In this document: piece by piece, positions 1 to 64,000 of the stretch
How positions within the stretch are numbered: the first letter of the stretch is position 1
Layout of the letters: each line of letters begins with the position of its first letter
Assembly (NCBI GenBank): GCA_016213365.1
Contig: JACRAP010000023.1
Location: 15,871-79,870 of the forward strand
DNA from: Candidatus Berkelbacteria bacterium
GTDB lineage: Bacteria; Patescibacteriota; UBA1384; 2-12-FULL-50-11
DNA length: 64,000 bases
Direction: 5' to 3'
Made by a program: the position numbers and the translations under genes
The notes under the pieces: generated by a model
What the model was told of the DNA's origin: nothing
The model's database searches: none
The model's input: only the letters and a program-made list of their open reading frames with translations

Positions 1-35
1 GAGCCCTTGGCGTAAGCCAGAGACTCTCGGGGTGG

Positions 36-755
36 TCATTTTGCGGCTGCCGACGAGCTGGACGCTGCGGCAGCAGCGGCAGCGGCGGCGGCCGCTTCGG
101 CGATGATATCGCCGATCGAGAGCGAGTTGTTGATGTTCATGCCTCCGAAGAGGCCACCCAACGAACTTGAGCGTTGGACGATGGTCGGCGGCGCGATCGT
201 CGCCGTTTGCTGCAGAGCTACCGAGTAGATGCGAACAAACTGGACGACTGGCACCTCTTCGCGGACGTACACGGTGCGCGTTTGGTAATGGTGGACAGGG
301 ATCTCGATTCGCTCACGGACGATCTTCGTCCGCTCTCGTTCAAATACACGCGTCTTGAGCGGAATTCGCTTCCGCTGCCAGACATAGTTTTTGCACGACT
401 GGACCTGAATCGGGTTATCTTCCCCGTCACAGATCACCTTCCTACCTGCAAGGCTTTCGTACTTCCACTTTCCGGTATTCCGGTAGTGGACGTACCCGTA
501 CTCGTCTTTGCGACCGGTACGAACATGAGTCCGTCCGGGAGCGGGCGTCAAGTAGTAGTCGACTCCCTCTCGAGAGTCGACCGCCTTCAGTCCACCATCT
601 TCGTGAGTGATGGTGACCTTAGGCTCACCATGGACGATCCGTTCGTCCTGAACGCTGGCGGACGAGCCGCTAGAGCCAGCGTCTTCGAAGACGACTTGGC
701 CAAAGCCAATAGCCGCCACAAGGGCGGCAAGAACTAACGTAAGAAGCCGTTTCAT
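36..755 (-). CDS. Secreted hypothetical protein with an N-terminal Sec signal peptide and a poly-Ala/Ser C-terminal tail, in the high-GC island
   Basis: ORF with N-terminus MKRLLTLVLAALVAAIGFGQ (signal-peptide-like). Local GC is about 55-60% versus about 38% elsewhere. It overlaps the upstream gene by 4 nt, suggesting an operon. Confidence 0.5.
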   Translation of the reverse strand: MKRLLTLVLAALVAAIGFGQVVFEDAGSSGSSASVQDERIVHGEPKVTITHEDGGLKAVDSREGVDYYLTPAPGRTHVRTGRKDEYGYVHYRNTGKWKYESLAGRKVICDGEDNPIQVQSCKNYVWQRKRIPLKTRVFERERTKIVRERIEIPVHHYQTRTVYVREEVPVVQFVRIYSVALQQTATIAPPTIVQRSSSLGGLFGGMNINNSLSIGDIIAEAAAAAAAAAAASSSSAAAK

Positions 756-1903
756 CGAATTTCCTCCTTGCTCACCACTATGAGCGCTGATCGACGGCCT
801 TGGCCGTCGGAAACGACGATCTCATCACCTAACTTCGGCGTCATTTTGAAGAACGCCGCGTAACGGCCGTTCGACTTTTTGCCCTTGGTGCGAAAGATGA
901 TGTTTCCGTCCCTCACAACTTCTACGTCGAACCCGCCGTCCGATCGAAGGAGTAGATAAAGGCGGTGTCCTGCAACGATATACGAGCTCCTTGCCTCGAA
1001 CGATTTCGGCTTGTCGCTGGAATCGATATCCTTAGCAATTCGCTCATCGCTCCAGTTGGTGGTCGACGGCACATAGCCGTATTTCCACACAACCTCGCTC
1101 GACTCGCGTCGAGTCGCAATCCCGGGAGTTGGTGCAGATTCAACCGTTTGGCTGACTTCTGGGTGTTCCACGGTTACCTGGTTTGAACTCCCCATAACAG
1201 CTTGTAGCTCGGCCTCGGTCGCAAAGTTACGAACTCTGCCGTCAGAAGTCATTCCCCAAACCGAGGGAGCTTGGGGGTTCATTACCTGCCCAGCTCCATG
1301 TACCGCAGCGCGCACTTTCTCGCTGTTGTACATCGAGAAGAACTGATCCATTGGGACATTGTGAAATTGGAAAAGAGCAGACTGCCCATCCCCCCATGAC
1401 ACACCTATACCAATAGCCCCCAAAGGCATCTCGTCCAACCATAAGATGGGGGATTCTGTTGGGTTACCGTTCTTGTCGATGAACCCCGCGTTATTGGAAA
1501 CGGTGCCGTCTGAGTGGACTTTTCCCCCACGAACACGCAACCGTAACTTCTTACTCGGCCCGTAGGCTGAGAAGATTGATATGTCAACATTTCGTGGCAT
1601 GTGCGAGGTATTGATCATTGGCACAGGCTGTAGTCCCACAGACCCGTTACGGTCCAAAGAAACTACATAAGAGAGTCCTCCATTGATTGACGAGAAGTAC
1701 CGCTCCCTTCCTTCGTGCCTCACAAAAACGTTCATCGAGCACACACCTGCAGATACAACCTCCTTCTTTTCAAGCTTGTCACCCGCAAGGGCGAAAATCA
1801 ACCTGAGTGGGTCGATCTGTGCCGAACTGACGGTCGGCAACGTGGCGACTACGAAAGTCGCCAAAAGTGCGAGAAAAAGGCGAACGTTTTTCATCGTCGC
1901 CAC
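752..1903 (-). CDS. Secreted hypothetical protein (383 aa) with a Sec signal peptide, in the high-GC island
   Basis: N-terminus MATMKNVRLFLALLATFVVATLPTVSSAQ. No recognisable catalytic motifs. GC-rich codon usage unlike the rest of the window. Confidence 0.5.
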   Translation of the reverse strand: MATMKNVRLFLALLATFVVATLPTVSSAQIDPLRLIFALAGDKLEKKEVVSAGVCSMNVFVRHEGRERYFSSINGGLSYVVSLDRNGSVGLQPVPMINTSHMPRNVDISIFSAYGPSKKLRLRVRGGKVHSDGTVSNNAGFIDKNGNPTESPILWLDEMPLGAIGIGVSWGDGQSALFQFHNVPMDQFFSMYNSEKVRAAVHGAGQVMNPQAPSVWGMTSDGRVRNFATEAELQAVMGSSNQVTVEHPEVSQTVESAPTPGIATRRESSEVVWKYGYVPSTTNWSDERIAKDIDSSDKPKSFEARSSYIVAGHRLYLLLRSDGGFDVEVVRDGNIIFRTKGKKSNGRYAAFFKMTPKLGDEIVVSDGQGRRSALIVVSKEEIR

Positions 1904-2674
1904 CTCCTATTTTCACGTTTTTATAGTTGATTCGCGTACAACTTTCGTTTCCGTTATGTTAACCTGCGCGTGCAAGGACATTACGGAGACTGTCTCAGCC
2001 AGGAAGAGGGAAGGAGGGAAATTGCCGAGAGTAGCAAGCTACTCAAAGTGGCAACTCTCCCTAATCCCAGCCGAGACAGTCCCCATAAAGCTCTATCGTC
2101 ACGTACGTCGCGATAATAGCATATACTTTCTCTGTTGTCAATCGATAATACCCTAATTTTGCATTATTAATAAAATAAGGAGCTCTGGTGGCCATACGGC
2201 AACACACAGAGCTCCCAGGAGCACCGTTACGAGCTTCGGTTAGGGCTAATCGAGTTACCCTGTTCCTTATATGGAACGTATATATCAAGTGCATTGCCGC
2301 AGCGATTTGCCTTGATTTTCTCTTGTAAACGGTGAAACCTCAAAACTCTCGACAAATCGAGAGTAAAGCGTTTGTTAACTTGGCCAATTTTAAGAACCTG
2401 AAGTAGGTCCACCAAGTTTTATATTTTGGACGGCAACGTCGTTGTCGCCTCCAAGCAGCCCACGAAACACGCAAATATTTTTATCCTAAAAGTGCGTTGC
2501 GCGATCGTGAGCTATTTGGAGTTAATGTTAAGGTGGGCCAATTTGGCTGAAAGCTCTTTAGACTTTCCCCTCTCGGCCTGTGTTATGTTTTTAGCATAAC
2601 GTCGGGATAATAGCATATGCTAATCAAAAAGTCAAGGGATTCGAGCATTATTTTAAATATCAATAAATAGTTTG

Positions 2675-2817
2675 CAGGTAAATTTCGTAACAACCGAAGC
2701 CGAAGGCGAGGTTTGTTGAAATTTACACCACACCCCTGTGGGAGCGACGGAGGAGGCTGGGGAGTTGTAGAGGGGTAGGGCGCGGCCTTCGCAACTCTGA
2801 GCACCCTACCCCTCTAC
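2675..2817. repeat. Inverted-repeat copy A (about 143 bp, GC-rich, with an internal 16-bp-stem hairpin), immediately 3' of cysS
   Basis: The sequence caggtaaatttcgtaacaaccgaagcc...ggagttgtagaggggtagggcgcggccttcgcaactctgagcaccctacccctctac is the reverse complement (about 95% identity) of 4528..4669. Confidence 0.85.
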
Positions 2818-2824
2818 AAAGTTA

Positions 2825-4159
2825 CTACCTTGAAAGGTAAACAGTCCCTTCTGGTGTATCCAATACCTCAAATCCGGCTTGTTCTATCTCTTTCTTCCTA
2901 TTATCTGCAGTTAAGTAATCTGCACCAGATCGTGCCTGTTCGCGTTGAGCTACTAATTCCTGAAGTGCCGGGTTGTTAGAAATTGACATATGCTTTAACC
3001 CTAATATTTCAAATATTTGCTCAAATTGCTCCTTATTAAAATCGTTTGTTTCGGTAGAAAGAATTTGTAGAGCTTTTGGCGTGTCCAAGTCGTCGTTTAG
3101 TGCTTCAATAAACCTGTTAAAAGCGTCTGTATTGGCGTTTTCTTGAGTATTAGCATATGCCATAAAAAGCTTATGTCTTAACGCCACTCCTTGCGCTAAC
3201 GATTCCTTGGTGTAATCAAACGGTTTACGGTAATGCGTACCATATAATGCCAATTTTAGCTCGTTTGCTGAATACTCCTTTAAAGCGTCTTTTACTAAAA
3301 CTGTGTTGTGAACTGACTTGCTCATTTTTTGACCATTAATTGTAAGCATTCCGGCATGCACCCAATAATTTGCCATTGGTTTATTAGTTAAAGCTTCTGA
3401 TTGGGCGATCTCGTTTTCGTGATGTGGAAATACATGTTCAACAGCAGAGCCATGAATATCGAAAGTATCACCAAGGTATTTTCGAATCATCGCCGAGCAT
3501 TCGATATGCCAACCTGGGTATCCGCGTCCCCAAGGCGAATCCCAAACAAATTCGTGACTCATAACGGGTGACGCTTTCCACAGAGCAAAATCCGCTGGAT
3601 TACGCTTATCCTTAGCGCTATCAACTCTTGTGCCGGTAATAACTTCCGCTAACGTTCGGTGACTTAGTTTGCCGTAATCGGCTTTTTTGGTAACACTAAA
3701 ATAAATATTATTCTGGTTTGTAACATATGCGTAATTATTTTCGATCAATCCTTGAATGAATTCTACAATTTCTTGAATGTGCTCGGATGCTTTTGGGAAG
3801 TTTGCGGCTGATAATATATTCAACGACCTTAAATCTTCTAGGTGCGAATCGGTATACATATGAGCGATATCCGACACCGACTTGCCGAGTTCGTGTGCTT
3901 TTTGTTGAAGTTTATCGGCGCCAACTTCTGCGTCGTTTACCAAATGTCCTACGTCGGTAATATTTTGTATGTAGGTAACGTCGTAACCTGAATATCTTAA
4001 AAATCGGTTTAATAAATCGAACGACAGATACGTTCGGGCGTGACCGATGTGATCGTAATCGTAAACAGTTGGACCGCAGACATACATACCAACTTTCTTT
4101 GGCTGAATCGATTGAAATTCCTCTTTACTACTAGTGAGAGTATTGTATATCTGGAGCAT
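2825..4159 (-). CDS. cysS: Cysteinyl-tRNA synthetase
   Basis: HIGH-type motif region [17 protein letters not shown] and KMSKS motif present. Class I CysRS architecture, 444 aa. Confidence 0.95.
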
Positions 4160-4202
4160 TACGGAGTAATAGTACTAGAAATAGAACCGAAGTTAAAGTT
4201 GT

Positions 4203-4481
4203 TTACTCGTCGTCGCCGTAGGAGTCGTTGGAGTAACTTTTTAGTTCTTCCTCTTCTTCGTCTGACTGTAATTGTTCTAGCGATAACGGCGATGACATAT
4301 CGTCGCCTGTATTTATTAAATCTGAAAAATCGTCGTTTACTAATTCTTCATCGCCTTCGGCGGCCTTTTCGGGAGAGAATGTCTTCATTGGCAAACCGCA
4401 ATCCGGACAGACTGCGTTTTGGGTTGGAGAGGTATAACCACAATTTTCGCAAACGTAATCTTCTTGTAACTCAGCTTTCAT
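4203..4481 (-). CDS. Small acidic zinc-ribbon protein (CxxC-x11-CxxC N-terminus, Asp/Glu-rich tail), co-directional and upstream of cysS
   Basis: Protein MKAELQEDYVCENCGYTSPTQNAVCPDCG..., 92 aa with a very acidic C-terminus. There is a 43-nt gap to cysS. Confidence 0.5.
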   Translation of the reverse strand: MKAELQEDYVCENCGYTSPTQNAVCPDCGLPMKTFSPEKAAEGDEELVNDDFSDLINTGDDMSSPLSLEQLQSDEEEEELKSYSNDSYGDDE

Positions 4482-4527
4482 ATTATTAGGTTAAAATATC
4501 TGGGATTATTGTCAAGGGATTTATTTC

Positions 4528-4669
4528 GTAGAGGGGTAGGGTGCTCAGAGTTGCGAAGGCCGCGCCCTACCCCTCTACAACTCCCCACCCTGGCCGTCGC
4601 TCCCACAGGGGTGTGGTGTAAATTTCAACAAACCTCGCCTTGGGCTTCGGTTGTTACGAAATTTACCTG
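4528..4669. repeat. Inverted-repeat copy B (about 142 bp), upstream of the zinc-ribbon/cysS unit
   Basis: Reverse complement of 2675..2817. It contains the same internal hairpin gtagaggggtaggg...ccctacccctctac. Confidence 0.85.
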
Positions 4670-4705
4670 ATACTATTAGATAGTCATCTTGAGATAATAC
4701 TTTTA

Positions 4706-5350
4706 TTAGTTATAACTCCTACGTCCTTCGAGGGCTCGTGAGAGCGTTAGTTCGTCTGCGTACTCTAAGTCGCCGCCTACGGGCAATCCACGAGCGATAC
4801 GCGTAACTTTTATGTCCTTTGTAATTTTGCCTGCTTCGATTAATTCTTTTATTCTATCGTCGATATATAGCGCTGTTGCTTCGCCTTCAAGCGATGGGTT
4901 AGTTGCTAGTATCACTTCTTTTACCTCCTCGCCCTTTAAGCGCTCGATTAACTCGTTAATTTTTAAATCTTCCGGAGAGACGTTATTGATCGGTGAAATT
5001 TGTCCGCCTAAAACGTGATACCGTCCGTCAAACCGGGCTTTTTCTAGCGCTAAAACATCGAGCGGCTCTTCCACAACCGCGATCTTACCGACTTGCCGTG
5101 TAGTATCGCTACAAATACCGCACGGATCAGTTTCGGCAACTATTTGGCAAACCGAGCATTTAGTAAGATTTTGTTTTAAGCTAGAAAATGCTAATCCGAA
5201 CTTAGCAAGTTCGTCGTTACTTCTGCTTAGTAAATAAAAAGTTAAGCGGTTAGCAGTTTTCGGTCCAACGCCCGGTAAACTTGCTAGCACTTCAGAGAGC
5301 GCCTCGATTGATTTTGGTAAAACGTTCCTCATTCTTGGGTATAATCGCAC
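4706..5350 (-). CDS. recR: Recombination protein RecR
   Basis: HhH motif region LPGVGPKTANRL, a C4 zinc finger (CSVC...CGIC) and a C-terminal Toprim region. 214 aa. Confidence 0.9.
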   Translation of the reverse strand: MRLYPRMRNVLPKSIEALSEVLASLPGVGPKTANRLTFYLLSRSNDELAKFGLAFSSLKQNLTKCSVCQIVAETDPCGICSDTTRQVGKIAVVEEPLDVLALEKARFDGRYHVLGGQISPINNVSPEDLKINELIERLKGEEVKEVILATNPSLEGEATALYIDDRIKELIEAGKITKDIKVTRIARGLPVGGDLEYADELTLSRALEGRRSYN

Positions 5351-7533
5351 TGACTACAGCTTAAACCGCCTTTTTTCTTGACTAATAAATTATTACATTT
5401 GGGGCATTTTTGATCGACCGGCTCGTACCAAAACGCTGTTTTGCATTTTGGGTAATTACCGCATCCCCAGAAAACCTTACCCCTGCGGCTATTTTTGCGC
5501 AATATTTCACCGCCACAATTTGGGCATTTCACCTCGGCGGCAATACTTATAGATTTGGTATATTTACATTTTGGATAATTAGAACAGCCAATAAAATTAC
5601 CGAAACGACTTTGCTTTAAAGCCAGTTCACCGCCACAATCTGGACATTTTTCTTTCACCTCTTCTTGGATCTGTTCCTTTTCTTGTTCGCTAACATTATC
5701 TGAAAGGTACGGCGCTCGGTAATCACAGTCTGGGTAGCCAGAACACGAATAAAATTTCCCGTAGCGACCAAGTTTAATTACAACAACTTTACCGCACTTG
5801 GGGCATTTTTGGTCGGTTTTTTCTTCAACTAGTGCTTTTTTCTCGATCGTCTTATCTTTCTCGGCTAATAATTTTTCAAACGGTCCGTAGAACTCCGCCA
5901 ATACCTTCTCGAATTCTTTTTTGCCGTCGGCGATATCGTCCAAGCTCTCTTCCATATCGGCGGTAAAATTGTAATCGACTATCGACGGGAAATTCTCTAC
6001 CAACAAGTCCGTAACTACCTCTGCAACCGATTCGGGAATGAAACGACCAGTTTGTTTGGTTACGTATCCCCTATCAACGATCGTGCTCATAATCGGGGCG
6101 TAAGTTGATGGTCTGCCGATGCCACGCTTTTCTAACTCTTTTACTAAGGTCGCTTCAGAGTATCTTGCCGGTGGTTCGGTAAAATGTTGCTCGCTCAAGA
6201 GTTTTTGAACTTTTACTTTTTCGTCTTTTTTTAGTTTAGGCAGTTCGACATATCTTTCAGTCACTTCTGGATAAACTTTTAAATACCCATCAAAGATTAG
6301 TTTTCTACCTCTTGCTTGAAAATTTAAGTCCTTTCCGGCGGTAAGTGTTGCGACGGTGGTTTTGACTTGAGCTGGCGCCATCATCGAACCCAGCGCCGTT
6401 TTGTAAATCATTTCATAAAGCCGTGCGTGATCTCGAGATAAGTGTTTCGCCGCTTGTTCTGGAGTTAAAGTAAAATCTGAAGGACGGATCGCTTCGTGCG
6501 CTTCTTGTGCGCCCTTAACTTTTTTTGTAAAAATGTTTGGTTTTTCTGGCAAGTACGCCGCCCCAAATTGCTTACCAATTAAGTTTGTAGCTTGGTTTCG
6601 TGCTGACTGGGCGATATTAAACGAATCAGTACGCATATAAGTAATTAAGCCGACTGATTCACTAGAGCCCACTTCTATACCCTCGTATAACTCTTGAGCG
6701 ATTCTCATCGTGCGCTTTGCCGAAAATCCGTACAAACGCGCTGCCATTTGTTGTAGGGTCGAGGTAATTAGCGGCGCGACCGGTCGAGTTAACGACTCTG
6801 ATTCGCTAATATCGTTTACGGATAAATCCTTACCTTTTAGTATCTTCGTTAACGCATCGATCTCTTTTTGCGTTGAAACCTCCAATTTACTACCATCTTT
6901 ATGTAGCGCGGCGGCCTTGAAATTGCCCGACTCACTTTTGCAATCAGCTTCTAGCGTCCAAAATTCCCTAGTTTTAAACGCTTTAATTTCGCGTTCGCGC
7001 TCTACGATTAAACGTACCGCCACCGATTGAACCCGCCCTGCCGACAAGCCGCGATAAACTTTTTTCCACAGTAGCGGTGAGAGCTTGTAACCTACTAATC
7101 TATCTAAAATTCGTCTGGCTTGTTGGGCGTCGACTAAATCCATACTTAACTTGCGTGGTTTGGCGACTGCTTCTTGAACTGCAGATTTAGTAATCTCGGT
7201 AAACGAAACTCTAAAGGTTGGTTTTTTAGTTTTAAGTAACTCGGTTAAGTGCCACGCGATCGCCTCGCCCTCTCTGTCTGGGTCGGGCGCTAAATATAAG
7301 GCATCGCTTTTTTCTAGTTCTTTTTTAAGATCGCTGATAACGTTTTTTGCTTTGGCGATCGGTAGATAATCGACGTCAAAATTATTTTTTACATCGATTC
7401 CAAGTTTTGTTTTTGGCAAATCGCGTACATGACCGTACGACGCTTTAATTACAAAACTATCACCCAAATATTGGCCGATAGTTTTGGCTTTTGCTGGACT
7501 CTCCACGATTAATAAATTTCTTTTCTTCTCCAT
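5329..7533 (-). CDS. topA: DNA topoisomerase I with C-terminal zinc-ribbon repeats
   Basis: N-terminus MEKKRNLLIVESPAKAKTIGQYLG (Toprim), a type IA core, and four C-terminal CxxC...CxxC zinc ribbons. Confidence 0.95.
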   Translation of the reverse strand: MEKKRNLLIVESPAKAKTIGQYLGDSFVIKASYGHVRDLPKTKLGIDVKNNFDVDYLPIAKAKNVISDLKKELEKSDALYLAPDPDREGEAIAWHLTELLKTKKPTFRVSFTEITKSAVQEAVAKPRKLSMDLVDAQQARRILDRLVGYKLSPLLWKKVYRGLSAGRVQSVAVRLIVEREREIKAFKTREFWTLEADCKSESGNFKAAALHKDGSKLEVSTQKEIDALTKILKGKDLSVNDISESESLTRPVAPLITSTLQQMAARLYGFSAKRTMRIAQELYEGIEVGSSESVGLITYMRTDSFNIAQSARNQATNLIGKQFGAAYLPEKPNIFTKKVKGAQEAHEAIRPSDFTLTPEQAAKHLSRDHARLYEMIYKTALGSMMAPAQVKTTVATLTAGKDLNFQARGRKLIFDGYLKVYPEVTERYVELPKLKKDEKVKVQKLLSEQHFTEPPARYSEATLVKELEKRGIGRPSTYAPIMSTIVDRGYVTKQTGRFIPESVAEVVTDLLVENFPSIVDYNFTADMEESLDDIADGKKEFEKVLAEFYGPFEKLLAEKDKTIEKKALVEEKTDQKCPKCGKVVVIKLGRYGKFYSCSGYPDCDYRAPYLSDNVSEQEKEQIQEEVKEKCPDCGGELALKQSRFGNFIGCSNYPKCKYTKSISIAAEVKCPNCGGEILRKNSRRGKVFWGCGNYPKCKTAFWYEPVDQKCPKCNNLLVKKKGGLSCSQCDYTQE

Positions 7534-7554
7534 AATAAAAACCGTCCATACGGC

Positions 7555-8646
7555 TTATACTGACTGTTTTAAAGTATAATCGCCGTTACTTGTTAGCGCA
7601 ACCAGTCCAGATAGCTCTAGCTGGGTCAACTCTGTTAATATTTCATTGATACTTGAATTTGTAAGGTTTTGCAGTACATCTGCATTTGCGCTTTTCGTTT
7701 TTAATATTTCAACAATCGCACTACCAAGTTCTGTTAGCTCTATTTTTTGCGCGGATAATTTATAGTAACTGTTTAGTATTTCACTATTAATAAGCGGCGT
7801 TGCGCCGCAGGAAATTAAAAAGTTCGGCCCTTGGGAGGTGGGACGGGTGATATCGCCGGGAATTGCCATTAAATCGCGATTGTAGTCGATTGCGGCGCGA
7901 GCGGTAGTAAGCGTACCGGATTTTATTACTGCCTCAACAACTAATGTTAACGGCGCAAGACCGGCTAAAATGCGATTTCGAATTGGAAACTGATGCGCTT
8001 GCGGTAAAACTAGCGGCGGATACTCGCTAAGAATTACCCCACCGCTACCAATTATTTGTTCCGCTAATTTTTGATGTGCCTCAGGATAGATTCTATCTAA
8101 TCCCCCCGCTAGCACTCCAACCGTTTTACCACCGTTATTTAACGAAATTTCGTGGGCAATTTTATCGATTCCGTACGCTAAGCCACTGGCGATTACAACA
8201 CTACTGGCGAGCTGATCGCTAATTAAATTTTGCAACGCGTTTACGCCGTACTCAGTTGGTTTCCGAGTTCCAACGATCGTTAAAGTTGGGTTATTTAAGA
8301 TGGAAATATCGCCCCGATAAAATAACCAAAGTGGCGGATCGGTAATTTCTTTTAGTAATAACGGGTATTCGTTACTATCAATGGAGCAGATTTTTATATT
8401 AACTTTATTCATCAATTCAAGTTGTTTTTTTACGTTTTTTGGTCGAGATAAAAGCAATTTGGTTTGTTTTTGGCTAAATCCCCTACTAATTAATTCCGTA
8501 GAATTTGCTCGTAAAAAATCGTTAAAAGACTGAAAGCTCTTGTATACTTTTTGGCATATGTGCGGCGTTAAAAAATTGATCGAAGTAAAGCTAATTACAT
8601 CGCTTAAATTGGCTCCTAAAAACCACTGTTTTGCTGTTGACATCAT
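7555..8646 (-). CDS. dprA: DNA processing protein DprA/Smf
   Basis: Rossmann-like DprA core (VVIASGLAYGIDKIAH...VLAGGLDRIYP). 363 aa. Confidence 0.85.
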   Translation of the reverse strand: MMSTAKQWFLGANLSDVISFTSINFLTPHICQKVYKSFQSFNDFLRANSTELISRGFSQKQTKLLLSRPKNVKKQLELMNKVNIKICSIDSNEYPLLLKEITDPPLWLFYRGDISILNNPTLTIVGTRKPTEYGVNALQNLISDQLASSVVIASGLAYGIDKIAHEISLNNGGKTVGVLAGGLDRIYPEAHQKLAEQIIGSGGVILSEYPPLVLPQAHQFPIRNRILAGLAPLTLVVEAVIKSGTLTTARAAIDYNRDLMAIPGDITRPTSQGPNFLISCGATPLINSEILNSYYKLSAQKIELTELGSAIVEILKTKSANADVLQNLTNSSINEILTELTQLELSGLVALTSNGDYTLKQSV

Positions 8647-8828
8647 TTTATAAATATGTTAAATTACAAAAACTTGTCGAAATCAATATCGACTAGAGTA
8701 CATAAGACATGTAGCGCTCTCGAGAAATTGAGAGTGTTACTGCCTTCTGTACTACACTATCAGCGGCATAATAAATTCTGGTCGTTAAAAATGCAATGCA
8801 GGATAGTGAGAGTGCAAGGGGGTTAAAG

Positions 8829-8858
8829 AAAAAGCCACGGCGCAAGCTGTGGCTTTTT
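8829..8858 (-). terminator. Rho-independent terminator-like hairpin downstream of rplK
   Basis: Minus-strand sense gaaaaagccacagcttgcgccgtggcttttt followed by a T-run. Lies between the rplK stop and the dprA start. Confidence 0.5.
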
Positions 8859-8929
8859 CTAAATAAGAATTTTATTACTTTGCAACTTCAACTGCGAGCA
8901 ACTTGTTGCGAGAAGTGAAGTTGGCTCCG

Positions 8930-9355
8930 TTAGGAGATAACTTCAATCCCCATCGATTTAGCAGTTCCCTCGATAATTTTAACGGCTTGTTCGATTGTGC
9001 GGGCGTTTAAGTCGCTCATTTTATTTTCGGCGATAGCGCGTACTTGTTCAGCTGTAACTTTACCAATTTTTTCTTTGCGTGGTGTTTGCGAACCCTTTTC
9101 CAAGCCCGCTGCTTTCAATAACTGGTTTGCAGCTGGAGAAGTTTTGGTTACAAAGTCGAATGTTCGATCTTCGTAAATTGAAATTTCAACCGGAACGATC
9201 GAACCCATTTGTGCTTTAGTTCGCTCGTTAAACTGAGTGATGAAATCCATCATATTAACGCCGTGGGGACCAAGTGCGGTACCGATTTGCTGACCCGGCG
9301 TCGCCCGTCCTGCTGGTGCTTGTAGCTTAATAATTGTTTTTACTTTTTTTGCCAT
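8930..9355 (-). CDS. rplK: 50S ribosomal protein L11
   Basis: [38 protein letters not shown] is the canonical L11 N-terminus. Confidence 0.95.
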
Positions 9356-9357
9356 TT

Positions 9358-9957
9358 TTATATTTTTTTAACTTGTAAGAAATCTAGATTTACCGGTGTT
9401 TCGCGGCCGAACATCGACACAGAAACTTTAATTTTGCCTTTTGTGGCGTCGACTTCGGTAATTTTGCCTTCGTATCCTTTAAGCGGACCGTCGTTGATAC
9501 GAACTAAATCGTCAACACTTAAATCAACCGTGTGTTCCGGCTCGTCGCGCTCCATTTTAGATTTAATTGCAACGATATCTGAATCTGGAATTGGAGTTGG
9601 GCGAACGCCGCTACCTAAAAACCCGGTAACGCTTGGGGTGTTTCGAACAACGTACCACGATTCGTCGGTAACGATCATATTTACAAACACATATCCCGGG
9701 AAACTGCGCTTTTCAACAGTTTTGCGCTTGCCGTTTTTAATCTCAACTTGTTTTTCTTTTGGCACAATTACATCGAAAATGTAATCCTGTAATCCCATAT
9801 TACTTATGCGTTGTTTTAAATTTTCAGCTACTTGATCTTCGTAACCGGCGTAAGTGTGGATAACGTACCAACCAGCTTCGCCGCTTTGACGCGCGACAGA
9901 ATCGTTAGCATCTGCTTTTTCGGTTTCTTCTGTATTTACTACTTCTTCTTGTGTCAT
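9358..9957 (-). CDS. nusG: Transcription termination/antitermination factor NusG
   Basis: NGN domain ([22 protein letters not shown]) and a C-terminal KOW motif. 199 aa. Confidence 0.95.
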
Positions 9958-10130
9958 TATTTTAATGCCAATACAACTAATTCTTTAAAACCTAAATCAA
10001 TTCCCGCAATTATTAATGTCGCAATAATAATTGTTACTACAACCATAATACTGTGCTTGGCAACAGTTTCGCGCGTTGGCCAAATAACTTTCTTTGCTTC
10101 TTCAACTAACGAGCCGATGAATTTTTTCAT
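9957..10130 (-). CDS. secE: Preprotein translocase subunit SecE (57 aa); not in the supplied ORF track
   Basis: Manual translation gives MKKFIGSLVEEAKKVIWPTRETVAKHSIMVVVTIIIATLIIAGIDLGFKELVVLALK: a single TM helix and the KxxWP motif. The stop overlaps the nusG start by 1 nt. Canonical secE-nusG-rplK order. Confidence 0.8.
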   Translation of the reverse strand: MKKFIGSLVEEAKKVIWPTRETVAKHSIMVVVTIIIATLIIAGIDLGFKELVVLALK

Positions 10131-10504
10131 TTCTTAGCGCTCTTTTTTGCTTTAGTTGTTTTTTTGGGTTCTGCAGCTTTTTTTGGTTCAACCGCTTTTG
10201 GCGAAACTTTTGCGCTTTTTAGACCGATAGAAACTACTTCCAGATTTGTTAGTAATTGTCGGTGGCCGTAGCGTTTTAAATATCGAACTTTGTTTTTAAA
10301 CTTTAAGCCGTTAATTTTTTCGCCTTTTGAGTGATCTTTAACTTTCAATGTTACTTTTTCGCCGTGCAACAGATCTTCGGCAACGATAGTTTCGCCTTCT
10401 TGATTGGGCATACGGTTAACGGAAACATTCGCACCTTCAACAACCAGCCGCTGTGAGCCGTTTAATTTGATAATCGCGATTTTTTTAGTGTTGGTATTTT
10501 CCAT
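10127..10504 (-). CDS. rplU: 50S ribosomal protein L21 with a Lys-rich C-terminal extension
   Basis: Aligns with L21: GEKINGLKFKNKVRYLKRYGHRQLLTNLEVVSI matches [33 protein letters not shown]. Overlaps the secE start by 4 nt. Confidence 0.8.
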   Translation of the reverse strand: MENTNTKKIAIIKLNGSQRLVVEGANVSVNRMPNQEGETIVAEDLLHGEKVTLKVKDHSKGEKINGLKFKNKVRYLKRYGHRQLLTNLEVVSIGLKSAKVSPKAVEPKKAAEPKKTTKAKKSAKK

Positions 10505-10553
10505 TGCTTAACAGATATCATTGTACTAAAAACAGATTAGTCCGTCAACGCTA

Positions 10554-11669
10554 CTAGGATTTATATTTAGCCATATGATGTCGGATATTGATACTTTGCA
10601 AAATACCGATTGACGCCATATCAATTACTAATGCCGTACCGCCGTAACTCATAAACGGCAACGGGATTCCAGTAACTGGCATAATGCCGATATTCATTCC
10701 GATGTGTACAAAAGATTGAAAAGCAAATTTACTAGCAATCCCGATCGCTAAATATTTTCCAAACAAGTCGGTACTATCCCTGGCAATATTGACCGATCGA
10801 TACACCAGCACAAAATATAACAACACTAAAAACGACGAACCAATAAATCCGGTCGCTTCGGCGTATCCGGCGAAAATAAAATCGGCGTGCGGAACCGGCA
10901 AAAAGTTTAAGACTGTCTGCGAGCCCTGCCCAAATCCTTTACCCATTAAACCACCCGACCCAACAGCAATAATCGCCTGACTAACGTTATAACCCGCGCC
11001 TTGCGGATCGCTTCCCGGATTAAGAAAAGTCTGAACGCGCCTAACTTGATAAGGTTTTAGATTTGAATAAAGTGTTGGGAGTAAGATTAATACTATAATT
11101 GTTAAACTAAGTAGTAATTTATACGACGGCCTAGAAGCAAGGAAAATTGAACTCATAACCACAAGTACAACCGAAGCCGTACCTAAATCAGGTTGGAGTA
11201 CAATTAATCCAAACGAAACAATTGTTATTAACAAATAAACAATTAGCGTAATTGGCTTAACGTTTCCTTCTTTACTGGCGATAAACTTTGCGGCAAAAAT
11301 CGCCGCAGTTAACTTTAATATTTCTGCCGGTTGAAATTGAATCACTCCAAAATCAAGCCATCGATGAGCGCCAAAAACCTTCAACACAAACGGAATTTTG
11401 CTTGCCCAAAAAGGCAATAACGGCACCAATAGTGCAAGCGTAAGGATAAATATTATCCAGCTGTAATTTCCAAGCTGGCGATAATCGGTAAACATAAATA
11501 CAATAAGTAGTATTAAGCCAAAGATTCCGAACATCGCCTGACTAAGGGCTAAACTGGTACCGTTATTGGCAAATGTAATTGTGTATATCGTTACTGCCCC
11601 AACAGTAATCAGCAAAATTGTGATAATCAAGATTACCCAATCGATCGGCTGTTCAAAAAATTTGCGCAT
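10554..11669 (-). CDS. rodA: SEDS family peptidoglycan glycosyltransferase (RodA-like)
   Basis: FtsW/RodA/SpoVE family membrane protein with 10 TM helices and the C-terminal SYGGTALV motif. A second SEDS paralog (FtsW) sits in the dcw cluster. Confidence 0.85.
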   Translation of the reverse strand: MRKFFEQPIDWVILIITILLITVGAVTIYTITFANNGTSLALSQAMFGIFGLILLIVFMFTDYRQLGNYSWIIFILTLALLVPLLPFWASKIPFVLKVFGAHRWLDFGVIQFQPAEILKLTAAIFAAKFIASKEGNVKPITLIVYLLITIVSFGLIVLQPDLGTASVVLVVMSSIFLASRPSYKLLLSLTIIVLILLPTLYSNLKPYQVRRVQTFLNPGSDPQGAGYNVSQAIIAVGSGGLMGKGFGQGSQTVLNFLPVPHADFIFAGYAEATGFIGSSFLVLLYFVLVYRSVNIARDSTDLFGKYLAIGIASKFAFQSFVHIGMNIGIMPVTGIPLPFMSYGGTALVIDMASIGILQSINIRHHMAKYKS

Positions 11670-11670
11670 T

Positions 11671-12084
11671 TTAGCTATCTAGGGCGATATTACCCAGTTT
11701 ATCGGCACGAGCGTTGTCGCTACGTCGAACGGCTGTAAAAGTTACAGTATTACCCTTAGCAACTAACTTATTTTTCAGATCAATAATTGCATCAAAATGG
11801 GGCTTTAATAGCATATCTTTAACTTTATACTGGCCGTTTAATTGTTTTACCATAAGTTCGCTATCAGCAAAACATTTAATGTTATAGTCTGAAAGTAGGT
11901 GCTCGTTTACTGCGCTAAGTGCGGCCACAAGCGCCTGATACTCCGCCTGATTATTAGTTGTAATACCGATCTTTTCGCCAAATTCGATATCGTGATTTGC
12001 TAAACCTTCAATAACATATGCGATCGCGGCGTTACCCGGGTTGCCCCTAGATGCGCCGTCGGTATGAATAATAATCTCTTGCAT
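11671..12084 (-). CDS. rnhA: Ribonuclease HI-like protein
   Basis: DEDD residues in RNase H context: HTDGASRGNPG, TNNQAEY, CFADSEL and SDNARAD. 137 aa. Confidence 0.75.
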   Translation of the reverse strand: MQEIIIHTDGASRGNPGNAAIAYVIEGLANHDIEFGEKIGITTNNQAEYQALVAALSAVNEHLLSDYNIKCFADSELMVKQLNGQYKVKDMLLKPHFDAIIDLKNKLVAKGNTVTFTAVRRSDNARADKLGNIALDS

Positions 12085-12118
12085 TGGTTACCAGTATGCC
12101 AGAAAGATTACAGATAAG

Positions 12119-12994
12119 CTATGGTTTGATGTTGCCGGTTCCGCTATATGCGTTAAATTCGTAAATACCGATTAATTTATCGCTAGTTCGATCAACTAAA
12201 GCCACTAACGTTCGCTTTGCGTTACCGTAATAACCAGTAGCGGTGATGGTTGTATTAAGCGAGTCAAATTCAATTGGTGGGTTAGTACTTCCACTTACAG
12301 ACGCTTCGAATGTAATATCACAGTAATATGGGGTAAACCTAACTTGTAAAACATTTGAAGCACTATTAATAAGAATTGGCGTTGTGCTGTCAGTTGACCA
12401 AGTACCGGTGTTATTAAAATTAGCTACAATATTCTGAATATTATTTGTGGAATCCAATATTTGGATTTGTACAAAAGAGGAGTCTTTTCCGCTACCGACT
12501 GCAACGCCATCGTCTACGCAGGTCGTATCAGTTCTTTTAAAGAATAAATTTAAATATACCGAGTCTGCCACCTGAGTAAATCCAGATAGTGTTATAGTGC
12601 TATTTCTAATTAACTCACGTGTTTCAATTTTGTTGGTTTTATATTCTATTCCTAAATCATAACTTTGCTGATTAGCTTTTTGTTTAAAGTTTGTGCCGTC
12701 AGTTCCTGCGCGCAAATCATACTTAAACTCGCTACCTTTAGGAATTTCTACGTTTTTACTGGTTCGGTAACGAAGTAGCCCGTCTTCAATACCGGCTTTG
12801 GCAGCATAATAGGCGTATAAATTATCTTCTTCGCTATTGGCTTGATTGTATTGAACCAGCACAATTCTTTGAGTGCCAAAAATAACGGTAATAATGCCTG
12901 CAACCACTAACAGTACTAAAATTAAACTACTTGCGCGTTGTTTTTGTTTCATTAATATACTCCAGGAACTATTGTTGTTCTTAAATTGTAACAT
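12119..12994 (-). CDS. Hypothetical N-terminally membrane-anchored protein in the pilus operon (PilX/PilW-like minor component?)
   Basis: Single N-terminal TM (ASSLILVLLVVAGIITVIF), Ser/Thr/Asn-rich beta-type remainder. The likely real start is the internal Met (MKQKQ, about 12952), overlapping the upstream pilin stop. Confidence 0.4.
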   Translation of the reverse strand: MLQFKNNNSSWSILMKQKQRASSLILVLLVVAGIITVIFGTQRIVLVQYNQANSEEDNLYAYYAAKAGIEDGLLRYRTSKNVEIPKGSEFKYDLRAGTDGTNFKQKANQQSYDLGIEYKTNKIETRELIRNSTITLSGFTQVADSVYLNLFFKRTDTTCVDDGVAVGSGKDSSFVQIQILDSTNNIQNIVANFNNTGTWSTDSTTPILINSASNVLQVRFTPYYCDITFEASVSGSTNPPIEFDSLNTTITATGYYGNAKRTLVALVDRTSDKLIGIYEFNAYSGTGNIKP

Positions 12995-13608
12995 CTACCG
13001 CTTGTTGTTTGTCCGGACGCAAAACACTGTGTTAATTCAGCGTCTTTTGTTGTAACATCGATAGCTACCGAACCTGATAAACTAGAGGTTGATAATTTAT
13101 GAGTTACAGTCATTTTCGTAAGTCCGTAATCAATTAGATACTGTCCCTGATTTAAATTTGATCCATCGCCGATTGCTGCTCTAGTTAGCGGGCAGTTAGT
13201 AACTGTGTTAGAATCTATACCACTTAATTCGTCAATAATTTCGCAATCTCTCACTTCCGCAACCCTAACTCGACCGTTAATTGCAAATCGATATTTTTTG
13301 ACTGTATAATTTGAATCTCCTGGATATTTTAGTAATAAACTTAGATCTTTTTCTGCATCGCGATAACAAAATCCTAAATATTCGAGGTTTTCGGTACAAA
13401 ACGGCGGGTGGGTTTTAATATCCACATACCTTAAATCGTTAGCAATTTGATCGATGATACTGCGTGTTACTTGGGTTTGTTCCCTAACAGCATTAGATTT
13501 ATTAGCAGAATTTGCGCTACGAGCAAAAACACCGATCGATAAAATAATAAGTCCTGAAAAAATTGCGATCGACACAAGTACTTCGATTAATGTAAATCCC
13601 CTATTCAT
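12952..13608 (-). CDS. Type IV minor pilin / pseudopilin (prepilin N-terminal methylation motif)
   Basis: MNRGFTLIEVLVSIAIF has the class III signal G|FTLIE. Confidence 0.75.
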   Translation of the reverse strand: MNRGFTLIEVLVSIAIFSGLIILSIGVFARSANSANKSNAVREQTQVTRSIIDQIANDLRYVDIKTHPPFCTENLEYLGFCYRDAEKDLSLLLKYPGDSNYTVKKYRFAINGRVRVAEVRDCEIIDELSGIDSNTVTNCPLTRAAIGDGSNLNQGQYLIDYGLTKMTVTHKLSTSSLSGSVAIDVTTKDAELTQCFASGQTTSGRCYNLRTTIVPGVY

Positions 13609-14339
13609 TAGTTTTGCTCAAAACCTTTCCAGTTTGTAAGTAAGGTCGACATTTCAGTAGTTTTCCACTCACCGCGATCTTCCCAAATTATTACAGAGCG
13701 AACCCGGACCACATTACCGGGTAATACAAAATAGTCCGAAACTCCCGTGGGTTTATTTTTATTTAACGACTCCTTTGAGGCGATACAGTAATTATCTGCG
13801 CTATCACAGTCGCTGTAACCCTGTAATCTATTACCGTCCTTTTTATCAGCGTAAGTTTCCGCACCTTCTACCTCGGCGTTACAATCAACAAAATCTTCGG
13901 ATGTGTAGCTTTTGGCGCCGTAAGCTTCGATACAAATTAATCTGTAACCAGTAAGACCGGATGTACTAGTAATTACTGCACCGGTCAGTTGTGATTCTTG
14001 TGCAGTAAGTCCATCAAACGTTAGTCTTTTTTGTAAGCTAGTTTTAGTTGCAGAAGTGGAACTTACGCTATACCACCCATACTCATCGGAACTGACCGCC
14101 GGAGCAAACCAAACTTTTTCACTATTTACCAAAACACCACCGGAAGCAACGTTGTCGTTTCTGACTTTTGTAACAAGCTCTAATCCTTCGCTCGCCCAGC
14201 GATTTGTTTCGGTGTTATCGGCAGTTTGACTGGTTCCTTGAATGATCGTATTTGTAAGCCCAGCAACGGCGCCAGCCACCATAAACAAAATACCGGCGGC
14301 TATAAGTACTTCTATTAATGTAAATCCCCTCTTTTGCAT
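13608..14339 (-). CDS. Type IV minor pilin (prepilin-type N-terminal cleavage/methylation domain)
   Basis: MQKRGFTLIEVLIAAGILFMVAG. Confidence 0.75.
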   Translation of the reverse strand: MQKRGFTLIEVLIAAGILFMVAGAVAGLTNTIIQGTSQTADNTETNRWASEGLELVTKVRNDNVASGGVLVNSEKVWFAPAVSSDEYGWYSVSSTSATKTSLQKRLTFDGLTAQESQLTGAVITSTSGLTGYRLICIEAYGAKSYTSEDFVDCNAEVEGAETYADKKDGNRLQGYSDCDSADNYCIASKESLNKNKPTGVSDYFVLPGNVVRVRSVIIWEDRGEWKTTEMSTLLTNWKGFEQN

Positions 14340-14340
14340 A

Positions 14341-14943
14341 TTAATTAAACTTAAAACTTAACTTTCCGGTAACGTTATTCACACTTAGCGTGGCAGTTTT
14401 TTCGCCGTTATTCAAGCTAAGATCTGAAAAATCTATCCAGCTAGAATAGACAATATTTTGCGGATCGACAATTTCAATTCCAACATTTGGCGTATACTGG
14501 GCTTTAAATAGTTGCTGGGTTGGTACTTTAAATAATACAAAGACAGGACTAGTTGTTTGGTGTGTAACACCGTTACTTAACGGAATTTTTTCAACTACAC
14601 AATCCCCATATGTTTGTGAAATAACTTCTGAATTTGTAAAACTTGATATTTTACACGTTGCGGTGGGGTTATCAGTTGTATCATCAACTCTTAATATGTA
14701 GACATCTTTATTACTATCAGACGGAAAGTAAAGGGCGTAATAGCCCTTGCCGCTGTCGAACTGTTGAGTTGAGCCAGCAAGTAATCGAACTTGTTCGAGT
14801 TTTGCCTGGAGTAACTGGGCATCGTTGGCGATATTGTTTTTAGATAGCGAGCGGTTGATATTTGGAATTAATAGCGTCGCCATTAAAGCGATAATCGCGA
14901 TTGTGATAAGTACTTCAATTAAAGTAAATGCTTTTTTTATCAT
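14341..14943 (-). CDS. Type IV minor pilin
   Basis: MIKKAFTLIEVLITIAIIALMATLLIP. Confidence 0.75.
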   Translation of the reverse strand: MIKKAFTLIEVLITIAIIALMATLLIPNINRSLSKNNIANDAQLLQAKLEQVRLLAGSTQQFDSGKGYYALYFPSDSNKDVYILRVDDTTDNPTATCKISSFTNSEVISQTYGDCVVEKIPLSNGVTHQTTSPVFVLFKVPTQQLFKAQYTPNVGIEIVDPQNIVYSSWIDFSDLSLNNGEKTATLSVNNVTGKLSFKFN

Positions 14944-15713
14944 TAACTACTCAACCCCAGATACCAGCGTAACAAATACTCACCCCAAAACAAAGCAACA
15001 ATTGCACCGGCTACTAAAAACGGCACAAATGGAACGGCTGATGTGGGCTTGGCTTTTTTGGTTAATATTAATATTGCTCCTATTAATCCGCCGCCGATAA
15101 ACGCAGTCGCGAGCATTACCCAAACGTTGGGGTACGCCACCAACAATCCTAGGGCCAGCGCAATTTTAATATCGCCCTTACCCATCCATTTTTCGCCAGA
15201 CGGATATACTAAAACTAAAATCGGTACAACGGCGGTGATTGCGCCTATTGCCAAGACGCTAACTTCGCCCCAATACATAAAACCAAAAATCGCAGCGAAT
15301 ATTATCAGTAAGTAGCTTAAAGTGTCGGAAACGAGCATTTCGCTTAAGTCTTGTACAATTAATATTACCAGCAAGGAAAAAATTACGATTAGTATTTTGG
15401 TTAAAATTATTTGAGTGGTTAAGTCGGCGCCAAAGCTTGAAATTAAAAACCAACTGCTTGCAGTCAAAATTCCCATTGCCAATTCAACAACTGGGTATTG
15501 GTACGAGATCGGCTTTTTACAGTATCTGCATTTGCCGGCAAGCATTAAGTAACTTACAAGTGGGATTAAATCGCCGGCATGGAGTTTATGACCGCATTTC
15601 GGGCATTTGGACCTACCAGTTACTGCCGAGCTTAAGTCGTCGAATCTTGCGATAACTACGTTTAGGAACGACCCAATAACTAAGCCGAAAATAAATAGTA
15701 CAAAGTAGGTCAT
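14943..15713 (-). CDS. pilD: Prepilin peptidase (A24 family) PilD
   Basis: N-terminal C4 zinc-binding CPKCGHKL...CRYCKK and a polytopic membrane protein with conserved Asp region. 256 aa. Confidence 0.9.
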   Translation of the reverse strand: MTYFVLFIFGLVIGSFLNVVIARFDDLSSAVTGRSKCPKCGHKLHAGDLIPLVSYLMLAGKCRYCKKPISYQYPVVELAMGILTASSWFLISSFGADLTTQIILTKILIVIFSLLVILIVQDLSEMLVSDTLSYLLIIFAAIFGFMYWGEVSVLAIGAITAVVPILVLVYPSGEKWMGKGDIKIALALGLLVAYPNVWVMLATAFIGGGLIGAILILTKKAKPTSAVPFVPFLVAGAIVALFWGEYLLRWYLGLSS

Positions 15714-15797
15714 AATTTTAGATTAACAGCATATCCGCAGAAGTGCTATTGCAATCAATCTTCATGGGATATTTCACCCTAGAATAGTTAATTACAA

Positions 15798-16385
15798 CTA
15801 TTGTGGGCCGTAAGTGACGAACAGTCTTTGGGATTCAACATTTGTTGTGCCAAGCGCACCAATTTGAATAGTTGTATTGGACGCGACACAACCAGAAATG
15901 CAGAGTTGGCTTGCGATTGGTTCGTAAGTGCCATTTCCATTCGTAACTAATCCATCAGACGAGCCACTATTTTTAGTTGTTTCTTGCTTGTTTTCAAGTT
16001 CCCACGCAAGTAGGTACTTTTCACCCCCTGTAGTGGTTCTAAATCTAGCAAATGTTCCACCGGACGGATCTGGATCTTTACACACTGACTCGCTACTCAT
16101 ATATCCGTTGTCAACTAAATCTGCCTTAAGACCACGGCAATGATTTCCATCGCCCGATACTTCCTGTAAGAATATTGTAGTTGATTTGATGGGATAAGAA
16201 TTTTTATCCACAGCATATTGCTCCATTGCTAGCGAAATTGCTTTCGCATTGTTCTTCCTTTGCGTATCTCGTGCTCTACGTTGTGCACCGCTTAGGGCAA
16301 CAATAATTAAAGCAGCAAGAATACCGATGATAGCGATAACTACCAACAGCTCGATTAAGGTGAAACCTTTGTTTTTATTTAGCAT
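15798..16385 (-). CDS. pilA: Type IVa major pilin PilA-like (paralog 1)
   Basis: [59 protein letters not shown], 195 aa, with C-terminal Cys residues. Confidence 0.8.
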   Translation of the reverse strand: MLNKNKGFTLIELLVVIAIIGILAALIIVALSGAQRRARDTQRKNNAKAISLAMEQYAVDKNSYPIKSTTIFLQEVSGDGNHCRGLKADLVDNGYMSSESVCKDPDPSGGTFARFRTTTGGEKYLLAWELENKQETTKNSGSSDGLVTNGNGTYEPIASQLCISGCVASNTTIQIGALGTTNVESQRLFVTYGPQ

Positions 16386-16461
16386 TTAATCCCTCCAATT
16401 GTTATTACAGCTTTTAGACTGTCTCTAGGAGAGCACGCTCCCCTAGTAGACAAACTAAGAG

Positions 16462-17025
16462 CTACTGTGGACCGTAAACAACGAAATATTTTACATTTGT
16501 AGTTGCATCAAGCCCTGTTAGGGTTAGCCCGTTAACTGTTAAGCTACCTGAAGTAGGTCCATATACACCATTACCCGACGTACCAGTTTTTGCGATTTCT
16601 TGGGTATTCTCAAGCAACCAAGCTAAAATATACGAAGACCCCAATGTTGCTGAACCCGTAGAGTAAGCAGCATAACTTGCTGTTTTTCCTGTAGTTGGAT
16701 CCTTACAAATTGCATTACTACTCATATAGGATGCGGTAATGAGCGTCGTAATCGCCGTAGGACAATCATAAGTTGGTACTGGGAAGTTTGCCTGAGCCGA
16801 AGCTGGATAAGAGCCGCTGTTATCCACAGCATATTGCTCCATTGCTAGCGAAATTGCTTTCGCATTATTCTTCCTTTGCGTATCTCGTGCTCTACGTTGT
16901 GCACCGCTTAGGGCAACAATAATTAAAGCAGCAAGAATACCGATGATAGCGATAACTACCAACAGCTCGATTAAGGTGAAACCTTTGTTTTTTATATTTA
17001 TTTTCATTTTTCTCCTTTCGGACAA
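16462..17025 (-). CDS. pilA: Type IVa major pilin PilA-like (paralog 2; first 60 aa identical to paralog 1, divergent C-terminal domain)
   Basis: Same N-terminal 60 aa. About 175 bp of DNA (16822..16995) is near-identical to 16205..16378. Confidence 0.8.
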
Positions 17026-17148
17026 AATTTATACTTTAACTTTCGTCGACCGCCCCTCTCGGTTTGAAAAGATCGGTGAAAGCCCTCAAATACAATATCT
17101 ACCTTACAAAAATTCCTGTCAAGTTTTAGCAGATTTTACATATACAAA

Positions 17149-18219
17149 TTACTGAATTGCCCCGGCAAGGCCGTAAATCGGCACTATAATCGAGAACACT
17201 AAGAAGGCAACGCCAAGCCCTACGATAATAAACACGAGCGGTTCGATTAACGAAGCGAAATTTTTAGTTGATTGATTGGTTTCAGCTTCGTAAAAGTCGG
17301 CTAGCTTGCCTAATACTTGTTCAAGCTTACCGGTACGTTCACCGGCGGCGATCATTTCGGTAACGGTTGTTGGGAAGTCTTTATACTTCATCATCGTTTG
17401 TGAGATCGGTGCGCCACGCTCAACGTTGCGGGCAATTTGCTTGAGCGCTTCGCGGAAAATTACCGAATCCATTACTAAAGCTACGGAGTCAATCGCTTGG
17501 ATAATCGGCACTCCGGCTTGCATCATAATACCCAAAATCCTAGTAAATCGTGCCATCTCTAAATCTTTAATTAAAATTCCCACTACCGGCGTTTTAAATA
17601 ATAAATTATTGAGCACTCTTTGCCCCTCGATCGTCATTAAATACCTTGTAAGTAAGAAAATTAAAAACGCGATTGCGGCGATATAGATATACCAGTAATG
17701 GATAATAGAATTTGTAATTGTAACTACTAACTGGGTGGTCCACGGCAAGTCTAAGCCGGATTCGATAAAGACCGACTCTAGCGCCGGAACAATTCTGGTT
17801 ACCATAATTACACCGACAATAAACATCGATACCACAATTAACGCCGGGTATAACATCGCACCGATTACCCTGCTTCTAAAGGCGTAGTCACGCTCTAACT
17901 CGTCGGCAAGTAAATTTAGGGCAACGTCAAGCTTACCAGAAGATTCCCCGGCCGCTACAACAGAAACAAAAACGTGGTTGAAGATTTTCGGGTGTTTTTT
18001 GATCGCATCGGACAGTCTGTAACCGTTTTCAAGGTCGTTCACCAGTTCAATTAATGAGTCGTAAACAATTTGGTTTTTAGTTTGCTCTGAAAGCGATCTA
18101 ACGGTTTGTACTAACGGTAGCCCCGCATCAAGCATTACTGCCATCTGCCGAGCAATAAACGAGCGCTCTTTGGCAGAAACCCTATTTAGTACATTAAAAC
18201 TGAACTTTCGGTTTGACAT
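17149..18219 (-). CDS. pilC: Type IV pilus assembly platform protein PilC (GspF family)
   Basis: Two GspF repeats and three TM segments. 356 aa. Confidence 0.9.
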   Translation of the reverse strand: MSNRKFSFNVLNRVSAKERSFIARQMAVMLDAGLPLVQTVRSLSEQTKNQIVYDSLIELVNDLENGYRLSDAIKKHPKIFNHVFVSVVAAGESSGKLDVALNLLADELERDYAFRSRVIGAMLYPALIVVSMFIVGVIMVTRIVPALESVFIESGLDLPWTTQLVVTITNSIIHYWYIYIAAIAFLIFLLTRYLMTIEGQRVLNNLLFKTPVVGILIKDLEMARFTRILGIMMQAGVPIIQAIDSVALVMDSVIFREALKQIARNVERGAPISQTMMKYKDFPTTVTEMIAAGERTGKLEQVLGKLADFYEAETNQSTKNFASLIEPLVFIIVGLGVAFLVFSIIVPIYGLAGAIQ

Positions 18220-18223
18220 ATGT

Positions 18224-19291
18224 TTAATAAACCATCATTTTGAACGCTTTTGGATCGATCGCCCAAGATAGGGCGGTGTCGATTGTAATTTCTCCCCTAC
18301 TTACAAGTTCTGCCATTACTTTATCGAGCGAAATCATTCCCTCGGCGGCGGAAGTTTGGATAATATTGTTTAGTTGATGGGTTTTACCTTCGCGGATGGT
18401 GTTACGCACTGCCGAATTAGCAACCATTATTTCTGTTGCTAGAATTCGACCGGATTGAGCTCTTGGCAGAAGTCTTTGCGAAACAACGCCGAGCAATACG
18501 TTAGCAAGTTGCATTCTAACCTGTTGTTGTTGGTGTGGCGGAAAGACGTCGATAATTCTGTCTGCTGTTTGGGCGGCGCTGTTGGTATGAAGCGTGGTAA
18601 ATACAAGATGACCGGTTTCAGCCAGCGTTAAAGCGGCTTCGATCGTTTCTAGGTCGCGCATTTCACCAACTAGAACAACGTTTGGATCTTCACGCAAACT
18701 TGAACGCAAAGCACGGGCGAACGAGTTAGTGTCCGAACCGACTTCTCGTTGTACAATCATTGACTTTTTATGATCGAAAACGTATTCGATCGGATCTTCG
18801 ATGGTAATAATATGTTCGGCGCGCTTTTGGTTGATCGCTTCTATTAACGCCGCAAGCGTGGTCGATTTTCCGTGACCGGTTGGACCGGTAATAATCACAA
18901 AACCTTGACTTGGTTCGGTAAATCTTTCAAGAATCGGCGGAACCCCTAAATCTTCAAGACTTCTAATTACACGTGGGATTAAACGTAGGGCGACAGAAAT
19001 AGAACCTCTTTCGTAAAAGGCGTTGGTTCGAAAACGCATCGATTCGTAGCCGAACGAGAAGTCGATTTCACGACGTTGTTGTAGGCGCTCCATCTGTTCG
19101 GCGGTCATAATGCTCATAAGCAAGCGTTGGGCAGATTCTGGGGTAACAGGTGAGGCACCGTCAACTGGCATTAATTTACCGTCGATACGAATTGTTGGTG
19201 GCATACCAACTGTAATGTGTAAATCGCTTGAACCACGCGAAATAGCGGTGTCTAAAAGTTGCTTCATCTCTGCTGTCATTGCTTCTGTCAT
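18224..19291 (-). CDS. pilT: Twitching motility retraction ATPase PilT
   Basis: Walker A GPTGHGKSTT, Asp box, Walker B and His box. 355 aa, typical of PilT. Confidence 0.9.
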   Translation of the reverse strand: MTEAMTAEMKQLLDTAISRGSSDLHITVGMPPTIRIDGKLMPVDGASPVTPESAQRLLMSIMTAEQMERLQQRREIDFSFGYESMRFRTNAFYERGSISVALRLIPRVIRSLEDLGVPPILERFTEPSQGFVIITGPTGHGKSTTLAALIEAINQKRAEHIITIEDPIEYVFDHKKSMIVQREVGSDTNSFARALRSSLREDPNVVLVGEMRDLETIEAALTLAETGHLVFTTLHTNSAAQTADRIIDVFPPHQQQQVRMQLANVLLGVVSQRLLPRAQSGRILATEIMVANSAVRNTIREGKTHQLNNIIQTSAAEGMISLDKVMAELVSRGEITIDTALSWAIDPKAFKMMVY

Positions 19292-19335
19292 ATGTATACC
19301 TCACATTCTACGTTAATGATTGTTTTTAATTATGT

Positions 19336-22011
19336 CTACATCGTGCTCGAAATATCTCTAATTGATGCGGTTGTTACCCGCATTACTTCGTCCACTGTTG
19401 TTATTCCTTTTAAGGCCTTGATTAAGCCGTCTTGCATCATTGTTATCATACCCTCTTTTATGGCTTGATTTTTCAATTCCGAGGCCGGTACTTTTCTATT
19501 TGCCAGCGCTTCTATGCCCGGTGTCATCGGCAACACTTCGAAAATTCCAATTCTACCCAAGTAACCGTTTGAGCATTTAGCACAGCCCTTACCGTGATAA
19601 AAAGTTAATTGCTCTTTGTTGATATTTTTTAGCTGACCGGTCGGAATTTCAGAGATATGCTTTAGGGCAAAATCCTTTACGGCCGATGGCAACTCAACAT
19701 GCTCTTTACAGTTATCACAAATTTTTCTAACTAAACGTTGGGCGATTACTGCGTTAATCGACGAGGTAATCAAAAACGGCTCAACACCCATATTAATTAA
19801 TCGTGGTAAGGCGCCGGAAGCGTCGTTGGTGTGAAGCGTCGAAAGTACCAAGTGTCCAGTTAAGGCCGAGTGCGTTGCCATCGCCGCTGTTTCTAGATCG
19901 CGAATTTCACCGACCATAATTACGTTAGGGTCTTGGCGCAAAACCGAACGTAAGCCGTCTGCGAAGTTGAAACCGATTTGTGGTTTTACCTGTGATTGGT
20001 TGATGCCAGGGAGCTCGTATTCAACCGGGTCCTCAAGCGTCACGATATTTACCCCCGGTTTACTAATTCTATTTAGAATTGCGTAAAGCGTGGTGGATTT
20101 ACCAGACCCAGTCGGACCGGTGGATAGGATAATTCCAAACGGTTTGTCGATATTTTCTACCAGTCGGTCGAAGTTAGTGCCTGTTACGCCAAGTTGCTCA
20201 AGCGTTAAAATACCAGCGCTTTTGTCCAGTAAACGCATAACCACTTTTTCACCGTGAACGGTTGGTAACGTTGAAACACGAATATCAACCTGGTGTCGAT
20301 CGATAATAACATCGAAACGACCGTCTTGCGGAACGCGTTGTTCGTCGATTTTCATTTTTGAGAGAATTTTAACCCTAGAAATTAGCGGCGAGCTTAAAAA
20401 TCCTGGGACACGCAAGACATCGTGCAAAATACCGTCGATTCTGTAACGCACCCGAACTGTTTCTTTTTCGGATTCAAGATGAACATCGCTGGCTTTCATC
20501 CTAATTGCCAGAAAAATTGTTGAGGCGATAATCTCTGGGATTGCGCCCTTTTTATAAACATTTGCTAGTTCCTGTATGCTGGTGACTTCTTTTTGAATTA
20601 GGGCGTCAAGATTTTCGTTTTCAAGTGATTTTGTTTGCTCGCTAGCTAATTCTTCTAACTGCTCGTTTTGCAATTCGTTAGGTTTATTTATGATTTCACT
20701 TGCTTCGACCGTTACACCACCCTCTAGAGGCGGGGGTGGAATTTTTTTAAATGACGGTATTTTAGCGGGCTCGGTTTTTTGATCTTCGGGCTTGTTTTGT
20801 TTTAGCGCCCCTGGAGTTGGTTGTTCCTTTGGTTTGTCCGACTCAAATTCTCTGCTTGTTGAAATAGTTTGCTCTTTGGGTTTGGTTAAAGTTGGCGGTG
20901 TTGTAACGACTGCTTCTTTTGTGGGTTGTTGAGTTGGCGCCTGAACAGGTTTTGAAGGATAGAATTTCAGAGCGTGTGTTAGCGACTCCTCGTCGGTAAT
21001 ATAGCGATCAACCAAAACTTTATTTTTTTGCTCGATGTAATGCAAAATTTCTTTTACGTGGACGTTTTCGGGGTTTACAACCGCCACTTTTATTTGCGGT
21101 ACTTCGTAACCGCTACCGGATTTTGTTTCGCCAAAAACGACTAATCGATATTTACTTGCAACCTCCTGCGGAATTTTTTTAATAATATTTTGTGGAATTT
21201 CCAGTTTGCGTAAATCAACGTGTTTAATCCTTGGCTCAACTTCGTTGATTAAATCTTTTTTATTTAATGCCTGTATCGGTTGGAATTTTCCGAGGATTCC
21301 GCCGCTTTTTTCTTGTTCCTGAGGTTTTGGCTCGGCTTTTAATTCCGGCTTTACCTGTTCTACTGGTTTTACTGTTTCGGTTTTGGGTTGTAGCGGTACA
21401 GTTGGTTGCTGGGGCGGTAACTCTGGTTTTACCTCTTCTGGAGATTTTGTTTGTGGAGTTACTGTTTTGGGAACAGATTCAATGCTCGGTACTTTAGTTA
21501 GTTTAGCGGTTTCGGGGACAAACGGCTTGGGCATCGCCAGTTGTTTAACGCGTTGCTCAAGTACTTTTATTAACGCCTTAAGCTGGGCTGGGTTAACAAG
21601 CGACAAATGAATTCTAAGCCCTTTTTGTTGGCGGATATTAGCGATAATTTTGGGCGCGTCTTTTTGAAGTTTCGACGGTTTGCCGATCGCCAAATAAAAA
21701 TTATTGCCTTCGATTTTATAGGGTACAACTTGATATTGCTTAATTATCTCGATCGGGATCATCCGGGCAACTGCCGGACTAATTGGTACGTTTGTTAAAT
21801 TTACAATATCTAGATCGAAATATTCGGCGAACTCGTCGACAATCTGCTCGATAGTTAAAAGACCTTTTTCGATTAAGTAATTTTCAATCTGCTCGAGATC
21901 TTTGCCTTTTAAAATATCTTTAAACCCGGGCTTAAGTAGCTCTCGCTGAATTAACTGCGAAACAAAGGCGCTATCGGCTCTGCTAAAATTTCGGGTGGAG
22001 TTGAACGCCAT
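19336..22011 (-). CDS. pilB: Type IV pilus assembly ATPase PilB (GspE family) with an extended N-terminal region containing Pro/Lys/Glu-rich linkers
   Basis: Walker A GPTGSGKSTT, a C-terminal tetracysteine (CDNC...CAKC), and GSPII_E N-terminal domains. 891 aa versus about 570 typical, with long low-complexity PT/KPE linkers. Confidence 0.9.
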   Translation of the reverse strand: MAFNSTRNFSRADSAFVSQLIQRELLKPGFKDILKGKDLEQIENYLIEKGLLTIEQIVDEFAEYFDLDIVNLTNVPISPAVARMIPIEIIKQYQVVPYKIEGNNFYLAIGKPSKLQKDAPKIIANIRQQKGLRIHLSLVNPAQLKALIKVLEQRVKQLAMPKPFVPETAKLTKVPSIESVPKTVTPQTKSPEEVKPELPPQQPTVPLQPKTETVKPVEQVKPELKAEPKPQEQEKSGGILGKFQPIQALNKKDLINEVEPRIKHVDLRKLEIPQNIIKKIPQEVASKYRLVVFGETKSGSGYEVPQIKVAVVNPENVHVKEILHYIEQKNKVLVDRYITDEESLTHALKFYPSKPVQAPTQQPTKEAVVTTPPTLTKPKEQTISTSREFESDKPKEQPTPGALKQNKPEDQKTEPAKIPSFKKIPPPPLEGGVTVEASEIINKPNELQNEQLEELASEQTKSLENENLDALIQKEVTSIQELANVYKKGAIPEIIASTIFLAIRMKASDVHLESEKETVRVRYRIDGILHDVLRVPGFLSSPLISRVKILSKMKIDEQRVPQDGRFDVIIDRHQVDIRVSTLPTVHGEKVVMRLLDKSAGILTLEQLGVTGTNFDRLVENIDKPFGIILSTGPTGSGKSTTLYAILNRISKPGVNIVTLEDPVEYELPGINQSQVKPQIGFNFADGLRSVLRQDPNVIMVGEIRDLETAAMATHSALTGHLVLSTLHTNDASGALPRLINMGVEPFLITSSINAVIAQRLVRKICDNCKEHVELPSAVKDFALKHISEIPTGQLKNINKEQLTFYHGKGCAKCSNGYLGRIGIFEVLPMTPGIEALANRKVPASELKNQAIKEGMITMMQDGLIKALKGITTVDEVMRVTTASIRDISSTM

Positions 22012-22014
22012 TCA

Positions 22015-22281
22015 TTAAAAATTCTCGAAGGCGTTAGCGCGACCCAAATTACTTGAATCAACCGTTACCGGTACTTTTGTTGGAACTGTTAGTTTATTTA
22101 ATTGCTGTATAACTTCGTTACTACTAGAGAATAAATCCTCCGGAACGTTTTGTAAGGGTTTTGCTTCGGCAGTAATCGCTTCTTGTTTCGGTAGGTTTGT
22201 TAGTAAGGTAAAGACAAATGCGATTATCGCAACAAATAGTAGCGCAACGCCGATTAAAGTTTGAATTTTATTTCCGCTCAT
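22015..22281 (-). CDS. Small single-TM hypothetical protein in the pilus operon
   Basis: 88 aa with a TM helix IGVALLFVAIIAFVFTLL. Overlaps the upstream gene by 4 nt. Confidence 0.35.
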   Translation of the reverse strand: MSGNKIQTLIGVALLFVAIIAFVFTLLTNLPKQEAITAEAKPLQNVPEDLFSSSNEVIQQLNKLTVPTKVPVTVDSSNLGRANAFENF

Positions 22282-22829
22282 TGGTTTCCTCCCCCTTGAT
22301 ATACTAACCCAAGTTGCATCGTTACGGTTAATATTCCGCTTTTATCAGCAGAGATGGTTTGTGACTGAACTTTTGCGGTTCTGATATTTGTATTTATTGC
22401 GCTAATAAATTTAGTAACGCTTGTTAGCGTGCCGTTAAAAGATACTGTAACCGGAACTTCTGCAATTGTTGAGGCGTCGGTGCCTGGTACGGTTTGATTA
22501 GCTGTTGTATTACCGACCGTTACGCCTGAAAATACGATTCCGGAATTAGCGCCGATAGTCTCGATCATTACCAAAACTTCAGGAATTTGGTTTTGTTTTG
22601 GCATCGCTAAATACATCGCTCTTAAGGTTGATTGTACTTGCTCGCCTTTTTCTTTGATTTGTTTCAAATCAGCGATTCTGGTTTTGTACGATTCCAATTC
22701 AACTGAACGGGCTTTAGCATCGAGTGATTTTTCGCCAAAAACCGTAATTTGTCCGCGTAGAAATGCAAACCAACCAAAAACTGCCAGTATTAAAAGAAAT
22801 ATTCCTAATCGTGAGTGTTTATTTTCCAT
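22278..22829 (-). CDS. PilO-like pilus biogenesis inner-membrane protein
   Basis: N-terminal TM plus coiled-coil and a periplasmic beta domain. Position after the PilN-like gene. Confidence 0.5.
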   Translation of the reverse strand: MENKHSRLGIFLLILAVFGWFAFLRGQITVFGEKSLDAKARSVELESYKTRIADLKQIKEKGEQVQSTLRAMYLAMPKQNQIPEVLVMIETIGANSGIVFSGVTVGNTTANQTVPGTDASTIAEVPVTVSFNGTLTSVTKFISAINTNIRTAKVQSQTISADKSGILTVTMQLGLVYQGGGNQ

Positions 22830-23422
22830 TATTTAACCTTACTTAAATCTATTTGAGCTGAAATAGAAAAAGTTACCCTTCTAGCATCTTCGCCGCTGGT
22901 AAAACCGTTACTGGTTAATGCAACCGAGCTAAATGGAGTAGCAGAACTTTGCGTACCGTTTTGCCATGAAACTAATAAATGAGCGAGACTGGAGAGTGTA
23001 GCGGTTTCGCCGTCAGCTTTAAAGGCGCCGTTACTGGAGATATTGATAGCGGTAAGACGAACATTCTTAGGGGTAACGGCGTTTAGTTTAGCGTAAAAAC
23101 CGTTCCAATTTAACTTGCTAGCCAGGACGGTTGAAAGTTTTTCGCTACCGGTTAGTACTTCTTCAACTTGTTTATTGAGATTTTTATATTCTTCGGAGTT
23201 AAGTTCGGTTTTAGCTTGCTGAATATCACTCTGAAGTTTTTCAATTTTGTTGGTTTGGAAAAAATTTAAACCAAACATTAAGGCAATCTCGATCGCTACA
23301 ACTACGAAGATGATTTTACCAAAAATATCGAGCGGCTTGCCCGAATCTTCAACAGATGCAATCGGGTCTTGCGGGTCTTGCTCGTGCGGCTCTTTTGTAA
23401 CTAAGCGATCTTGAGTATCCAA
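22829..23422 (-). CDS. PilN-like pilus biogenesis protein
   Basis: Cytoplasmic N-terminus, single TM (IIFVVVAIEIALMFGL), and a coiled-coil periplasmic region. First gene of the operon; no pilM seen. Confidence 0.5.
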   Translation of the reverse strand: MDTQDRLVTKEPHEQDPQDPIASVEDSGKPLDIFGKIIFVVVAIEIALMFGLNFFQTNKIEKLQSDIQQAKTELNSEEYKNLNKQVEEVLTGSEKLSTVLASKLNWNGFYAKLNAVTPKNVRLTAINISSNGAFKADGETATLSSLAHLLVSWQNGTQSSATPFSSVALTSNGFTSGEDARRVTFSISAQIDLSKVK

Positions 23423-23522
23423 CGCCCCTCCTTTTTTATCCTATGAATTTACTTTACTTGGCATTACTAGAAGCTGTCAACATTTGTAAGTTTGTAGTGA
23501 ATTATCTGCTTTGAGATTATTG

Positions 23523-23598
23523 GCAGGGGCGACAGGAGACGAAAGTCGCACTGCGAGCTCCTAGATTCTCGCTGGCTTAGCTAGCTCGAAACCGAACC
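23523..23598. repeat. 76-bp direct-repeat copy 1 (tRNA-Trp 3'-end-like 16-mer, Shine-Dalgarno sequence and GTG start)
   Basis: gcaggggcgacaggagacgaaagtcgcactgcgagctcctagattctcgctggcttagctagctcgaaaccgaacc is about 93% identical to 24354..24430. Confidence 0.75.
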
Positions 23599-23642
23599 AG
23601 TAAATACAAAAGTTAATACTATCAGCTATTCGGCTAAGACTT

Positions 23643-24383
23643 TCATTCGTAGAATTGCGTCCACCCTTCCATCGTTCCCTCATTACGAAATGCTTGATTT
23701 AGCTTTTCTTCTAAATCTGGCTTCGACCTATAAAGACTCTTATAAAGATTAGGGTAAAGAGGTTGGAGATAATAATATTGGGGGTATTTCACCTTCATCG
23801 CTTCGTATAACCCCGTCCAGAAAGTAAATACTTTTTTAGCATCATAAAAGCAAATCTCGCTCGGTATCGCGTTAAGCCCCAACTTATGTGTTTTATAGGT
23901 TATCTGATCCACAACCCTCTTCCATGTCTTATCGTTAACTAACGCAAGTATCTGAACATTAATAATTTCCCTGTCATTCGTACGCTCAGTTTCATAGATA
24001 TGTGAGTGAGTGAGGGCGTTTCGCACTACTATTACTTCATCATAATCCTGCTTTAAGGGGTGCGTTCCTCCAATTAGTTTATTGAATTTACTGCCAACCC
24101 TTTCATTTAGTAAGTCGGCAGACCAATTATTATTTTTTATTAACAAATATATAACCCTGTTGAAGTACCCTTCTATACTATTAACTAACAGAATTATTGC
24201 CTCAGCTGCTTGAGTGCTTTCCCCGCAGGATATTGGCTTACCTGCTTTGTGATTTGGGTTCCTCTTTGAATACTCGTATGCCAATAAGTAGTGATTCAGG
24301 GCATCTTCAGCTGTAAAAACTGGGGATATTTCCAAATGATTCATATTATATTTTGCAGGGGCGACAGGAGACGAAAGTCGCAC
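23643..24383 (-). CDS. Hypothetical 246-aa protein bounded by the 77-bp direct repeats; possible HEPN-like (Rx4H) motif
   Basis: GTG start preceded by AGGAG at a 6-nt spacing, both encoded within repeat copy 2. Motif VVRNALTHSH. No integrase or transposase signatures. Confidence 0.5.
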   Translation of the reverse strand: MRLSSPVAPAKYNMNHLEISPVFTAEDALNHYLLAYEYSKRNPNHKAGKPISCGESTQAAEAIILLVNSIEGYFNRVIYLLIKNNNWSADLLNERVGSKFNKLIGGTHPLKQDYDEVIVVRNALTHSHIYETERTNDREIINVQILALVNDKTWKRVVDQITYKTHKLGLNAIPSEICFYDAKKVFTFWTGLYEAMKVKYPQYYYLQPLYPNLYKSLYRSKPDLEEKLNQAFRNEGTMEGWTQFYE

Positions 24384-24430
24384 TACGTGCTCCTAGATTC
24401 TCACTAGCTTAGCTAGCTCGAAACCGAACC
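24354..24430. repeat. 77-bp direct-repeat copy 2, followed by a 20-nt tRNA-Trp T-arm remnant (24425..24444)
   Basis: gcaggggcgacaggagacgaaagtcgcactacgtgctcctagattctcactagcttagctagctcgaaaccgaacc, then tgcgacctacggtt, which equals part of tRNA-Trp. Confidence 0.75.
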
Positions 24431-24457
24431 TGCGACCTACGGTTGACGTACTGCTTA

Positions 24458-24533
24458 TGGCAGGGGTGACAGGATTCGAACCTGCGACCTACGGTTTTGG
24501 AGACCGGCGCTCTACCAACTGAGCTACACCCCT
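24458..24533 (-). tRNA. tRNA-Trp (anticodon CCA)
   Basis: Manual fold of aggggtgtagctcagttggtagagcgccggtctccaaaaccgtaggtcgcaggttcgaatcctgtcacccctgcca: 7-bp acceptor stem, anticodon loop CUCCAAA, T-loop TTCGAAT, CCA encoded. Confidence 0.9.
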
Positions 24534-24722
24534 GCCATAAGCAAACTATCACAGCGCTCTTCCGGGGTTTAAGCGTCGCAAGTATGCGACAAGCTTAAAC
24601 CCGTCTCGGAGGCTCGAACTGAAACTGTTCAGTTCTCGCTGGCTCCTCGACCCAACTGAGCTACACCCCTAAGACTGGCAGTGCCAGTTACATAATTTTA
24701 CCAGTTTTTTATGAGTAATCTA

Positions 24723-24887
24723 TTACTTACTCTCTTTGTGAGTAGTCTTGGCTTTACAGCGATTGCAAAATTTGTTCAGCTCTAGGCGAACCGTCGTGTT
24801 GGTTTTATTCTTTTCGGAATAATAATTTCTTTCTTTGCAAACAGAGCACTCAAGTGTGATCGGTTCGCGAGTTTTTTTCTTTGCCAT
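24723..24887 (-). CDS. rpmG: 50S ribosomal protein L33 (54 aa); not in the supplied ORF track
   Basis: Manual translation MAKKKTREPITLECSVCKERNYYSEKNKTNTTVRLELNKFCNRCKAKTTHKESK shows the C4 zinc-ribbon L33 pattern. Confidence 0.85.
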   Translation of the reverse strand: MAKKKTREPITLECSVCKERNYYSEKNKTNTTVRLELNKFCNRCKAKTTHKESK

Positions 24888-24931
24888 GATTAGTAGTTAT
24901 TTTACCTTAAATAATTAATAATTTAAATACT

Positions 24932-25007
24932 TGGAGCCAGGAACGGGGATTGAACCCGTGACCTCGTCATTACCAATGACGTGCTCTACCAACTGAGCTA
25001 CCCTGGC
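24932..25007 (-). tRNA. tRNA-Thr (anticodon GGT)
   Basis: gccagggtagctcagttggtagagcacgtcattggtaatgacgaggtcacgggttcaatccccgttcctggctcca. Anticodon loop UUGGUAA; CCA encoded. Confidence 0.85.
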
Positions 25008-25011
25008 AATG

Positions 25012-25095
25012 TGCTGGGTGAGGGATTCGAACCCCCGAAGGCACAAGGCCATCGCGTTTACAGCGCGCTACGTTTGACCACTTCGCTAACCCAGC
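25012..25095 (-). tRNA. tRNA-Tyr (anticodon GTA) with a long variable arm
   Basis: gctgggttagcgaagtggtcaaacgtagcgcgctgtaaacgcgatggccttgtgccttcgggggttcgaatccctcacccagca. Anticodon loop CUGUAAA. Confidence 0.85.
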
Positions 25096-25742
25096 ATATT
25101 ATTTATTGCGTATCTTATGTCGTCCATTAGGTTATCCCACAAACGCTTGTCTGCATAGCGTATATGAACTAATCCGTTTTTCATTTTATCATTATGATTA
25201 CTGGTTAGTCCAGATTTAATATATGGTTTTGTAAACTGAGATTTAGGTATATCTAGTAGTTTAGACCAGTAACTAATAATTTTACCAACATCCCTATTTT
25301 CATGCGTGTATAAATAAACCCTTAGCTTCTCTTCATTGATTTGATAAATCTCCCTAAGCATTCTTAAGAAAATAGAAATTACTTGCGGATCTGAATTTGC
25401 TAGGTCTACAACACCGAATGATTTTTTTGAACCTTCACCTAGATATATAAAGAGTCCGGCAATAAATAACTCATTTTGTTTTGTGTTCAGTCTTGTTAAC
25501 TTCGAGTAACTCAATGGTTTTGATAAAAAAGTTAGCTTATTTGAATATACCGTTGTTCTTCTAGGAATTTCTCTCCGTTTAAGGGTTCTATATATTGACC
25601 ATTGAGAAATATTCAAAATATTTGCTATTTGTGGCGCACTCTTTCCCTGTGAATATAAATCACAAATCGATATATCTATATTTTCTTGCATTTGAATAAT
25701 AATACACAAATCAGTATCCACTTGCACTTCAAACCGAGCCAC
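25086..25742 (-). CDS. HTH plus LAGLIDADG-like (homing-endonuclease-like) protein wedged between tRNA-Tyr and tRNA-Thr
   Basis: N-terminal HTH (SAPQIANILNISQWSIYRTLKR) followed by ELFIAGLFIYLGEGSKK, which resembles a LAGLIDADG motif (GLxIxLG-acidic-G). The ORF ends overlap both flanking tRNA genes; alternative start at the MQEN Met (25691). Confidence 0.45.
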   Translation of the reverse strand: MARFEVQVDTDLCIIIQMQENIDISICDLYSQGKSAPQIANILNISQWSIYRTLKRREIPRRTTVYSNKLTFLSKPLSYSKLTRLNTKQNELFIAGLFIYLGEGSKKSFGVVDLANSDPQVISIFLRMLREIYQINEEKLRVYLYTHENRDVGKIISYWSKLLDIPKSQFTKPYIKSGLTSNHNDKMKNGLVHIRYADKRLWDNLMDDIRYAINNMLG

Positions 25743-25808
25743 CTGTCGGATTCGGACCGACGACCTGCTGTTTACAAAACAGCTGCTCTACCGCTGAGCT
25801 AAGGTGGC
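25737..25808 (-). tRNA. tRNA-Thr (anticodon TGT)
   Basis: gccaccttagctcagcggtagagcagctgttttgtaaacagcaggtcgtcggtccgaatccgacaggtggct. Anticodon loop UUUGUAA. Confidence 0.85.
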
Positions 25809-25854
25809 AATAACCATACAATTTTACCAAAACTAGCAACAAATCTCTAGATAA

Positions 25855-26502
25855 CTAACCGTTTAATAGCTGTTCTAACAGCTGTCGGTATTTCTGCGTA
25901 ACTGGATCAAGCGTTATTGCTTCGCGCACGCTGGCAATCGCTTTTTGGGTGTCGCCGTTTCCCATATACGCCAGCGATAAATTATAGTGCCGGCTCGGGT
26001 TGTACTTATCTAGTTTTGCCGCAACTTTCAGCGACTCGATCGCATCTGAAAAATTCTTTTGCTGTAAATATAACAAGCCGAGTCTGGCGTAAACTTTCGG
26101 GTCGCCCGGGTTACTGGTTGCGGCCTTAATAAATAACTTTTCTGCTTGTTCGAAGTCCCCTCTTTTAAACAATTTGTCCGCTTCGTCGAAGTGCGACGAA
26201 ATCTCGACCCTACTTACGGGCGACTCTTCGTCCCAAAAGGCGTATGAATTAGAGCTACTTACCCGAGTAGGCGTACTTTTTACGCCACCGCGATTTTTTA
26301 ACTTGGATTTAAATAAATAAGTAAGTTCTGTTCCTATACTTAAAATTAATTTCACTACCCATGCTAAGCCACTAATAAAAACGTTGGGCGCGCCGCTAGC
26401 GGAGTTTGAGATATTTTTAATAGCAGCTGCTCCGGCAGATTTACGCAGTAAAATTATTATAACCAGTGCCACCGCAGTAAAAAATATAACCTGACTCCAC
26501 AT
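25855..26502 (-). CDS. Membrane-anchored tetratricopeptide (TPR) repeat protein
   Basis: N-terminal TM and C-terminal TPR-like repeats (AEKLFIKAATSNPGDPKVYARLGLLYLQQKNFSDAIESLKVAAKLD...). Confidence 0.7.
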   Translation of the reverse strand: MWSQVIFFTAVALVIIILLRKSAGAAAIKNISNSASGAPNVFISGLAWVVKLILSIGTELTYLFKSKLKNRGGVKSTPTRVSSSNSYAFWDEESPVSRVEISSHFDEADKLFKRGDFEQAEKLFIKAATSNPGDPKVYARLGLLYLQQKNFSDAIESLKVAAKLDKYNPSRHYNLSLAYMGNGDTQKAIASVREAITLDPVTQKYRQLLEQLLNG

Positions 26503-26507
26503 AGTAA

Positions 26508-27104
26508 CTACTCTTTACCTGATTCTCGGGTAATTCGCAAGGTTAAATCGTCAATTACGATTTTTGTGTTAGCGTTACTGGAAATTCTATTGATCGCATT
26601 ATCAATAGCGATAACTTTTTTAACAGATACGGCGTTGGGTTCTTTTAGCATTTCGGCCTTTGCGCCGCCAAGTAATTTACTCAATTCAGCTATCATATCC
26701 GGTCTTTCTTTAATTTTAACTAAATTATTTACGCGACTGTCCCAATCAATTTTTTCCGATTCGACAAATTGTGAGCCAATTTTATTTTCAATTCTCGAGC
26801 GAAGCGTCGGCAACAATACTTCTATATTATTTAACTCGAAAACTATCGTCAGCTTTGCCGGCGGTTCTTCCACGATTTTTAACAAGGAATTTTGAGATAT
26901 TTCGCTTAGTTTGTTTGCCTCTTCTACCCAAAGAATTCTTCGGCTACCAAACGGCGATTGATGGGCTTGGTTAATCACGCGCCTAATTTCTTCGATTGGG
27001 ATCGAACCGTTAAATAACACAAAATCAACCCTTTCTACTCCTAGTTGCGCTAAAAGCTCGTTTGTTGGTTTAAAATTTACCGCATACGAACGCCCAATTA
27101 ACAT
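26508..27104 (-). CDS. holB: DNA polymerase III delta-prime subunit-like protein, short (lacks about 60 N-terminal residues)
   Basis: ILWVEEANKLSEISQNSLLKIVEEPPAKLTIVFELNNIEVLLPTLRSRI aligns with the delta-prime region VVWVTDAALLTDAAANALLKTLEEPP...LLATLRSRC (sensor motif). Confidence 0.6.
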   Translation of the reverse strand: MLIGRSYAVNFKPTNELLAQLGVERVDFVLFNGSIPIEEIRRVINQAHQSPFGSRRILWVEEANKLSEISQNSLLKIVEEPPAKLTIVFELNNIEVLLPTLRSRIENKIGSQFVESEKIDWDSRVNNLVKIKERPDMIAELSKLLGGAKAEMLKEPNAVSVKKVIAIDNAINRISSNANTKIVIDDLTLRITRESGKE

Positions 27105-27133
27105 GCTCGAATTGTACTAATAATTCTGTTAGA

Positions 27134-27424
27134 ATGAAATCAATGGAATTTCAGGATAAAACACTTATTTGTAAAGAATGCGGTAACGAATTTGTTTGGA
27201 CCGCTGGCGAACAAGAATTCTTCGCCCAAAAAGGATTTAGAAACAAACCAACCCGCTGTAAAGATTGCCGAAAAGTTAACCGTCAAAAAGTTGAGGCCGA
27301 ATACTTTAAGATTACTTGCTCGGGTTGCGGCCAGATCGGCGAGGCGCAATTTCAGCCAAGCGATAAAGAGGCAAAAATATTTTGTAAGAATTGCTTTGAA
27401 ACAAGAGTGCTAGTTAAGCAATAA
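27134..27424 (+). CDS. Zinc-ribbon domain protein (two CxxC pairs)
   Basis: CKECGNEFVWTAGEQEFFAQKGFRNKPTRCKDCR plus a second CSGCG...CKNC pair. 96 aa. Confidence 0.5.
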   Translation: MKSMEFQDKTLICKECGNEFVWTAGEQEFFAQKGFRNKPTRCKDCRKVNRQKVEAEYFKITCSGCGQIGEAQFQPSDKEAKIFCKNCFETRVLVKQ

Positions 27425-27602
27425 CGGCGAATTTTTTTAGCGATTTTCGGCAACGGTTACAGATTAATAAACCGTTCCATTTTTGCAAGTTAGGTAAAAT
27501 AACTCTACTGGTTTTGTGTAGAGATTTTGGGCGGTTAAAGCCAAATTGAGCGGTTTTACCGCACAATTCACAGCTATTTTTGGCTCTGTGGATTTTCTTC
27601 AT
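27414..27602 (-). CDS. rpmB: 50S ribosomal protein L28
   Basis: CELCGKTAQFGFNRPKSLHKTSRVILPNLQK fits the L28 pattern C..CGK...GN..SHA.N.T.R...PNLQ. Confidence 0.8.
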   Translation of the reverse strand: MKKIHRAKNSCELCGKTAQFGFNRPKSLHKTSRVILPNLQKWNGLLICNRCRKSLKKFAVIA

Positions 27603-27664
27603 TACGTATAATAATAGTCTAAAATCGGTTGTTTTTCAAGGACTGAGATATATATAATAGATAA

Positions 27665-28276
27665 ATGGAATTATTAATTGGCATAATTATTGCTTTAATC
27701 GTTTTAGTGAGTTTATCAATTCACGAGTACGCTCATGCGTTAGTTGCAAGTTTGTTTGGCGACGACACCGCCAAACATGCCGGTAGGTTAACCCTAAACC
27801 CGATCGCGCATTGGGATAACGTTGGGACTACCTTGCTTGTTGGGCTAATTATTTTACGATCATTGGGTTTAGCGCTACCCGTTTTTGGCTGGGGAAAACC
27901 GGTACCGATCGACGAGGGAAAATTTGAGAATCCACGTTGGAGCAGTTTTAACGTTGCGATCGCTGGTCCGATGAGTAATTTTGTAATCGCTTTTATACTT
28001 GCCGTTATTTACAAACTTACCGATGGCGGTACGTTTATTGACTCTATATTAATCTTAAGTGTGAATTTAAATGTCTTTTTGGGCTTATTTAATTTGTTAC
28101 CGATCGCGCCGCTTGATGGCTCGAAATTATTACGGCTTTTTATTCCGGAAGAACTCTACATAAATCTTCACACTAACCCCCTACTATTTTACGGAATGAT
28201 TTTGCTGGTTTTTTGGTTTTTACTTACCCCGTTACAAATTTTTGCCCAAAACATCAGTCAGTTTTTGCTTGGTTAA
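27665..28276 (+). CDS. Site-2 protease family (M50) membrane metalloprotease
   Basis: HEYAH (HExxH) motif in the first TM, polytopic, with an LDG motif (NLLPIAPLDGSKL). Confidence 0.7.
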   Translation: MELLIGIIIALIVLVSLSIHEYAHALVASLFGDDTAKHAGRLTLNPIAHWDNVGTTLLVGLIILRSLGLALPVFGWGKPVPIDEGKFENPRWSSFNVAIAGPMSNFVIAFILAVIYKLTDGGTFIDSILILSVNLNVFLGLFNLLPIAPLDGSKLLRLFIPEELYINLHTNPLLFYGMILLVFWFLLTPLQIFAQNISQFLLG

Positions 28277-28682
28277 ATTTAAGAAAAGCGCGAAGGCGAA
28301 TTTTATGATGAGAAATAACCTTTGGGTGCGATAAGTAATCGTTAATTTCCATAAACTTCCAACATTGTCCTTCGTTACCGAGTTTAATTTCTTTTACTTG
28401 CTGATCGGTTAAATTAAGAGCATATAACTGAGTTGTTTTACCGGGATTTACATCAGAAATAACTTCTAATTGCCAAATCACATCTCGTTCAAATATTTTT
28501 ACATTTACCTCTTCCATCACTTCTCGCTCTAAACATTCAAAAGGCGTCTCGCCTTCCTCGCGCCTTCCGCCAGGTATATCCCACATATCCGGGAAGTTAA
28601 TTTCAGGATTGTTATCGCGCAGTACTGTAAGGATTTTATCGTTATATAATAGAAAAGCTTTCGCGCCCCGTATTTTATCCAT
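28254..28682 (-). CDS. NUDIX hydrolase
   Basis: Nudix box GGRREEGETPFECLEREVMEEVNV (Gx5Ex7REUxEExGU). Confidence 0.8.
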   Translation of the reverse strand: MDKIRGAKAFLLYNDKILTVLRDNNPEINFPDMWDIPGGRREEGETPFECLEREVMEEVNVKIFERDVIWQLEVISDVNPGKTTQLYALNLTDQQVKEIKLGNEGQCWKFMEINDYLSHPKVISHHKIRLRAFLKFNQAKTD

Positions 28683-28740
28683 TAGTTATAAAAGAATAGC
28701 TTGCTTTTGCGTTTGCTTCAAGGTATACAAAACTGGAAGC

Positions 28741-30567
28741 ATGATAACAAAACCGACGATAATACAACTCGGTTATAAAAATAAACCCCAAGATCGGTTT
28801 ACTGCAACTTTTGTAAACTCAACGCTTGTGCTTGGTAAAGAGGTGCAACTAATTTCGATAGTGGAGATTAAGAATGCTTATCACCCTGCCCGTACCAGCG
28901 GTATGGAAATAGTGCAATCGTTTAGCCGATATTTTATTCGTAGCACTCATCAAAGTACGCTTACAAAATTTGAGGACGCTCTTAAAGGTTGCAACACGAT
29001 AATCGAATCGGCGATAAAAACTTTAGATTCCCCGATCAACTGCGCAGTTCTCGCAATTTCTGGTAACGACGTTTACTTATCGACACTCGGTAACGCCAAG
29101 ATCTATTTGCGACGAGACGGACGCTTAAACCAAGTCAGCGCTCGAATTCAAGAAGCCGAACACGGTCAGTTCGCGTCGGTTACAAACGGAGAAATCATTA
29201 AGGGCGATTGGGTTTTTATGGCTAATGAAGAATTGGTGAATTACCTTCAAGAATTCGAGCAGGACTTGCCAGACGACGCGATCGTGCTTGAAAATCAAAT
29301 CAAAAATTTCTACGCTAAATTTCCAGAAACTAACTTTTGTGGCATCTTAATTAACGTAGAGCCAGATCACCCGTTTCAAATCACGCTTTATTTAGACGAG
29401 GTCGATAAGAAAATACCGATAACTTTACCAAAAATTAATATACCCGCCATTGAAGTGCCAAAATTAAATTTTTCAAAATTTAGTACTTTTTTTGCGATGT
29501 TATTGAAAAAATTTAAGAAAAATTCAGTAATTAACGAAGAAGAGCCAAAAATTAGAAAATTTCCAAAATTTCCTAAAATAAAAAATATAAAAATTATCGG
29601 CGCAGTTGCGGTACTGTTGTTTGTAATAATATTTTTCTTCCGCTTGCCAAATAATAATCAAAACAATACCAGCGACCAAAAAGCTAATCTTTTAGTTAGC
29701 GCAATAAACCAAACACCGGTTAAGATAACCGACATTATTACGAATTTAAACGAAGTAAATTATAACGCGCTAACGGAAGATGAGCGCTTACAGTTAGTAA
29801 TGCATTTAAAAACGAACAATCTAACATTTATCTCCCCAGCAAATATAATCAATAAATTTGACTCGGATATTGTATCGGTTGATGCTTTCGATGATTTGAT
29901 AATTGTTGTTGATAAAGAGAACAATATCTGGAAAATTACTGATAAAACTCCTGAAAAAATCGAGCATAAAAAAACCATTGTGGATATTAAATCAGCAACT
30001 GTTATCTATAATGACTTAGTAATTATTAGTACCAGCACAAATAAATATTGGAAGATAATTTTATCTGAAAACTCTGCAAATGAAATTCCAATCAGTGATG
30101 CCCTATCGGGTGCTCAGTTAATTTTTGAAACCTATAATAATAATCTTTACGCCTACAATCCCAAAAACAACACCGTATTTAGGGCGTTAAACTTTAACGG
30201 TGATTTAAAAAAGTTTGCCCCCTACACGAAAGTTGGCGTGTTAAAAAACAGCAACGTTACTGATATCGCAATTAACGGCGATATAATTTCCGTTTCAAAT
30301 ATTGGGTCGATGGAACGATTTGTACGAAATATCCCCAGACAATTCGTTAAACGAAACGATCCAACTAGCGAAAATCATCTGGTGGCATTAATCCCACTTA
30401 TTTATCGCGCCCAAAATAACGAGATAAGTACATATAACGACAAAACCCTAAAACAAGATCCTGATAAATATATAACTTATAGCGAAGATAAAATTACTAG
30501 TTTATCGCTAATAAATAACCGTTTGTTATTTTCGATTGGTAAAAATTTATACGAAATTAATCTTTAA
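28741..30567 (+). CDS. Large hypothetical protein with a central TM segment (608 aa from the MITKPT start)
   Basis: ORF 28609..30567. The ATG at 28741 avoids overlap with the convergent NUDIX gene. TM IIGAVAVLLFVIIFFF. No recognised catalytic motif. Confidence 0.5.
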   Translation: MITKPTIIQLGYKNKPQDRFTATFVNSTLVLGKEVQLISIVEIKNAYHPARTSGMEIVQSFSRYFIRSTHQSTLTKFEDALKGCNTIIESAIKTLDSPINCAVLAISGNDVYLSTLGNAKIYLRRDGRLNQVSARIQEAEHGQFASVTNGEIIKGDWVFMANEELVNYLQEFEQDLPDDAIVLENQIKNFYAKFPETNFCGILINVEPDHPFQITLYLDEVDKKIPITLPKINIPAIEVPKLNFSKFSTFFAMLLKKFKKNSVINEEEPKIRKFPKFPKIKNIKIIGAVAVLLFVIIFFFRLPNNNQNNTSDQKANLLVSAINQTPVKITDIITNLNEVNYNALTEDERLQLVMHLKTNNLTFISPANIINKFDSDIVSVDAFDDLIIVVDKENNIWKITDKTPEKIEHKKTIVDIKSATVIYNDLVIISTSTNKYWKIILSENSANEIPISDALSGAQLIFETYNNNLYAYNPKNNTVFRALNFNGDLKKFAPYTKVGVLKNSNVTDIAINGDIISVSNIGSMERFVRNIPRQFVKRNDPTSENHLVALIPLIYRAQNNEISTYNDKTLKQDPDKYITYSEDKITSLSLINNRLLFSIGKNLYEINL

Positions 30568-32164
30568 CCATTCTTGACGGCGCTGAAATACCGATTAAAT
30601 CGAGGGTTTTTTTAATGGTTAAACTGGTTGCTTTTAGAATTGTTAAACGCGACTGAGCGATCTCGTTATCTTCACCTTGTACCCGAAGCTGTTCGTAAAA
30701 CGCGTGCAAATCTGAAGCGAGTGCGTAAGCGTAATGCGTTAGTTTATGCACCTGCAAATCGCCGGCGATCTCCTCTACCAAATCTGGGAACTGAATTATG
30801 CGCAAGAGTAGTTGTTTTTCAAGCGGATGAGAAATGGTAATTTTATCTGGAATTACAAACTCGTCTTCTTTAGTAAACTGCCTAAAAATCGAGGAGATTC
30901 GTGCGTAAGCGTACTGAATATAAAAAACTGGGTTTTGGCTCGTTGCCGCTTTAGCTAGATCGATATCAAAATCGATTTGAGTATCAACCGATTTACTAAG
31001 GAAAAAGAATCGGGTTACGTCGCTACCCACCTCATCTATTAATTCGTCTAGCGGTACGTAACTACCAGTACGTTTTGACATCTTTATTTCTTTACCATCT
31101 TTAAACAAACGGACGATTTGGTGCAAAACAAAATCCATTTTACCGCCCCACATAAATTGATCTCTTAGTGCGCCTTCGATGATTTGATTTAAAGTTTTAG
31201 CTTCGGCGGCGTGATCAGCACCAAGCTCGGTAATTAATCTGTGATAACCGCGTTCGATTTTATAACTATGGTAGGCGATATCACTGGCAAGATAGGTTTG
31301 TTCGCCGTCAGTTTTAACTAGTACCCGGTCTTTGTCGTCGCCGTAACGAGTTGTACTTATCCAAGTTGCGCCGTCGGCGTCGTATATTAACCCTTTAAGT
31401 TTTAATTGCTCAATCGTTCTTTTATAAACTCCGGTTTGATATAGCGACTTTTCGGAAAAATATTGATCGAAATTTATACCGATATTTCGTAGCACCGGCT
31501 TTATCATCTCTTCTAAAATTATTGCTACCGCTTGTTCGCCGGCGGCGCGAGCGTCTTTTTCTTTTACGCGTTTTTTAATTTCGTCTAAATATTTGCCTGC
31601 GTATTGCTCGCCAGCGCCGATAATAGTTTTACCGAGTTCATCAACCTGATTACCGCGATCGTTAATATAACACTCTCGCATTACGGTGCAGCCGTACTGC
31701 TCTAGTACTTTTGCGATCGCCTCGCCCACAAATGCGCCGCGGCCGTTAGCGAGCGTTAGCGGACCGGTTGGATTTGGCGAAACGTACTCAACCAAAACTC
31801 GAATTTCTTTACCAAGATCGCTTTTACCGAACTTATCTGGCTTAGCGATAATCTCACGAAGCACCGTTAATAAATGCTCTGGACGGATAACGAAGTTTAT
31901 AAACCCTGGGGTCGTAACAGAAACGGAATGGAAAATCGGACTTTGCTCGAGCTCGTGAACCAGTTTTTGAGCAAGCAAGACTGGGCTGGTGTTTAAATCT
32001 TTTGCGGCAACCATGGCGACATTTGTCGAGAAATCACCGAACATCTTTTGTTTTGACGGTTCAACAACAAAAATCGGCGGTTCGCTGTCGAACGCTTTTT
32101 TATACGAACTACGAATTGCCTGATGTAATTGACCTAAAATCATCGAATAAGAATTAGCGGACAA
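30557..32164 (-). CDS. argS: Arginyl-tRNA synthetase
   Basis: Class I ArgRS: N-terminal add-on domain, HIGH-like region, and C-terminal DALR anticodon-binding domain ending in RM. 535 aa. Confidence 0.9.
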   Translation of the reverse strand: MSANSYSMILGQLHQAIRSSYKKAFDSEPPIFVVEPSKQKMFGDFSTNVAMVAAKDLNTSPVLLAQKLVHELEQSPIFHSVSVTTPGFINFVIRPEHLLTVLREIIAKPDKFGKSDLGKEIRVLVEYVSPNPTGPLTLANGRGAFVGEAIAKVLEQYGCTVMRECYINDRGNQVDELGKTIIGAGEQYAGKYLDEIKKRVKEKDARAAGEQAVAIILEEMIKPVLRNIGINFDQYFSEKSLYQTGVYKRTIEQLKLKGLIYDADGATWISTTRYGDDKDRVLVKTDGEQTYLASDIAYHSYKIERGYHRLITELGADHAAEAKTLNQIIEGALRDQFMWGGKMDFVLHQIVRLFKDGKEIKMSKRTGSYVPLDELIDEVGSDVTRFFFLSKSVDTQIDFDIDLAKAATSQNPVFYIQYAYARISSIFRQFTKEDEFVIPDKITISHPLEKQLLLRIIQFPDLVEEIAGDLQVHKLTHYAYALASDLHAFYEQLRVQGEDNEIAQSRLTILKATSLTIKKTLDLIGISAPSRMVKD

Positions 32165-32193
32165 GTAAATACTACTAAAAAATTTACCCTTTG

Positions 32194-32727
32194 TTAATTA
32201 CCGGTAACGAAATACTCTCCTAAATCGCTATTCGTACAACCCACCTGTGATCCGCCAAAACTTACCGTCCAAATATTATTCTGTCTAGCACATTCTGCCT
32301 TGATGGTATTAGTTACATTTTCCAATTTCGTGCGCAGGCGATAATGTTTTCTATCGCTGGTTAAATTGTACTCGTAGGTATCTGTTGATTTGGGCGGCGA
32401 AGGAATGGTTGGTAAGTATTGGCTAAACGGATTACAGTCGGTTGAAGTTTTAGTTTTAAGAGAACTGACATTTAGCCAAGTTTTTGTGGCATTCGGACTT
32501 TCATCAGTAATCGGGTAAATACCAATTGTTAACGGGTCTGAACAAGTCCTGTCTAACTTTCTTGCTTCAAAGGCCTGGCCGATCGCGTAAAGGTCGGTTT
32601 TTCTTTTGCCATCGCGAGCATTTCTTTGAGCGCGCAGGGTTGAAACTGTAATTAGCGTTGCCAAAATCCCGATAATGCCGATTACCGCCATCGATTCAAT
32701 TAAAGTAAAAGCTCTACTTTTTGTCAT
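32194..32727 (-). CDS. Pilin-like protein (prepilin N-terminal methylation motif) between argS and tyrS
   Basis: MTKSRAFTLIESMAVIGIIGILATL. Overlaps the tyrS stop by 4 nt. Confidence 0.7.
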   Translation of the reverse strand: MTKSRAFTLIESMAVIGIIGILATLITVSTLRAQRNARDGKRKTDLYAIGQAFEARKLDRTCSDPLTIGIYPITDESPNATKTWLNVSSLKTKTSTDCNPFSQYLPTIPSPPKSTDTYEYNLTSDRKHYRLRTKLENVTNTIKAECARQNNIWTVSFGGSQVGCTNSDLGEYFVTGN

Positions 32728-33914
32728 TCTCCTTTATATACTAGCTTAAAAAAGCGATGCTTGCCTACCTGCAGTTGTGGCGAATCGATAATTTCAACTT
32801 CGTGGAGGTAGTCATCGACCACCTCTGAATTTAACTTGATCGCCCCTTGATCAATTAATCTACGAGCTTCCGAGCTACTGGTGGTAGTGCACCTTGTAAC
32901 TGCTTGAATTAGCGGCACCGAACGTTCTGGAAAAGTTACTTCTCTAATTAGATCCGTAGCAACACTGCCGCCGATACTTGAAAAAGTGTTAGTAAACGAT
33001 GCTTCGGCGGTTTTTGCACTTTCCGTTCCGTGATAAATTTCTACAATTTTTTTTGCCACAAACATTTTACGCTCTTTTGGGTGAGTAATTTCGCTAGGGA
33101 TAATAATCTCGTGACTTTCGGCGTAAGCATCAGTAAGTTCGTCTTTTATGCGCATTAATTTACCGAACATTTGGTTTGGAACTTCGTATAATCCGATGTA
33201 GTTATTTAAACTTTTACTCATTTTTTTAACGCCATCGGTGCCAATTAACGGTTTAACCAATACCAGCGACTGTTCTGGGTAGCCGAGTTTTCGCTGTAAC
33301 TCCCTACCTGTTAGTAAATTTAATCTCTGATCCCAGCCGCCAATTTCTACGTCGGCTTTTAGATGCACCGAATCGATCCCCTGAACCAACGAATACATTA
33401 CTTCGTGTAAGCCGATCGGCTGATTTTCGCTAATTCTTTTTGCGAAATCTTCGCGCTCTATTACTTGTTGGAGCGTTACGTTCATAGTGTATTTGAAGAA
33501 TTCCGACAGCCCCATAGTTTTTAGCCACTGGGAGTTATAAACGATATGAGTTTTCTCTAGATCTATTACTTTTGCCGCCTGTTCAACATAGGTTTGCATA
33601 TTGTGGCGGATTTCTTCGGAAGTTAGAACCGGCCTGGTTTTATTGGCGCCGGCTGGATCACCGATACTGGCGGTAAAATCTCCGATTATTAAAAATGTTT
33701 GATGCCCGGCTTCTTGAAATTGCGCCAATTTTCGTAAAACTACCGCGTGTCCCAAATGTAGGTCTGGACTAGTTGGGTCAACTCCCAGCTTGATATTTAA
33801 CGGTTTGCCGCTTCTAAGTTTCTGCTCAAGCTCTTCTGCATTAATAATCTCTTGGACGTTGCTCTTTAAGATTTTCTCAATCATAGTAATATTATACCCA
33901 TAAATCTGATACAA
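32724..33914 (-). CDS. tyrS: Tyrosyl-tRNA synthetase
   Basis: HIGH motif (DLHLGHAV), KMSKS, and a C-terminal S4 domain. Confidence 0.9.
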   Translation of the reverse strand: MYQIYGYNITMIEKILKSNVQEIINAEELEQKLRSGKPLNIKLGVDPTSPDLHLGHAVVLRKLAQFQEAGHQTFLIIGDFTASIGDPAGANKTRPVLTSEEIRHNMQTYVEQAAKVIDLEKTHIVYNSQWLKTMGLSEFFKYTMNVTLQQVIEREDFAKRISENQPIGLHEVMYSLVQGIDSVHLKADVEIGGWDQRLNLLTGRELQRKLGYPEQSLVLVKPLIGTDGVKKMSKSLNNYIGLYEVPNQMFGKLMRIKDELTDAYAESHEIIIPSEITHPKERKMFVAKKIVEIYHGTESAKTAEASFTNTFSSIGGSVATDLIREVTFPERSVPLIQAVTRCTTTSSSEARRLIDQGAIKLNSEVVDDYLHEVEIIDSPQLQVGKHRFFKLVYKGE

Positions 33915-33921
33915 TTATATT

Positions 33922-36753
33922 ATGGTAAGGTTCCCGCGTATTAGCTTTCCATTTTCAAATCCGGTTAGACTAACAAAACTTCGTAACCGTCTTTTTGGAG
34001 TGAAAAAAGTCAGGAAATTCACCCTTAAAAAGCTTGGAAAATGGATCTTGATCTTTATCGGACTATGTATTTTTTCGATAATAATTTTATTTGCTTGGTT
34101 TGCAAAAGACTTACCAACGCCGGGTAAAATTATCACGCTTGCACCAACATCCTCAACTCGTTTATTTGATAGAAACGGCAAACCGCTTTATACAATTTCA
34201 AACGAACAAAAAAGAATTATCGTTGAGTCTAAAGATATCCCGGATGTTGTTAGGCACGCAACAATCGCTATCGAAGATAAGAATTTTTATAACCATATTG
34301 GGATCGATGCTAAAGGCCTTGCAAGGGCGGTAATTTTTGGCGGAAATAGAGGGGGCGGTTCAACAATCACCCAGCAGTACGTTAAAAATGCCGTATTAAA
34401 AGATAATAAGCGCAAAATTGTTCGAAAAGTTAAAGAGGCGATTTTAGCGATAGAGCTCGAGATAATGTACAGCAAGGACGAAATTTTAACGATGTACTTA
34501 AACCAAATCGGTTACGGCGGTAGTATCTACGGAATTGAAGCGGCCGCACAATCATATTTTGGTAAGAGCGCTAAAGAGCTTACGGTTGTTGAAGCCGCCA
34601 CGCTTGCCGCGCTTCCGCAGGCCCCAACAACACTTTCACCGTACGGTACCAACACTGATCGATTAATTGCCAGACGTAATTTAGCGATCGACAATATGGT
34701 CGATCTTGGCTACATCAAAAAAGAAGAGGCCGATACGGCTAAAAAAACAAAATTATCCGTAAAACCAAAAAGGGATTCGATCGTGGCGCCACACTTTGTG
34801 ATGTACGTAAAAGAGTGGTTGATAAAGTTTTTTGCCGAACAGTTGGGTGATGAGCAGCTAGCCGATCAAAAACTTAATCAGGGTGGCTTTAACGTTACAA
34901 CCACGATTGATTTAGATAAACAAAAACTTGCCGAAGAAACGGTCAAAAAATATGCCGATACGCTCTTAAAGAGTACTGGTGCAACAAACGCCGGACTGGT
35001 CGCGATCGATCCAAGGGTCGGCGAGATCCAAGCGATGGTCGGGTCGATTGATTACTTTAACGAAAAGTTCGGCGCGTTTAATATTGCCACCGCCAAGCGA
35101 CAGCCAGGTTCTTCGTTCAAGCCGATTGTTTACGCCGCCTCCTTTAAGGAGGGTTATAACCCCGCAACTACTATCTTTGATGTTAAGACAGACTTTGGCG
35201 GAAATTACGTACCCCAAAACTACGACAGTAAATTTAGGGGTCCGGTTACAATCAGACAAGCCCTGGGTAACTCGCTTAATATTCCTGCTGTAAAAGTTCT
35301 GGCACTTACTGGAAATGAAACAACTTTCAAAACCGTTGAGGATTTGGGAATAACAACCTTAAAAGATAAACAGCGCTACGGACTATCGCTAGTTCTTGGA
35401 GGCGGCGAGGTGATGTTAACTGAAATGGCGCAAGCATATGGAGTGTTTGCGACCAACGGAAAACTTGTGCCAGTAACCCCAATACTTAACATTAAAGAAT
35501 CGGGCGGGAAAGAAATTTATAAACACGAACCGGAAAAACTAGCAAAACAAGTACTTGCGCCGGAGATCGCTTATCAAATTACCGATATTTTAGCAGACGT
35601 TAACGCAAAGCGACCGATGTTTGGAAGATTGCTTGGCAACCTAACCTTACCTGGTCGAGTTGTTGCGGTAAAAACCGGTACTACAAACTCAATCAGAGAT
35701 GCTTGGACAATAGGTTACACCCCACAATTAGTAACCGCTGTTTGGGCGGGTAACAACGACAATACCCCGATGAATCGTGGTGGCGGTTCGGTAGCCGCGG
35801 CGCCAATTTGGGCAGAATATATGAGAAAAGCTCTTGCTGATGTTCCGGCAGAAAGGTTTACAAAGCCAAATGGACTGCAAACAATTTCAGTAGATCGACT
35901 ATCAAATAAATTACCAGTAGAAGGATCGGAAGTTATTAAGGATATTTTCGCTAAGTGGCAGATTCCAAAAGATAAAGATGATTTTCATTTAACTATTAGG
36001 GTATGCAGGGAAAACGGTTTAATCGCCCAAGACGACATCCCAGACGAATTAACAGAAGAAAGAACGTTCTTAAATATTCGATCGGAACGACCAACCGTAC
36101 CGGCATGGGAAGTGCCTGTCCAACAGTGGTTGAAAGAAAATAATTTGATTAATCCCCCACCTAAGGAAAATTGCCAGCTTAATTCACTTAGTCAACCAAC
36201 AGTCACTATTACCTCGCCAACTAGCGGATCTACGGTTTCTGGTACATTTACCATCTCGGCCACCGCAAGCGCAACATCTGGAGTTAAATCAGTAGATTTT
36301 TATATCGACGACACCGCGATCTTTAGCGATAACAACAGTCCGTATCAAACTACTTATAACGCATCTAATTTATCAAACGGTAGTCACACCATTAAAGCGG
36401 TGGTAATTAGTAAAAACGGTTCAACCACAACTACCACAGTAAGCGTTATCTCAACAACTGATTCCCAAGCTCCTGCTGACGTATCAAATTTGCTTGGCAT
36501 ACCAGGACCGGGCGCAAATAAAGTAACCTTAACTTGGGACAATCCAAGTGATACTGACTTTGCTTCGGTAAAAATTTATGTTTATATCGATAGCACAAGT
36601 ACTTTAGTAAAGACTGAAACTGTATTAAGCCCAACAGATAATACAATTATCTCAGGTCTTAATAGTTCTGTAGCGTACAAGTTTTTAGTAAAGTCTGTTG
36701 ACACTTCTTTAAACGAAAGTGGCGGAACTTTCGTAATTCTTACGCCTTTTTGA
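33922..36753 (+). CDS. mrcA: Class A penicillin-binding protein (transglycosylase plus transpeptidase) with C-terminal Ig/fibronectin-like beta domains
   Basis: GT51 motif EDKNFYNHIGID, transpeptidase SxxK (SSFKP) and KTGTT, and a C-terminal Ser/Thr-rich beta-sandwich repeats. 943 aa. Confidence 0.9.
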   Translation: MVRFPRISFPFSNPVRLTKLRNRLFGVKKVRKFTLKKLGKWILIFIGLCIFSIIILFAWFAKDLPTPGKIITLAPTSSTRLFDRNGKPLYTISNEQKRIIVESKDIPDVVRHATIAIEDKNFYNHIGIDAKGLARAVIFGGNRGGGSTITQQYVKNAVLKDNKRKIVRKVKEAILAIELEIMYSKDEILTMYLNQIGYGGSIYGIEAAAQSYFGKSAKELTVVEAATLAALPQAPTTLSPYGTNTDRLIARRNLAIDNMVDLGYIKKEEADTAKKTKLSVKPKRDSIVAPHFVMYVKEWLIKFFAEQLGDEQLADQKLNQGGFNVTTTIDLDKQKLAEETVKKYADTLLKSTGATNAGLVAIDPRVGEIQAMVGSIDYFNEKFGAFNIATAKRQPGSSFKPIVYAASFKEGYNPATTIFDVKTDFGGNYVPQNYDSKFRGPVTIRQALGNSLNIPAVKVLALTGNETTFKTVEDLGITTLKDKQRYGLSLVLGGGEVMLTEMAQAYGVFATNGKLVPVTPILNIKESGGKEIYKHEPEKLAKQVLAPEIAYQITDILADVNAKRPMFGRLLGNLTLPGRVVAVKTGTTNSIRDAWTIGYTPQLVTAVWAGNNDNTPMNRGGGSVAAAPIWAEYMRKALADVPAERFTKPNGLQTISVDRLSNKLPVEGSEVIKDIFAKWQIPKDKDDFHLTIRVCRENGLIAQDDIPDELTEERTFLNIRSERPTVPAWEVPVQQWLKENNLINPPPKENCQLNSLSQPTVTITSPTSGSTVSGTFTISATASATSGVKSVDFYIDDTAIFSDNNSPYQTTYNASNLSNGSHTIKAVVISKNGSTTTTTVSVISTTDSQAPADVSNLLGIPGPGANKVTLTWDNPSDTDFASVKIYVYIDSTSTLVKTETVLSPTDNTIISGLNSSVAYKFLVKSVDTSLNESGGTFVILTPF

Positions 36754-38041
36754 ATAGATCTGTAAGCGCTTTAACGTTATAAATACCTTTATTACTTACA
36801 TATTTTAATCTTGTTATTTCTTTAACTCTTGTTGCGTGATTTTGCGCCGGACGCACCTCGCCCAGTAACCCAATCTCGCCTATTAAAATTAATTTTTTAC
36901 TCAAGCTTATTTGATAGTAACTAGACAGGATCGCACAAGCGATCGCCAAGTCAGTGCCAGGATCTTTAACGCTAAAACCGCCAACAACATTTACATAAAC
37001 ATCAAACGAGCTTAGCGGCACTTTTAATTGATTTTCCAGTACTGCAAGTAGTAATGTTAATCGATTGACATCAATTCCTTGGGCGGTTCGTTTTGGGAAT
37101 CCGTAAATAGTTTTAGTAACTAACGCTTGGATTTCAATAATAAATGCCCGACTCCCTTCGTTAATTACGCTGAGCGATCTACCGGGTGAGTTTTCATCTA
37201 CTAATTTTAAAAATAAGCTTGCCGGATCCTCAACCTCTACAAAGCCGTTGCTTTGGAGTCGCCAAATCCCGACTTCGTCGGTCGGGCCAAAACGATTTTT
37301 TTCGCCCCTTAACATTCTTAGCCCAGTATTTTTATCGCCCTCAAGGTATAAAACTACATCGACTAAATGCTCTAGTACTCTCGGTCCAGCGACAACACCT
37401 TCTTTGGTAACATGCCCAACGAGCAATATTGCAACGCCCTGCGATTTTGCTAATTGTTGGAGTCGCCAACAGTTCTCTCTAACTTGCGTAACCGACCCTG
37501 GGGTGCCAGCGATGTCTTGATCGTAAACAGTTTGTATTGAATCAATTACTACTAGTTTTGGTTTTTCTTGAATTATTGTTGCGACTACTCTATTTAAGTC
37601 TCTCTCGCTTGAAAGGCGCATCGAACTATTATTAATATTCAATCTTTTCAGTCGTCCTGAAATTTGCTCCAGCGATTCTTCGCTTGAAAAATAAAGCGAA
37701 TCATTTATAGACGAGCAAACTTGAAGTAATATCGTACTTTTACCAACTCCAGGGTTTCCCGCCAGTAATATAATTGAGCCAGTTACAATACCGGGGTCAT
37801 CGCCACCTAACACTCTGTCAAATTCCTTAATGTTAGTTTTTATACGTTCGTGCGTTACTTGGCTAAGCTCGGAGACTTTTTGTAAAGTCACCGCGGTTGC
37901 GTTGTTGTTTTTTTTATTTATTACGTCTAATTGTTCCTCTATTATCGTGTTCCACTCGCCACAAGTTTTACATTTACCGGACCACGACTGGGTAACGGCG
38001 CCGCAATTTGTGCACGAAAATTGGGTAATAGGTTTAGACAT
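36740..38041 (-). CDS. radA: DNA repair protein RadA/Sms
   Basis: N-terminal C4 zinc finger CTNCGAVTQSWSGKCKTCGEW, Walker A GNPGVGKST, the KNRFG motif, and a Lon-like C-terminus. Confidence 0.9.
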   Translation of the reverse strand: MSKPITQFSCTNCGAVTQSWSGKCKTCGEWNTIIEEQLDVINKKNNNATAVTLQKVSELSQVTHERIKTNIKEFDRVLGGDDPGIVTGSIILLAGNPGVGKSTILLQVCSSINDSLYFSSEESLEQISGRLKRLNINNSSMRLSSERDLNRVVATIIQEKPKLVVIDSIQTVYDQDIAGTPGSVTQVRENCWRLQQLAKSQGVAILLVGHVTKEGVVAGPRVLEHLVDVVLYLEGDKNTGLRMLRGEKNRFGPTDEVGIWRLQSNGFVEVEDPASLFLKLVDENSPGRSLSVINEGSRAFIIEIQALVTKTIYGFPKRTAQGIDVNRLTLLLAVLENQLKVPLSSFDVYVNVVGGFSVKDPGTDLAIACAILSSYYQISLSKKLILIGEIGLLGEVRPAQNHATRVKEITRLKYVSNKGIYNVKALTDLFKKA

Positions 38042-39680
38042 CTAACTCCTTAATTAGCGCAGAAGCTGGCAGTATGTCAACTAAATTTATTTGCAGCTTG
38101 GTATTGCCGTTCCAGGTATTTTTTTCAATGTTCCCAAGTAGATGCGCAGAACTTGTTGGAATTTTTTTTTGCGCAAACGAAAAACCCAGCACATCAATGT
38201 CGTTTTCGATCTGCCACTTAAAATGATTTTCGTTTGCGCCCATTTTGCGCGCAGATCCTAAATTAATATCTTTTAAAATAAATAACGGTTTTGGGTTTTG
38301 GTATCCAAACGGCGCAATTCTATCTAATGAATTTATTAAATCGAACTTTATTTCGTTAATAGTTATGAGTGAATCTGCGACGTAAGTTTTTTGCAAATCA
38401 GCTGATTTTAATTTTGTTTCGGCGTAATGCTTTATGTTATCTACAAATTTTGCGGCGTTTTTTTCGTTAAGCGTTAATCCCGCCGCTTGATCGTGTCCCC
38501 CAAAACGAGATAGATGAACTGACGCAAACTGAAGCGCCTCAGCAATCGAAAAATTACTAATTGATCTAGCGCTAGCTGTAACGTTGCCGTTACTAACACT
38601 ACCAATAATTACTGGGCGATTATATTTCTGAGCTATTTTACCGGCAACTAGTCCCAGTACACCACCTGGCCAATTCTTACCAAACAGAATAAACAATTTA
38701 TCTTCCGGATTATTTTTAATAAATAACTCTGTTTCAGCTTCATTTTGTACATTTAACACTAGTTTTTGTCGCTCAATATTATTGTTGTTTAATTCAATCG
38801 CTAATTTATTTGCTGTGATCGGATCTTTTGTTATTAGTAACTCAAACGCCGGTCGGTTATCGCTAATTCTACCGGAGGCGTTAATGCGCGGACCGATAAC
38901 ATATCCTAATCGCTCGGCATCAATACTTGCAACGTCAACGCCGCTAACTTCCATTAGTGCCTTCAACCCAACTCTACGATTTTTCTTTAATACAATTAGT
39001 CCGTAATAAACCAGTACTCGATTCTCCCCTGTTATCGGCACCATATCTGAAACGGTCGAGATAGCGACCAAATCTAAAAACCATTTCGTTTGATCGCTGG
39101 AAATTTTGTTTGGAAAATATTTAGTTAATGCAAGTGCAAATTTATACGCCAAAGCACAAGCGCATAAATATTTATACGGATATTTTGAGTTCTTTAAAAA
39201 CGGGTCGATTATCGCGCCAGCTTTTGGCAAGGTTTCTTTTGGCAGGTGATGATCAATAATAATTACGGGCATTTTGAATTCGTTAATCTCCTGATTAGCA
39301 GTAATACCGGTGTCGACGGTAATTAACAATTTTGTGCCAGAATCAATTTTTTTTATCGTTTGACTATTTAGGCCGTAACCCTCTTGTCGCGTTGGTAGTA
39401 ATACTTGGACAAGAAATCCCAGTTGCGTTAATAATTCATAAAGTAAGGCGGCGGCTGGAGTGCCATCGGCATCGTAATCGCCAAAAACAGCAATCTTATC
39501 TCCCAGCTTCAATTTCGCTACTAGTTTGCAAGCTTTTTCCATATCTGGCAATAAAAAAGGGTCGTGCAAATGCTTGTCGTAGCTTGGATCAAGCCACTCA
39601 GTCTCGATTTTTCTAACTTTTAGTAAGTGTGTTAATAAATCGTCGTCACTGCGCTTATAGGCGCTCCAGTTGCTTTCCAT
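38034..39680 (-). CDS. recJ: Single-stranded-DNA-specific exonuclease RecJ
   Basis: DHH motifs (VFGDYDADGT, IIIDHH) and a DHHA1 domain. 548 aa. Confidence 0.9.
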   Translation of the reverse strand: MESNWSAYKRSDDDLLTHLLKVRKIETEWLDPSYDKHLHDPFLLPDMEKACKLVAKLKLGDKIAVFGDYDADGTPAAALLYELLTQLGFLVQVLLPTRQEGYGLNSQTIKKIDSGTKLLITVDTGITANQEINEFKMPVIIIDHHLPKETLPKAGAIIDPFLKNSKYPYKYLCACALAYKFALALTKYFPNKISSDQTKWFLDLVAISTVSDMVPITGENRVLVYYGLIVLKKNRRVGLKALMEVSGVDVASIDAERLGYVIGPRINASGRISDNRPAFELLITKDPITANKLAIELNNNNIERQKLVLNVQNEAETELFIKNNPEDKLFILFGKNWPGGVLGLVAGKIAQKYNRPVIIGSVSNGNVTASARSISNFSIAEALQFASVHLSRFGGHDQAAGLTLNEKNAAKFVDNIKHYAETKLKSADLQKTYVADSLITINEIKFDLINSLDRIAPFGYQNPKPLFILKDINLGSARKMGANENHFKWQIENDIDVLGFSFAQKKIPTSSAHLLGNIEKNTWNGNTKLQINLVDILPASALIKELDV

Positions 39681-40486
39681 TATTTAACGTATCCATACCC
39701 CGGCACCCTAACGTCGATTTGGCTGATCGAGCTTTTGCTATTTTTATTAATTAATTGTTCGGCAACGGTAATTTGACTTGAGGCGGGGTAACTTGTTGTC
39801 ATTAAAATAGTAATTGGGTTTTCTAATTTTTTCTTTCCAACTTCGGTAACATTAATACTGAATTGATAATATGTTTGCTTGATACTAAACCCATCAAATA
39901 CTATTCCTTTTTTGTCGGCTTCAGTCATAACTTCGTTATAGAAACTTATTATCAGTTGCGTTGCTACCTCATCGCCAATTTTTACTTTTTGTTTTGCCGT
40001 GTCAATAATCAATAGGTACTTTGACTTTGGTAGCTCTTTAATTTGCGAAAAAATAAAGCCGTCGTTATCAAATGCAAATATTTCTTGGTCTGTTTTCCAA
40101 TAGCCAGAGATACTCCTAAGCTGGGCCTCACAACTAATTGTATCTGGCAACCCTTTCGAACAGTTAATTTTTTTAACGACCGGATCAGTTTTGGAAATAT
40201 TTGAAATTTTATAACTTAGCTCTCTTGAAAATAATCCTAGTCCAATTAATTTCTCTAAACTCGGTTTTACGTATACTTCGTTAACTTGAACGTACTTTAC
40301 CGGGAAAAGCGACAATCTTGAGATGAAAAAAATTATCACTACAAAAAAAAGTAGGACAATTAACGGCTTCAAGTTTTTATCGGATTTTTGAATTTTTTTG
40401 GGTTGTGTTGTCCTGCCGGTGTAATATAAATTTGGTGACCTACTAAATTTCCTCTCCATTGTTTTGCCAGTATCCCAAATAACCAA
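39680..40486 (-). CDS. FtsQ/DivIB-like cell-division protein (single TM plus POTRA-like domain), terminal gene of the dcw cluster
   Basis: Position after murB; N-terminal TM LIVLLFFVVIIFFI. No strong motif; inferred by synteny. Confidence 0.4.
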   Translation of the reverse strand: MVIWDTGKTMERKFSRSPNLYYTGRTTQPKKIQKSDKNLKPLIVLLFFVVIIFFISRLSLFPVKYVQVNEVYVKPSLEKLIGLGLFSRELSYKISNISKTDPVVKKINCSKGLPDTISCEAQLRSISGYWKTDQEIFAFDNDGFIFSQIKELPKSKYLLIIDTAKQKVKIGDEVATQLIISFYNEVMTEADKKGIVFDGFSIKQTYYQFSINVTEVGKKKLENPITILMTTSYPASSQITVAEQLINKNSKSSISQIDVRVPGYGYVK

Positions 40487-41393
40487 CTCTTTGTCTAAGC
40501 GTGTCTTTACTTAAATTTTCTATTTGTATAAATAAATTTCTTAAATCAGTAGAGGTTACTCCTTGTTTAAATTCAATAATATCGCTATCCTTTTTATTTT
40601 GGCTAATTAAGCGATTTGTAAAAATTTCTTTTTTAATATTATTATCGATAAGCTCTTTGATTGAATTATTAAAAACATATGCGTAAGAACGATTAATTTT
40701 TTCAACTTGCCTAATTTGTCGATAATTTTTTATTCGCGTTAATACTTCTCGGATAGTTAAACTGGTTAGTTGTAGTTTTGCCGATAATATTACGGGGGAA
40801 TTAAGCGCATTATTAAATAATAACTCGCCCTTACCCACCCTAAACTCATCGGCTTTGAAAGTTTTAATCTCTGATTTGCCATCCTCGTTTACTAGTAGAT
40901 TAATTTCTTTAACTATTTGCCAGATATATTTGTCGTTAAAATATACACCGGTGGCAATCGCACCACCAACTGTGCCTGGGACCGTTACTAAGTACTCGCA
41001 ACCGCCAAGTCCCCTACCAGCGGCCGTTGTTACAAAATGTTGCAAGTTAACGCCGCTATCGGCAACTACTTGGCTAGAATTATTTACGAAAAATAAATTA
41101 CTGGTTTTATTTACAATAACCAAGCCCTTTATACCGCCGTCACTTGGCAAAGTTGCGTACATCGAACCAACCACCCAATAATTTATTTTGTGGCTAATTG
41201 CTAGCTTAACTAACTCAACTAATTGAGATAAATCGTAAGCAATACTAACAAATTCTGCCACTGCCCCAAGTTTACTTGGCGAATATTCACTGATAGACAC
41301 GTGGGAATGGATTTGCAGTCCTTTGTGAGCGGCTTCGTAAAGGAAAAGCTGGTTACTTGTCGTTAAGTTTTTGGAAGATTTTGTAGACATCAC
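40443..41393 (-). CDS. murB: UDP-N-acetylenolpyruvoylglucosamine reductase
   Basis: FAD-binding PCMH-type domain with VTVPGTVGGAIATGV. 316 aa. Confidence 0.85.
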   Translation of the reverse strand: MMSTKSSKNLTTSNQLFLYEAAHKGLQIHSHVSISEYSPSKLGAVAEFVSIAYDLSQLVELVKLAISHKINYWVVGSMYATLPSDGGIKGLVIVNKTSNLFFVNNSSQVVADSGVNLQHFVTTAAGRGLGGCEYLVTVPGTVGGAIATGVYFNDKYIWQIVKEINLLVNEDGKSEIKTFKADEFRVGKGELLFNNALNSPVILSAKLQLTSLTIREVLTRIKNYRQIRQVEKINRSYAYVFNNSIKELIDNNIKKEIFTNRLISQNKKDSDIIEFKQGVTSTDLRNLFIQIENLSKDTLRQRVGYLGYWQNNGEEI

Positions 41394-42762
41394 CCGCTCC
41401 TACTAGTAAAACAACGTCCTTTTCGCTTACACTACCGGCTAAAAATTGGGCCGCTTCGTCAATTGTTGAGCGATACTCAAAATCATTGCGATATTTTTTG
41501 AGTTCCACTATTAAATCTTTAATTGTTACATACCCACTTTTTTCCCTCGCCGACGCCCAAATATTTAACAATAATAGTTGATCGGCCTTTGAAAGCGATT
41601 TGGCAAACTCTTTTAGAAATTTTCCAGTTCTACTATAAGTATGTGGCTGAAAAACAACGATAATATTTTTTCCTTCAAAGCGATTTTTTGCTGATTCGAT
41701 TAAATAATCGATTGCGGTTGGGTGATGGGCGTAATCGTCGTAAAACTTTGCGCCGTTAAACTCACCTAAATATTCAAATCTTCGTTCCGGGGATCTGATT
41801 TTAGAGAGAGTTTCGATAATTTTCTGCTCGGAAACGCCTAGCTTTAAACACATCGCCAGCGCTGCGGTTGCGTTTAAAGCGTTATGTCGACCGGGTAACG
41901 AGATAGTAATTGGACCGATTACGCCGTCTTTGGTTCGAATTTTGAATTCTGTTTGTTCGCCTTCTTTAAAATCGGTAATTTGATAGCTGGAATTGGCGGC
42001 AAAGCCGTAAGTTATTACCTTTCTATCTACCATTCTAGAAACTAATCTGCGAACTAACGGCCAATCAGTACAGGCAACGATACTACCGTCGCGAGGAATT
42101 TTTAAAACAAACTTATAAAACGCGCCGTAAACCTCTTCGGCTGTTGAAAAAACATCGGGATGATCTAACTCGATACTGGTAATGACGGCGTGCTTGACTG
42201 GGTAATCTAAGAATTTTGGCGAGAGGTCCTCGTCTGATTTTTTATATTCGTCTGATTCGACGATAAAAAATTTACCATCACCGATATCGGAACTACTATC
42301 TAAGCCAGGTACATGACCCGTTCCAATCATATAGCTTGGTGAAAATCCAGCGTTTTTTAAAATTAATGTGATTAAAGATGTTGTTGTGGTTTTACCGTGG
42401 ATACCCGCAACACCAACACCCTCGTATTTTGCGATAAAGCTACCAAGTAGTTCGGACATCGATAAGGATTTAATTTTTTTTGTTTTTGCGGCTTTAACTT
42501 CTGGATTTTGAGCGCCGTAAGCGGCAGAAATTATCACCACGTCTGGTTTTTGATCTAAATTTTGCGCATTGAATCCTTCATTAATTGCGATGTTATTTTT
42601 GTGAAGCACCTCGTCGGTTATAAATTTATCTGGAACATCGCTACCACTGACATTAAACCCTAGTTTTTTTGCCATTACCGCCAGACCGGTCATCGCCACT
42701 CCTTTAATGCCGATAAAATATAAATCTTTAATTGGTTTTTCTTTTTTAGTCATTAATTCCAA
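41353..42762 (-). CDS. murC: UDP-N-acetylmuramate--L-alanine ligase
   Basis: FIGIKGVAMTGLAVM and the P-loop GIHGKTTTTSLI. Confidence 0.9.
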   Translation of the reverse strand: MELMTKKEKPIKDLYFIGIKGVAMTGLAVMAKKLGFNVSGSDVPDKFITDEVLHKNNIAINEGFNAQNLDQKPDVVIISAAYGAQNPEVKAAKTKKIKSLSMSELLGSFIAKYEGVGVAGIHGKTTTTSLITLILKNAGFSPSYMIGTGHVPGLDSSSDIGDGKFFIVESDEYKKSDEDLSPKFLDYPVKHAVITSIELDHPDVFSTAEEVYGAFYKFVLKIPRDGSIVACTDWPLVRRLVSRMVDRKVITYGFAANSSYQITDFKEGEQTEFKIRTKDGVIGPITISLPGRHNALNATAALAMCLKLGVSEQKIIETLSKIRSPERRFEYLGEFNGAKFYDDYAHHPTAIDYLIESAKNRFEGKNIIVVFQPHTYSRTGKFLKEFAKSLSKADQLLLLNIWASAREKSGYVTIKDLIVELKKYRNDFEYRSTIDEAAQFLAGSVSEKDVVLLVGAGDVYKIFQKLNDK

Positions 42763-43840
42763 GTGATTCTATTACTTTTTGAGTCGTTTTATCTTCGTCG
42801 AAATAGGAATTTAATTTTTTACCGAGCTCTGTTTTTTTATTAGTTGAAATTATTTGATCAATTTTTTCGATAAATTTTTGGGGATTAACCTGATGTTCTT
42901 CGATGTATTCAAGCGCTCCGGCTTTACTTAAGAGTTTTGCGTTTTGTAGTTGGTGGTTATTAGCAGAACTTGCGAGCGGTATTACAAACATCGCTTTTGA
43001 AAAAACTGACGCTTCAACAATCGCTGTGGCGCCACTTCGACCGATAATTAAATCCGCAAGTTGCATATAATACGGCAATTCCCTACCGATAAAATCGTGC
43101 GGTCGATAATTATCTCTAATTTCTTCGCTTAATTGGTTTTTTAGCTTAATAAAATCCTCAATATCTGTCGTTCCGGTAGAGTGGATTAATTCGTACTTTG
43201 ACAAAAGTGTATTTATTTCTGATTTGATAAGATTATTTACGAATCGCGACCCTTGCGAACCAGAAAGAACTAAAATTACTGGTTTCTTTTTTTGTGGTGA
43301 TTTTAATTTTGCTGATTTTAGTAAAGATCGACGCACCGGAATTCCAACTTGAATAAATCTGCTATCTGCATCTGGAAAAACTTTGGGATCAAACGCAGTT
43401 AATACTTTATCGGCAAACCGCGCACCGATTCTATTTGTAAGACCCATTATCGTATCCGATTCGTGTACAACTAATTTTCTGCCCAGTAATTTTGTTGCAA
43501 ACACCATCGGAAGCGCTACATAACCACCTTTGCTTAATACCACTTTGGCGCGGCTTGCGCGAAGTAATTTTATACATTGAAAAAATCCGTAAATTACGCG
43601 GAAAACATCAAAAATATTTTGAAAAAAAGATTTAAACTTAACGTATCTTCGCCATTTTCCGGCGTTAATGGCGATAAAGTCTATTTTTTCTTCCTTGGCT
43701 ACCTCTTCTTCTTTGCTATTTTTTGTACCAACATAAGCAAAAGAGATACCCCTTGCCTTAAGCTCCTCGGCAACAGCTATTAACGGATAAATATGCCCGC
43801 CTGAACCGCCCCCAACTAACAACACGCTATATTTCTTCAT
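42746..43840 (-). CDS. murG: Undecaprenyldiphospho-muramoylpentapeptide beta-N-acetylglucosaminyltransferase
   Basis: GGSGGHIYPLIAVAEEL, GT28 family. Confidence 0.9.
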   Translation of the reverse strand: MKKYSVLLVGGGSGGHIYPLIAVAEELKARGISFAYVGTKNSKEEEVAKEEKIDFIAINAGKWRRYVKFKSFFQNIFDVFRVIYGFFQCIKLLRASRAKVVLSKGGYVALPMVFATKLLGRKLVVHESDTIMGLTNRIGARFADKVLTAFDPKVFPDADSRFIQVGIPVRRSLLKSAKLKSPQKKKPVILVLSGSQGSRFVNNLIKSEINTLLSKYELIHSTGTTDIEDFIKLKNQLSEEIRDNYRPHDFIGRELPYYMQLADLIIGRSGATAIVEASVFSKAMFVIPLASSANNHQLQNAKLLSKAGALEYIEEHQVNPQKFIEKIDQIISTNKKTELGKKLNSYFDEDKTTQKVIESLGIND

Positions 43841-43879
43841 ACGAGTATATTTATATCATTTAACCATAAAAAAGATAGA

Positions 43880-44992
43880 CTATTTTTTTATTTCTCGGCT
43901 AATATTTGTCAGTAAGCCCAACATTCCCATCGTAATTATTAACGACGATCCGCCGTAGCTTATCAGCGGTAACGGCACACCAGTTAACGGAATAATGTGT
44001 AAAATTCCGCCGACATTAATTAATACTTGAGCAAATAGCGCCGTAGTAATACCGACCGCTAAGTATTGCACAAATTTTGAGTTAGCAAATTTGGCAATTA
44101 AAAATCCGCGCCATGCGATAATAAAATACATCGAAAAAATTGCGGCTGTTCGAATAAAGCCAAGCTCCTCAGCGATTACCGCAAAAATTGAGTCTGTGTG
44201 AGACTCGGGTAAATAATGTTGTTTACTTGTTCCTTGTCCAAACCCGACTCCCCATAAACCGCCGCTTCCGACCGCTATTTGCGCTTGGTAATTTTGATAA
44301 CCGGAACCGAGCAAGTCTTGGGTTCCGTTTTGTCCTTCAAAGTAATTCTTTAATCGCTCAACTCGGTACGGAGCGAGATAAACTAGTATCAGCAAACAAA
44401 CTAGCCCCAGTACCACCACTCCAAAATAATGTAATAAATCAGCGTTGGCGACAAAATATAAAACCATACCGATTGTTAATATCACAATCATCGTACCCAT
44501 ATCCGGTTCTTTAATTATCAAAAATCCGACAATCGCCATCACAAGTAGAAATGGGGTTAGGCCGCTGGAGATTGTTGAGATATCCTTACCTTTTACTGCA
44601 AACCAACCGGAAAAGTAGATAATCATAAAAAGTTTGGCGAATTCAGCTGGCTGGAAACGAAAGAATCCGACGTCGATCCAACGGTGCACCGACGCAATTC
44701 TTGGCCCAAAAATAAGCACGCTAATTAGTAAAATAATTGTCACGATTAAATAAGTAGAGCGTTGATTATAAAGTCGTTCAATCGGCACTTTTAAAAAATA
44801 AAAAAATGCGATTACTCCAATCACCCAACTAAAAAGTTGCCGAGCGAAAAAATAATAGGCGTTACCGAAATTTTGTGCCGCCGCAAACTGCGATGACGAA
44901 AGAATCATCACTAAACCCGTAATAGACAGAATTGCCCCCACCGTTGGGATAACGGTATCGTAGTTTTGGCGTAGTTTAAACAGCCCCGACAT
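43880..44992 (-). CDS. ftsW: SEDS family cell-division protein FtsW
   Basis: FtsW/RodA family; sits between murD and murG in the dcw order. Confidence 0.85.
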   Translation of the reverse strand: MSGLFKLRQNYDTVIPTVGAILSITGLVMILSSSQFAAAQNFGNAYYFFARQLFSWVIGVIAFFYFLKVPIERLYNQRSTYLIVTIILLISVLIFGPRIASVHRWIDVGFFRFQPAEFAKLFMIIYFSGWFAVKGKDISTISSGLTPFLLVMAIVGFLIIKEPDMGTMIVILTIGMVLYFVANADLLHYFGVVVLGLVCLLILVYLAPYRVERLKNYFEGQNGTQDLLGSGYQNYQAQIAVGSGGLWGVGFGQGTSKQHYLPESHTDSIFAVIAEELGFIRTAAIFSMYFIIAWRGFLIAKFANSKFVQYLAVGITTALFAQVLINVGGILHIIPLTGVPLPLISYGGSSLIITMGMLGLLTNISREIKK

Positions 44993-46358
44993 CGCTTCCC
45001 TTCACTGCGTTCACAAATCGTTCACCTCGATCAGCGGCGCTTTTAAACATATCTAAGCTAGCACAAGCCGGCGAGAGTAGTACTGCTTCACCGCTTTTTG
45101 CGTTACTTATTGCTATCAATACTGCTTGCTCGATACTTTCGGCACGTTCTATTTTAAATTTTGGATTTACTTGTTTTATGGCCTTTTCAATTCGATCAGC
45201 TTCTTGGCCAAGTAATATCGCTAAAGTTGCTTTTTGATTAACGATTTTGGCTAATTCTTCAAAATTTGCGCCTTTTGTTGAGCCACCGCCGATCCAAACA
45301 ATCGGCTCGTCGAACGCTTTTATAGCAGAAATCGCCGCATCGGGGGCAGTGGCGTACGAATCGTCCCAATAACTTACGCCGCCAATGGTCGCAATTTTTT
45401 CAAGTCGATGCGGTAGCGGTTGATAATTTTTAATACCTAATTTAATTTGTTCGATAGTTACACCTAATTCAAGCGTTAGTGCCGTCGCTAATGCGGCATC
45501 TAGAAAGATATGCTCTCCCCTTAATCCTAATTCTTTAAAATCTATTATTTCTTCTCCGTTTTGTAAGAATTTTCCCTCGGCCGTGTAATAAAAGTCTGCT
45601 GATTTTGTCAATCCAACCGAAATTTTTCGAGCATTTGAATTTTCGGCGATACTACTGCTGTATTGGTTGTCGGCGTTAAACACTAATAAATCGTTTGGTG
45701 TTTGAAAAGCGGTAATTTTAGATTTAGCATTTACGTATACGTCCATACTTTTATGAAAATTTGGGCTACGAGCGGATAACGGTTGCAAATGATCTATACC
45801 CATCGGCAACATCACGGCAAATTTTGGGCTATGAGTAACGTCTTCTAGCTGAAAGCTGGAGAGTTCAAGTACGGCGATATCGTCTTCGGTCAGTTCTGGG
45901 TAAACGTCGAAGACCGGTTTGCCGATATTGCCAAGCACATAAATCTTCTTTTCTGTTTGTTCAAGTATTGAACCGATCAAAGTTGAGGTTGTTCCCTTAC
46001 CCTTTGTACCAGTTACGCCGATTGTAATCGCAGGACATAACGCTAAAAATAAATCGATCGCTGATGTACGTATCGGTTGATTTTCCTTACCTGCCAAGCT
46101 CTTATCTATTCGCTCAATTGGTACACCCGGAGAGCGAAATAAGACGTCGAATCTATCTAAATTTTCCAGATGTTGCTCTCCAATTATCTGTTCGACCTTA
46201 GGAAACTGTTGTTTTATTTTTTCGAGCGTTGGACTCTTCGATTGTTCGCAAATAGTTACGTTCGCACCAGATTTTACCAGTAATGGCAAAACGCTTAAAT
46301 TTTCTACCGCACCGCCAATTAAAGCAACGCGCTTAAACGCGAAGTCAGTTAATTCCAT
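44976..46358 (-). CDS. murD: UDP-N-acetylmuramoylalanine--D-glutamate ligase
   Basis: P-loop GVTGTKGKGTTSTLI. 460 aa. Confidence 0.9.
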   Translation of the reverse strand: MELTDFAFKRVALIGGAVENLSVLPLLVKSGANVTICEQSKSPTLEKIKQQFPKVEQIIGEQHLENLDRFDVLFRSPGVPIERIDKSLAGKENQPIRTSAIDLFLALCPAITIGVTGTKGKGTTSTLIGSILEQTEKKIYVLGNIGKPVFDVYPELTEDDIAVLELSSFQLEDVTHSPKFAVMLPMGIDHLQPLSARSPNFHKSMDVYVNAKSKITAFQTPNDLLVFNADNQYSSSIAENSNARKISVGLTKSADFYYTAEGKFLQNGEEIIDFKELGLRGEHIFLDAALATALTLELGVTIEQIKLGIKNYQPLPHRLEKIATIGGVSYWDDSYATAPDAAISAIKAFDEPIVWIGGGSTKGANFEELAKIVNQKATLAILLGQEADRIEKAIKQVNPKFKIERAESIEQAVLIAISNAKSGEAVLLSPACASLDMFKSAADRGERFVNAVKGSDVGAV

Positions 46359-46390
46359 ATCATCAGTATGTCAAATTATTAGGTTTAGTT

Positions 46391-47425
46391 CTACCTACTG
46401 ACCAAGTAGAAGAACAATCCCAGCATCGCCGAAACGGCCGAGATAATCCAAAAGCGCATTGTAATTTTTGGTTCCGGCCAACCGATCGCTTGAAAATGGT
46501 GGTGGATAGGCGCCGATAAGAATATTTTTTTGCCGTTTCTAAATTTTTTCGATGCGATTTGTACTGCAGCCGATAGCCCTTCGACATAAATAACCAGCGC
46601 AATCAACGGTAAAATGAAAACTGTGTCTGTTAAAAATGCCAGCACTCCCAAAGTCATTCCGAGTGCCATTGCACCAGTGTCACCCATAAAAAACCGGGCG
46701 GGATAAATATTAAACCACAAAAATGCCAAGAGCGATCCAAGGATCGTGCCACAAAAAGCTGCGAGTTCTGTCTTGCCTTGCAGTAAGGCGATAATCCCAA
46801 AGGCGGCGAAAGCGCTTGCCATCGTACCGGCAAGCAACCCGTCCAACCCATCGGTTTCGTTGGCCGAAAATGTTGTAAAAACAATTACTGCGATAAAAAG
46901 CGGTATGTACCAGGCGCCGATATCAACCTGTCCGATACCTGGCACCAACAGAACGTTCCAGCCGAGTTTTGAATAAAACCACCACGCGCCAACTGCCGCA
47001 ATGGCAACGTAAATAAATAACTTAGAGCGGAATCTAAAGCCGCCGCGATTCGGGCCGATACCGTAAATATTAAATAAATCATCGAGCGCACCGACAACAC
47101 CGGTTGAAACTAATGCAAAAAGCGGTAGCCATGTTTGAGTTCTGGTTAAATTCATAAGTAACGTGATTACGGCGGTTGTAATCCATATTAATAAGCCGCC
47201 CATCGTTGGCGTATTCTCTTTGTGTTTATGAAGAGAATAAAAAATTGGAGCTTTTTTGGCGTCGAAACTGGTTTGGCGGATACGTTTGCCGAGTTTATTT
47301 TTATAAAGAAAATCGGTAAATAACGGCGTCCAAAGTATCGCAACCAAAAACGACAAACTCGCTAACCAAAATGTTTTTGCTAGTGCGAACTCAGATGCTT
47401 CAAATATCGACATTTTCTCCTCCAA
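46391..47425 (-). CDS. mraY: Phospho-N-acetylmuramoyl-pentapeptide transferase
   Basis: NETDGLDGL motif; polytopic membrane protein. Confidence 0.9.
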   Translation of the reverse strand: MEEKMSIFEASEFALAKTFWLASLSFLVAILWTPLFTDFLYKNKLGKRIRQTSFDAKKAPIFYSLHKHKENTPTMGGLLIWITTAVITLLMNLTRTQTWLPLFALVSTGVVGALDDLFNIYGIGPNRGGFRFRSKLFIYVAIAAVGAWWFYSKLGWNVLLVPGIGQVDIGAWYIPLFIAVIVFTTFSANETDGLDGLLAGTMASAFAAFGIIALLQGKTELAAFCGTILGSLLAFLWFNIYPARFFMGDTGAMALGMTLGVLAFLTDTVFILPLIALVIYVEGLSAAVQIASKKFRNGKKIFLSAPIHHHFQAIGWPEPKITMRFWIISAVSAMLGLFFYLVSR

Positions 47426-48482
47426 ATTTATTTTTAATTCTATCTACAATTACTTGCATATTAACAGACTTGGAACCCTTTACTAAAACAGTATCGCCTT
47501 TTTCGATAAATTCAACAACTTTCGCTGATGCTTCAGCGCTACTACTATAACACCTCCTTGCTCCGAAATGCTTTGCTTCTAACCCAACTGCCACAATTTC
47601 ATCGCAGTATTTTTGTGCGTATTGACCGATTTGCTGATGATATTTTTCGCTGTCGCTACCGAGCTCTTTCATCGATCCTAAGATTGCAACTTTTCTGCCA
47701 GGAAATTTTTTAAGCACATGCAGAGCCGCTTTGACCGCAAGCGGGCTAGAATTATATGTATCATCAATTAAAGTTACGTCGCCAAGCTCGATTATATTTA
47801 AGCGATGCTCTGGGCGTTTAATGTTTTTTATATATTCTTTGATTAATTCACGCTCAACACCCAGTTCAATCGCGATCGCTTCGGTAAATTTTTGGGCAAT
47901 TAGTTCAAGTGGAGTAATTACATTTACAACACGCGCCTTAGCCCTGCGATAATAATCGGTTAAAAATTCATCGGAGCTGTTTACAAAAACAATACCGTTT
48001 TGCTTTGTTCGCTCGGCGATATAACCCTCGTCTTTTACAACCTCTCGCATCGACGGATAATTCGCCAAGTGTGCCGGACCGACGATGGTGATTACGCCGA
48101 TATCAGGGGGGAGTTGCTCGGTTATCGCTTCAATATCCCCTGGCTGATCGGTCCCGTATTCTAAAACAAGGATCTTTGGTAATTTTTTGAAAAACGAGCG
48201 TAAAATTGCTCTTAGTAATATTTTAAACCAAGCAAAATAGCCGATTTTTTGTTTATAGAAGTCTAATTCGAAACCAAATATAGATAACGGCACGCCGAGC
48301 AAACTGTTCAAATTGCCGTAGCCAACCCTGACTTGAGTTGGAAATTGTTGGTTTAGCAACTCTCCCAATGCGGTTTTGGTAGATGTTTTTGCGATCGCAC
48401 CGCCGATAGCGATTATCTTTGGCTTATCTTTAGCAATTCTTCGCTTTGCGGCCCACCATAGTATTTTTTCTCTGATACCCAT
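47400..48482 (-). CDS. murF: Mur ligase, most likely MurF (UDP-MurNAc-tripeptide--D-Ala-D-Ala ligase), lacking the usual N-terminal domain
   Basis: P-loop GGAIAKTSTKT, and NSSPLAVKAALHVL...VAILGSMKELG matching the MurF-type DDSYNANP...GDMxELG pattern. Only 360 aa. No second Mur ligase between ftsI and mraY. Confidence 0.65.
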   Translation of the reverse strand: MGIREKILWWAAKRRIAKDKPKIIAIGGAIAKTSTKTALGELLNQQFPTQVRVGYGNLNSLLGVPLSIFGFELDFYKQKIGYFAWFKILLRAILRSFFKKLPKILVLEYGTDQPGDIEAITEQLPPDIGVITIVGPAHLANYPSMREVVKDEGYIAERTKQNGIVFVNSSDEFLTDYYRRAKARVVNVITPLELIAQKFTEAIAIELGVERELIKEYIKNIKRPEHRLNIIELGDVTLIDDTYNSSPLAVKAALHVLKKFPGRKVAILGSMKELGSDSEKYHQQIGQYAQKYCDEIVAVGLEAKHFGARRCYSSSAEASAKVVEFIEKGDTVLVKGSKSVNMQVIVDRIKNKFGGENVDI

Positions 48483-48518
48483 AAGCTGATGTTAACTCGA
48501 ACAGGTGAAAGTTACAAC

Positions 48519-50213
48519 CTACCTTAACTTATAATAATTTGCCATCCAGTTTGCGATTCTTTCAAAAGTTGGGGCAACGAAAGCGCTGGCAAATTGCGCG
48601 GTTTTTGGGCTATCGATCCGGACTACCATTACGTATTTTGGATCTTCTACCGGAAAGAAGCCAGCAAATGTTCCGATATATTTGTTTTTATAGTATCCGC
48701 CATCAGGCGACGGGATTTGAGCAGTACCAGTTTTACCAGCAACTGTTACCCCAGGCACACTAACACGCTTTTTCCCAAAATTTTCAATCACCGCTTTAAG
48801 CATCTGTTTTATTTCAGCGCTAACTTCTTTTGAAATAATTTGCTCACCAGATGTTTTACGTTCTATCACAATTTCTTTCCCGTTTTGAATCGTACTTTGT
48901 ACAATATACGGATTTACACTTATGCCTCCGTTGGCAAGCGTGCTATACATTTTTGCAAGCTGTACAACAGTCGCCGAGATTCCTTGGCCGAAGGCGGCAG
49001 TCGAGCGCAGTAAATCGTTCCATTCTTTTTCTGGCGGCAATCTACCCGATTGTTCGCCGATAATATCTATATTAGTCTTTGATCCTAAGCCAAATTTTTC
49101 AAAATACTCGCGTTCTTTTTTTGCTCCAATTAAACTACTTACCCATACCATCTGCACGTTGTCGGAGTTAACTAGCACTTCTGTCATCGTTTCGTTTCCA
49201 AATGCCTTGTCTTCTGCGTTGGTTATTTTATAACCCAAAACCTCAACCTCTGCGCCGGCGTTATGCTGTGTGTCTGATTTTACTAATTTCTCGTTTAGTG
49301 CCATCGACATTGTAATTGGCTTAATAACACTTCCTGGTTCGTAAATGTTACTAGCGGCACTAAGCAAGAATCTCGACTGCTCTTCGCCGCTTAATTTATT
49401 GTAATTGTTTGGATCAAACGTTGGTTGCGATGCCGCTGCGATGATCGCACCGGTTTTTGGGTCCATTACTAGTACCGATCCACGCTCGGCTTTAAAATCC
49501 TTAATTGTTTTTAACAATTCTTGCTCAACCACGTACTGCAAATTGTAGTCGATCGTTAATACGATATCGTTTCCGTTCACCGAGTCTCTGACTCCTAAAA
49601 TGCTAATTAATTTTCCAAAGGCGTCGTTTCTAACTGTTTCACTGCCGCTTTTACCGCTTAGCTCGTTATCGTAAATTGCCTCAACGCCGTATTTACCCTT
49701 GCCGTCTGCGCCCACAAAGCCCATTATTTGGGCCGCTATCTTATCTGCTTCTGGATACACCCTAACAACACGTGGCTGAAGGGTAACGCCTCGATAATCT
49801 TTTTCTTTAATTTTACTGGCTGTTTCGGTTGTTAAATTATCGAGAATCGCAGGCACATAAACTTTATCGTTATTAATTTTGCTATACACTTCCTCGATAT
49901 TTAATTGTGGCAAATCTTCTTTTAGTAGTTCAAGTAATTTTTTCTTATCCTTTACTGAGCGCGGAGTGATAAGTAACGAGTATTGCCACTCGCTTGCGGC
50001 TAAGGAGTAATATTTACCGTCACGATCTTTTGCTAAAATCTGCCCTCGCTGTGCCGGAGTTGCGCTAGTACTTATCGATTGTTCCTCTGCTTTTGAGGCG
50101 TAACTTTTATGATCTAAAACTTGTTTTTCAAACAGAAAAAACATATACAAACCACCGGCAAAAAAGAGCAGAGTGTAAATTGTAAATATTCTGTCAATCT
50201 TTGCCATAGGCAA
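48519..50213 (-). CDS. ftsI: Penicillin-binding protein FtsI-like (class B transpeptidase)
   Basis: N-terminal TM plus dimerisation domain; SxxK (SVIKP), SDN and KTGTA motifs. Confidence 0.9.
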   Translation of the reverse strand: MPMAKIDRIFTIYTLLFFAGGLYMFFLFEKQVLDHKSYASKAEEQSISTSATPAQRGQILAKDRDGKYYSLAASEWQYSLLITPRSVKDKKKLLELLKEDLPQLNIEEVYSKINNDKVYVPAILDNLTTETASKIKEKDYRGVTLQPRVVRVYPEADKIAAQIMGFVGADGKGKYGVEAIYDNELSGKSGSETVRNDAFGKLISILGVRDSVNGNDIVLTIDYNLQYVVEQELLKTIKDFKAERGSVLVMDPKTGAIIAAASQPTFDPNNYNKLSGEEQSRFLLSAASNIYEPGSVIKPITMSMALNEKLVKSDTQHNAGAEVEVLGYKITNAEDKAFGNETMTEVLVNSDNVQMVWVSSLIGAKKEREYFEKFGLGSKTNIDIIGEQSGRLPPEKEWNDLLRSTAAFGQGISATVVQLAKMYSTLANGGISVNPYIVQSTIQNGKEIVIERKTSGEQIISKEVSAEIKQMLKAVIENFGKKRVSVPGVTVAGKTGTAQIPSPDGGYYKNKYIGTFAGFFPVEDPKYVMVVRIDSPKTAQFASAFVAPTFERIANWMANYYKLR

Positions 50214-50215
50214 GA

Positions 50216-50542
50216 TTACTCAGTAACGGTAATTGTTTCAAGCGTGTCGCCGACGCTAACTAACCCCTGTTTGGTTGCCGATTCGCTAAGACGAGTTGTG
50301 CTTTGCAGTCTTGATGCATTTAGCTCGAGCGTTTTTAATTCTTTGTTTAATTCAATTTTTTGATTCTCAATAACGTTTATTTCAATCTTTTTATCCGAGC
50401 CCTGTGCCGCTTCGATTAAATACATCAACGTAAATAAACCGATAAATAAAATTATCACGTAACGGGCAGTCGTTGGACCGATACTAAAAACGCTACCTGA
50501 TTTATAGATTCCTCTGCGATATTGATTTCTTTGAAATTGCAT
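50216..50542 (-). CDS. ftsL: FtsL-like cell-division protein
   Basis: Small single-TM coiled-coil protein between rsmH and ftsI. Confidence 0.6.
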   Translation of the reverse strand: MQFQRNQYRRGIYKSGSVFSIGPTTARYVIILFIGLFTLMYLIEAAQGSDKKIEINVIENQKIELNKELKTLELNASRLQSTTRLSESATKQGLVSVGDTLETITVTE

Positions 50543-50593
50543 TAACCTCCTACTTATTTATAAGGAAATTTCTAAATTGGTTCAGAAATCTCA

Positions 50594-51430
50594 TTACAAA
50601 TTTATGCTAACGCGTAACTTTGCGCTTCTACTGCTTGGATTTACTTGAATCTCTTGCAGTGTTGGTGTAACTGGTTTTTTAGTTACCACTTTCATCTGCT
50701 CTTTCATAAAATTTTTAACGATTCGGTCTTCGATCGAGTGAAAGCTTATTACCGCTAGCACCCCGCCGACTTTCAGGCATTTTTTAATCTCTCTTAAGCC
50801 GAATTTTAAGTGATCGAGTTCGTCGTTTACTTGAATTCGAAGCCCCTGAAACAATCTGGACAACACCGCTGGTTCACTGGTGCCGATAATCTCAACGAAA
50901 TCGCCGACCGTCTTGATCGCTTTTTCTCTTCTTGATGCAGTGATTTTCGAAGCTAAGTGTTTTGCGTATCTGTCTTCGCTGTACTCGCGGAAAACTTTTT
51001 CAATCTGGCTTACGCTTGCTTGATTTAAAAACTGCCAAGCCGATTGCCCGCCATTTGCGTCGTAGCGTAAATCGAGTAGCTCATCGGTTTTTGTGTGGCT
51101 AAACCCTCGCCCTGATGAGTAAAGCTGATCGGTAGAAAATCCAAGGTCTAAAATCGCTCCGTCGAACTGTTTCTCAAGATCTTCAACTTCTAGATAGCTA
51201 AGCGGGAAGAAATGAAAGTTTTTTGACTTTAAGGTTTTGGCAAAGCGAATTGCGGTCGGATCACGATCGAGCGCGTACAAGTGACCCTTCGGACCAAGCC
51301 GTTCCAAAATCGCTCTACTATGTCCGCCACCACCGAAAGTTCCATCTAGATAATTTCCGTCTTTTTTAATTTCAAGGAAATTAATTATTTCGGAAACTAA
51401 TATGCTCTTATGTTTTGACAATTCTTCCAT
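50594..51430 (-). CDS. rsmH: 16S rRNA (cytosine1402-N4)-methyltransferase RsmH/MraW
   Basis: SAM-binding motif DGTFGGGGHS. Confidence 0.9.
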   Translation of the reverse strand: MEELSKHKSILVSEIINFLEIKKDGNYLDGTFGGGGHSRAILERLGPKGHLYALDRDPTAIRFAKTLKSKNFHFFPLSYLEVEDLEKQFDGAILDLGFSTDQLYSSGRGFSHTKTDELLDLRYDANGGQSAWQFLNQASVSQIEKVFREYSEDRYAKHLASKITASRREKAIKTVGDFVEIIGTSEPAVLSRLFQGLRIQVNDELDHLKFGLREIKKCLKVGGVLAVISFHSIEDRIVKNFMKEQMKVVTKKPVTPTLQEIQVNPSSRSAKLRVSINL

Positions 51431-51798
51431 AGTTTTATCTTCTTGATGATTTTATGCTTTATTTAAGCTGTTTATGTACAAATATGTTGGCCAAACGGCA
51501 GGGGGACTTCAAGTGCGGCTGGCTGCCGGGCGTGGAGTCCTCGCAAATTACTAAGCTTAGACAAATCCCAACAGCTCCATCCCTTATTCAGGGCACTGCA
51601 CCTACTCCATGAAATAAAATTTCAATAACCAGATGTCAGAAACCCGCATAGAGGTTCCCCCACCGCTGGTACCAAAAGTGTTGGAATACTGGGGCGCAAG
51701 CGCCAAAGTATTAATTTTCGTATTCGCGAAATACTGCGTTACTGCGCTGACACTGCGAAATACAAAATTTAGTGCTCTAAAAATTAAAGCGACTATCA

Positions 51799-52230
51799 TT
51801 ATATTCCCCACTCTCCTAAACCTTCGGCGTTCTTTTCGGAATTCTCTTCGGCGGCTTTACTATATTTCTCCCACGCTTGCGGCTCCCAAATTTCAACCCT
51901 GTTAAATACGCCGGCAACAACCGACTCGTTTTTGATTCCTGCATATTCTCGTAAATAAGAAGGTAATAAGGCGCGTCCTTGTTTATCGATCTCTACTTCC
52001 ATCGCACCGCTAAGCATCATTCGGGCAAAAGCACGAGCGTTCGGATTGGTGATTGGTAGTGATGCGAGTTTATTTGCCATTACTTCCCATTCGCCTTTAG
52101 GGTACAAGAACAGGCACGAGTCTAGTCCTCGTGTAACAATCGCCGACGATCCCAAGTCGCTGCGAAACTTCACCGGTACCGACATTCGGCCTTTGGCGTC
52201 TAAGCTGTGTTTGTACTCTCCTAGAAACAT
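51799..52230 (-). CDS. mraZ: Transcriptional regulator MraZ
   Basis: MFLGEYKHSLDAKGRMSVPVKFR and a second DxxxR repeat. 143 aa. Confidence 0.9.
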   Translation of the reverse strand: MFLGEYKHSLDAKGRMSVPVKFRSDLGSSAIVTRGLDSCLFLYPKGEWEVMANKLASLPITNPNARAFARMMLSGAMEVEIDKQGRALLPSYLREYAGIKNESVVAGVFNRVEIWEPQAWEKYSKAAEENSEKNAEGLGEWGI

Positions 52231-52318
52231 CGATTTTTGTTGTTGTTTTTGTTTGTTTATATATTGCGTCGATCATTGGTTGGCTTCCCCTCGGAGCCGT
52301 GCTAGCAGTGAAGTTTTT

Positions 52319-52364
52319 CCACAAGGTTTTCCACTTTTCCCCACTTTTTTCCACTTCTCTCCAC
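52319..52364 (-). promoter_or_regulatory. Candidate MraZ operator: five direct GTGG(A/G)RAA repeats with 10-12 bp periodicity, about 90-135 nt upstream of mraZ
   Basis: Minus-strand sense gtggagagaa gtggaaaaaa gtggggaaaa gtggaaaacctt gtggaaaaa. MraZ is known to bind GTGG-type direct repeats upstream of its own gene. Confidence 0.5.
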
Positions 52365-52397
52365 TTGCTGGAATTACAATATGTTCATTTAAGATGC

Positions 52398-52428
52398 TTG
52401 TCAAGTACTTTATTTTTAGGTGTATAAT
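52398..52428 (+). promoter_or_regulatory. Sigma-70-like promoter (TTGTCA, 19-nt spacer, TATAAT, with TG immediately upstream) driving the small gene at 52481
   Basis: cttgtcaagtactttatttttaggtgtataat; divergent from mraZ. Confidence 0.4.
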
Positions 52429-52480
52429 TAACCCACGTTTCTCAGCGTTGAGGGGCGAATTTACTCAAAGGAGAGTAAGA

Positions 52481-52678
52481 ATGGAAGGGAACTTGTCGGA
52501 ACGGCAGCAAATACTTGCGCTCAAAAGGGCCGATCAGAAGCTCGATGATGCGCTTAGACAGATGGCTGTGCGTGCCATCCGAAACTTGCCCCCAGAACAC
52601 AGGCTAAAGGAAGCGAATTTCTGGGATACGTTTCATCCGGTAACGGACTGTGGGACAACTGGTCAAGGACGACATTAA
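52481..52678 (+). CDS. Small GC-rich ORF (65 aa) with a strong RBS, or alternatively a small structured RNA
   Basis: GGAGAG, 7 nt, then ATG. About 52% GC against a 38% background. Followed by the hairpin gcggccccgataaggggccgc. Confidence 0.35.
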   Translation: MEGNLSERQQILALKRADQKLDDALRQMAVRAIRNLPPEHRLKEANFWDTFHPVTDCGTTGQGRH

Positions 52679-52681
52679 ACC

Positions 52682-52702
52682 GCGGCCCCGATAAGGGGCC
52701 GC
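52682..52702 (+). terminator. GC-rich stem-loop 3' of the small ORF (no clear U-run)
   Basis: gcggcccc-gataa-ggggccgc: an 8-bp perfect stem. Confidence 0.35.
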
Positions 52703-52728
52703 TGAATTAATAGTGTATATTTGATTTA

Positions 52729-53058
52729 ATGGATAAATTATCAAGTGGTAAATGCGTTCCGTGTGAGGGCGGAGTTCCGCCGATCGAAGGCGAGCGACTA
52801 ACCGAGTTAAAAAATCAGCTCGACCAAGAAGCGCCCGGTTGGGAGTTATCCGATCCAAAACATTTACAAAAGACCTATAAATTCGCCGATTTTAAAACGG
52901 CGCTGGAGTTTGTTAATAAAATAGGCGAAATTGCCGAGCAAGAAGGACATCATCCAAATATTGAATTCGGTTGGGGGTTTGTGAGAGTTTTGCTTTGGAC
53001 GCACGCAATCAACGGCTTAAGTGACAACGACTTTATTTTAGCTGCTAAGTTAGAGTAA
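52729..53058 (+). CDS. phhB: Pterin-4-alpha-carbinolamine dehydratase (PCD/DCoH)
   Basis: EQEGHHPNIEFGWGFVRVLLWTHA matches the PCD signature E-x3-H-H-P-x5-W-x12-H. Confidence 0.85.
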   Translation: MDKLSSGKCVPCEGGVPPIEGERLTELKNQLDQEAPGWELSDPKHLQKTYKFADFKTALEFVNKIGEIAEQEGHHPNIEFGWGFVRVLLWTHAINGLSDNDFILAAKLE

Positions 53059-54361
53059 CTCTTTTTTGCTCCATACTGTCACGATCGCGTGCGGTGACGG
53101 TGCCTTTGTGCTGGCCGTCTTCTATAGTTTCAAAATCAACGGTGTAACAGACCGGCGTACCGATCTCGTCTTGGCGGCGATACCTTCGACCGATCGAACC
53201 GGATTCGTCGTAGAAAACGTTTTTGCCATCGGCGCGTAATTTATCCACTAATTCTTTGGCAAATTTCTGAAGCGGTTCTTTTTTAATTAACGGCAGTACG
53301 GCTGCGTCGTAGGCAGCGATTCGCTGATCGACGCTTAACATTACCTCTAAATCGTTTGGATCGGCCGACTTATCGGCATTGCCGCTACGACCGTTCTTAA
53401 AGTCTTGCCAAGCGTCTAGCAGTAAGACCAGTAGCGCCCGGTCTAAACCGGCGGCTGGCTCGATTACCCATGGAATAAATTTTTCTTTTGTTGTCTCGTC
53501 GAACACCGACATATCTTTTCCGGAATGTTTTTGATGTTGCGTTAAATCAAAATCTCCCCGGTTGGCGATACCTTCAAGCTCGCCCCAACCCCACGGATAC
53601 TTGTATTCAATATCGGTTGTACCCTTAGAGTAATGCGCTAGCGCTGATTTCGGGTGCTTCACTAACTTTAAGTTCTCTTTTTTTATGCCCAAATTGATAT
53701 ACCAATTCAACCGTTCGTTTACCCAAAATTCAAACCATTTATCCGCTTCATCTGGGCGCACGAAGAACTCCATTTCCATCTGTTCGAACTCGCGAGTTCT
53801 AAACGTAAAATTCCCCGGGGTTATTTCGTTACGAAAACTTTTTCCGACTTGGGCAATGCCAAATGGAATTTTTTGCCTTGATGTTTCAAAAACTTGTTTA
53901 AAATTAATAAAAATTCCCTGACAAGTTTCTGGGCGCAAATACGCAACCGAGGCATCTTCTTCAACCGGACCGATTGAAGTTTTGAACATTAAGTTAAAAT
54001 TTTTTACTTCCCCAACTGGATTGCCATCTGGACTTTTAGTTGGATCTTCTAAATGATCGGCGCGATATCTTTTGTGTGTTACCAAATCTTCAACCAACGG
54101 ATCAGTAAAATTCTCGGTATGCCCCGCCGCCTCCCAAACTTTAGGATTTAAAATAATTGCTGAATCCAATCCCACGATATCGTCGCGCGACTGGACCATC
54201 GTTCGCCACCAGTGGGCGCGAAGTTTATTTTTCATCTCAACGCCGATAGAACCGTAATCGTAAGAATTACTTAAGCCGCCGTAAATTTCTGAAGAAGCAA
54301 AAATAACGCCGCGACGCTTCGCCCAAGCTACAAATTCCTGCATTTTATCTTGCGTAACCAT
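53045..54361 (-). CDS. glyQS: Glycyl-tRNA synthetase (dimeric class II GlyQS type)
   Basis: N-terminus MVTQDKMQEFVAWAKRRGVIFASSEIYGGLSNSYDYGSIGVEMKN, class II motifs, and a C-terminal anticodon-binding domain. Confidence 0.9.
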   Translation of the reverse strand: MVTQDKMQEFVAWAKRRGVIFASSEIYGGLSNSYDYGSIGVEMKNKLRAHWWRTMVQSRDDIVGLDSAIILNPKVWEAAGHTENFTDPLVEDLVTHKRYRADHLEDPTKSPDGNPVGEVKNFNLMFKTSIGPVEEDASVAYLRPETCQGIFINFKQVFETSRQKIPFGIAQVGKSFRNEITPGNFTFRTREFEQMEMEFFVRPDEADKWFEFWVNERLNWYINLGIKKENLKLVKHPKSALAHYSKGTTDIEYKYPWGWGELEGIANRGDFDLTQHQKHSGKDMSVFDETTKEKFIPWVIEPAAGLDRALLVLLLDAWQDFKNGRSGNADKSADPNDLEVMLSVDQRIAAYDAAVLPLIKKEPLQKFAKELVDKLRADGKNVFYDESGSIGRRYRRQDEIGTPVCYTVDFETIEDGQHKGTVTARDRDSMEQKRVTLT

Positions 54362-54396
54362 ACGCTAAGTTTAATGGAAATTAACTTAAGATGGAA

Positions 54397-55293
54397 CTAC
54401 TGATAGTAATCTAGTATTATCGCGACGTATTGATTTAAATACTGCGAAATTGTGCCAGAAGTATTTAAGCCAAAGTACATTACCGCACTTAGCAACAAGA
54501 AAATAAATAGAATAAATTTAAAGAATCCTTTGCCTTTTAAAAATAGTGCTAGTAGAAAACCTAAACCAGTTAACGCAAAACTTGCTAAAAAGCCAATCGT
54601 ATTAATTGCAAGGTATAACGAGCTGTCTAAATAATCTCGGTACAACGGAGCGGCAAGCATTATTAAAAGCATAATAATTCCCGTGGAGCCGACCACTTCG
54701 CCAATTACGCCAATTACCGATTGTTGTGGCTCGTTCTTCGGTTCATCGTAAAATTTATTTTGGTTTGGGCCGCTGGTATCTACCCCAAGCGGTGTTTTTG
54801 AGACTTGCGGATAAATTCCGGCAAGCGAATCGTGATTTGTTGGTTTAGCGTTATTAATCGGCACTTTATGTTCTTGATCTTGTTTATTTTGAGTTGGAAT
54901 TGGTTGCTCGTTTTGGACGGGAGCTTGAGTAGCGGTCTCTGTGACTGGTTGTGTAGCTTCGTTATGGACTATTGGCTGAACTAATGTTTGTGGTTGCACC
55001 GCAGACACTTGTGTTGGCGAAGGAACTTCGGTAGTAACTGGGGTAATTACTTCAACGGGCGCAGGGGGCGTACTTGGGATTTGGCTTGGTTGTTTTGAAG
55101 TCGCCTGCTCCACCTCTTCTTGAGTAATTATGAGCGGTTCTTCAGCGGTAGTTGGATCATAGTTTTGCACGGGATTATTATCGATCGGCAAATCGGTCGA
55201 CACAGCGTTAGTCGGCTCAGTAGTAGTTTGATTTGTCTGCGAATCTTCCATTACCCTCCTATTATTGATAGACCCTTGGCAGTATTGTGCCAA
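54397..55293 (-). CDS. Hypothetical membrane protein with a long Pro/Thr/Gln-rich N-terminal region
   Basis: Low-complexity PTQ-rich segment, then 3-4 TM helices; likely start at internal MEDSQ. Confidence 0.5.
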   Translation of the reverse strand: MAQYCQGSINNRRVMEDSQTNQTTTEPTNAVSTDLPIDNNPVQNYDPTTAEEPLIITQEEVEQATSKQPSQIPSTPPAPVEVITPVTTEVPSPTQVSAVQPQTLVQPIVHNEATQPVTETATQAPVQNEQPIPTQNKQDQEHKVPINNAKPTNHDSLAGIYPQVSKTPLGVDTSGPNQNKFYDEPKNEPQQSVIGVIGEVVGSTGIIMLLIMLAAPLYRDYLDSSLYLAINTIGFLASFALTGLGFLLALFLKGKGFFKFILFIFLLLSAVMYFGLNTSGTISQYLNQYVAIILDYYQ

Positions 55294-56410
55294 GTCTTGT
55301 TATAATCTCATGATGACGAATCCCGACGTCGCTGGCAAGTTCGGCAACTAATATTTGGGCTTCGCTGTCGTCGTTGGCTTTTTGTTTGCCGATAATTACA
55401 ACCTCGTCGCCGCGTTTACATTCAATATCGCTTAAGTCGAAAATTATATGATTCATACAAATCTGCCCTAAGACTGGGGTTTTTTTGCCGCGCACCAATA
55501 CATTCATTTTACCCTTGAAACATTGCGACAATCCATCGGCGTAACCGATATTTGCCACACCGATTGTCATATCTTTTTGGGCGATAAACAAATGACCGTA
55601 ACTTACGCCATCGCCTTTGTGAATTTTTTTAAGTTGCATTATCTGACTTTTTACTGAAAAACTCGGCTCTAAATTCGGCAATACACTGTCTACTCCGTAA
55701 AGAGCTAAGCCCAAACGGACCGCATCTAGATATCCCTGTTTAAAATGCCCAAGCGAATAACTACTGCAAAGATGCATCGGCAGTGGCTCAATTTTAGAGC
55801 TAACTTTTGAGATTAATTCTTGTAAGATTTGAAATTGTTTGGCGCTATCAACGCTACTAGACGCTTTATATAAATGCGAAAATATCGCTTCCGTTTTAAC
55901 GTGTTTATATCGATCCTGATTAAGCAAGAAATCTTCCGCTTCTTCAACGCTAAAACCAAGCCGGTTCAACCCCGTTTCAATTTTCAGTTGTACTCTAACG
56001 ACTTGATTAATCCGCTCGCCGATTCGCTCTATTTGGAGTAACTGTTCTTTGTCGTAAAGACTTATAATATAATTCGAGTCGATTGCGTCTAGAATCTCTT
56101 TATTATCTAAATAACCAAGTACTAATATATCCTTACTAGTTTGCGCGGCGACTTTGTCGGCTTCTTCGATAGTGTTAACGGCATAGGTTTTAATGCTTTC
56201 AAACGAATCGATTGTTTTTACGATTTCGGTAATCCCATGCCCGTAAGCGTCGCTTTTAACCACCGCTATAATATCAATTGATCTACCGATATTTTGCTCG
56301 ATAACTCTGATATTGCTTCGAACTGCACTTAAATTTATTTCGGCATAAGCTCTCATTTTAGATTGCGCTGTAATGTTGCCACGGCTTATTAAACCACTGG
56401 GTAATTTCAC
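55262..56410 (-). CDS. alr: Alanine racemase
   Basis: PLP-binding AVVKSDAYGHG motif. Confidence 0.9.
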   Translation of the reverse strand: MKLPSGLISRGNITAQSKMRAYAEINLSAVRSNIRVIEQNIGRSIDIIAVVKSDAYGHGITEIVKTIDSFESIKTYAVNTIEEADKVAAQTSKDILVLGYLDNKEILDAIDSNYIISLYDKEQLLQIERIGERINQVVRVQLKIETGLNRLGFSVEEAEDFLLNQDRYKHVKTEAIFSHLYKASSSVDSAKQFQILQELISKVSSKIEPLPMHLCSSYSLGHFKQGYLDAVRLGLALYGVDSVLPNLEPSFSVKSQIMQLKKIHKGDGVSYGHLFIAQKDMTIGVANIGYADGLSQCFKGKMNVLVRGKKTPVLGQICMNHIIFDLSDIECKRGDEVVIIGKQKANDDSEAQILVAELASDVGIRHHEIITRLGTILPRVYQ

Positions 56411-57098
56411 GCAGATAAACTTCTTCTACTTCTTTTGCTACTATATCAGGAATTTGCAGGCGTAAAACGTAATCAAATTTATTTTTATTTAAAACCTGGA
56501 TTACTTTAATCAAATTTTTAGAGATTTTTTTATACTGCAGTCGTTCGTGTAAACAACTATTACAAATAAATCTTCGATCGCTTAGAATTATCGCCGCGTC
56601 TTCTTGAATTTTTTTAGCGCAATTTAGGCAAGTAAAATCGGTTATCGAGATTCCAAGTTCATCGGTTAAGTTTGATAGAAAAGTCAGCCAAACGTTATTC
56701 CAGGCGTATTGTTCGTCTAAGCGTGTTAAGGCATCGAGCGTAAATTGAAAGATAGTTTGTTGGGATATATCTTCGAGGATCACTCGTTCAATTATTTTTG
56801 TAATCGCAAAGGACTTTTCAAGTAACGTGAAGCTAGAGCGAATATTATCGAAAGATTCCACTAGTTCGGCGCTGGTGATTTTTGGTAGATCGTCTTGTCT
56901 TGTAAGGATTAGTTGCGACACCATCATTGTATCCAAGTGACCGGCTAGTTTTGAGAGCGGTTTGCGGACCGCCCTTGCAACCACTCTTTTTTTACCAAAA
57001 ACAGGACTAAAAATTGTGATTATCCGATCTGTTTCACCTAAATTCTGTTTTTTTAAGATAATTGCCAGGGTTTTTTGCATACACAATATTCTAACCAT
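56358..57098 (-). CDS. recO: DNA repair protein RecO
   Basis: N-terminal OB fold (LAIILKKQNLGETDRIITIFSPVFGKKRVVARA) and a C-terminal C4 zinc finger (CLNC...CNSC). Confidence 0.8.
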   Translation of the reverse strand: MVRILCMQKTLAIILKKQNLGETDRIITIFSPVFGKKRVVARAVRKPLSKLAGHLDTMMVSQLILTRQDDLPKITSAELVESFDNIRSSFTLLEKSFAITKIIERVILEDISQQTIFQFTLDALTRLDEQYAWNNVWLTFLSNLTDELGISITDFTCLNCAKKIQEDAAIILSDRRFICNSCLHERLQYKKISKNLIKVIQVLNKNKFDYVLRLQIPDIVAKEVEEVYLREITQWFNKPWQHYSAI

Positions 57099-57122
57099 AA
57101 ATTAATCTGCTATGCTAATAAT

Positions 57123-57704
57123 ATGAAAAAGGGTTATACAATTATCGAGCTATTAGTAGTGATTTCTATCGCTGGAATTTTAATGAGTTTGGGCGCCTAT
57201 TCCTGGAATTCGGTGGCATCAAGATCGCGCGACAATACTCGTAAAACTGATCTTGAGCGGATAAAAACTGTTTTGGAACAGTACGCTAGCGATAATAGAA
57301 GTTATCCGAAAGTAAATACAGATAGTGGTATGAAATTAGTTGCCGAGTATCAACTAAATAACAGCTGTACTGGTTCAACTGAAGATAGTAGATTGTATCC
57401 AAAATACATTGCAATAATTCCTACCGACCCAAAAAAGAAAATCGAAAATTGTTCAGACGTAACTGTTACAGACCAACATGGCTATTATTTGTATTTGAGT
57501 TCCGGCGATCCATCACAACAAGGCAACGCAACCGGTTATGCATTAATGGCTACCCTGGAAAAAGAAACTGATAGGATTTCCGACAACAACAATCCGCTGA
57601 AAAATGGGTCTAATTTGTTAAATTATTCAGTTTATAAAAATAACGAAAGTGCTTTCGATCAAAATTATATAATTTTCGGCGGATTAAATCGAAGCTCAAA
57701 TTAG
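57123..57704 (+). CDS. Pilin-like protein (prepilin-type N-terminal cleavage/methylation domain)
   Basis: MKKGYTIIELLVVISIAGILMSLGAYSW. ORF 57075..57704; ATG at 57123. Confidence 0.7.
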   Translation: MKKGYTIIELLVVISIAGILMSLGAYSWNSVASRSRDNTRKTDLERIKTVLEQYASDNRSYPKVNTDSGMKLVAEYQLNNSCTGSTEDSRLYPKYIAIIPTDPKKKIENCSDVTVTDQHGYYLYLSSGDPSQQGNATGYALMATLEKETDRISDNNNPLKNGSNLLNYSVYKNNESAFDQNYIIFGGLNRSSN

Positions 57705-57934
57705 TTTTTGCCTGCTAATACAAACAGAAAAGCGCTGATTCCAACCGAGCCAAAGCCGCTCCAAAGTAGTATTGTACTTAAGTCGTAACCGGTATTTTCT
57801 ACGCTCCCGGCTTTTAAATCGCCACCGCCAATAACTGTTGTGGCGATAAGAATTACACCAAGAATAATAAATAAACTGGCGAAAATTATTTTTACTTGTC
57901 TGCTCATTGGCTTAATAATAGCAAAAAAAGCCAT
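57701..57934 (-). CDS. Small two-TM hypothetical membrane protein
   Basis: 77-aa ORF with two hydrophobic helices; weak support. Confidence 0.3.
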   Translation of the reverse strand: MAFFAIIKPMSRQVKIIFASLFIILGVILIATTVIGGGDLKAGSVENTGYDLSTILLWSGFGSVGISAFLFVLAGKN

Positions 57935-58077
57935 CGTTGGCTTATTTCTGTTTTTATTAATAGTGCGAGAAATGCATTCTCGAACGATTTTTTGGCGCTT
58001 TGCCTTATTATAGGCGTGACCAATCCTGCGAAGCGTTAAAGATTAGTGAGAGGATGTATTTTTCGCGCATTAAGTTC

Positions 58078-58344
58078 TTTGTCTTGGCGCTGGGCTTCCG
58101 AAAGCTGGCGGATTCCCGGGAGCTGTTAGCTCCGAGTATACTCGGCTTGCGCCTCGTTACTCGTCGTCCAACCTCGCTTTATTTAATCCTTAAGTGTTTT
58201 GTCTTGGCGCCGGTCTACGACGAACGAGCGAAAGCGAGTGAGGCGCAGACAAGTGCCTAGTTTTTTTGAGTCCTTAGTCTTGGCACTGGGCTACGGCGAG
58301 CCGCAGGCGAAACGCAGAGCGGCGCCTGTTTTGGTTTGAGTGTT
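58078..58344 (-). repeat. Three tandem degenerate copies of the 5S rRNA 3' portion, downstream of 5S
   Basis: ttgtcttggcgc(c/t)gg(t/g)ct recurs at 58078, 58198 and 58275, and in the real 5S at 58345. Unit 1 also repeats cccgggagctgttagctccgagtat from within the 5S. Confidence 0.6.
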
Positions 58345-58345
58345 T

Positions 58346-58468
58346 TGTCTTGGCGCCGGTCTACTTTCCCGGGAGCTGTTAGCTCCGAGTATCATCGATG
58401 CTGATGGGCTTAACTGCTCTGTTCGGTATGGGAAGAGGTGTACCCCCATCGCTTTAAGCACCAAGACA
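58346..58468 (-). rRNA. rrf: 5S ribosomal RNA
   Basis: Minus sense tgtcttggtgcttaaagcgatgggggtacacctcttcccataccgaacagagcagttaagcccatcagcatcgatgatactcggagctaacagctcccgggaaagtagaccggcgccaagaca. Helix I pairing and conserved CCGAAC/AGUA motifs. Confidence 0.85.
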
Positions 58469-58730
58469 AAAAACTCAAAATGTTCGAGTGTGTTCCAAAC
58501 TAAAGTTGAAGATACTTCTTCTAGTAGCTGTTTACTCTTTCCTGCCTAGAAATATCGCAATTACATAAACGATGCTATCGAGATTGCTCTCGACAGTTAA
58601 ACAGAAAAGAGAAAGTAATTCATGGACCTATAAGTATCCCTTGGCTCAACGCGTTACCGCGCTTACACCTAGGACCTTTCAACCCGGTAGTCTTCCGGGG
58701 GTCTCATAACGAAGATTAATCTTGGGACCT

Positions 58731-58761
<31 letters not shown>

Positions 58762-59039
58762 AGTTATGATCGTAGCTACTCGACAGTGCCCTTGGCAGGA
58801 CAGCCGATACACCAGCGGATCATCCGCTCCGGTCTTCTCATACTAGGAGCCGCCTCCCTCAATCTTCCGCGCTTACAGCAGATGAGGACCGAACTGTCTC
58901 GCGACGTTCTGAACCCAGCTCGCGTACCCTTTTAATTGGCGAACAGCCAAACCCTTGGGACCTTCTCCAGCCCCAGGATAGGATGAGCCGACATCGAGGT
59001 GCCAAACTGCGCCGTCTCTGTGGACGATTGGGCGCAATC

Positions 59040-59076
<37 letters not shown>

Positions 59077-59236
59077 GCCGGCCGTCTCGTACTGAAACCG
59101 GCTGGATCACTTACGCCTGCTTTCGCACCTGCTCGGCTTGTAGGCCTCACAGTCAAGCTCGCTTTTGGGTATACCCTATCGGTACGATTTCCACCCGTAC
59201 CTAGCGAACCTTTGCACGCCTCCGTTACCTTTTAGG

Positions 59237-60123
59237 CAATTTTGTTAACTTAGTTTGTATTTCATCGAGGGAATTATATGGTTTGACACCAATAAGGTAA
59301 ATTTCTCAATTTGACTGGCGGGAATATAGATCTGGTACCCGTCTAACTGCCTCCGAAGCGTCGTCGTAATTACGAATTGGTTCTTCAACAAATCTTGCAA
59401 ATAACTAACACTTTGAACATCAAATGCTTGAGTATTTAGTATTTTTGCGCGATGTTTAGCTGACTTGGATGACCCATCATCCATAAACCAAACCGCTAAT
59501 GATAATTGCGTGACAAATCGTGAAATTGTTCCTGGAATTATCTTTTTTCCTTCTCGATAGAAGAGCTTTCCATACGGCGACAAAGACTCAAGGCCCAAGG
59601 TATTAAAGTAGTAGTTTCTACTTTGCTTACCATTCCTATGCTTTTCTTTTGCTTTTGGTTTCGTCCTTACAAGATTATGTAGTTCGGAGTAAATCCATTC
59701 CACATACTCTTTGTGAGCGAACGATTGCTCAACTTTCAAACGATATGTTCTGCCGTTATTCTGAGTTTCTAAATGTCCGTCACCCAACATTAGTCCGACA
59801 ATTATTTCTATTTGACGGGGCGTTAGATTAACAGATTTTGAAATATCATGAATTTCTGCGGTATTCATACCTATTTAAGCGTCTTGTACAAAGACAAGAC
59901 TCTGTATGTCGCCATACAGTTCAGACTATATCTTCGCTAGAATTTGTAAATACTATTTTCTAGCGCTCGGCGTGTAGTCGTTGAGGGGTCAATTCATTTC
60001 TGAACGACTTCCCTGCTGATTGTCTCCATAGTCCAACCGATTACTCGTTGGAATTTTAGAGAGGTCCCAGCATATAGCCAAGATGCCCCTTTCTGATCGT
60101 TATTATACTGGTGATCATGGTCA
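59237..60123 (-). mobile_element. Group I-type intron in 23S rRNA domain V (887 nt) carrying a homing endonuclease ORF
   Basis: Conserved exon sequence gactggggcggtcgcct | cctaaaaggtaacggagg is interrupted. The 5' exon ends in U and the intron ends in G. An ORF fills the 3' two-thirds. Confidence 0.6.
59245..59868 (-). CDS. LAGLIDADG homing endonuclease (double-motif) encoded within the 23S intron
   Basis: Motif 1 RQIEIIVGLMLGDGHLE and motif 2 LSLAVWFMDDGSSKS. 207 aa. Confidence 0.85.
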   Translation of the reverse strand: MNTAEIHDISKSVNLTPRQIEIIVGLMLGDGHLETQNNGRTYRLKVEQSFAHKEYVEWIYSELHNLVRTKPKAKEKHRNGKQSRNYYFNTLGLESLSPYGKLFYREGKKIIPGTISRFVTQLSLAVWFMDDGSSKSAKHRAKILNTQAFDVQSVSYLQDLLKNQFVITTTLRRQLDGYQIYIPASQIEKFTLLVSNHIIPSMKYKLS

Positions 60124-61415
60124 AGGCGACCGCCCCAGTCAAACTACCCATCTGACACTGTCTTAGTTGTTTTTGCAACTAGTGAGTCTCAAAACAAACG
60201 AAGGGTGGTATTTCACTGTTGTCCGAAGACTCCCACCTATGCTACACATCATGTGCCCTGAAACAATATCAAACTGTAGTAAAGCTCCACGGGGTCTTTC
60301 CGTCTTGCTGCAAGTAGCCGGCATCTTCACCGGCAGTGTAATTTCACCGAGTCCCTCTTTGAGACAGTTTTCAAGTCGTTATGCCATTCGTGCGGGTCGC
60401 TACTTATGCGACAAGGAATTTCGCTACCATAGAACGGTTATAGTTACCGCTGCCGTTCACTCGGGCTTAAATTCGAGCCTCGTCCCGCACTTTGAACACA
60501 AAGTGCTAAATCCTAAATCCTAAGTTCTAAACCCTAAACAGACAAATCCGTTTTGAGTTTAGTGTTTCGAATTTTGAATTTTCACCTTGTGCGCAAGGTG
60601 CGGGAGTCAGCCCTCCTCGTAACCTACGAGCACTGGGCAGGCATCAGCCCCTATACATCTCGTGAGAGATTTGCAGAGACCTAAGTTTTTGTTAAACAGT
60701 CGCTTGAAAGTCATTTGCTGCGGCCAGCACCGCTGCTCCGCACCAGTAAATCCTAAATAACAAGTACTAAATTCAAAACTTGAATTTAGTGTTTTGTGCT
60801 TAGAATTTGCCAATGCGAAGCATTGGGACTGGCAGTCCATATTCCGAAGTTACGGACGCTTTTTTGCCGAGTTCCTTAAAGAGGGTTCACTCGACCACCT
60901 GAGGCTACTCGCCTCAACTACCTGTGTCGGTTTGCGGTACGGATACTAAACATAGTTGACTTAAGAATTTTCTTGCCAGACTTTGAGGTGCTTTCGAAAT
61001 CCAATAATCTTAGCACCCACGGGTCCGTGTCTTCTTAAGGTAGTTGTTTAGTAGTGACGGAATATTAACCGTCTGAACATCGGGGTATTCCCTTAGATCC
61101 GACTAACCCACAGACGATTGGCGTTGCTGTGGAAACCTTAGATATGCGGTGACCAGGGTTCTCACCTGGTTTTCGTTACTCATGCCAACATTCGCACTTC
61201 GTATCGCTCCACAGTCGCTTACGCTTCTGCTTCACTGCAATACGAACGCTCCTCTACCACTCGCAGATAAATCTGCGAATCCTAAAATTCGGTACCTAGC
61301 TTAAGCCCCGTTGAATTTTCCGCGCAAAAAGGCCTAGAGGATTTCTACGCCGCGAAGGCTTTCGCCGACACATTGTAGAGAATCGTAGGATCGACTAGTG
61401 AGCTGTTACGCTTTC

Positions 61416-61447
<32 letters not shown>

Positions 61448-62033
61448 TAGTTGTCTACGCCTTTCCACTTCGTTTTCCACTTAGCTAGAATTTAGGGACC
61501 TTATTTGTAGGTCTGGGCTCTTTCCCTTTAGACCATGCAGCTTAGCCCGCACAGTCTGACTGTATATCCCAAACGGTGTGTATTCGGAGTTTGATAGGAG
61601 GTGAGAGCTTGCGCCCCCAAACTCCTTTCAGTGCTCTACCCCACACCATGCGGATATACGCTATACCTATATATATTTCGAGGAGAACCAGCTATCTCCG
61701 GGTTCGATTAGTATTTTACCGCTTACCACAAGTCATCCCCCAATTTTGCTACATTGGTGGGTTCGGCCCTCCCTGCTAGGTTTCCCTAGAGTTCAGCCTG
61801 CTCATGGCAAGATCACCCGGTTTCGGGTCTAATCCCTGCTGCTAACAGTCGCGCTATTAACACTCGCTTTCGCTTCGCGTTCGATGCATAACATCTTACA
61901 CTCGCAACAAAGATTAACTCGTTGGCTCATTCTTCAAAAGGCACGCCGTCATCCGCCAATTGGCGGACTCCGACTCCTTGTATGCACATAGTTTCAGGTA
62001 CTATTTCACTCCCATACTCTGGGTACTTTTCAT

Positions 62034-62064
<31 letters not shown>

Positions 62065-62975
62065 TAGATATAGTATTTAGCCTTACGGCACGATCACCGT
62101 ACCTTCCGACTGGATTACACGTGTCCAGCCGTACTCAGGATCAGTATCCAAACGGTAAAGTAGTTTAAAATACGGGACTATCACCCCCTATGGTGGTCTT
62201 TTCCAAGATCCTTCTTCTACTACTTTTTGAACTCGTTCGATTTTACAATCTGATACTGCCCTATAACCCTCGCGCATCTCATGTTGGACGCAAGCAAAAA
62301 CAAATTTTCAAAAGGCTAGATCCATTAATTTTAAAGAATCGCCTGTTACTTACTTACGCCCAAGATGAGACACACGAGTTTGGGCTTTTCCCTATTCGCT
62401 CGCCGCTACTGGGGGAATCGTTACTACTTTCTTTTCCTCCGGCTACTAAGATGTTTCAGTTCGCCGGGTGCCTCTGTCGCTTCGCTTCAAACTCAAAATT
62501 ACAAACTCTAAATCCAAAATCAAAATATCCGTTTTGAGTTTTGAACTTTGAGCTTTGAATTTAAAGTGAAGCGACATAATGTCGGTTCACGACATTGGGT
62601 TTCCCCATTCGGAAATCGCCGGATCAAAGCTTGTTGTCAGCTCCCCGACGCTTATCGCAGACTACTACGTCCTTCATCAGCTATATCTACCAAGACATCC
62701 TCTATGTGCACTTTGGTGAATTACTTACTCTGTCTTTCACGGAAAGTGAATTAGACAGAGTTACTTGACCAACTTTTTCCATTTCTGGGATACAGAAATT
62801 TGAAAGTTGGACTTTTTTGCTAAAAGTTGAAATATCTTCAACTTTAGCTTGGAACCTAGTTGTTAAGATGACGCAAGTTAACAAAAAGCCGCTGTTGGCG
62901 GCCGTAAAGTCAACCAAAAAACAGTTGGCTTTTAACCGGCTCCTCCTTTGGTTTTACTTAACATGTACCTAACAA

Positions 62976-63004
62976 TTTTAATTGATTCGTTAAGGCGTGT
63001 CAAC
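62976..63004 (-). promoter_or_regulatory. Candidate rRNA operon promoter (TTGACA, 17-nt spacer, TAAAAT) overlapping the 3' end of dut, about 230 nt upstream of the 23S 5' end
   Basis: Minus sense gTTGACAcgccttaacgaatcaatTAAAATtg. Confidence 0.45.
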
Positions 63005-63451
63005 AGGTGAATTTGCGCCCGTACTACCAAAACCACCGCGACTTTTGCTTGATAGCTTGTCCTTAGAAATTTCAACAAATTTTATTTTTGGTACTGGTAA
63101 AATCATCGCTTGGGCGATTCGCTGATATTTTTCTACTTTTACCGGCTTGTTAGTGTTATTTTGTACGATAATTTTTACCTCGTCAGTTGCCCCGCAATAG
63201 TCTGAGTCAACTGTACCTGGTGAGTTAGCGATCGAAAGCCCAGTTTTAGGAGTGCTAGATCTTGGGACAACAGCCATGTAATACCCCTTTGGAATAACAA
63301 AAACTAGGCCAGTCGGGAGATAAGCGATGCTACTAGGTTCAATAGTAACATCTTCAATTACTTCTAAGTCAAAACAGGCGGCGCCTTCGGTTTGGTATTT
63401 AGGGATATTGGCGTCTGAATTTATCCTGTGAATCTGTACATCCATACACAA
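62990..63451 (-). CDS. dut: dUTP diphosphatase
   Basis: dUTPase motifs AACFDL, VPRSS, GTVDSDYCG and a C-terminal GGFGSTG. Confidence 0.85.
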   Translation of the reverse strand: MCMDVQIHRINSDANIPKYQTEGAACFDLEVIEDVTIEPSSIAYLPTGLVFVIPKGYYMAVVPRSSTPKTGLSIANSPGTVDSDYCGATDEVKIIVQNNTNKPVKVEKYQRIAQAMILPVPKIKFVEISKDKLSSKSRGGFGSTGANSPVDTP

Positions 63452-63484
63452 AAAATAACCTAAATTCAGACAATATCAACTCAG

Positions 63485-63901
63485 TTAAAGCACCTGAATA
63501 CTGTTCAGGATATCCTTTATTTCACCTGTTACTGCCTGTGGCGTGTTTACTTCTTTTAATAGTAGCTGTGTTACCACAGTTGTGCCCGGAACGGTTAACA
63601 CAACATAAGGTTGAAGAGCGGTGCCGTTAGCTACCCAGTAACAAGTAGTTTCATCGATAACGGTGGTGCCTATCTTTTCTGTAAGTACAGGGTTAGTTGA
63701 ATTAAAACTAGAGCTACCGTCGGCGACAAATACAGTTTTCGTTTCCTCGCCTGCGAGCGCTTTTGCGTAATCGGCGCTGTTTTTTATGGTACAGCTATTT
63801 CGTAGATTGGCTTCTTGGTTAGTTGTTGCCTGGGAACATTGCTCGGACACCTTAAAACTATTTAACTGAAGCGAGCTATTAGCGGCGACCTTAAATAACA
63901 C
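63485..63901 (-). CDS. Hypothetical Ser/Thr-rich secreted or pilin-associated protein
   Basis: 138-aa ORF with no motif; Thr/Val/Asn-rich beta-type composition resembling pilin C-terminal domains. Confidence 0.35.
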   Translation of the reverse strand: MLFKVAANSSLQLNSFKVSEQCSQATTNQEANLRNSCTIKNSADYAKALAGEETKTVFVADGSSSFNSTNPVLTEKIGTTVIDETTCYWVANGTALQPYVVLTVPGTTVVTQLLLKEVNTPQAVTGEIKDILNSIQVL

Positions 63902-64000
63902 CTCAATTAGCTGTACTGAATCTGTAGTTGATGAAAGACCGGAAATGTAGTTTTTTGTATCTGTATAGTTAGCGGCACTGAAATAGAGTATCGAGTTATC

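What the first reader, a model, noticed from the sequence alone, without database searches (positions are those of the whole stretch)
2675..4669. A small zinc-ribbon gene plus cysS bracketed by 143-bp GC-rich inverted repeats
- Two copies of a 143-bp element (about 95% identical) sit in inverted orientation: one exactly 3' of cysS (2675..2817) and one 5' of the co-directional acidic zinc-ribbon ORF (4528..4669).
- Each copy also contains its own 16-bp-stem hairpin (gtagaggggtaggg...ccctacccctctac).
- A transcript spanning both would have 5' and 3' ends complementary over about 140 nt, forming a panhandle or RNase III substrate.
- Alternatively these are two copies of a MITE-like repeat, or the ends of an invertible or mobilisable segment carrying an essential aaRS.
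- No other copies occur in the window.
Basis: seen in the sequence. Interest (0 to 1): 0.6.

Follow-up and report, generated by a model that had tools for sequence, protein, structure and literature searches.

The report
Dispersed hairpin repeat flanking cysS
The two inverted 143-bp GC-rich repeats around the zinc-ribbon/cysS gene pair are real, but they are two recent copies of an apparently undescribed (not in Rfam 15) family of hairpin-forming intergenic elements found at other sites in related Berkelbacteria (CPR) genomes, not a device built around cysS.

Summary
Observation confirmed. Copy A (2675-2817, +) and copy B (4669-4528, -) are 96.5% identical. They are the only copies in the 64-kb window and are 55-56% G+C in a ~40% G+C Berkelbacteria genome.

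They are lineage-specific insertions. Eight relatives keep the same dprA-topA-recR-Zn-ribbon-cysS synteny, and none has the element at either site.

The unit is not an orphan. A covariance model built from it found seven further members in three relatives, at other intergenic sites. A model rebuilt from those seven alone scores the window copies highest (97 and 88-93 bits). Members share a variable terminator-like hairpin, conserved blocks (CCACACCUCUGUGAGAAGCG; loop UCGCAA) and a long G+C-rich hairpin.

The fold is supported by compensatory changes (23 of 35 pairs) and is better on one strand (G.U 25 vs A.C 7). Seven of nine copies lie in sense orientation 25-107 nt upstream of a start codon.

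A conserved promoter-like site lies between copy B and the Zn-ribbon ATG, so the main cysS transcript should not carry both repeats. No recombinase or transposase is in the window.

Best reading: a REP/ERIC-like dispersed structured repeat family, recently duplicated here. The bracketing of cysS is probably incidental. A panhandle in read-through RNA is not excluded.

The parts
2670..2822 (+). Copy A of the element. Core repeat 2675-2817; weak extension 2666-2833. Its sense strand is the + strand, so it points into the 3' end of cysS and is antisense to local transcription.
   Evidence: Family model R2 scores 88.4 bits and 93.4 bits with filters off.
4523..4674 (-). Copy B of the element. Core repeat 4528-4669; weak extension 4512-4678. 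Sense on the - strand, between the recR stop and the Zn-ribbon gene. This is the typical context for the family.
   Evidence: R2 scores 96.9 bits, the best hit of all.
2678..2727 (+). H1 of copy A: imperfect A+T-rich hairpin with a G+C-rich tip (GCC-GAA-GGC). It corresponds to the variable, terminator-like hairpin plus U-run of other family members.
2728..2762 (+). H2 of copy A: CACCACACCCC..GGGAGCGACGG..GGGGAG. It is homologous to the conserved block CYCCACACCUCUGUGAGAAGCG..GGGGUUGGAG of relatives. It contains the only variable patch between the two window copies.
2765..2819 (+). H3 of copy A: 16-bp perfect stem (TTGTAGAGGGGTAGGG / CCCTACCCCTCTACAA) with a 23-nt loop carrying the family motif CUUCGCAA.
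   Evidence: helix 5: 13 of 18 pairs with compensatory changes
4528..4578 (-). H3 of copy B: 14-bp perfect stem with the same loop.
4203..4481 (-). Acidic Zn-ribbon gene (92 aa). It is conserved directly upstream of cysS in seven of the eight relatives whose DNA was read, and in the DNA-less P0007 contig. In L038 only a 56-aa remnant remains, separated from cysS by an opposite-strand ORF.
   Evidence: (weak Zn-ribbon Pfam hits below the curated cut-offs)
2825..4159 (-). cysS (444 aa). 100% identical to a Candidatus Berkelbacteria MAG protein. The C-terminus is Y-L-S-R-*, against Y-[ILV]-P-R-* in the four relatives whose 3' ends were read (L037, L038, L041, L043).
4488..4515 (-). Promoter-like site TTGACA (4515-4510), 16 nt, TAACCT (4493-4488), then 6 nt to the ATG. 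It lies inside the repeat-bounded segment, and L037 has the same spacing.
   Evidence: Sequence. It was not called by the consensus scan because the -10 is weak. Inferred, not shown.
2607..2635 (-). Promoter-like site TTGACT-17-TATTAT downstream of cysS. It is conserved about 16-46 nt after the cysS stop in the four relatives read there (L037, L038, L041, L043). In the window, copy A lies between the stop codon and this site.
4706..5350 (-). recR, the upstream neighbour of copy B.

Best explanation
The two repeats are paralogous copies, 96.5% identical and therefore recently duplicated or homogenised. They belong to a family of roughly 110-170-nt, G+C-rich, non-coding elements scattered in intergenic spacers of some Berkelbacteria-related CPR genomes.

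A full member has four parts: (i) a variable hairpin followed by a U-run (terminator-like); (ii) a short hairpin H2 with the conserved block CYCCACACCUCUGUGAGAAGCG...GGGGUUGGAG; (iii) a long G+C-rich hairpin H3 (..TAGGGG(G)C.. loop CC-UCGCAA-AU ..(G)CCCCT..); and (iv) in some copies a 3' block AGCCYTGGCTG.

Shown: family membership; absence from the orthologous sites of relatives; selection on the single-strand fold; strand asymmetry.

Inferred: the family spreads within genomes as a non-autonomous element recognised through its hairpins, in the manner of REP/REPIN or IS200/IS605-derived elements. It settles in the spacer between the end of one gene (or its terminator) and the promoter or start of the next. 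Copy B is the canonical insertion, in sense orientation upstream of zn-cysS. Copy A is a secondary inverted copy placed just after the cysS stop.

The bracketing of zn-cysS is a by-product of local copying, not a regulatory design. When transcribed, the element would act only as a generic stable stem-loop module at a transcript boundary.
For: (1) Real and non-random repeat.
(2) Insertions relative to relatives: eight relatives keep dprA-topA-recR-zn-cysS-(promoter)-385-aa gene, and none has the unit at either site by blastn or CM. The recR-zn spacer is 17-42 bp in L041, L043, L053, L061 and the P0007 contig (145-154 bp, without the element, in L051 and L052) against 224 bp in the window. The cysS-stop-to-promoter spacer is 46 nt in L037, against 7+143+39 nt in the window.
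(3) Family: model R1 (window copies) hits L044 x2, L051 x2 and L052 x3. Model R2, built from those seven only, gives the window copies 96.9 and 88.4 bits, the first and third best scores. A strict regular expression for the H3 motif occurs only in the window copies and the L044 copies among 452 kb.
(4) Structure under selection: 93.6% of cells paired vs 72.6% in shuffles and 38-56% in slid controls; 23 of 35 pairs have double changes. Compensatory GG/CC to CC/GG and G-C to A-T swaps occur between copies within one genome, L052.
(5) Strand asymmetry: G.U 25 vs A.C 7. Eight of nine copies fold 2-15 kcal/mol better on the sense strand.
(6) Dispersed and duplicative behaviour: sites differ between species. 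Copies cluster by genome (window A/B 92% in the core; L052-1/-2 81%; otherwise 35-58%). Unit boundaries are sharp in L052. Distribution is patchy, 4 of 9 genomes sampled.
(7) No terminal inverted repeats, no target-site duplication, no ORF.
Against: No transposase or recombinase was found in the window or next to any copy, so the mobilising enzyme is hypothetical.

Copy number looks low: 2 in 64 kb here. No whole genome could be scanned.

One site, upstream of prfA, is shared by two species (L044 and L051), and unpaired blocks are conserved across species whose CysS is only about 65% identical to the window's. Both facts fit a host function at least as well as selfish spread.

The alignments used for covariation were fitted to the model structure, which inflates pair counts somewhat.

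Two copies only 1.7 kb apart, when these are the only two in 64 kb, is unlikely for independent random insertions. Some local mechanism or selection is implied.
Confidence: 0.5

Rival explanations
1. Host cis-acting RNA module. The element is transcribed by read-through or from upstream promoters as part of co-directional gene arrays. It works as RNA at transcription-unit boundaries: H1 plus the U-run terminates or attenuates, and H2-H3 binds a conserved protein or RNase, or blocks exonucleases. The family is kept by host selection, and new copies arise by occasional duplication.
For: Sense-strand-specific fold. Seven of nine copies are in sense orientation 25-107 nt upstream of a co-directional start codon. 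Unpaired blocks are conserved between distant species. The same site upstream of prfA is occupied in two species, with compensatory stem changes. H1 resembles an intrinsic terminator in L044-2, L051 and L052.
Against: Sites are mostly non-orthologous, and the element is absent from 5 of 8 relatives sampled. Downstream genes have no common function (recR, topA, rplU, pth, prfA, zn-cysS). Promoter-like sites lie downstream of the element in several cases (window B, L052-1, L044-2, L051-1), and H1 would terminate transcription before H2-H3, so transcription of the conserved part is uncertain. Two copies (window A, L051-2) are in the antisense context. No Rfam family matches.
Confidence: 0.3
2. 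Long-range RNA panhandle. In read-through transcripts dprA-topA-recR-zn-cysS, sense copy B and antisense copy A pair over about 143 nt. RNase III cleaves the duplex and releases a zn-cysS RNA with paired ends, as happens for 16S and 23S rRNA precursors.
For: Near-perfect complementarity. Cofold energy is -301.5 kcal/mol against -131 for the two separate local folds. All genes are co-directional with short spacers. Both copies sit exactly at the borders of the gene pair.
Against: A promoter-like site conserved in the closest relative lies inside the segment, so the main transcript would lack copy B. Local hairpins form first during transcription. Five of the seven family members in relatives are single, and the pair in L051 is back-to-back rather than around a gene. 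All eight relatives express zn-cysS without such repeats. No transcript data are available.
Confidence: 0.08
3. Invertible or mobilisable 1.85-kb segment. The inverted copies serve as recombination substrates (RecA or a site-specific enzyme) that flip or move zn-cysS.
For: The inverted repeats have perfect stretches of 44, 31 and 60 nt, which from general knowledge is long enough for RecA-dependent recombination. The closest relative L037 carries a rearrangement whose breakpoint lies within about 10 bp of the inner edge of copy B.
Against: Orientation and neighbours of zn-cysS are the ancestral ones. No recombinase is in the window. The promoter lies inside the segment, so flipping has no regulatory effect. 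L037 has no trace of the element. Breakpoints are constrained to the few short intergenic spacers anyway. A weak model hit at the other L037 breakpoint (8758-8863) is only a terminator hairpin.
Confidence: 0.05
4. Assembly artefact or chimeric contig joined at a repeat.
For: Window 1-2000 is 52-57% G+C against about 40% elsewhere.
Against: Both flanks of both copies are collinear with relatives, including the G+C-rich 383-aa and 239-aa genes and the conserved leader at 1981-2088. The copies differ at 5 of the 143 aligned positions, which include a 1-nt indel, so they are not the same reads used twice.
Confidence: 0.01

Closest known systems
REP / BIME / REPIN elements mobilised by RAYT (TnpA-REP) transposases
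   Same: Intergenic, non-coding and G+C-rich relative to spacers. Built around a hairpin whose fold is maintained by compensatory change. No terminal inverted repeats or target duplications. Strand-specific single-strand structure. Within-genome copies are more alike than between genomes. Inverted doublets occur (the L051 back-to-back pair and the window pair). The H3 stem of the window copies begins with GTAG.
   Different: REPs are 20-50-nt palindromes preceded by a conserved tetranucleotide, usually GTAG, and occur in hundreds of copies (PMC8266576). REPINs are two inverted REPs (PMC3337134 and PMC3116915 abstracts). This unit is 110-170 nt and modular, with conserved unpaired blocks. GTAG is not conserved in the family (GTGC, GTGT, TGGA, CTCC in relatives). 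Local density is low, and no RAYT gene was seen.
ERIC (IRU) and pneumococcal BOX elements (comparison from my own knowledge)
   Same: Intergenic repeats of about 100-150 nt. They are conserved in sequence across species yet sit at non-orthologous sites. Copy number is low to moderate. They fold into long RNA stem-loops when co-transcribed and can alter mRNA stability. BOX is modular, as this family is.
   Different: ERIC is one long imperfect palindrome with terminal inverted repeats. BOX has boxA/B/C modules. There is no sequence relationship, and this family has three separate hairpins with conserved loops. Those elements are known in Enterobacteria/Vibrio and Streptococcus, not in CPR.
IS200/IS605-derived non-autonomous elements (PATEs)
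   Same: Hairpins near the ends. No terminal inverted repeats and no target-site duplication. Strand-specific, with an orientation bias along co-directional genes.
   Different: The defining conserved 4-5-nt target immediately 5' of the left end is not clear here: the flanks read TTAA, TAAA, TCTA, TCTA, TAAA. No TnpA or TnpB gene is nearby. The left hairpin is variable between species rather than conserved.
Classical MITEs, e.g. Neisseria Correia elements (comparison from my own knowledge)
   Same: Small, non-coding and intergenic. They can be co-transcribed, and the resulting hairpins can be RNase III substrates. They may carry promoter-like hexamers at an end.
   Different: MITEs have terminal inverted repeats and target-site duplications. 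Neither is present.
rRNA precursor processing stems (comparison from my own knowledge)
   Same: Long-range complementarity flanking a functional unit within a longer transcript, giving an RNase III substrate. This is the analogy for the panhandle reading.
   Different: Nothing here shows that both copies are in one transcript. An internal promoter-like site argues against it.

Membership tests
REP / REPIN (RAYT-associated) | Palindrome of 20-50 nt directly preceded by a conserved tetranucleotide, usually GTAG (PMC8266576) | tested here: not met
   The window H3 starts with GTAG, but the family alignment shows GTGC, GTGT, TGGA, CTCC and GTGA at that position. The unit is 110-170 nt with three hairpins.
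REP / REPIN (RAYT-associated) | Tens to hundreds of copies per genome, mostly intergenic | not testable with these tools
   Only 64 kb of this genome and 7-21 kb of each relative could be read: 2 copies in 64 kb, 2 in 21 kb, 2 in 16 kb, 3 in 21 kb, and 0 in five other loci.
REP / REPIN (RAYT-associated) | A RAYT / TnpA-REP (Y1 HUH) gene in the same genome | not testable with these tools
   None in the window or next to copies in relatives (and precomputed Pfam).
REP / REPIN (RAYT-associated) | Hairpin fold maintained by compensatory substitutions; single-strand specificity | tested here: met
Classical MITE | Terminal inverted repeats | tested here: not met
   The ends (AATAGT..CAGGTAAATTTC and ..CCCTCTAC) are not complementary. 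Only an 8-nt ATTTCGTA match involving the flank of copy B was seen.
Classical MITE | Target-site duplication flanking each copy | tested here: not met
   No direct repeat abuts either copy. The non-element spacer after cysS is 7+39 = 46 nt, the same length as the empty site in L037.
IS200/IS605-derived PATE | Conserved 4-5-nt target immediately 5' of the left end, with no duplication | tested here: inconclusive
   The five copies with an AATAGT start have flanks ending TTAA, TAAA, TCTA, TCTA, TAAA. In four of them a CTAT or CCAT lies 2-3 nt upstream. There are too few copies to decide.
IS200/IS605-derived PATE | Subterminal hairpins at both ends recognised by TnpA; parent IS with the same ends | tested here: inconclusive
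   Hairpins are present near both ends. No parent IS and no partial match to the unit occur elsewhere in the window.
Any Rfam RNA family (including T-box, ribozymes, sRNAs) | Covariance-model score at or above the gathering threshold | tested here: not met
   Nothing at gathering threshold. Only sub-threshold miRNA-type hairpin hits at E up to 10 on the unit and on an L052 member.
Invertible DNA switch (inverton/shufflon) | Inverted repeats flanking a promoter or coding segment, plus a nearby invertase; both orientations occur | tested here: not met
   No invertase or recombinase is in the 64 kb. The promoter is inside with its genes. Orientation equals that of relatives. Whether both orientations occur could not be tested without reads.

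The most novel reading that the evidence does not exclude
The family is a host-selected RNA 'punctuation' module of streamlined CPR genomes, marking and processing boundaries inside long co-directional transcripts. In this genome a sense/antisense pair has been recruited to form a 143-bp long-range duplex. RNase III would cut this duplex and excise a zn-cysS mRNA with protected paired ends, a messenger-RNA analogue of rRNA processing stems.
Probability: 0.1. Interest if true: 0.7.

Novelty: new member of a known kind. Interest (0 to 1): 0.4.

Why it matters
CPR (Patescibacteria) genomes are small and gene-dense, and I know of little description of dispersed repeats in them; two keyword searches of the held papers brought up none.

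This finding gives a concrete family with a covariance model, nine members, conserved loops, covarying stems and strand asymmetry. That is useful in three ways:
- It provides a handle for finding the enzyme or RNA-binding protein that recognises the element, for example a CPR RAYT-like transposase.
- It is a marker of recent genome change in uncultivated lineages.
- It is a candidate transcript-boundary element in organisms whose transcription signals are barely known.

For the original finding the value is mainly corrective: the cysS 'bracket' is most likely an accident of repeat duplication.

Tried and rejected
- Known RNA family: Rfam at gathering and permissive thresholds on the window, the unit and a relative's copy gave only chance miRNA-type hairpin hits.
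- Hairpin-stem pattern scan of 185,579 species genomes: 36 loci, all unrelated hairpins that share only GAGGGGTAGGG.
- Two metagenome scans (24-mer; 14-nt-stem hairpin): no hits.
- Seven viral scans: nothing, or chance matches only.
- Plasmid and phage blastn: no match.
- Six-frame peptides of the unit against 5.8 billion proteins, to catch spurious ORF calls on other copies: none.
- Exact-protein look-ups for this genome's own Zn-ribbon and CysS proteins: not on record, so no strain variants could be compared.
- Chimeric contig at the G+C-rich left end: rejected, because it is syntenic with relatives.
- Coding potential of the unit: rejected, because there is no ATG and the indel shifts the frame between the copies.
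- Transposase or recombinase in the window: none among about 50 ORFs.
- A degenerate third copy at 8758-8863, which would have explained the L037 inversion by repeat recombination: it is only a bidirectional terminator hairpin.
- Strain comparison within the P0012 species for presence/absence: the contigs are 99.99-100% identical and therefore uninformative.
- A possible 3-4-bp pseudoknot between the H2 loop GCGA and the H3 loop UCGC: no covariation is available, and it is absent in L051-2, so it was not pursued.
Full report
**Observation.** The repeat is real.
- The repeat finder reports two adjoining inverted-repeat pairs, 2675-2750 / 4594-4669 (99% complementary) and 2754-2833 / 4512-4591 (93%).
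- blastn of 2675-2817 finds 4669-4528 at 96.5% over 143 nt (E 6e-65). blastn and nhmmer find nothing else in the 64 kb.
- The copies differ by one substitution in a hairpin loop and by a 7-nt patch with a 1-nt indel.
- Each copy contains the reported perfect hairpin: 16 bp in copy A (2765-2780 / 2804-2819) and 14 bp in copy B, with a 23-nt loop.
- The whole unit folds into three hairpins, H1 to H3, with z-scores of -4.1 to -5.7 against shuffles.
- The unit is 55-56% G+C in a genome of about 40%.

**Setting.**
- All local genes are on the minus strand: dprA 7555-8646, topA 5329-7533, recR 4706-5350, an acidic 92-aa Zn-ribbon gene 4203-4481 and cysS 2825-4159.
- CysS is 100% identical to a protein of a Candidatus Berkelbacteria MAG.
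- The rest of the window carries ordinary CPR core genes: ribosomal proteins, type IV pilus, mur/fts genes, aminoacyl-tRNA synthetases, and a 23S rRNA with a group I intron. No transposase, integrase or invertase is present.
- Read on the coding strand, copy B is 'sense' and lies between the recR stop and the Zn-ribbon gene. Copy A is 'antisense' and begins 7 nt after the cysS stop.

**Relatives.** I obtained the orthologous locus from eight relatives whose CysS is 64-82% identical to the window's.
- Seven of the eight keep the order dprA-topA-recR-Zn-ribbon-cysS, followed by a long non-coding stretch, a ~385-aa gene and a ~250-aa gene; L037 is the exception, with a rearrangement that places zn-cysS next to the dprA upstream region. 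The G+C-rich left end of the window is therefore native, not chimeric.
- None has the 143-bp unit at either site.
- The recR-zn spacer is 17-42 bp in L041, L043, L053, L061 and the P0007 contig (145-154 bp, still without the element, in L051 and L052), against 224 bp in the window.
- A promoter-like site TTGACW-17-TGCTATTAT follows the cysS stop by about 16-46 nt in the four relatives read there (L037, L038, L041, L043). In the window it is split from the stop by the element: 7 + 143 + 39 nt, against 46 nt in the closest relative L037. Both copies are therefore lineage-specific insertions without target duplication.
- A second promoter-like site (TTGACA-16-TAACCT, then 6 nt to the ATG; 4515-4488) lies between copy B and the Zn-ribbon start. 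L037 has it with the same spacing, and L053 and L061 have analogous sites. This is inferred, not shown.
- If that site is real, the main zn-cysS transcript does not contain copy B.

**The element is not an orphan.** Sequence searches failed: one scan of the species-genome collection, two metagenome scans, seven viral scans, plasmid and phage blastn, and a six-frame peptide search. A covariance model succeeded.
- A model built from the two window copies (R1) hit intergenic sequences in three relatives:
  - L044 8761-8892 (topA|recR) and 14578-14715 (upstream of prfA).
  - L052 809-921 (upstream of rplU), 5742-5857 (upstream of topA) and 19545-19660 (ybaB|pth).
  - L051 15921-16067 (upstream of prfA) and, 27 nt away on the other strand, 15893-15744.
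- These share the architecture but also unpaired sequence: CYCCACACCUCUGUGAGAAGCG in and around H2, GGGGUUGGAG closing it, TAGGGG(G)C ... CC-UCGCAA-AU ... (G)CCCCT in H3, and in several copies a 5' AATAGTT and a 3' AGCCYTGGCTG block.
- A model rebuilt from the seven relatives' sequences alone (R2) scores the window copies 96.9 and 88.4 bits, first and third of all hits. Caveat: the training alignment had been guided by R1.
- R2 finds no further copy in the window, even with filters off, and none in L037, L038, L043, L053/L054 or L061.
- The 'fuzzy' similarity beyond the 143-nt core of the window copies (AATAGT at the 5' end; CCTTGA about 11 nt past H3) matches the family's terminal blocks, so it probably belongs to the element.

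**Structure and strand.**
- On the nine-member alignment, 93.6% of cells are paired, against 72.6% in shuffles and 38-56% when partners are slid. 23 of 35 pairs show changes on both sides, and H3 has 13 of 18 such pairs. The alignment is fitted to the model, so these numbers lean towards the structure.
- Compensatory swaps are also visible in a plain MAFFT alignment of the three L052 copies: GGAG/TTCC to CCAC/TTGG, and G-C to A-T.
- Paired cells contain 25 G.U against 7 A.C.
- Independently of any alignment, eight of nine copies fold 2-15 kcal/mol better on the sense strand than on its complement.
- The constrained fold is therefore that of one strand, as RNA or as single-stranded DNA.

**Distribution.**
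- Seven of nine copies are in sense orientation 25-107 nt upstream of a co-directional start codon. Two (window A, L051-2) point into the 3' end of a convergent gene.
- Sites are mostly non-orthologous between species. The spacer upstream of prfA is occupied in both L044 and L051, with different, compensating stems.
- Copies cluster by genome: window A/B are 92% identical in the core and L052-1/-2 are 81%; all other pairs are 35-58%.
- H1 is variable. In several copies it looks like an intrinsic or bidirectional terminator (stem plus U-run). In L044-2 it is the terminator of the upstream gene.
- Promoter-like sites for the downstream gene lie 3' of the element in several cases. The typical position is thus the spacer between the end of one transcription unit and the promoter of the next.

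**Interpretation.** This pattern is that of bacterial interspersed repeats of the REP/REPIN, ERIC or BOX kind: intergenic, non-coding, hairpin-constrained, strand-specific, patchy, at non-orthologous sites, with near-identical copies within a genome and sharp unit boundaries, and without terminal inverted repeats or target duplications.
- I favour (about 0.5) a non-autonomous element copied through recognition of its single-strand hairpins. The window pair would be a recent local duplication, and the bracketing of zn-cysS incidental.
- The main rival (about 0.3) is a host cis-acting RNA module at transcript boundaries. It is supported by the conserved loops, the shared prfA site and the sense bias. 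It is weakened by the unrelated downstream genes, the patchy presence and the doubtful transcription of H2-H3.
- Strict membership fails for three classes. REPs need a conserved GTAG plus a 20-50-nt palindrome and hundreds of copies (PMC8266576). MITEs need terminal inverted repeats and target duplications. No Rfam family matches. Membership of the IS200/IS605-derived class is inconclusive.

- Panhandle. A transcript carrying both copies would strongly prefer the 143-bp duplex (-301.5 against -131 kcal/mol). Such a transcript requires read-through from recR past H1 and past the internal promoter, and five of the seven members in relatives occur singly. I give this about 0.08 as a selected function.
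- Invertible or mobilisable segment. The repeats could support occasional RecA-mediated flipping. However, orientation and neighbours are ancestral, no recombinase is present, and the promoter travels with the genes, so nothing would be switched. I give this about 0.05.
- The closest relative L037 has an inversion breakpoint within about 10 bp of the inner edge of copy B, but L037 carries no element. A weak model hit at the other breakpoint is only a terminator hairpin. Breakpoints are confined to the few short spacers in any case.

**Loose ends.** At copy A the element's 3' extension overlaps the last cysS codons. They read S-R-stop (tca agg tag) instead of the P-R-stop of the four relatives read there. 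At copy B the same extension coincides with the TTGACA box. Either element-derived sequence now supplies these signals, or the matches are chance. L037 has the TTGACA without the element, which favours chance or an ancient remnant.

**Verdict.** The added value is the recognition of a structured repeat family in Berkelbacteria that is not in Rfam 15 and that I did not find described. Interest is moderate (0.4). It is a new member of a known kind.

Noticed in passing
window 1981-2088 (- strand), with promoter-like site 2141..2113: A ~90-nt long hairpin with invariant GUCUCGGCUGGGAUUAGGGAGAG ... UUUCCCUCCUUCCCUCUUCCUGGCUGAGAC. It is 74-93% identical in seven of the eight relatives read (the L037 contig did not show it) and always lies upstream of the ~385-aa signal-peptide gene. 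RNAalifold gives 42 pairs, 13 with compensatory changes. No Rfam family matches. It is a candidate new 5'-leader RNA.
   Followed up: partly
window ~2170-2606 (- strand), promoter-like site 2635..2607: A promoter-like site conserved after cysS in the four relatives read there drives about 430 nt without a convincing ORF. Segments 2447-2520 and 2335-2363 are 89-93% identical in L037. This may be an unannotated non-coding RNA.
   Followed up: no
L037 2561|2577, corresponding to window 8860|4517: In the closest relative the zn-cysS block abuts the dprA upstream region in divergent orientation. This implies an inversion of the recR-topA-dprA block relative to the window and the other relatives.
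   Followed up: partly
window 2825-2836: The CysS C-terminus is Y-L-S-R-stop (TAG) here, but Y-[ILV]-P-R-stop (TAA) in the four relatives whose 3' ends were read (L037, L038, L041, L043). The changed codons coincide with the weak 3' extension of copy A.
   Followed up: partly
window 1-1903: Two genes for signal-peptide proteins (383 aa and 239 aa, no Pfam hit) are 52-57% G+C against about 40% for the rest. They are nevertheless syntenic with relatives, so this is a native high-G+C island.
   Followed up: partly
window 58611-62726: The 23S rRNA gene spans 4.1 kb because of a group I intron (59902-60151) with a LAGLIDADG endonuclease ORF (59245-59868). A 5S rRNA follows at 58348-58465, and no 16S rRNA is nearby.
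   Followed up: no
window 25086-25742 (- strand): A 218-aa ORF with only a weak resolvase-type HTH hit fills the gap between tRNA-Tyr and tRNA-Thr in a four-tRNA cluster.
   Followed up: no
L006-L033 (Planctomycetota MAG MFD09603.bin.2.73): The hairpin-stem pattern scan picked up 13 copies, on seven contigs, of a nested palindromic repeat in one Planctomycetota MAG (…GGGGGAGAGGGGTAGGGGGTGAGGGGG…). It is unrelated to the present family apart from the GAGGGGTAGGG word.
   Followed up: no
L051 15744-16067: Two diverged family members lie back to back in inverted orientation, 27 nt apart, upstream of prfA. This is a REPIN-like doublet arrangement.
   Followed up: partly

Follow-up and report, generated by a model that had tools for sequence, protein, structure and literature searches.

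The pilS donors of Neisseria are silent cassettes that have no promoter, are truncated at the 5' end and lack the N-terminal coding region. Non-reciprocal recombination between pilin copies in this genus leaves the N-terminus constant and alters the head (PMC12871193, PMC4877100). Streptococcus sanguinis has two adjacent major pilin genes, pilE1 and pilE2, in one type IV pilus (T4P) locus. Their products are highly similar throughout, share an identical alpha-1 helix and one assembly machine, vary only in the globular part and co-polymerise stochastically, as shown by cryo-EM (PMC10628169, PMC6497953). In Legionella pneumophila, one locus likewise encodes two related pilins, PilA1 and PilA2, both predicted to be major, of which only PilA2 was detectably surface-exposed; they are about 72% identical with differences along their whole length, and no sharp boundary between identical and diverged parts is described (PMC13170364). 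In Francisella tularensis, loss of pilA is documented, where direct repeats flanking pilin-coding DNA in a tandem cluster permit a deletion by homologous recombination that attenuates virulence (PMC2941502). Furthermore, the Saccharibacteria strain TM7x, a CPR bacterium, carries two pilus systems, T4P-1 and T4P-2, with lollipop-type major pilins and pilB/pilT/pilC/pilD machinery, and its two different pilus surfaces serve motility and host binding (PMC11623550).

The window, i.e., the whole 64-kb stretch of DNA analysed here, belongs to a Berkelbacteria-like CPR bacterium and contains an operon in the order pilB-pilT-pilC-pilin-pilin-pilD-minor-pilin. According to the ORF list and Pfam, pilB, pilT, pilC, pilD and four minor-pilin-like genes lie contiguously on one strand, and all ORFs neighbouring the pilin pair are T4P genes. 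A prepilin peptidase, assembly and retraction ATPases and a platform protein are encoded alongside the pilins. The central part of the locus comprises the following features:

17149..18219, minus strand: pilC (platform protein), Pfam T2SSF 4e-59, directly upstream of the pilin pair
16462..17007, minus strand: upstream major-pilin paralog, 181 aa, leader MKINIKNKG / FTLIELL..., Pfam N_methyl 8e-10
16391..16396, minus strand: GGAGGG ribosome-binding site of the downstream pilin gene, read from the sequence, 5 nt from the ATG at 16385
15798..16385, minus strand: downstream major-pilin paralog, 195 aa, leader MLNKNKG / FTLIELL..., four Cys, Pfam N_methyl 4e-10
14943..15713, minus strand: pilD (prepilin peptidase), Pfam A24_N_bact and Peptidase_A24, directly downstream of the pilin pair

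The two prepilin genes stand in tandem on the minus strand, and each has an intact frame, its own ribosome-binding site and a prepilin leader peptide. The initial annotation was right that a separate ribosome-binding site lies between them and that the second copy is not a pseudogene. Both products show the features of a type IV pilin leader, namely a short basic leader, cleavage after Gly-1, Phe+1, Glu+5 and a hydrophobic alpha-1N. The upstream gene was assigned the ATG at 17007, preceded by a GGAG ribosome-binding site (17013-17016), the alternative start in the ORF list being a TTG at 17025; its mature product is identical to an NCBI Candidatus Berkelbacteria protein (P0001), from which only the called start differs. 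Exact-sequence look-ups with both window pilins (in three start variants) and with P0001 matched no contig, and PilC scans of genome and metagenome collections returned no relative above 76% PilC identity. The AlphaFold2 models (pLDDT 88.5 for the upstream and 87.9 for the downstream pilin) have the pilin fold, in which an alpha-1 helix of about 50 residues leads through an alpha-beta loop into an antiparallel beta-sheet head; the helix spans residues 10-61 or 12-62, two short helices and 5-6 strands come after it, and the upstream model is that of a lollipop pilin. In Foldseek searches against the PDB, the best matches were the type IV pilins CofA, gonococcal pilin (1AY2) and TcpA, all weak (E of at least 0.01), and these searches gave no functional clue for either head. 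Between pilC and pilD, relatives have 1 to 3 major pilin genes, and in the single-pilin loci (L001, L002, L055 and L061) the pilin comes from a family ending in FVTYGPQ. The downstream window pilin carries the family motifs GNG.Y and FVTYGPQ-stop. Family membership, together with a position behind a conserved promoter and leader (see below), suggests that both window pilins are major pilins.

The two genes share a direct repeat that covers the sequence coding for the stalk:

16820..16992, minus strand: repeat copy 1, alpha-1-coding tract of the upstream gene, a 173-nt direct repeat 99% identical to copy 2
16204..16376, minus strand: repeat copy 2, alpha-1-coding tract of the downstream gene, the 173-nt direct repeat partner

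The near-identical 5' DNA initially put at about 175 bp, with no strand stated, is thus 173 nt on the minus strand. It is ungapped, with a single synonymous mismatch (AAC/AAT), and covers the whole alpha-1 helix, starting at the Lys codons that precede Gly-1 and ending at Asp53 of the mature protein, so that 57 residues (Lys-3 to Asp53) are identical between the two pilins. The copies are in the same codon phase with a start-to-start spacing of 616 nt. Shuffled windows did not hold even a 44-nt piece of the repeat, and the 64-kb window contains no further partial pilin copies. Codon usage was compared at residues common to both pilins: identical degenerate codons were found at 52/53 positions in the repeat (the N-terminal 54 codons) versus 20/46 in the heads, which are near synonymous saturation (Fisher p = 2e-10). 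In six tandem pairs of relatives (from L003, L004, L053, L054, which has two, and L059), this segment is 70-85% identical in amino acids but only 60-72% identical in nucleotides, and the fraction of identical codons is 0.27-0.55. Because these pairs keep their amino acids and not their codons, purifying selection on the protein was ruled out as the source of the DNA identity. The identity of the stalk DNA is the result of homogenisation within the genome, not of protein-level constraint.

When aligned alone, the heads are 38.5% identical over 109 aa (E 2e-17) and have the motifs YMSS..CKDP, LAW.LEN, GNG.Y and YGPQ-stop in common, and their secondary-structure elements follow the same order in both models (pLDDT 88 each). 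The initial description of the C-terminal domains as unrelated is contradicted by the alignment, and equally by the structure prediction it had proposed as a check. The distance between the two heads is about that between pilins of different species, and they are old, strongly diverged homologues. The downstream head has no close relative (its best database match outside its own genome is 33% identical). Its composition gives no signal of a foreign origin: in G+C and GC3 it resembles the upstream head, and both are close to the locus.

Set against the described systems, the locus most resembles S. sanguinis, with adjacent major pilin genes, an identical alpha-1 and a single machine predicted to serve both. 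The window heads, at 38.5% identity, are far less similar than PilE1 and PilE2, and the window pair is known from its genes, whereas co-assembly of the latter was seen in filaments; the portions of the S. sanguinis reports cited above do not note a conserved intercistronic hairpin or concerted evolution of the DNA (PMC10628169, PMC6497953). The window pair also differs from Legionella PilA1/PilA2 in that its identical part gives way abruptly to a diverged one. In Neisseria, conversion changes the head, whereas here the detectable conversion homogenises the N-terminal stalk, and both copies are complete and expressible; the second copy has a ribosome-binding site, an ATG, a leader peptide and a full N-terminus, unlike silent truncated donors. 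Inversion of the Moraxella Piv type involves inverted pilin segments and an adjacent invertase gene; here the repeats are direct and the neighbouring genes all belong to the T4P. TM7x has two loci, two machineries and unrelated major pilins, in contrast to one machinery, adjacent pilins and an identical stalk in the window (PMC11623550).

The relative L062 provides a second view of the process. It has the same two-gene layout, a homologous spacer and homogenised stalks (identical codons 0.84). Within genomes, the stalks are 0.99 (window pair) and 0.88 (L062 pair) identical at the nucleotide level, and all four stalk comparisons between the window and L062 give about 0.69-0.70. Higher identity within than between genomes is the pattern that concerted evolution through gene conversion leaves, and the sequences strongly support non-reciprocal homologous recombination between the two copies as the cause. 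The identical tract has the same 5' edge in both lineages, namely the Lys codons that precede Gly-1. The L062 tract was homogenised independently and is a partly decayed mosaic, which suggests repeated events over time; gene conversion has probably recurred. PilT and PilC identity to the window is similar across all relatives, and the window lineage is not clearly the sister of L062; their shared cassette could be ancestral or laterally moved. Altogether, we consider it likely that the locus encodes tandem paralogous major pilins in a single T4P operon, with stalks homogenised by gene conversion and diverged heads.

Directly after the stop codon of the first pilin gene, the 76-nt inter-pilin spacer (dG -25.9 kcal/mol, z = -3.7) holds a further element:

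16414..16458, minus strand: intercistronic RNA hairpin, 19 bp with a CGUG loop and no U-tract, core 16425-16446

The core is the stem-loop first reported, which is real and extends to a longer helix. In a single comparison, the window and L062 being the two sequences that carry the hairpin, 19/19 pairs are kept, 6 of them by compensatory and 3 by G-C/G-U changes, and slid controls gave 0-1. In L062, GGAGGGAT precedes the second pilin gene as it does in the window. The G-U pairs form on the sense strand only, which argues for a role at the RNA level. A rho-independent terminator was ruled out, since the stem is followed by the tail AGUCUAAAAGCUG with no T-run, and a terminator scan reports no site. 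Relatives, L062 included, have canonical A-tract/stem/U-tract terminators after their last major pilin gene, indicating that the hairpin is a different kind of element; in the window, the 84-nt spacer between the pilin pair and pilD shows a weak fold with no U-tract and no canonical terminator. A repeated (REP-like) element was also rejected, as the hairpin occurs once in the window and is absent at the sequence level from 67 loci.

Upstream of the first pilin gene, and only there, lie a conserved promoter and leader:

17094..17122, minus strand: sigma-70-like promoter of the pilin pair, -35 TTGACA, 17-nt spacer, -10 GATATT, 10/12 consensus positions
17034..17085, minus strand: conserved 5'-leader motif (GCTTTCACCGA ... 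GAGAGGGGCGGTCGACGAAAGT) upstream of the first pilin gene, covariance-model match of 70.7 bits

The -35 element CTTGACA is kept in 8/9 aligned spacers, the exception being the spacer between the second and third pilin genes of L054, which has a terminator in place of the leader; in three more loci (L058/L059, L061 and L062), it likewise precedes the leader. No comparable promoter was found in the 76-nt inter-pilin spacer. The leader motif combines an invariant GGUCGACG with a predicted P1 stem. Covariance-model searches placed it exactly once in each clade locus, always ahead of the major pilin gene that bears the leader; the outgroup loci searched and the rest of the window gave no match. Its predicted fold has 93% pairing, a value equalled by shuffles, and one pair only is changed on both sides. 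An RNA fold is plausible, and the motif could equally be a DNA operator. In Rfam, neither leader nor hairpin had a match at the gathering threshold or at an E-value cut-off of 10.

These elements suggest how the pair could work. The single conserved promoter and leader would drive transcription of both pilin genes, and the U-less hairpin would probably act on the RNA as a 3'-end-stabilising, processing or attenuating element, so that the upstream pilin would be made in excess of the downstream one. The differential expression of two pilus surfaces proposed in the initial annotation is plausible in this light, with a promoter and leader before the first gene alone and the hairpin between the genes. 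The adjacent PilD may then cleave both pilins and the same PilB/PilC/PilT machine may polymerise them, their identical alpha-1 helices perhaps packing interchangeably in the filament core. By analogy with PilE1/PilE2, the outcome might be a mosaic pilus, or else two alternative homopolymers with different surfaces. A side observation is that an identical alpha-1 is not needed for major pilins to coexist, 6/8 tandem pairs in relatives having diverged stalks. Since these pairs live with diverged stalks, the homogenisation could be a neutral by-product. A bolder extension, which we regard as doubtful, joins promoter, leader motif, both pilins, hairpin and strong ribosome-binding site into a dedicated CPR-specific expression module. 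In such a module, the leader of about 50 nt would sense a ligand or protein and gate pilus production as a new cis-regulatory RNA, and the hairpin would be a processing or stability element that sets the ratio of the two very different heads; recurrent conversion would be selected so that both heads share a stalk and co-polymerise as a mosaic pilus, which would let an episymbiont broaden or switch its attachment to hosts.

Programmed or semi-programmed pilin switching is an unlikely alternative to gene conversion acting on stalks. It takes the repeats as a recombination substrate and the population as a mix of pilus types: a RecA-dependent deletion would place the downstream head in frame behind the promoter, leader and stalk, with loss of the upstream head and the hairpin, and unequal exchange between sister chromosomes would restore or amplify copies. 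The repeats are suited to this, being direct, in one codon phase and long enough for RecA-dependent recombination, and the varying number of major pilin genes in relatives fits as well. As in Francisella, direct repeats bracket pilin-coding DNA; there, the deletion itself has been observed (PMC2941502), whereas no deletion or amplification variant was seen here or in L062-L067. These contigs, from six separate JGI samples, form the only multi-sample relative, and their pilin regions are identical or one base apart. Deletion is moreover one-way and destroys a hairpin that selection kept across lineages, and there is no site-specific recombinase gene in the pilin locus by the ORF list and no inverted repeat in 15700-17100. 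Of the initial proposal that the arrangement allows recombination or gene conversion to swap pilin heads, the codon contrast supports the part that recombination has acted on this pair. Between direct repeats, however, a reciprocal crossover removes the upstream head together with the hairpin, or an unequal one duplicates both; the geometry does not allow a swap, and the data show homogenisation of the stalk, not movement of heads.

Slightly less probable still is a one-off historical event with no continuing process, the downstream gene being a low-level accessory pilin. In one version, the locus took up a divergent pilin gene or head, acquired or moved from another site, through a crossover within the conserved stretch that codes for alpha-1; in the other, an old paralog next to the resident gene recently received a copy of that gene's 5' part. 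With 1 mismatch in 173 nt, the last event was very recent; the downstream head is isolated in the databases, most tandem pairs in relatives are not homogenised, and replacement of a head by recombination with foreign DNA, for example, would give the same pattern in the window taken alone. Against this stand the homologous hairpin, ribosome-binding site and layout of L062 with its independently homogenised, partly decayed mosaic tract, and the ordinary composition of both heads. An assembly artefact that chained two strain alleles of one pilin gene in tandem through their shared 5' region, a possibility raised at the outset, is very improbable: the source is a CPR genome assembled from a metagenome, the repeat has roughly the length of a read and another such genome (contigs L003 and L004) has alternative pilin alleles after near-identical pilC ends, but the copies differ at one base and are separated by 76 nt of unique spacer with a different ribosome-binding site and leader-peptide codons that a collapsed allelic bubble would not make, this spacer is homologous to that of L062 with compensatory changes, and the layout recurs in the closed Berkelbacteria genome L059 (CP066697.1) and in the six JGI samples.

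Tandem major pilins with stalks homogenised by gene conversion do not change the understanding of pili, as similar pairs of pilins and gene conversion between pilin genes are both familiar from other bacteria and no new kind of system is involved. The locus is a clean, quantifiable case of concerted evolution limited to the part of a pilin that forms the filament core. Among the host-contact organelles of CPR/Patescibacteria, type IV pili have the best support, with experiments in Saccharibacteria (PMC11623550), and by analogy with these the window pilins may take part in host attachment. In the very small genomes of CPR bacteria, two major pilins with very different surfaces on one machine represent a deliberate investment, and the hairpin and the leader motif, two conserved non-coding elements, are candidate regulators for this clade.

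Two complete open reading frames were found on the minus strand at 15798–17025, both encoding putative major type IV pilins. All of their neighbours, as recognized from Pfam matches and the ORF list, lie on the same strand:

19336–22011, minus strand: pilB
18224–19291, minus strand: pilT
17149–18219, minus strand: pilC
16462–17007, minus strand: upstream pilin gene, ATG 5 nt after GGAG
15798–16385, minus strand: downstream pilin gene, ATG 5 nt after GGAGGG
14943–15713, minus strand: prepilin peptidase (PilD)
12119–14943, minus strand: four minor-pilin-like genes

For the upstream gene, the ORF list also held a TTG start at 17025, which is less likely. Both genes matched the Pfam prepilin N-methylation motif and encode a short basic leader followed by G/FTLIELL, and both displayed the type IV pilin features tested. 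The leader peptides differ (MKINIKNK upstream vs. MLNKNK downstream), as do the ribosome-binding sites. The initial annotation had proposed that the downstream copy has its own ribosome-binding site and is not a pseudogene, and both points were borne out: the gene is complete and expressible. Outside the operon, an orphan prepilin-like gene (32194–32727, minus strand; 177 aa, KSRAFTLIESMAVIGIIGILA...) adjoins two large ORFs.

In its mature form, the upstream pilin has the same sequence as the NCBI Candidatus Berkelbacteria protein P0001. The nearest PilC relatives came from Berkelbacteria, Patescibacteria and Saccharibacteria MAGs at 60–76% identity, roughly equidistant from the window. The 23S rRNA gene (58611–62726, minus strand) measures 4116 nt against a 2925-nt model, corresponding to about 1.2 kb of insertions, one of which is a group I intron match (59902–60151, minus strand); these insertions fit a CPR organism. 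The gene also contains AT-rich internal repeats (60507–60581, 60747–60779 and 62489–62562).

The two pilin genes share a direct repeat of 173 nt (16204–16376 and 16820–16992), ungapped and with a single synonymous mismatch (AAC/AAT), in agreement with the approximately 175 bp of near-identical 5' DNA noted initially. No other repeat in the 64-kb window comes near it in length, and not even a 44-nt piece of it occurred in any shuffled window. The repeat runs from the Lys codons just before Gly-1 to Asp53 of the mature protein, exactly the stretch covered by the AlphaFold2-predicted alpha-1 helix. The C-terminal heads, initially described as unrelated, proved to be homologous in a head-only BLASTP comparison (38.5% identity over 109 residues, E 2e-17) and share the family motifs YMSS..CKDP, LAW.LEN, GNG.Y and a terminal YGPQ. 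The structure predictions called for in the initial annotation likewise argue against unrelated heads, since the AlphaFold2 models of the two pilins (pLDDT 88, pTM 0.8) present their secondary-structure elements in the same order. In Foldseek, solved type IV pilins were nearest to the downstream model, with weak matches. Elsewhere in the window, a 79-nt direct repeat (23520–23598 and 24352–24430; 94% identical, 832 nt apart) flanks an ORF at 23643–24383, just downstream of tRNA-Trp (24458–24533, minus strand). It matched no Rfam family at the gathering threshold and could represent a duplicated leader or a small RNA lacking annotation.

Syntenic loci collected from relatives keep the order pilB-pilT-pilC-pilin(s)-pilD-minor pilins. 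They differ in how many major pilin genes they hold: one in L001, L002, L055 and L061, two in the window, L003, L004, L053, L059 (a closed Berkelbacteria genome) and L062 (a JGI contig), and three in L054. The pilC–pilD slot tolerates insertions in relatives: L054 (419–2121) carries DUF3800 and MazE-antitoxin genes besides its three pilin genes, and L055 (4725–5126) an oppositely oriented HTH regulator gene. A single Saccharibacteria-labelled MAG (CAYGDK01) contributed two contigs, L003 (964–2249) and L004 (963–2267), that both begin at the same residue inside pilC and differ in their alleles of both tandem pilins, the first-pilin heads being 44.5% identical; apparently, strain-level diversity of the pilins broke the assembly at this locus.

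Identity of the stalk-coding DNA could in principle reflect constraint on the protein. When the comparison was limited to positions where a degenerate amino acid is shared by the two proteins, identical codons were used at 52/53 positions in the 54-codon N-terminal segment vs. 20/46 in the heads (Fisher p = 2e-10), so that stalk divergence is close to nil while the heads are near synonymous saturation. Over the same 54 codons, six tandem pairs of relatives (L003, L004, L053, two pairs in L054, and L059) were 70–85% identical in protein, with 60–72% DNA identity and 27–55% identical codons. Their protein is thus conserved without conservation of DNA, which rules out protein-level constraint as the source of such DNA identity within the family. 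The L062 pair, whose pilin region is essentially identical across six JGI samples (L062–L067), departs from this pattern: its stalk DNA is 88% identical with 0.84 identical codons, and its heads show 32% protein identity with 0.31 identical codons. All four comparisons of window with L062 stalks gave 0.69–0.70. A resemblance between paralogs that is far greater within a genome than across genomes classically marks concerted evolution. The stalk-coding tract has been homogenized within the genome, and the divergence of the heads is long past. We infer that the alpha-1 segments are kept identical by gene conversion, probably recurrent. The two lineages share the position of the tract's 5' edge, and the L062 tract is mosaic and partly decayed, suggesting older or repeated events.

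Expression of the pair appears to depend on one conserved promoter and leader:

17122–17094, minus strand: promoter in the pilC–pilin spacer, TTGACA, 17-nt spacer, GATATT
17034–17085, minus strand: leader motif directly downstream of the CTTGACA promoter

This promoter is the best match in the region, and aligned equivalent spacers of relatives show a conserved CTTGACA and a -10-like element. The leader motif, which begins approximately at the expected transcription start, consists of GCTTTCACCGA, a variable insert of 24–72 nt and GAGAGGGGCGGTCGACGRRAGT. A single copy of its core GGTCGACGRRAG is present in each of the 19 clade loci and in the window, with none in 48 other loci, and the motif precedes one major pilin gene wherever its context was examined. 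A covariance model trained on five sequences recovered the six others (E 2e-9 to 1.5e-5) and nothing further in the 282 kb searched; Rfam holds no family for it. An outer stem, CUUUC/GAAAG, around the variable insert makes a plausible fold. Covariation is weak, with one pair showing two-sided change and the same pairing reached by shuffles, and the leader is therefore treated as a conserved RNA or DNA motif, a candidate cis-regulatory RNA or operator. In the window it stands before the upstream gene only, and nothing resembling a promoter lies in the 76-nt inter-pilin spacer; read-through is therefore the most likely route to expression of the downstream gene. Another conserved hairpin, GUGGCUYGAAUAUUSAGCCAU, occurs in some relatives' long pilin leaders (L003 ~1660–1690, L054 ~3300–3330, L058/L059 ~3455–3485) and is absent from the window.

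A folding energy of -25.9 kcal/mol (z = -3.7) was computed for the inter-pilin spacer, and the stem-loop initially reported at 16425–16446 is real, forming the top of a longer helix:

16414–16458, minus strand: intercistronic hairpin, 19 pairs

The hairpin is not a canonical terminator, as it lacks a U-tract and a terminator scan placed no site there; its sequence has no further copy in the window or the relatives' loci fetched. The L062 spacer has the same architecture and shares the GGAGGGAT ribosome-binding site; as the relatives lie at roughly equal distances from the window, this common cassette may be either ancestral or transferred. In the two-sequence alignment, 19/19 pairs are kept, six through two-sided changes and three through G-C/G-U changes; control structures slid by 1–3 columns gave 0–1 two-sided changes and 29–58% pairing. 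The hairpin is thus under structural selection between the two sequences compared, and G-U pairs confined to the sense strand place the constraint on the pilin mRNA. In relatives (L002, L003, L053, L054, L055, L059, L061 and L062), the last major pilin gene, the second in L062, is followed by a textbook A-tract/stem/U-tract terminator, which makes the hairpin a different kind of element. No such terminator follows either window pilin gene (15714–15797, 16386–16461), so that transcription from the pilin promoter may continue into pilD and the minor pilin genes.

Altogether, the pair would be co-transcribed, with the hairpin possibly setting relative pilin amounts through 3'-end stabilization, processing or transcription attenuation; the neighbouring PilD would process both pilins, and one machine would assemble them. 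Swapping of pilin heads, as initially suggested, is not what this geometry yields. With direct, in-phase repeats, reciprocal recombination would remove the upstream head together with the hairpin and leave the strong promoter in front of the downstream head, a one-way switch of a kind documented for Francisella pilA (PMC2941502). Neisseria pilE/pilS cassettes were rejected, the second copy being complete and expressible, as was Moraxella-type inversion, the repeats being direct and without an invertase gene. TM7x makes two pili from two loci (PMC11623550), unlike the window locus. Its closest counterparts are the S. sanguinis locus with two major pilins and tandem paralogs such as Legionella PilA1/PilA2 (PMC13170364). 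The literature searched contained no description of tandem-pilin concerted evolution in CPR, of the inter-pilin hairpin or of the leader motif; the concept is already known, and the window pair is another case. By analogy with PilE1 and PilE2 of S. sanguinis, which co-polymerize (PMC10628169), two pilins with identical alpha-1 helices could co-polymerize. Since diverged stalks are tolerated in 6/8 tandem pairs of relatives, an identical alpha-1 is no requirement, and its identity may be neutral.

Follow-up and report, generated by a model that had tools for sequence, protein, structure and literature searches.

The window, i.e. the whole 64,000-nt stretch of contig JACRAP010000023.1 from Candidatus Berkelbacteria that was analysed, carries an intact tRNA-Trp gene between rpmG and a PilN-like gene, where a pair of direct repeats 3' of the tRNA brackets a single small gene and genuine tRNA-Trp fragments are present on both sides. 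The features of the locus are as follows, in 5' to 3' order on the reverse strand.

24723..24887, minus strand: rpmG (ribosomal protein L33), upstream neighbour of tRNA-Trp (Pfam Ribosomal_L33, E 7.9e-18)
24695..24703, minus strand: putative extended -10 element TGGTAAAAT of the tRNA-Trp unit, predicted from sequence
24652..24670, minus strand: outer 5' fragment, exact tRNA-Trp positions 1-19 (5' strands of the acceptor and D-stem, part of the D-loop)
24564..24651, minus strand: D-loop insertion with two hairpins (hairpin 1, 24603-24651; hairpin 2, ~24565-24602)
24554..24563, minus strand: remnant of the outer D-arm 3' strand, GGAAGAGCGC (tRNA positions ~18-27)
24534..24543, minus strand: 5' strand of a 10-bp extension helix, which pairs with 24452-24461 and lengthens the intact tRNA's acceptor stem
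24458..24533, minus strand: intact tRNA-Trp, CCA anticodon, CCA end encoded (ARAGORN; Rfam tRNA, 72.8 bits)
24352..24444, minus strand: 3' module copy B, i.e. tRNA positions 38-57, a ~55-nt T-loop insertion and the 3' strands of the T-stem and acceptor
23643..24344, minus strand: cargo gene, 233 aa from the ATG at 24344, uncharacterised family with an R[ND]x3H (HEPN-type) motif
23520..23598, minus strand: 3' module copy A, i.e. GGTTCG, a ~55-nt insertion and then CTCCTGTCGCCCCTGCCA
23451..23480, minus strand: promoter of the pilN operon (TTGACA-18-TAAAGT; promoter scan), downstream boundary of the variable interval
22829..23422, minus strand: PilN-like gene, anchor for related loci (19 homologues)

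The position of the intact tRNA-Trp given in the preliminary description is agreed on by ARAGORN and Rfam. Related loci, labelled L001 to L019, were found via the PilN-like anchor and compared in assemblies only; in every locus the PilN-like gene is followed by PilO and PilB/T2SSE genes, and the pilN promoter (TTGACA...TA(C/G)AGT) is kept 5' of pilN in L007, L008, L010, L011, L012 and L013. The order rpmG - tRNA-Trp also occurs in L005, L012 and L013, the sole related loci checked for rpmG, and an exact match to the L33 protein of the window, sought for sister strains, is not on record. A simple promoter scan gave no score for the putative extended -10, equivalents of which (TGGTAAAAT, TGGTAAGAT or TGGTAAACT) lie 5' of tRNA-Trp in L005 and L001 and 5' of the outer 5' fragment in L013. 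No terminator was found on the gene strand between the tRNA and pilN.

The two repeats align over 79 nt (23520-23598 and 24352-24430) with 94% identity and 5 differing positions, 832 bp apart. They had been reported as 77 bp long and about 93% identical, so that the direct repeat itself is real while its size and identity are corrected here. A 29-mer of the repeat core occurs twice in the window, against 0 expected from shuffles. Copy B begins at tRNA position 38, with an exact 20-nt match to positions 38-57 (24425-24444) as previously noted, and ends in the 3' strands of the T-stem and acceptor (24354-24371), while copy A begins at position 52; in each the tRNA-derived block is split by ~55 nt in the T-loop. 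Copy A represents a displaced tRNA-Trp 3' end ~40 nt upstream of the pilN promoter, and its acceptor strand CGCCCCT is that of the tRNA-Trp variant found in L002, L007 and L013. The suggestion that the repeat end mimics the 3' end of the tRNA holds beyond chance, as TCCTGTCRCCCCTGC occurs 3 times in the window versus 0.09 expected and matches the 3' end of the L002 tRNA-Trp perfectly over 17-18 nt. Judged from these alignments, what is repeated is a degenerate 3' half of tRNA-Trp, comprising T-stem and acceptor strand and split by ~55 nt in the T-loop, and modules with the same split T-arm are homologous among the window, L013 and L001. It was not recovered as a dispersed element, the status for which it had been proposed to be searched: the exact core GGAGACGAAAGTCGCACTNCGNGCTCC has 0 matches in genome, metagenome and viral contig collections, which evidently do not include this genome. 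The candidate dispersed repeat AGCGAR-N5-RGGAGC is confined to copy A and two sites in L008. Neither strand of the repeat folds better than shuffled sequences (z-scores -0.2, -1.2 and -1.0), and a consensus structure for the T-loop insertion is unsupported (fold z-scores -0.2 and -1.2).

The cargo gene, previously read as its longest ORF of 246 aa, is called as 230 aa by NCBI, while the homologues point to 233 aa from the ATG at 24344: all of them start 2-7 residues ahead of a conserved H-x-EIS, which is the position of this ATG, and the 13-residue extension opened by the upstream GTG has no counterpart in the 7 closest homologues and is unique to the locus. The repeat had been proposed as a new class of cassette unit, which would give its cargo an attachment site, a ribosome-binding site and a GTG start. 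The sequence AGGAG-N6-GTG is indeed present in both copies, in copy B in frame with the ORF and in copy A at the head of a dead frame of 24 codons (not the 17 stated before), and ATG 24344 has no obvious Shine-Dalgarno (SD) sequence. However, 7/7 closest homologues begin at the ATG position, the NCBI annotation does not use the GTG (24383), the SD+GTG spacing is missing from the homologous modules of L013 and L001, the L005 cargo starts beyond the module with an SD of its own, and the repeat is absent from the genome, metagenome and viral collections searched. The notion of a repeat-supplied start thus fails because the true start is an ATG outside the repeat, and the cassette-unit model, very improbable as it now stands, is already largely refuted.

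A full HMMER search identified 48 homologues of the cargo protein among 1.84 billion representatives, while a k-mer-prefiltered search returned only the cargo protein itself. In a 38-member alignment R108 is invariant and H113 nearly invariant (>= 90%) in an R[ND]x3H context, and the motif E-x4-R-[ND]-x3-H-x-H is found family-wide, which supports at the sequence level the earlier guess, made from RNALTH, that the protein may be of HEPN type. The protein has no match in Pfam, PADLOC or NCBIfam, a PDB profile search was empty, and a single-sequence AF2 model is unusable (pLDDT 35.7). Among the homologues, two give weak matches to HEPN_Cthe2314 and HEPN_Swt1 (E 0.0035 and 0.0072), and weak matches to CARF_HEPN and RTasHEPN were also obtained. 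The conserved motif, the small size of the proteins and the one relative that adjoins a PIN toxin-antitoxin pair resemble HEPN toxins and defence RNases (Rx4-6H), from which the cargo differs in lacking a Pfam or PADLOC HEPN match and any antitoxin or MNT partner in the window.

In all 12 related loci tRNA-Trp lies upstream of pilN, and the gap between them ranges from a near-empty 177 nt to 4.7 kb. The cargo of this interval differs every time and includes GNAT/RNase T, abhydrolase/2'-5' ligase/PRTase, SET/MTase, kinase/NUDIX, DUF2200 and unknown genes. Fragments of the tRNA-Trp 3' end are found 3' of the intact gene in six of the 12 (the window, L001, L005, L012, L013 and L016), where they start within the anticodon loop or T-loop; in the window, L005 and L016 cargo lies between them. 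An integration hot spot is supported because gap size and cargo vary and 3' fragments occur in six loci, in line with the repeated insertion at tRNA-Trp first proposed from this locus alone. L007, in which a tRNA 3' end is 12 nt from the pilN -35, looks like the empty site that had been sought in relatives; L013 holds the unit without cargo, and L011, the closest relative (pilN 84% identical), has no copy A upstream of pilN. The absence of an integrase, noted earlier for the window, extends to the family of loci, as neither the 12 intervals nor 20 scanned window ORFs of 243-444 aa encode a recombinase or integrase. Mobile-element integration is known to leave partial tRNA duplications behind (PMC9897764).

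The fragments on the 5' side are equally derived from tRNA-Trp. The 19-nt duplicate of the tRNA 5' end at 24652..24670 is exact, as had been described, and lies 52 nt past the rpmG stop, which is where the tRNA itself begins in relatives; its equivalent in L013 is at 7531-7548. The D-loop insertion that follows folds into two hairpins (z-scores -3.8 and -5.6), the first of which carries two tandem G-A/A-G internal loops, while the second, formerly described as a perfect 17-bp stem, consists of 10 + 6 bp with a 2-nt bulge. All 31 pairs of the two hairpins are kept in L013, 8 with compensatory changes. The last two bases of GGAAGAGCGC match the tRNA of their own locus (GC in the window, AT in L013); this D-arm 3' strand had been overlooked. 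The region of the extension helix is a 17-nt inverted repeat with 100% complementarity (fold z-score -5.4), and 6/10 of its pairs are changed on both sides in L013, all of them still paired. On the evidence of sequence and pairing, the fragments flanking the intact tRNA form one outer tRNA-Trp-like gene that encloses it, with a structured ~97-nt D-loop insertion, a T-loop insertion and the intact tRNA placed on the 10-bp extension helix. That the fragments of both sides constitute a single unit had likewise gone unnoticed. Rfam 15 (E <= 10) detects three tRNAs only, with nothing in 24345-24457 or 24534-24672. A gapped pattern of the D-loop insertion has 0 matches in viral contigs and 11 in metagenomes, which are regarded as chance matches because all lie in high-GC ABC-ATPase coding DNA. 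A group I intron was also considered and rejected, as such introns are much larger and interrupt the anticodon loop (mSystems 2026, PMC13011429), and no intron model matched here.

The nested arrangement may be more than a scar and serve as a functional RNA unit, where a tRNA-Trp-shaped shell, made of outer acceptor, D and T stems with expanded D- and T-loops, carries the real tRNA-Trp, a reading considered possible though on the unlikely side. The real tRNA would then sit on a long processing helix replacing the anticodon arm of the shell, which would guide or regulate tRNA maturation or persist as a two-piece tRNA-like RNA, and the 77-nt repeat would be a domain of the shell, its duplication with the cargo being secondary. 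In favour of this, the architecture is common to the window and L013, a distant Berkelbacteria MAG with a pilN only 49% identical, and RNAalifold predicts a giant cloverleaf for the whole ~320-nt unit with 92 pairs, 20 of them compensatory. The non-tRNA helices keep 41/41 pairs: both partners are altered in 14, a single partner in 1, and no pair is lost; slid controls give 0-3. The tandem G-A/A-G loops are retained while adjacent pairs covary, and the G-U pairs suit the tRNA-sense strand only. The D-loop insertion is 72.5% identical between the two loci, near the 75% of the rpmG coding sequence, with linkers at only 36-38%, and the native promoter precedes the outer fragment, with a terminator ending the unit in L013. 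However, the full unit is found in two genomes only, and the tRNA is plain in L001, L002 and L005, whose pilN sequences are closer. The T-loop insertion lacks a supported consensus structure, the outer anticodon stem is broken, no Rfam family is matched, and the metagenome pattern scan yields spurious coding matches only; the covariation could also come from inverted repeats of a DNA element, and horizontal transfer of the unit could imitate conservation. Such a function and an insertion hot spot are compatible. It is also conceivable, albeit doubtful, that the shell is a purposeful enclosure of tRNA-Trp, conserved and transcribed, with a structured D-loop domain bearing tandem G-A motifs, a T-loop domain and a covarying processing helix instead of the anticodon arm; this would be an undescribed 'tRNA-in-tRNA' precursor or a self-compensating mobile tRNA cassette, with the 3' domain as a cargo docking site that would capture promoter-less cargo genes such as the HEPN gene.

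The fragments may alternatively be debris of tRNA-Trp gene replacement driven by a homing endonuclease, which is improbable. A free-standing LAGLIDADG family encoded immediately upstream of tRNA genes would cut tRNA alleles, and repair would copy the donor tRNA and its flanks, so that remnants of the previous gene would be left on either side, a mechanism that would account for 5' as well as 3' fragments. L006, L018 and L019 carry homologues of this family directly 5' of tRNA-Trp, in L016, L018 and L019 homologues precede other tRNAs, the gene has a GC content of 0.31 versus ~0.40 nearby, the tRNA-Trp sequences are strongly divergent among relatives, and L012 has the 3' ends of two tRNA-Trp types in series. 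On the other hand, no tRNA fragments were found beside any LAGLIDADG-like gene examined, genes of this kind are absent at tRNA-Trp in both the window and L013, the nuclease activity is only putative (WhiA-type LAGLIDADG proteins are non-catalytic regulators), and the conserved structure of the D-loop insertion is left unexplained. Phage T4 SegB is a free-standing homing endonuclease in a tRNA gene cluster, and the genes discussed here are similar in that a low-GC endonuclease-fold gene lies between tRNA genes and the tRNA differs by genome, but they are LAGLIDADG and not GIY-YIG, are located in bacterial chromosomes (CPR, Omnitrophota) and have a putative activity. Within the window, the region 25086-25742 encodes a 218-aa protein with a LAGLIDADG alpha-beta fold with a conserved acidic residue ending the motif helix and is provisionally identified as a putative endonuclease; a large family of LAGLIDADG-fold proteins is found beside tRNA genes in CPR and Omnitrophota. 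An assembly artefact, where strain variants are joined at short shared k-mers, is extremely unlikely. The source is a MAG, five related contigs end within 24-404 nt upstream of pilN, and the exact repeats are 19-20 nt long; nevertheless, the independent assembly of L013 from another study has the same architecture in a diverged sequence that keeps compensatory changes, and the 79-nt repeats differ at 5 positions.

As compared with known systems, the locus resembles tRNA-targeted islands and prophages, in which an intact tRNA stands at one end and partial 3' copies downstream bracket foreign cargo, with fragments from the anticodon loop or T-loop, variable cargo, an apparently empty site and tandem pile-up. 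Anticodon-loop and T-loop sublocations are attributed to tyrosine-integrase islands by Williams 2002, as cited in PMC9897764. Unlike these elements, the loci described here lack an integrase (12/12) and carry only 1-5 small genes (0.4-4.7 kb); in addition, the repeated 3' half is split by ~55 nt in the T-loop and a 5' fragment with a structured insertion precedes the tRNA, the flanking fragments jointly making up a conserved shell. Integron cassettes share promoter-less, co-oriented single ORFs between repeats (~60-120 nt) under an upstream promoter, as well as diverse and often toxin- or defence-like cargo, but neither intI nor attI is present here and the array is at a tRNA gene; unlike attC, the repeat is tRNA-derived, is not an imperfect palindrome with R/L core sites and folds no better than shuffles. 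Archaeal multi-intron and split tRNA genes likewise have a tRNA shape interrupted in the D-loop, anticodon arm and T-loop, whereas this unit has a broken outer anticodon stem and a complete tRNA-Trp as its central 'insert', and no bulge-helix-bulge motifs were identified; the host, a bacterium, is not known to have the archaeal splicing endonuclease. The processing stems of rRNA (RNase III) also hold a mature RNA within a long flanking helix that varies in sequence and keeps its pairing, but the enclosed RNA here is a tRNA, and RNase III cleavage is conjecture.

The insertion hot spot is the explanation preferred here, with slightly better than an even chance: the interval between tRNA-Trp and the pilN promoter would be a lineage-wide hot spot, and the repeats would be two copies of the tRNA-Trp 3' half resulting from recombination of the cargo. 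Small cargo would be added by recombination at tRNA-Trp 3'-end sequences, each event pushing the older 3' end downstream in attL/attR fashion, and in the window the promoter-less single-gene cargo of the HEPN family would have entered the 3' flank of the tRNA-Trp unit by recombination, thereby producing the two repeat copies. Copy B would be part of a conserved transcription unit, where the functional tRNA-Trp is nested in an older tRNA-Trp-like shell, and copy A the displaced duplicate adjoining pilN, while the cargo would be expressed by read-through from the tRNA promoter. We infer that the recombinase is encoded outside the islet and acts in trans, or that homologous recombination after DNA uptake takes its place; genes for DprA, RecO, RadA and type IV pili are present in the window. 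Against the hot spot count the absence of a recombinase from the 12 intervals and the scanned ORFs, the non-contiguous repeat (~55-nt split), which is unlike classical att cores, and the lack of a match to the exact repeat elsewhere, so that the mobility of this particular unit is presumptive. Furthermore, ordinary 3'-end integration predicts neither the 5' fragment nor the conserved D-loop insertion, and neither a circular or excised form nor a strain-level empty site for this genome was seen in the assemblies.

CPR bacteria have tiny genomes with few recognisable mobile elements, and their gain of accessory and defence genes is poorly understood. The locus probably represents a lineage-wide hot spot, where very small, recombinase-less cargo gathers at the single tRNA-Trp gene and its limits are tRNA-derived repeats, and it has also revealed an uncharacterised HEPN-motif family. 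A working tRNA inside an older, conserved tRNA-shaped shell is unusual: if functional, the shell would represent a novel mode of organisation or processing for a bacterial tRNA; it may also be a novel strategy by which an insertion breaks up an essential tRNA gene yet brings the replacement with it.

The islet lies on an 86.9-kb contig of a Candidatus Berkelbacteria (CPR/Patescibacteria) MAG, and its flagged ORF, the NCBI 'hypothetical protein HY844_02865', stands in the following gene order.

24887..24723, minus strand: rpmG, first in the local order
24533..24458, minus strand: tRNA-Trp, after rpmG
minus strand, between tRNA-Trp and the PilN-like gene: flagged ORF
23422..22829, minus strand: PilN-like gene, then pilO and pilB-type genes

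A direct repeat of 79 nt (94% identity) brackets this ORF, with copy A on the pilN side (23520-23598) and copy B on the tRNA side (24352-24430), 832 bp apart; two exact occurrences of its 29-nt core compare with an expectation of none. tRNA positions 38-57 and 1-19 are repeated exactly at 24425-24444 and 24652-24670, respectively. The resemblance of the repeat end to a tRNA is real: the 64 kb contain TCCTGTCRCCCCTGC three times, whereas 0.09 occurrences would be expected. All features named in the preliminary description are present; the hairpin reported there as perfectly stemmed is divided by a 2-nt bulge into 10 + 6 bp, the dead frame at copy A runs to 24 codons, and the 246-aa ORF exists as a reading, being merely the longest one. 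The acceptor strand of the repeat, CGCCCCT, is one base off the tRNA of its own genome and is the exact acceptor allele in tRNA-Trp of three related loci (L002, L007 and L013). On the gene strand each copy contains GGTTCG, then about 55 nt, then CTCCTGTCGCCCCTGCCA; these parts correspond to the beginning of the T-loop of tRNA-Trp, an inserted stretch, and the 3' strands of its T-stem and acceptor stem with the CCA end. As tRNA positions 38-51 precede copy B, this copy is a 3' half beginning in the anticodon loop. The 12-mer TTCTCGCTGGCT (gene strand AGCCAGCGAGAA) is common to copy A (23566-23577) and the D-loop insertion upstream of the tRNA (24633-24644), and L008 has a related motif, AGCGAR-N5-RGGAGC, within a pair of 38-nt direct repeats located upstream of its pilN (1335-1351 and 1538-1554).

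Such degenerate 3' halves split in the T-arm (T-modules) are also present in relatives: one copy in L013, two tandem copies in L001, one truncated copy in L012 and probably one in L005. Their T-loop inserts are homologous but diverged (blastn, MAFFT), with 70% identity over 94 nt between the window and L013 and 78% over 59 nt between L013 and L001, and folding z-scores and consensus folding gave no supported conserved secondary structure for them. In L001 (489-790) the two modules are separated by 15 nt without an intervening ORF, and the terminator after tRNA-Trp (attaagaaaagcgctc...) is duplicated behind the second one; the displaced 3' half therefore carried the terminator along.

Related loci were anchored on the PilN-like protein, with contigs obtained by exact look-up and from GTDB representative genomes. 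tRNA-Trp is upstream of pilN in 12/12 loci having both genes, and the interval between them, from 177 nt to 4.7 kb, holds the following cargo.

GNAT / RNase T / GNAT
abhydrolase / 2'-5' RNA ligase / PRTase
SET / methyltransferase and others
kinase / NUDIX
DUF2200
655-aa membrane protein
several unknowns

As this cargo is unrelated across the 12 loci, the proposed insertion hot spot at tRNA-Trp holds, as does the reported lack of an integrase, no recombinase gene being found in the 12 intervals or among 20 scanned window ORFs of 243-444 aa. A Pro/Gln/Gly-rich membrane-anchored protein of about 655 aa, absent from the window, is conserved in this interval of four relatives, on the strand opposite pilN (L001 796-2763, L016 5881-7878, L018 5829-7826, L019 5870-7843). 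Six loci have tRNA-Trp 3' fragments downstream of their intact gene, and in three of these (the window, L005 and L016) the fragments bracket cargo. An older tRNA-Trp allele appears to have been replaced by the resident one in L012, because 3' ends of two tRNA types stand in series (7826-7935), 22 nt of the resident type followed by 17 nt of the CCTGTCACCCCTGC type, which adjoins the pilN promoter. L007 resembles an empty site, since only 12 nt separate a tRNA-Trp 3' end from the pilN -35 there, and the closest relative (L011; pilN 84% identical) has other DNA at the copy A position. Five independent short-read contigs (L007, L009, L010, L011 and L033) stop at 24-404 nt before pilN, and two of these breaks fall within a tRNA-Trp 3' end. 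This is as expected for a repeat-rich variable site and suggests that many samples contain repeats or strain variation here. The tRNA cluster as a whole is rearrangement-prone. L013 (6854-7023) has its tRNA-Tyr and tRNA-Thr(tgt) pair in inverted orientation relative to the window (25011-25808) and the other relatives.

The cargo protein has no match in Pfam, PADLOC, PHROG or NCBIfam, while HMMER, run in full against 1.84 billion representatives, identified 48 homologues, the best sharing 39-40% identity over the full length. Their top conserved feature is E-x4-R-[ND]-x-[ILV]-x-H-x-H-[ILV]-[WY]-E, with R108 unchanged throughout and conservation of at least 90% at H113; this is the HEPN Rx4-6H signature, and the suggested HEPN-type cargo holds at the level of family-wide motif conservation. 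Two homologues weakly match Pfam HEPN models, others weakly match CARF_HEPN and RTasHEPN, and one adjoins a PIN toxin-antitoxin pair. The preliminary description regarded the repeat as a cassette donating the start codon, which is unlikely: the GTG lies within the repeat, but the N-termini of the homologues align with the ATG at 24344 and none contains the 13 residues that a start at the GTG would add. The terminator scan found none between the tRNA and the ORF or before pilN, thus the cargo is likely expressed by read-through from the tRNA promoter.

Upstream of the tRNA, the 19-nt 5' fragment is followed by an insertion of about 97 nt, after which the D-arm 3' strand stands as GGAAGAGCGC, so this piece covers tRNA positions 1-27, interrupted in the D-loop by an insertion (D-insert). 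It begins 52 nt past rpmG, a position that is occupied in L001 and L005 by the start of the actual tRNA, preceded by the same extended -10 element, TGGTAAAAT. The flanks of the intact tRNA lengthen its acceptor stem by 10 bp, and the 3' half with the T-loop insert lies 13 nt further on; the flanking fragments are therefore not independent of each other. L013, a Berkelbacteria MAG from another study with pilN just 49% identical, has the same order and spacing.

L013, 5' side: fragment 1-18, D-insert, GGAAGAGCAT (fitting its own D-arm), extension helix, tRNA
L013, 3' side: fragment 30-54, 47-nt insert, fragment 56-74, terminator, pilN promoter
window 24564-24651 and L013 7549-7632: D-insert, about 90 nt, two hairpins

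This 320-nt unit folds (RNAalifold) as a single large cloverleaf with the real tRNA in the place of the anticodon arm. Hairpin 1 of the D-insert contains two conserved tandem G-A/A-G internal loops whose adjacent pairs covary, and the D-insert is kept with compensatory changes in these two distant Berkelbacteria. In the non-tRNA helices (two D-insert hairpins and the extension helix), 41/41 pairs are kept between the window and L013, with 14 double-sided changes, a single one-sided change and no broken pair (slid controls, 0-3), and the G-U pairs are compatible with the tRNA-sense strand only. The D-insert is 72.5% identical, near the 75% of the rpmG coding sequence (third positions 58%), against 36-38% for leader and linkers and 54% for pilN. 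Given this pair retention, the retained loops, the G-U fit and the D-insert identity, the hairpins and extension helix are either under selection or recently exchanged and then constrained, and do not represent neutral debris. No Rfam family matches the D-insert or the rest of the non-tRNA unit, and blastn and metagenome and viral pattern scans yielded no nested unit beyond these two.

On balance, we lean towards an insertion hot spot in the tRNA-Trp 3' flank, with the 77-nt repeat as an att-like 3' module, which capture of a HEPN-family gene would have duplicated. The cargo may have been inserted by a recombinase acting in trans or, alternatively, by natural transformation followed by homologous recombination, and integrase-free gain by uptake and homologous recombination could be supported by the following functions in the window.

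7555-8646: DprA
13608-23422: full set of type IV pilus genes
36740-38041: RadA-like ATPase
56358-57098: RecO

The nested shell is compatible with the hot-spot explanation and may be the product of an insertion carrying its own replacement tRNA; alternatively, though less likely than not, the shell itself may be a functional RNA or processing scaffold. A homing-endonuclease route to the fragments is conceivable, as a LAGLIDADG-fold protein family is located directly upstream of tRNA genes in these genomes, but no tRNA fragments were found beside these genes. An assembly artefact, by which the arrangement would have been created in silico, is unlikely.

The pattern at these loci is that classically left by repeated insertion at a tRNA gene with partial duplication (PMC9897764), except that it is miniature and without an integrase. 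The islet belongs to the known tRNA-targeted insertions that duplicate part of the tRNA, as a new variant, and the truly unusual element is the conserved tRNA inside a tRNA-like shell.
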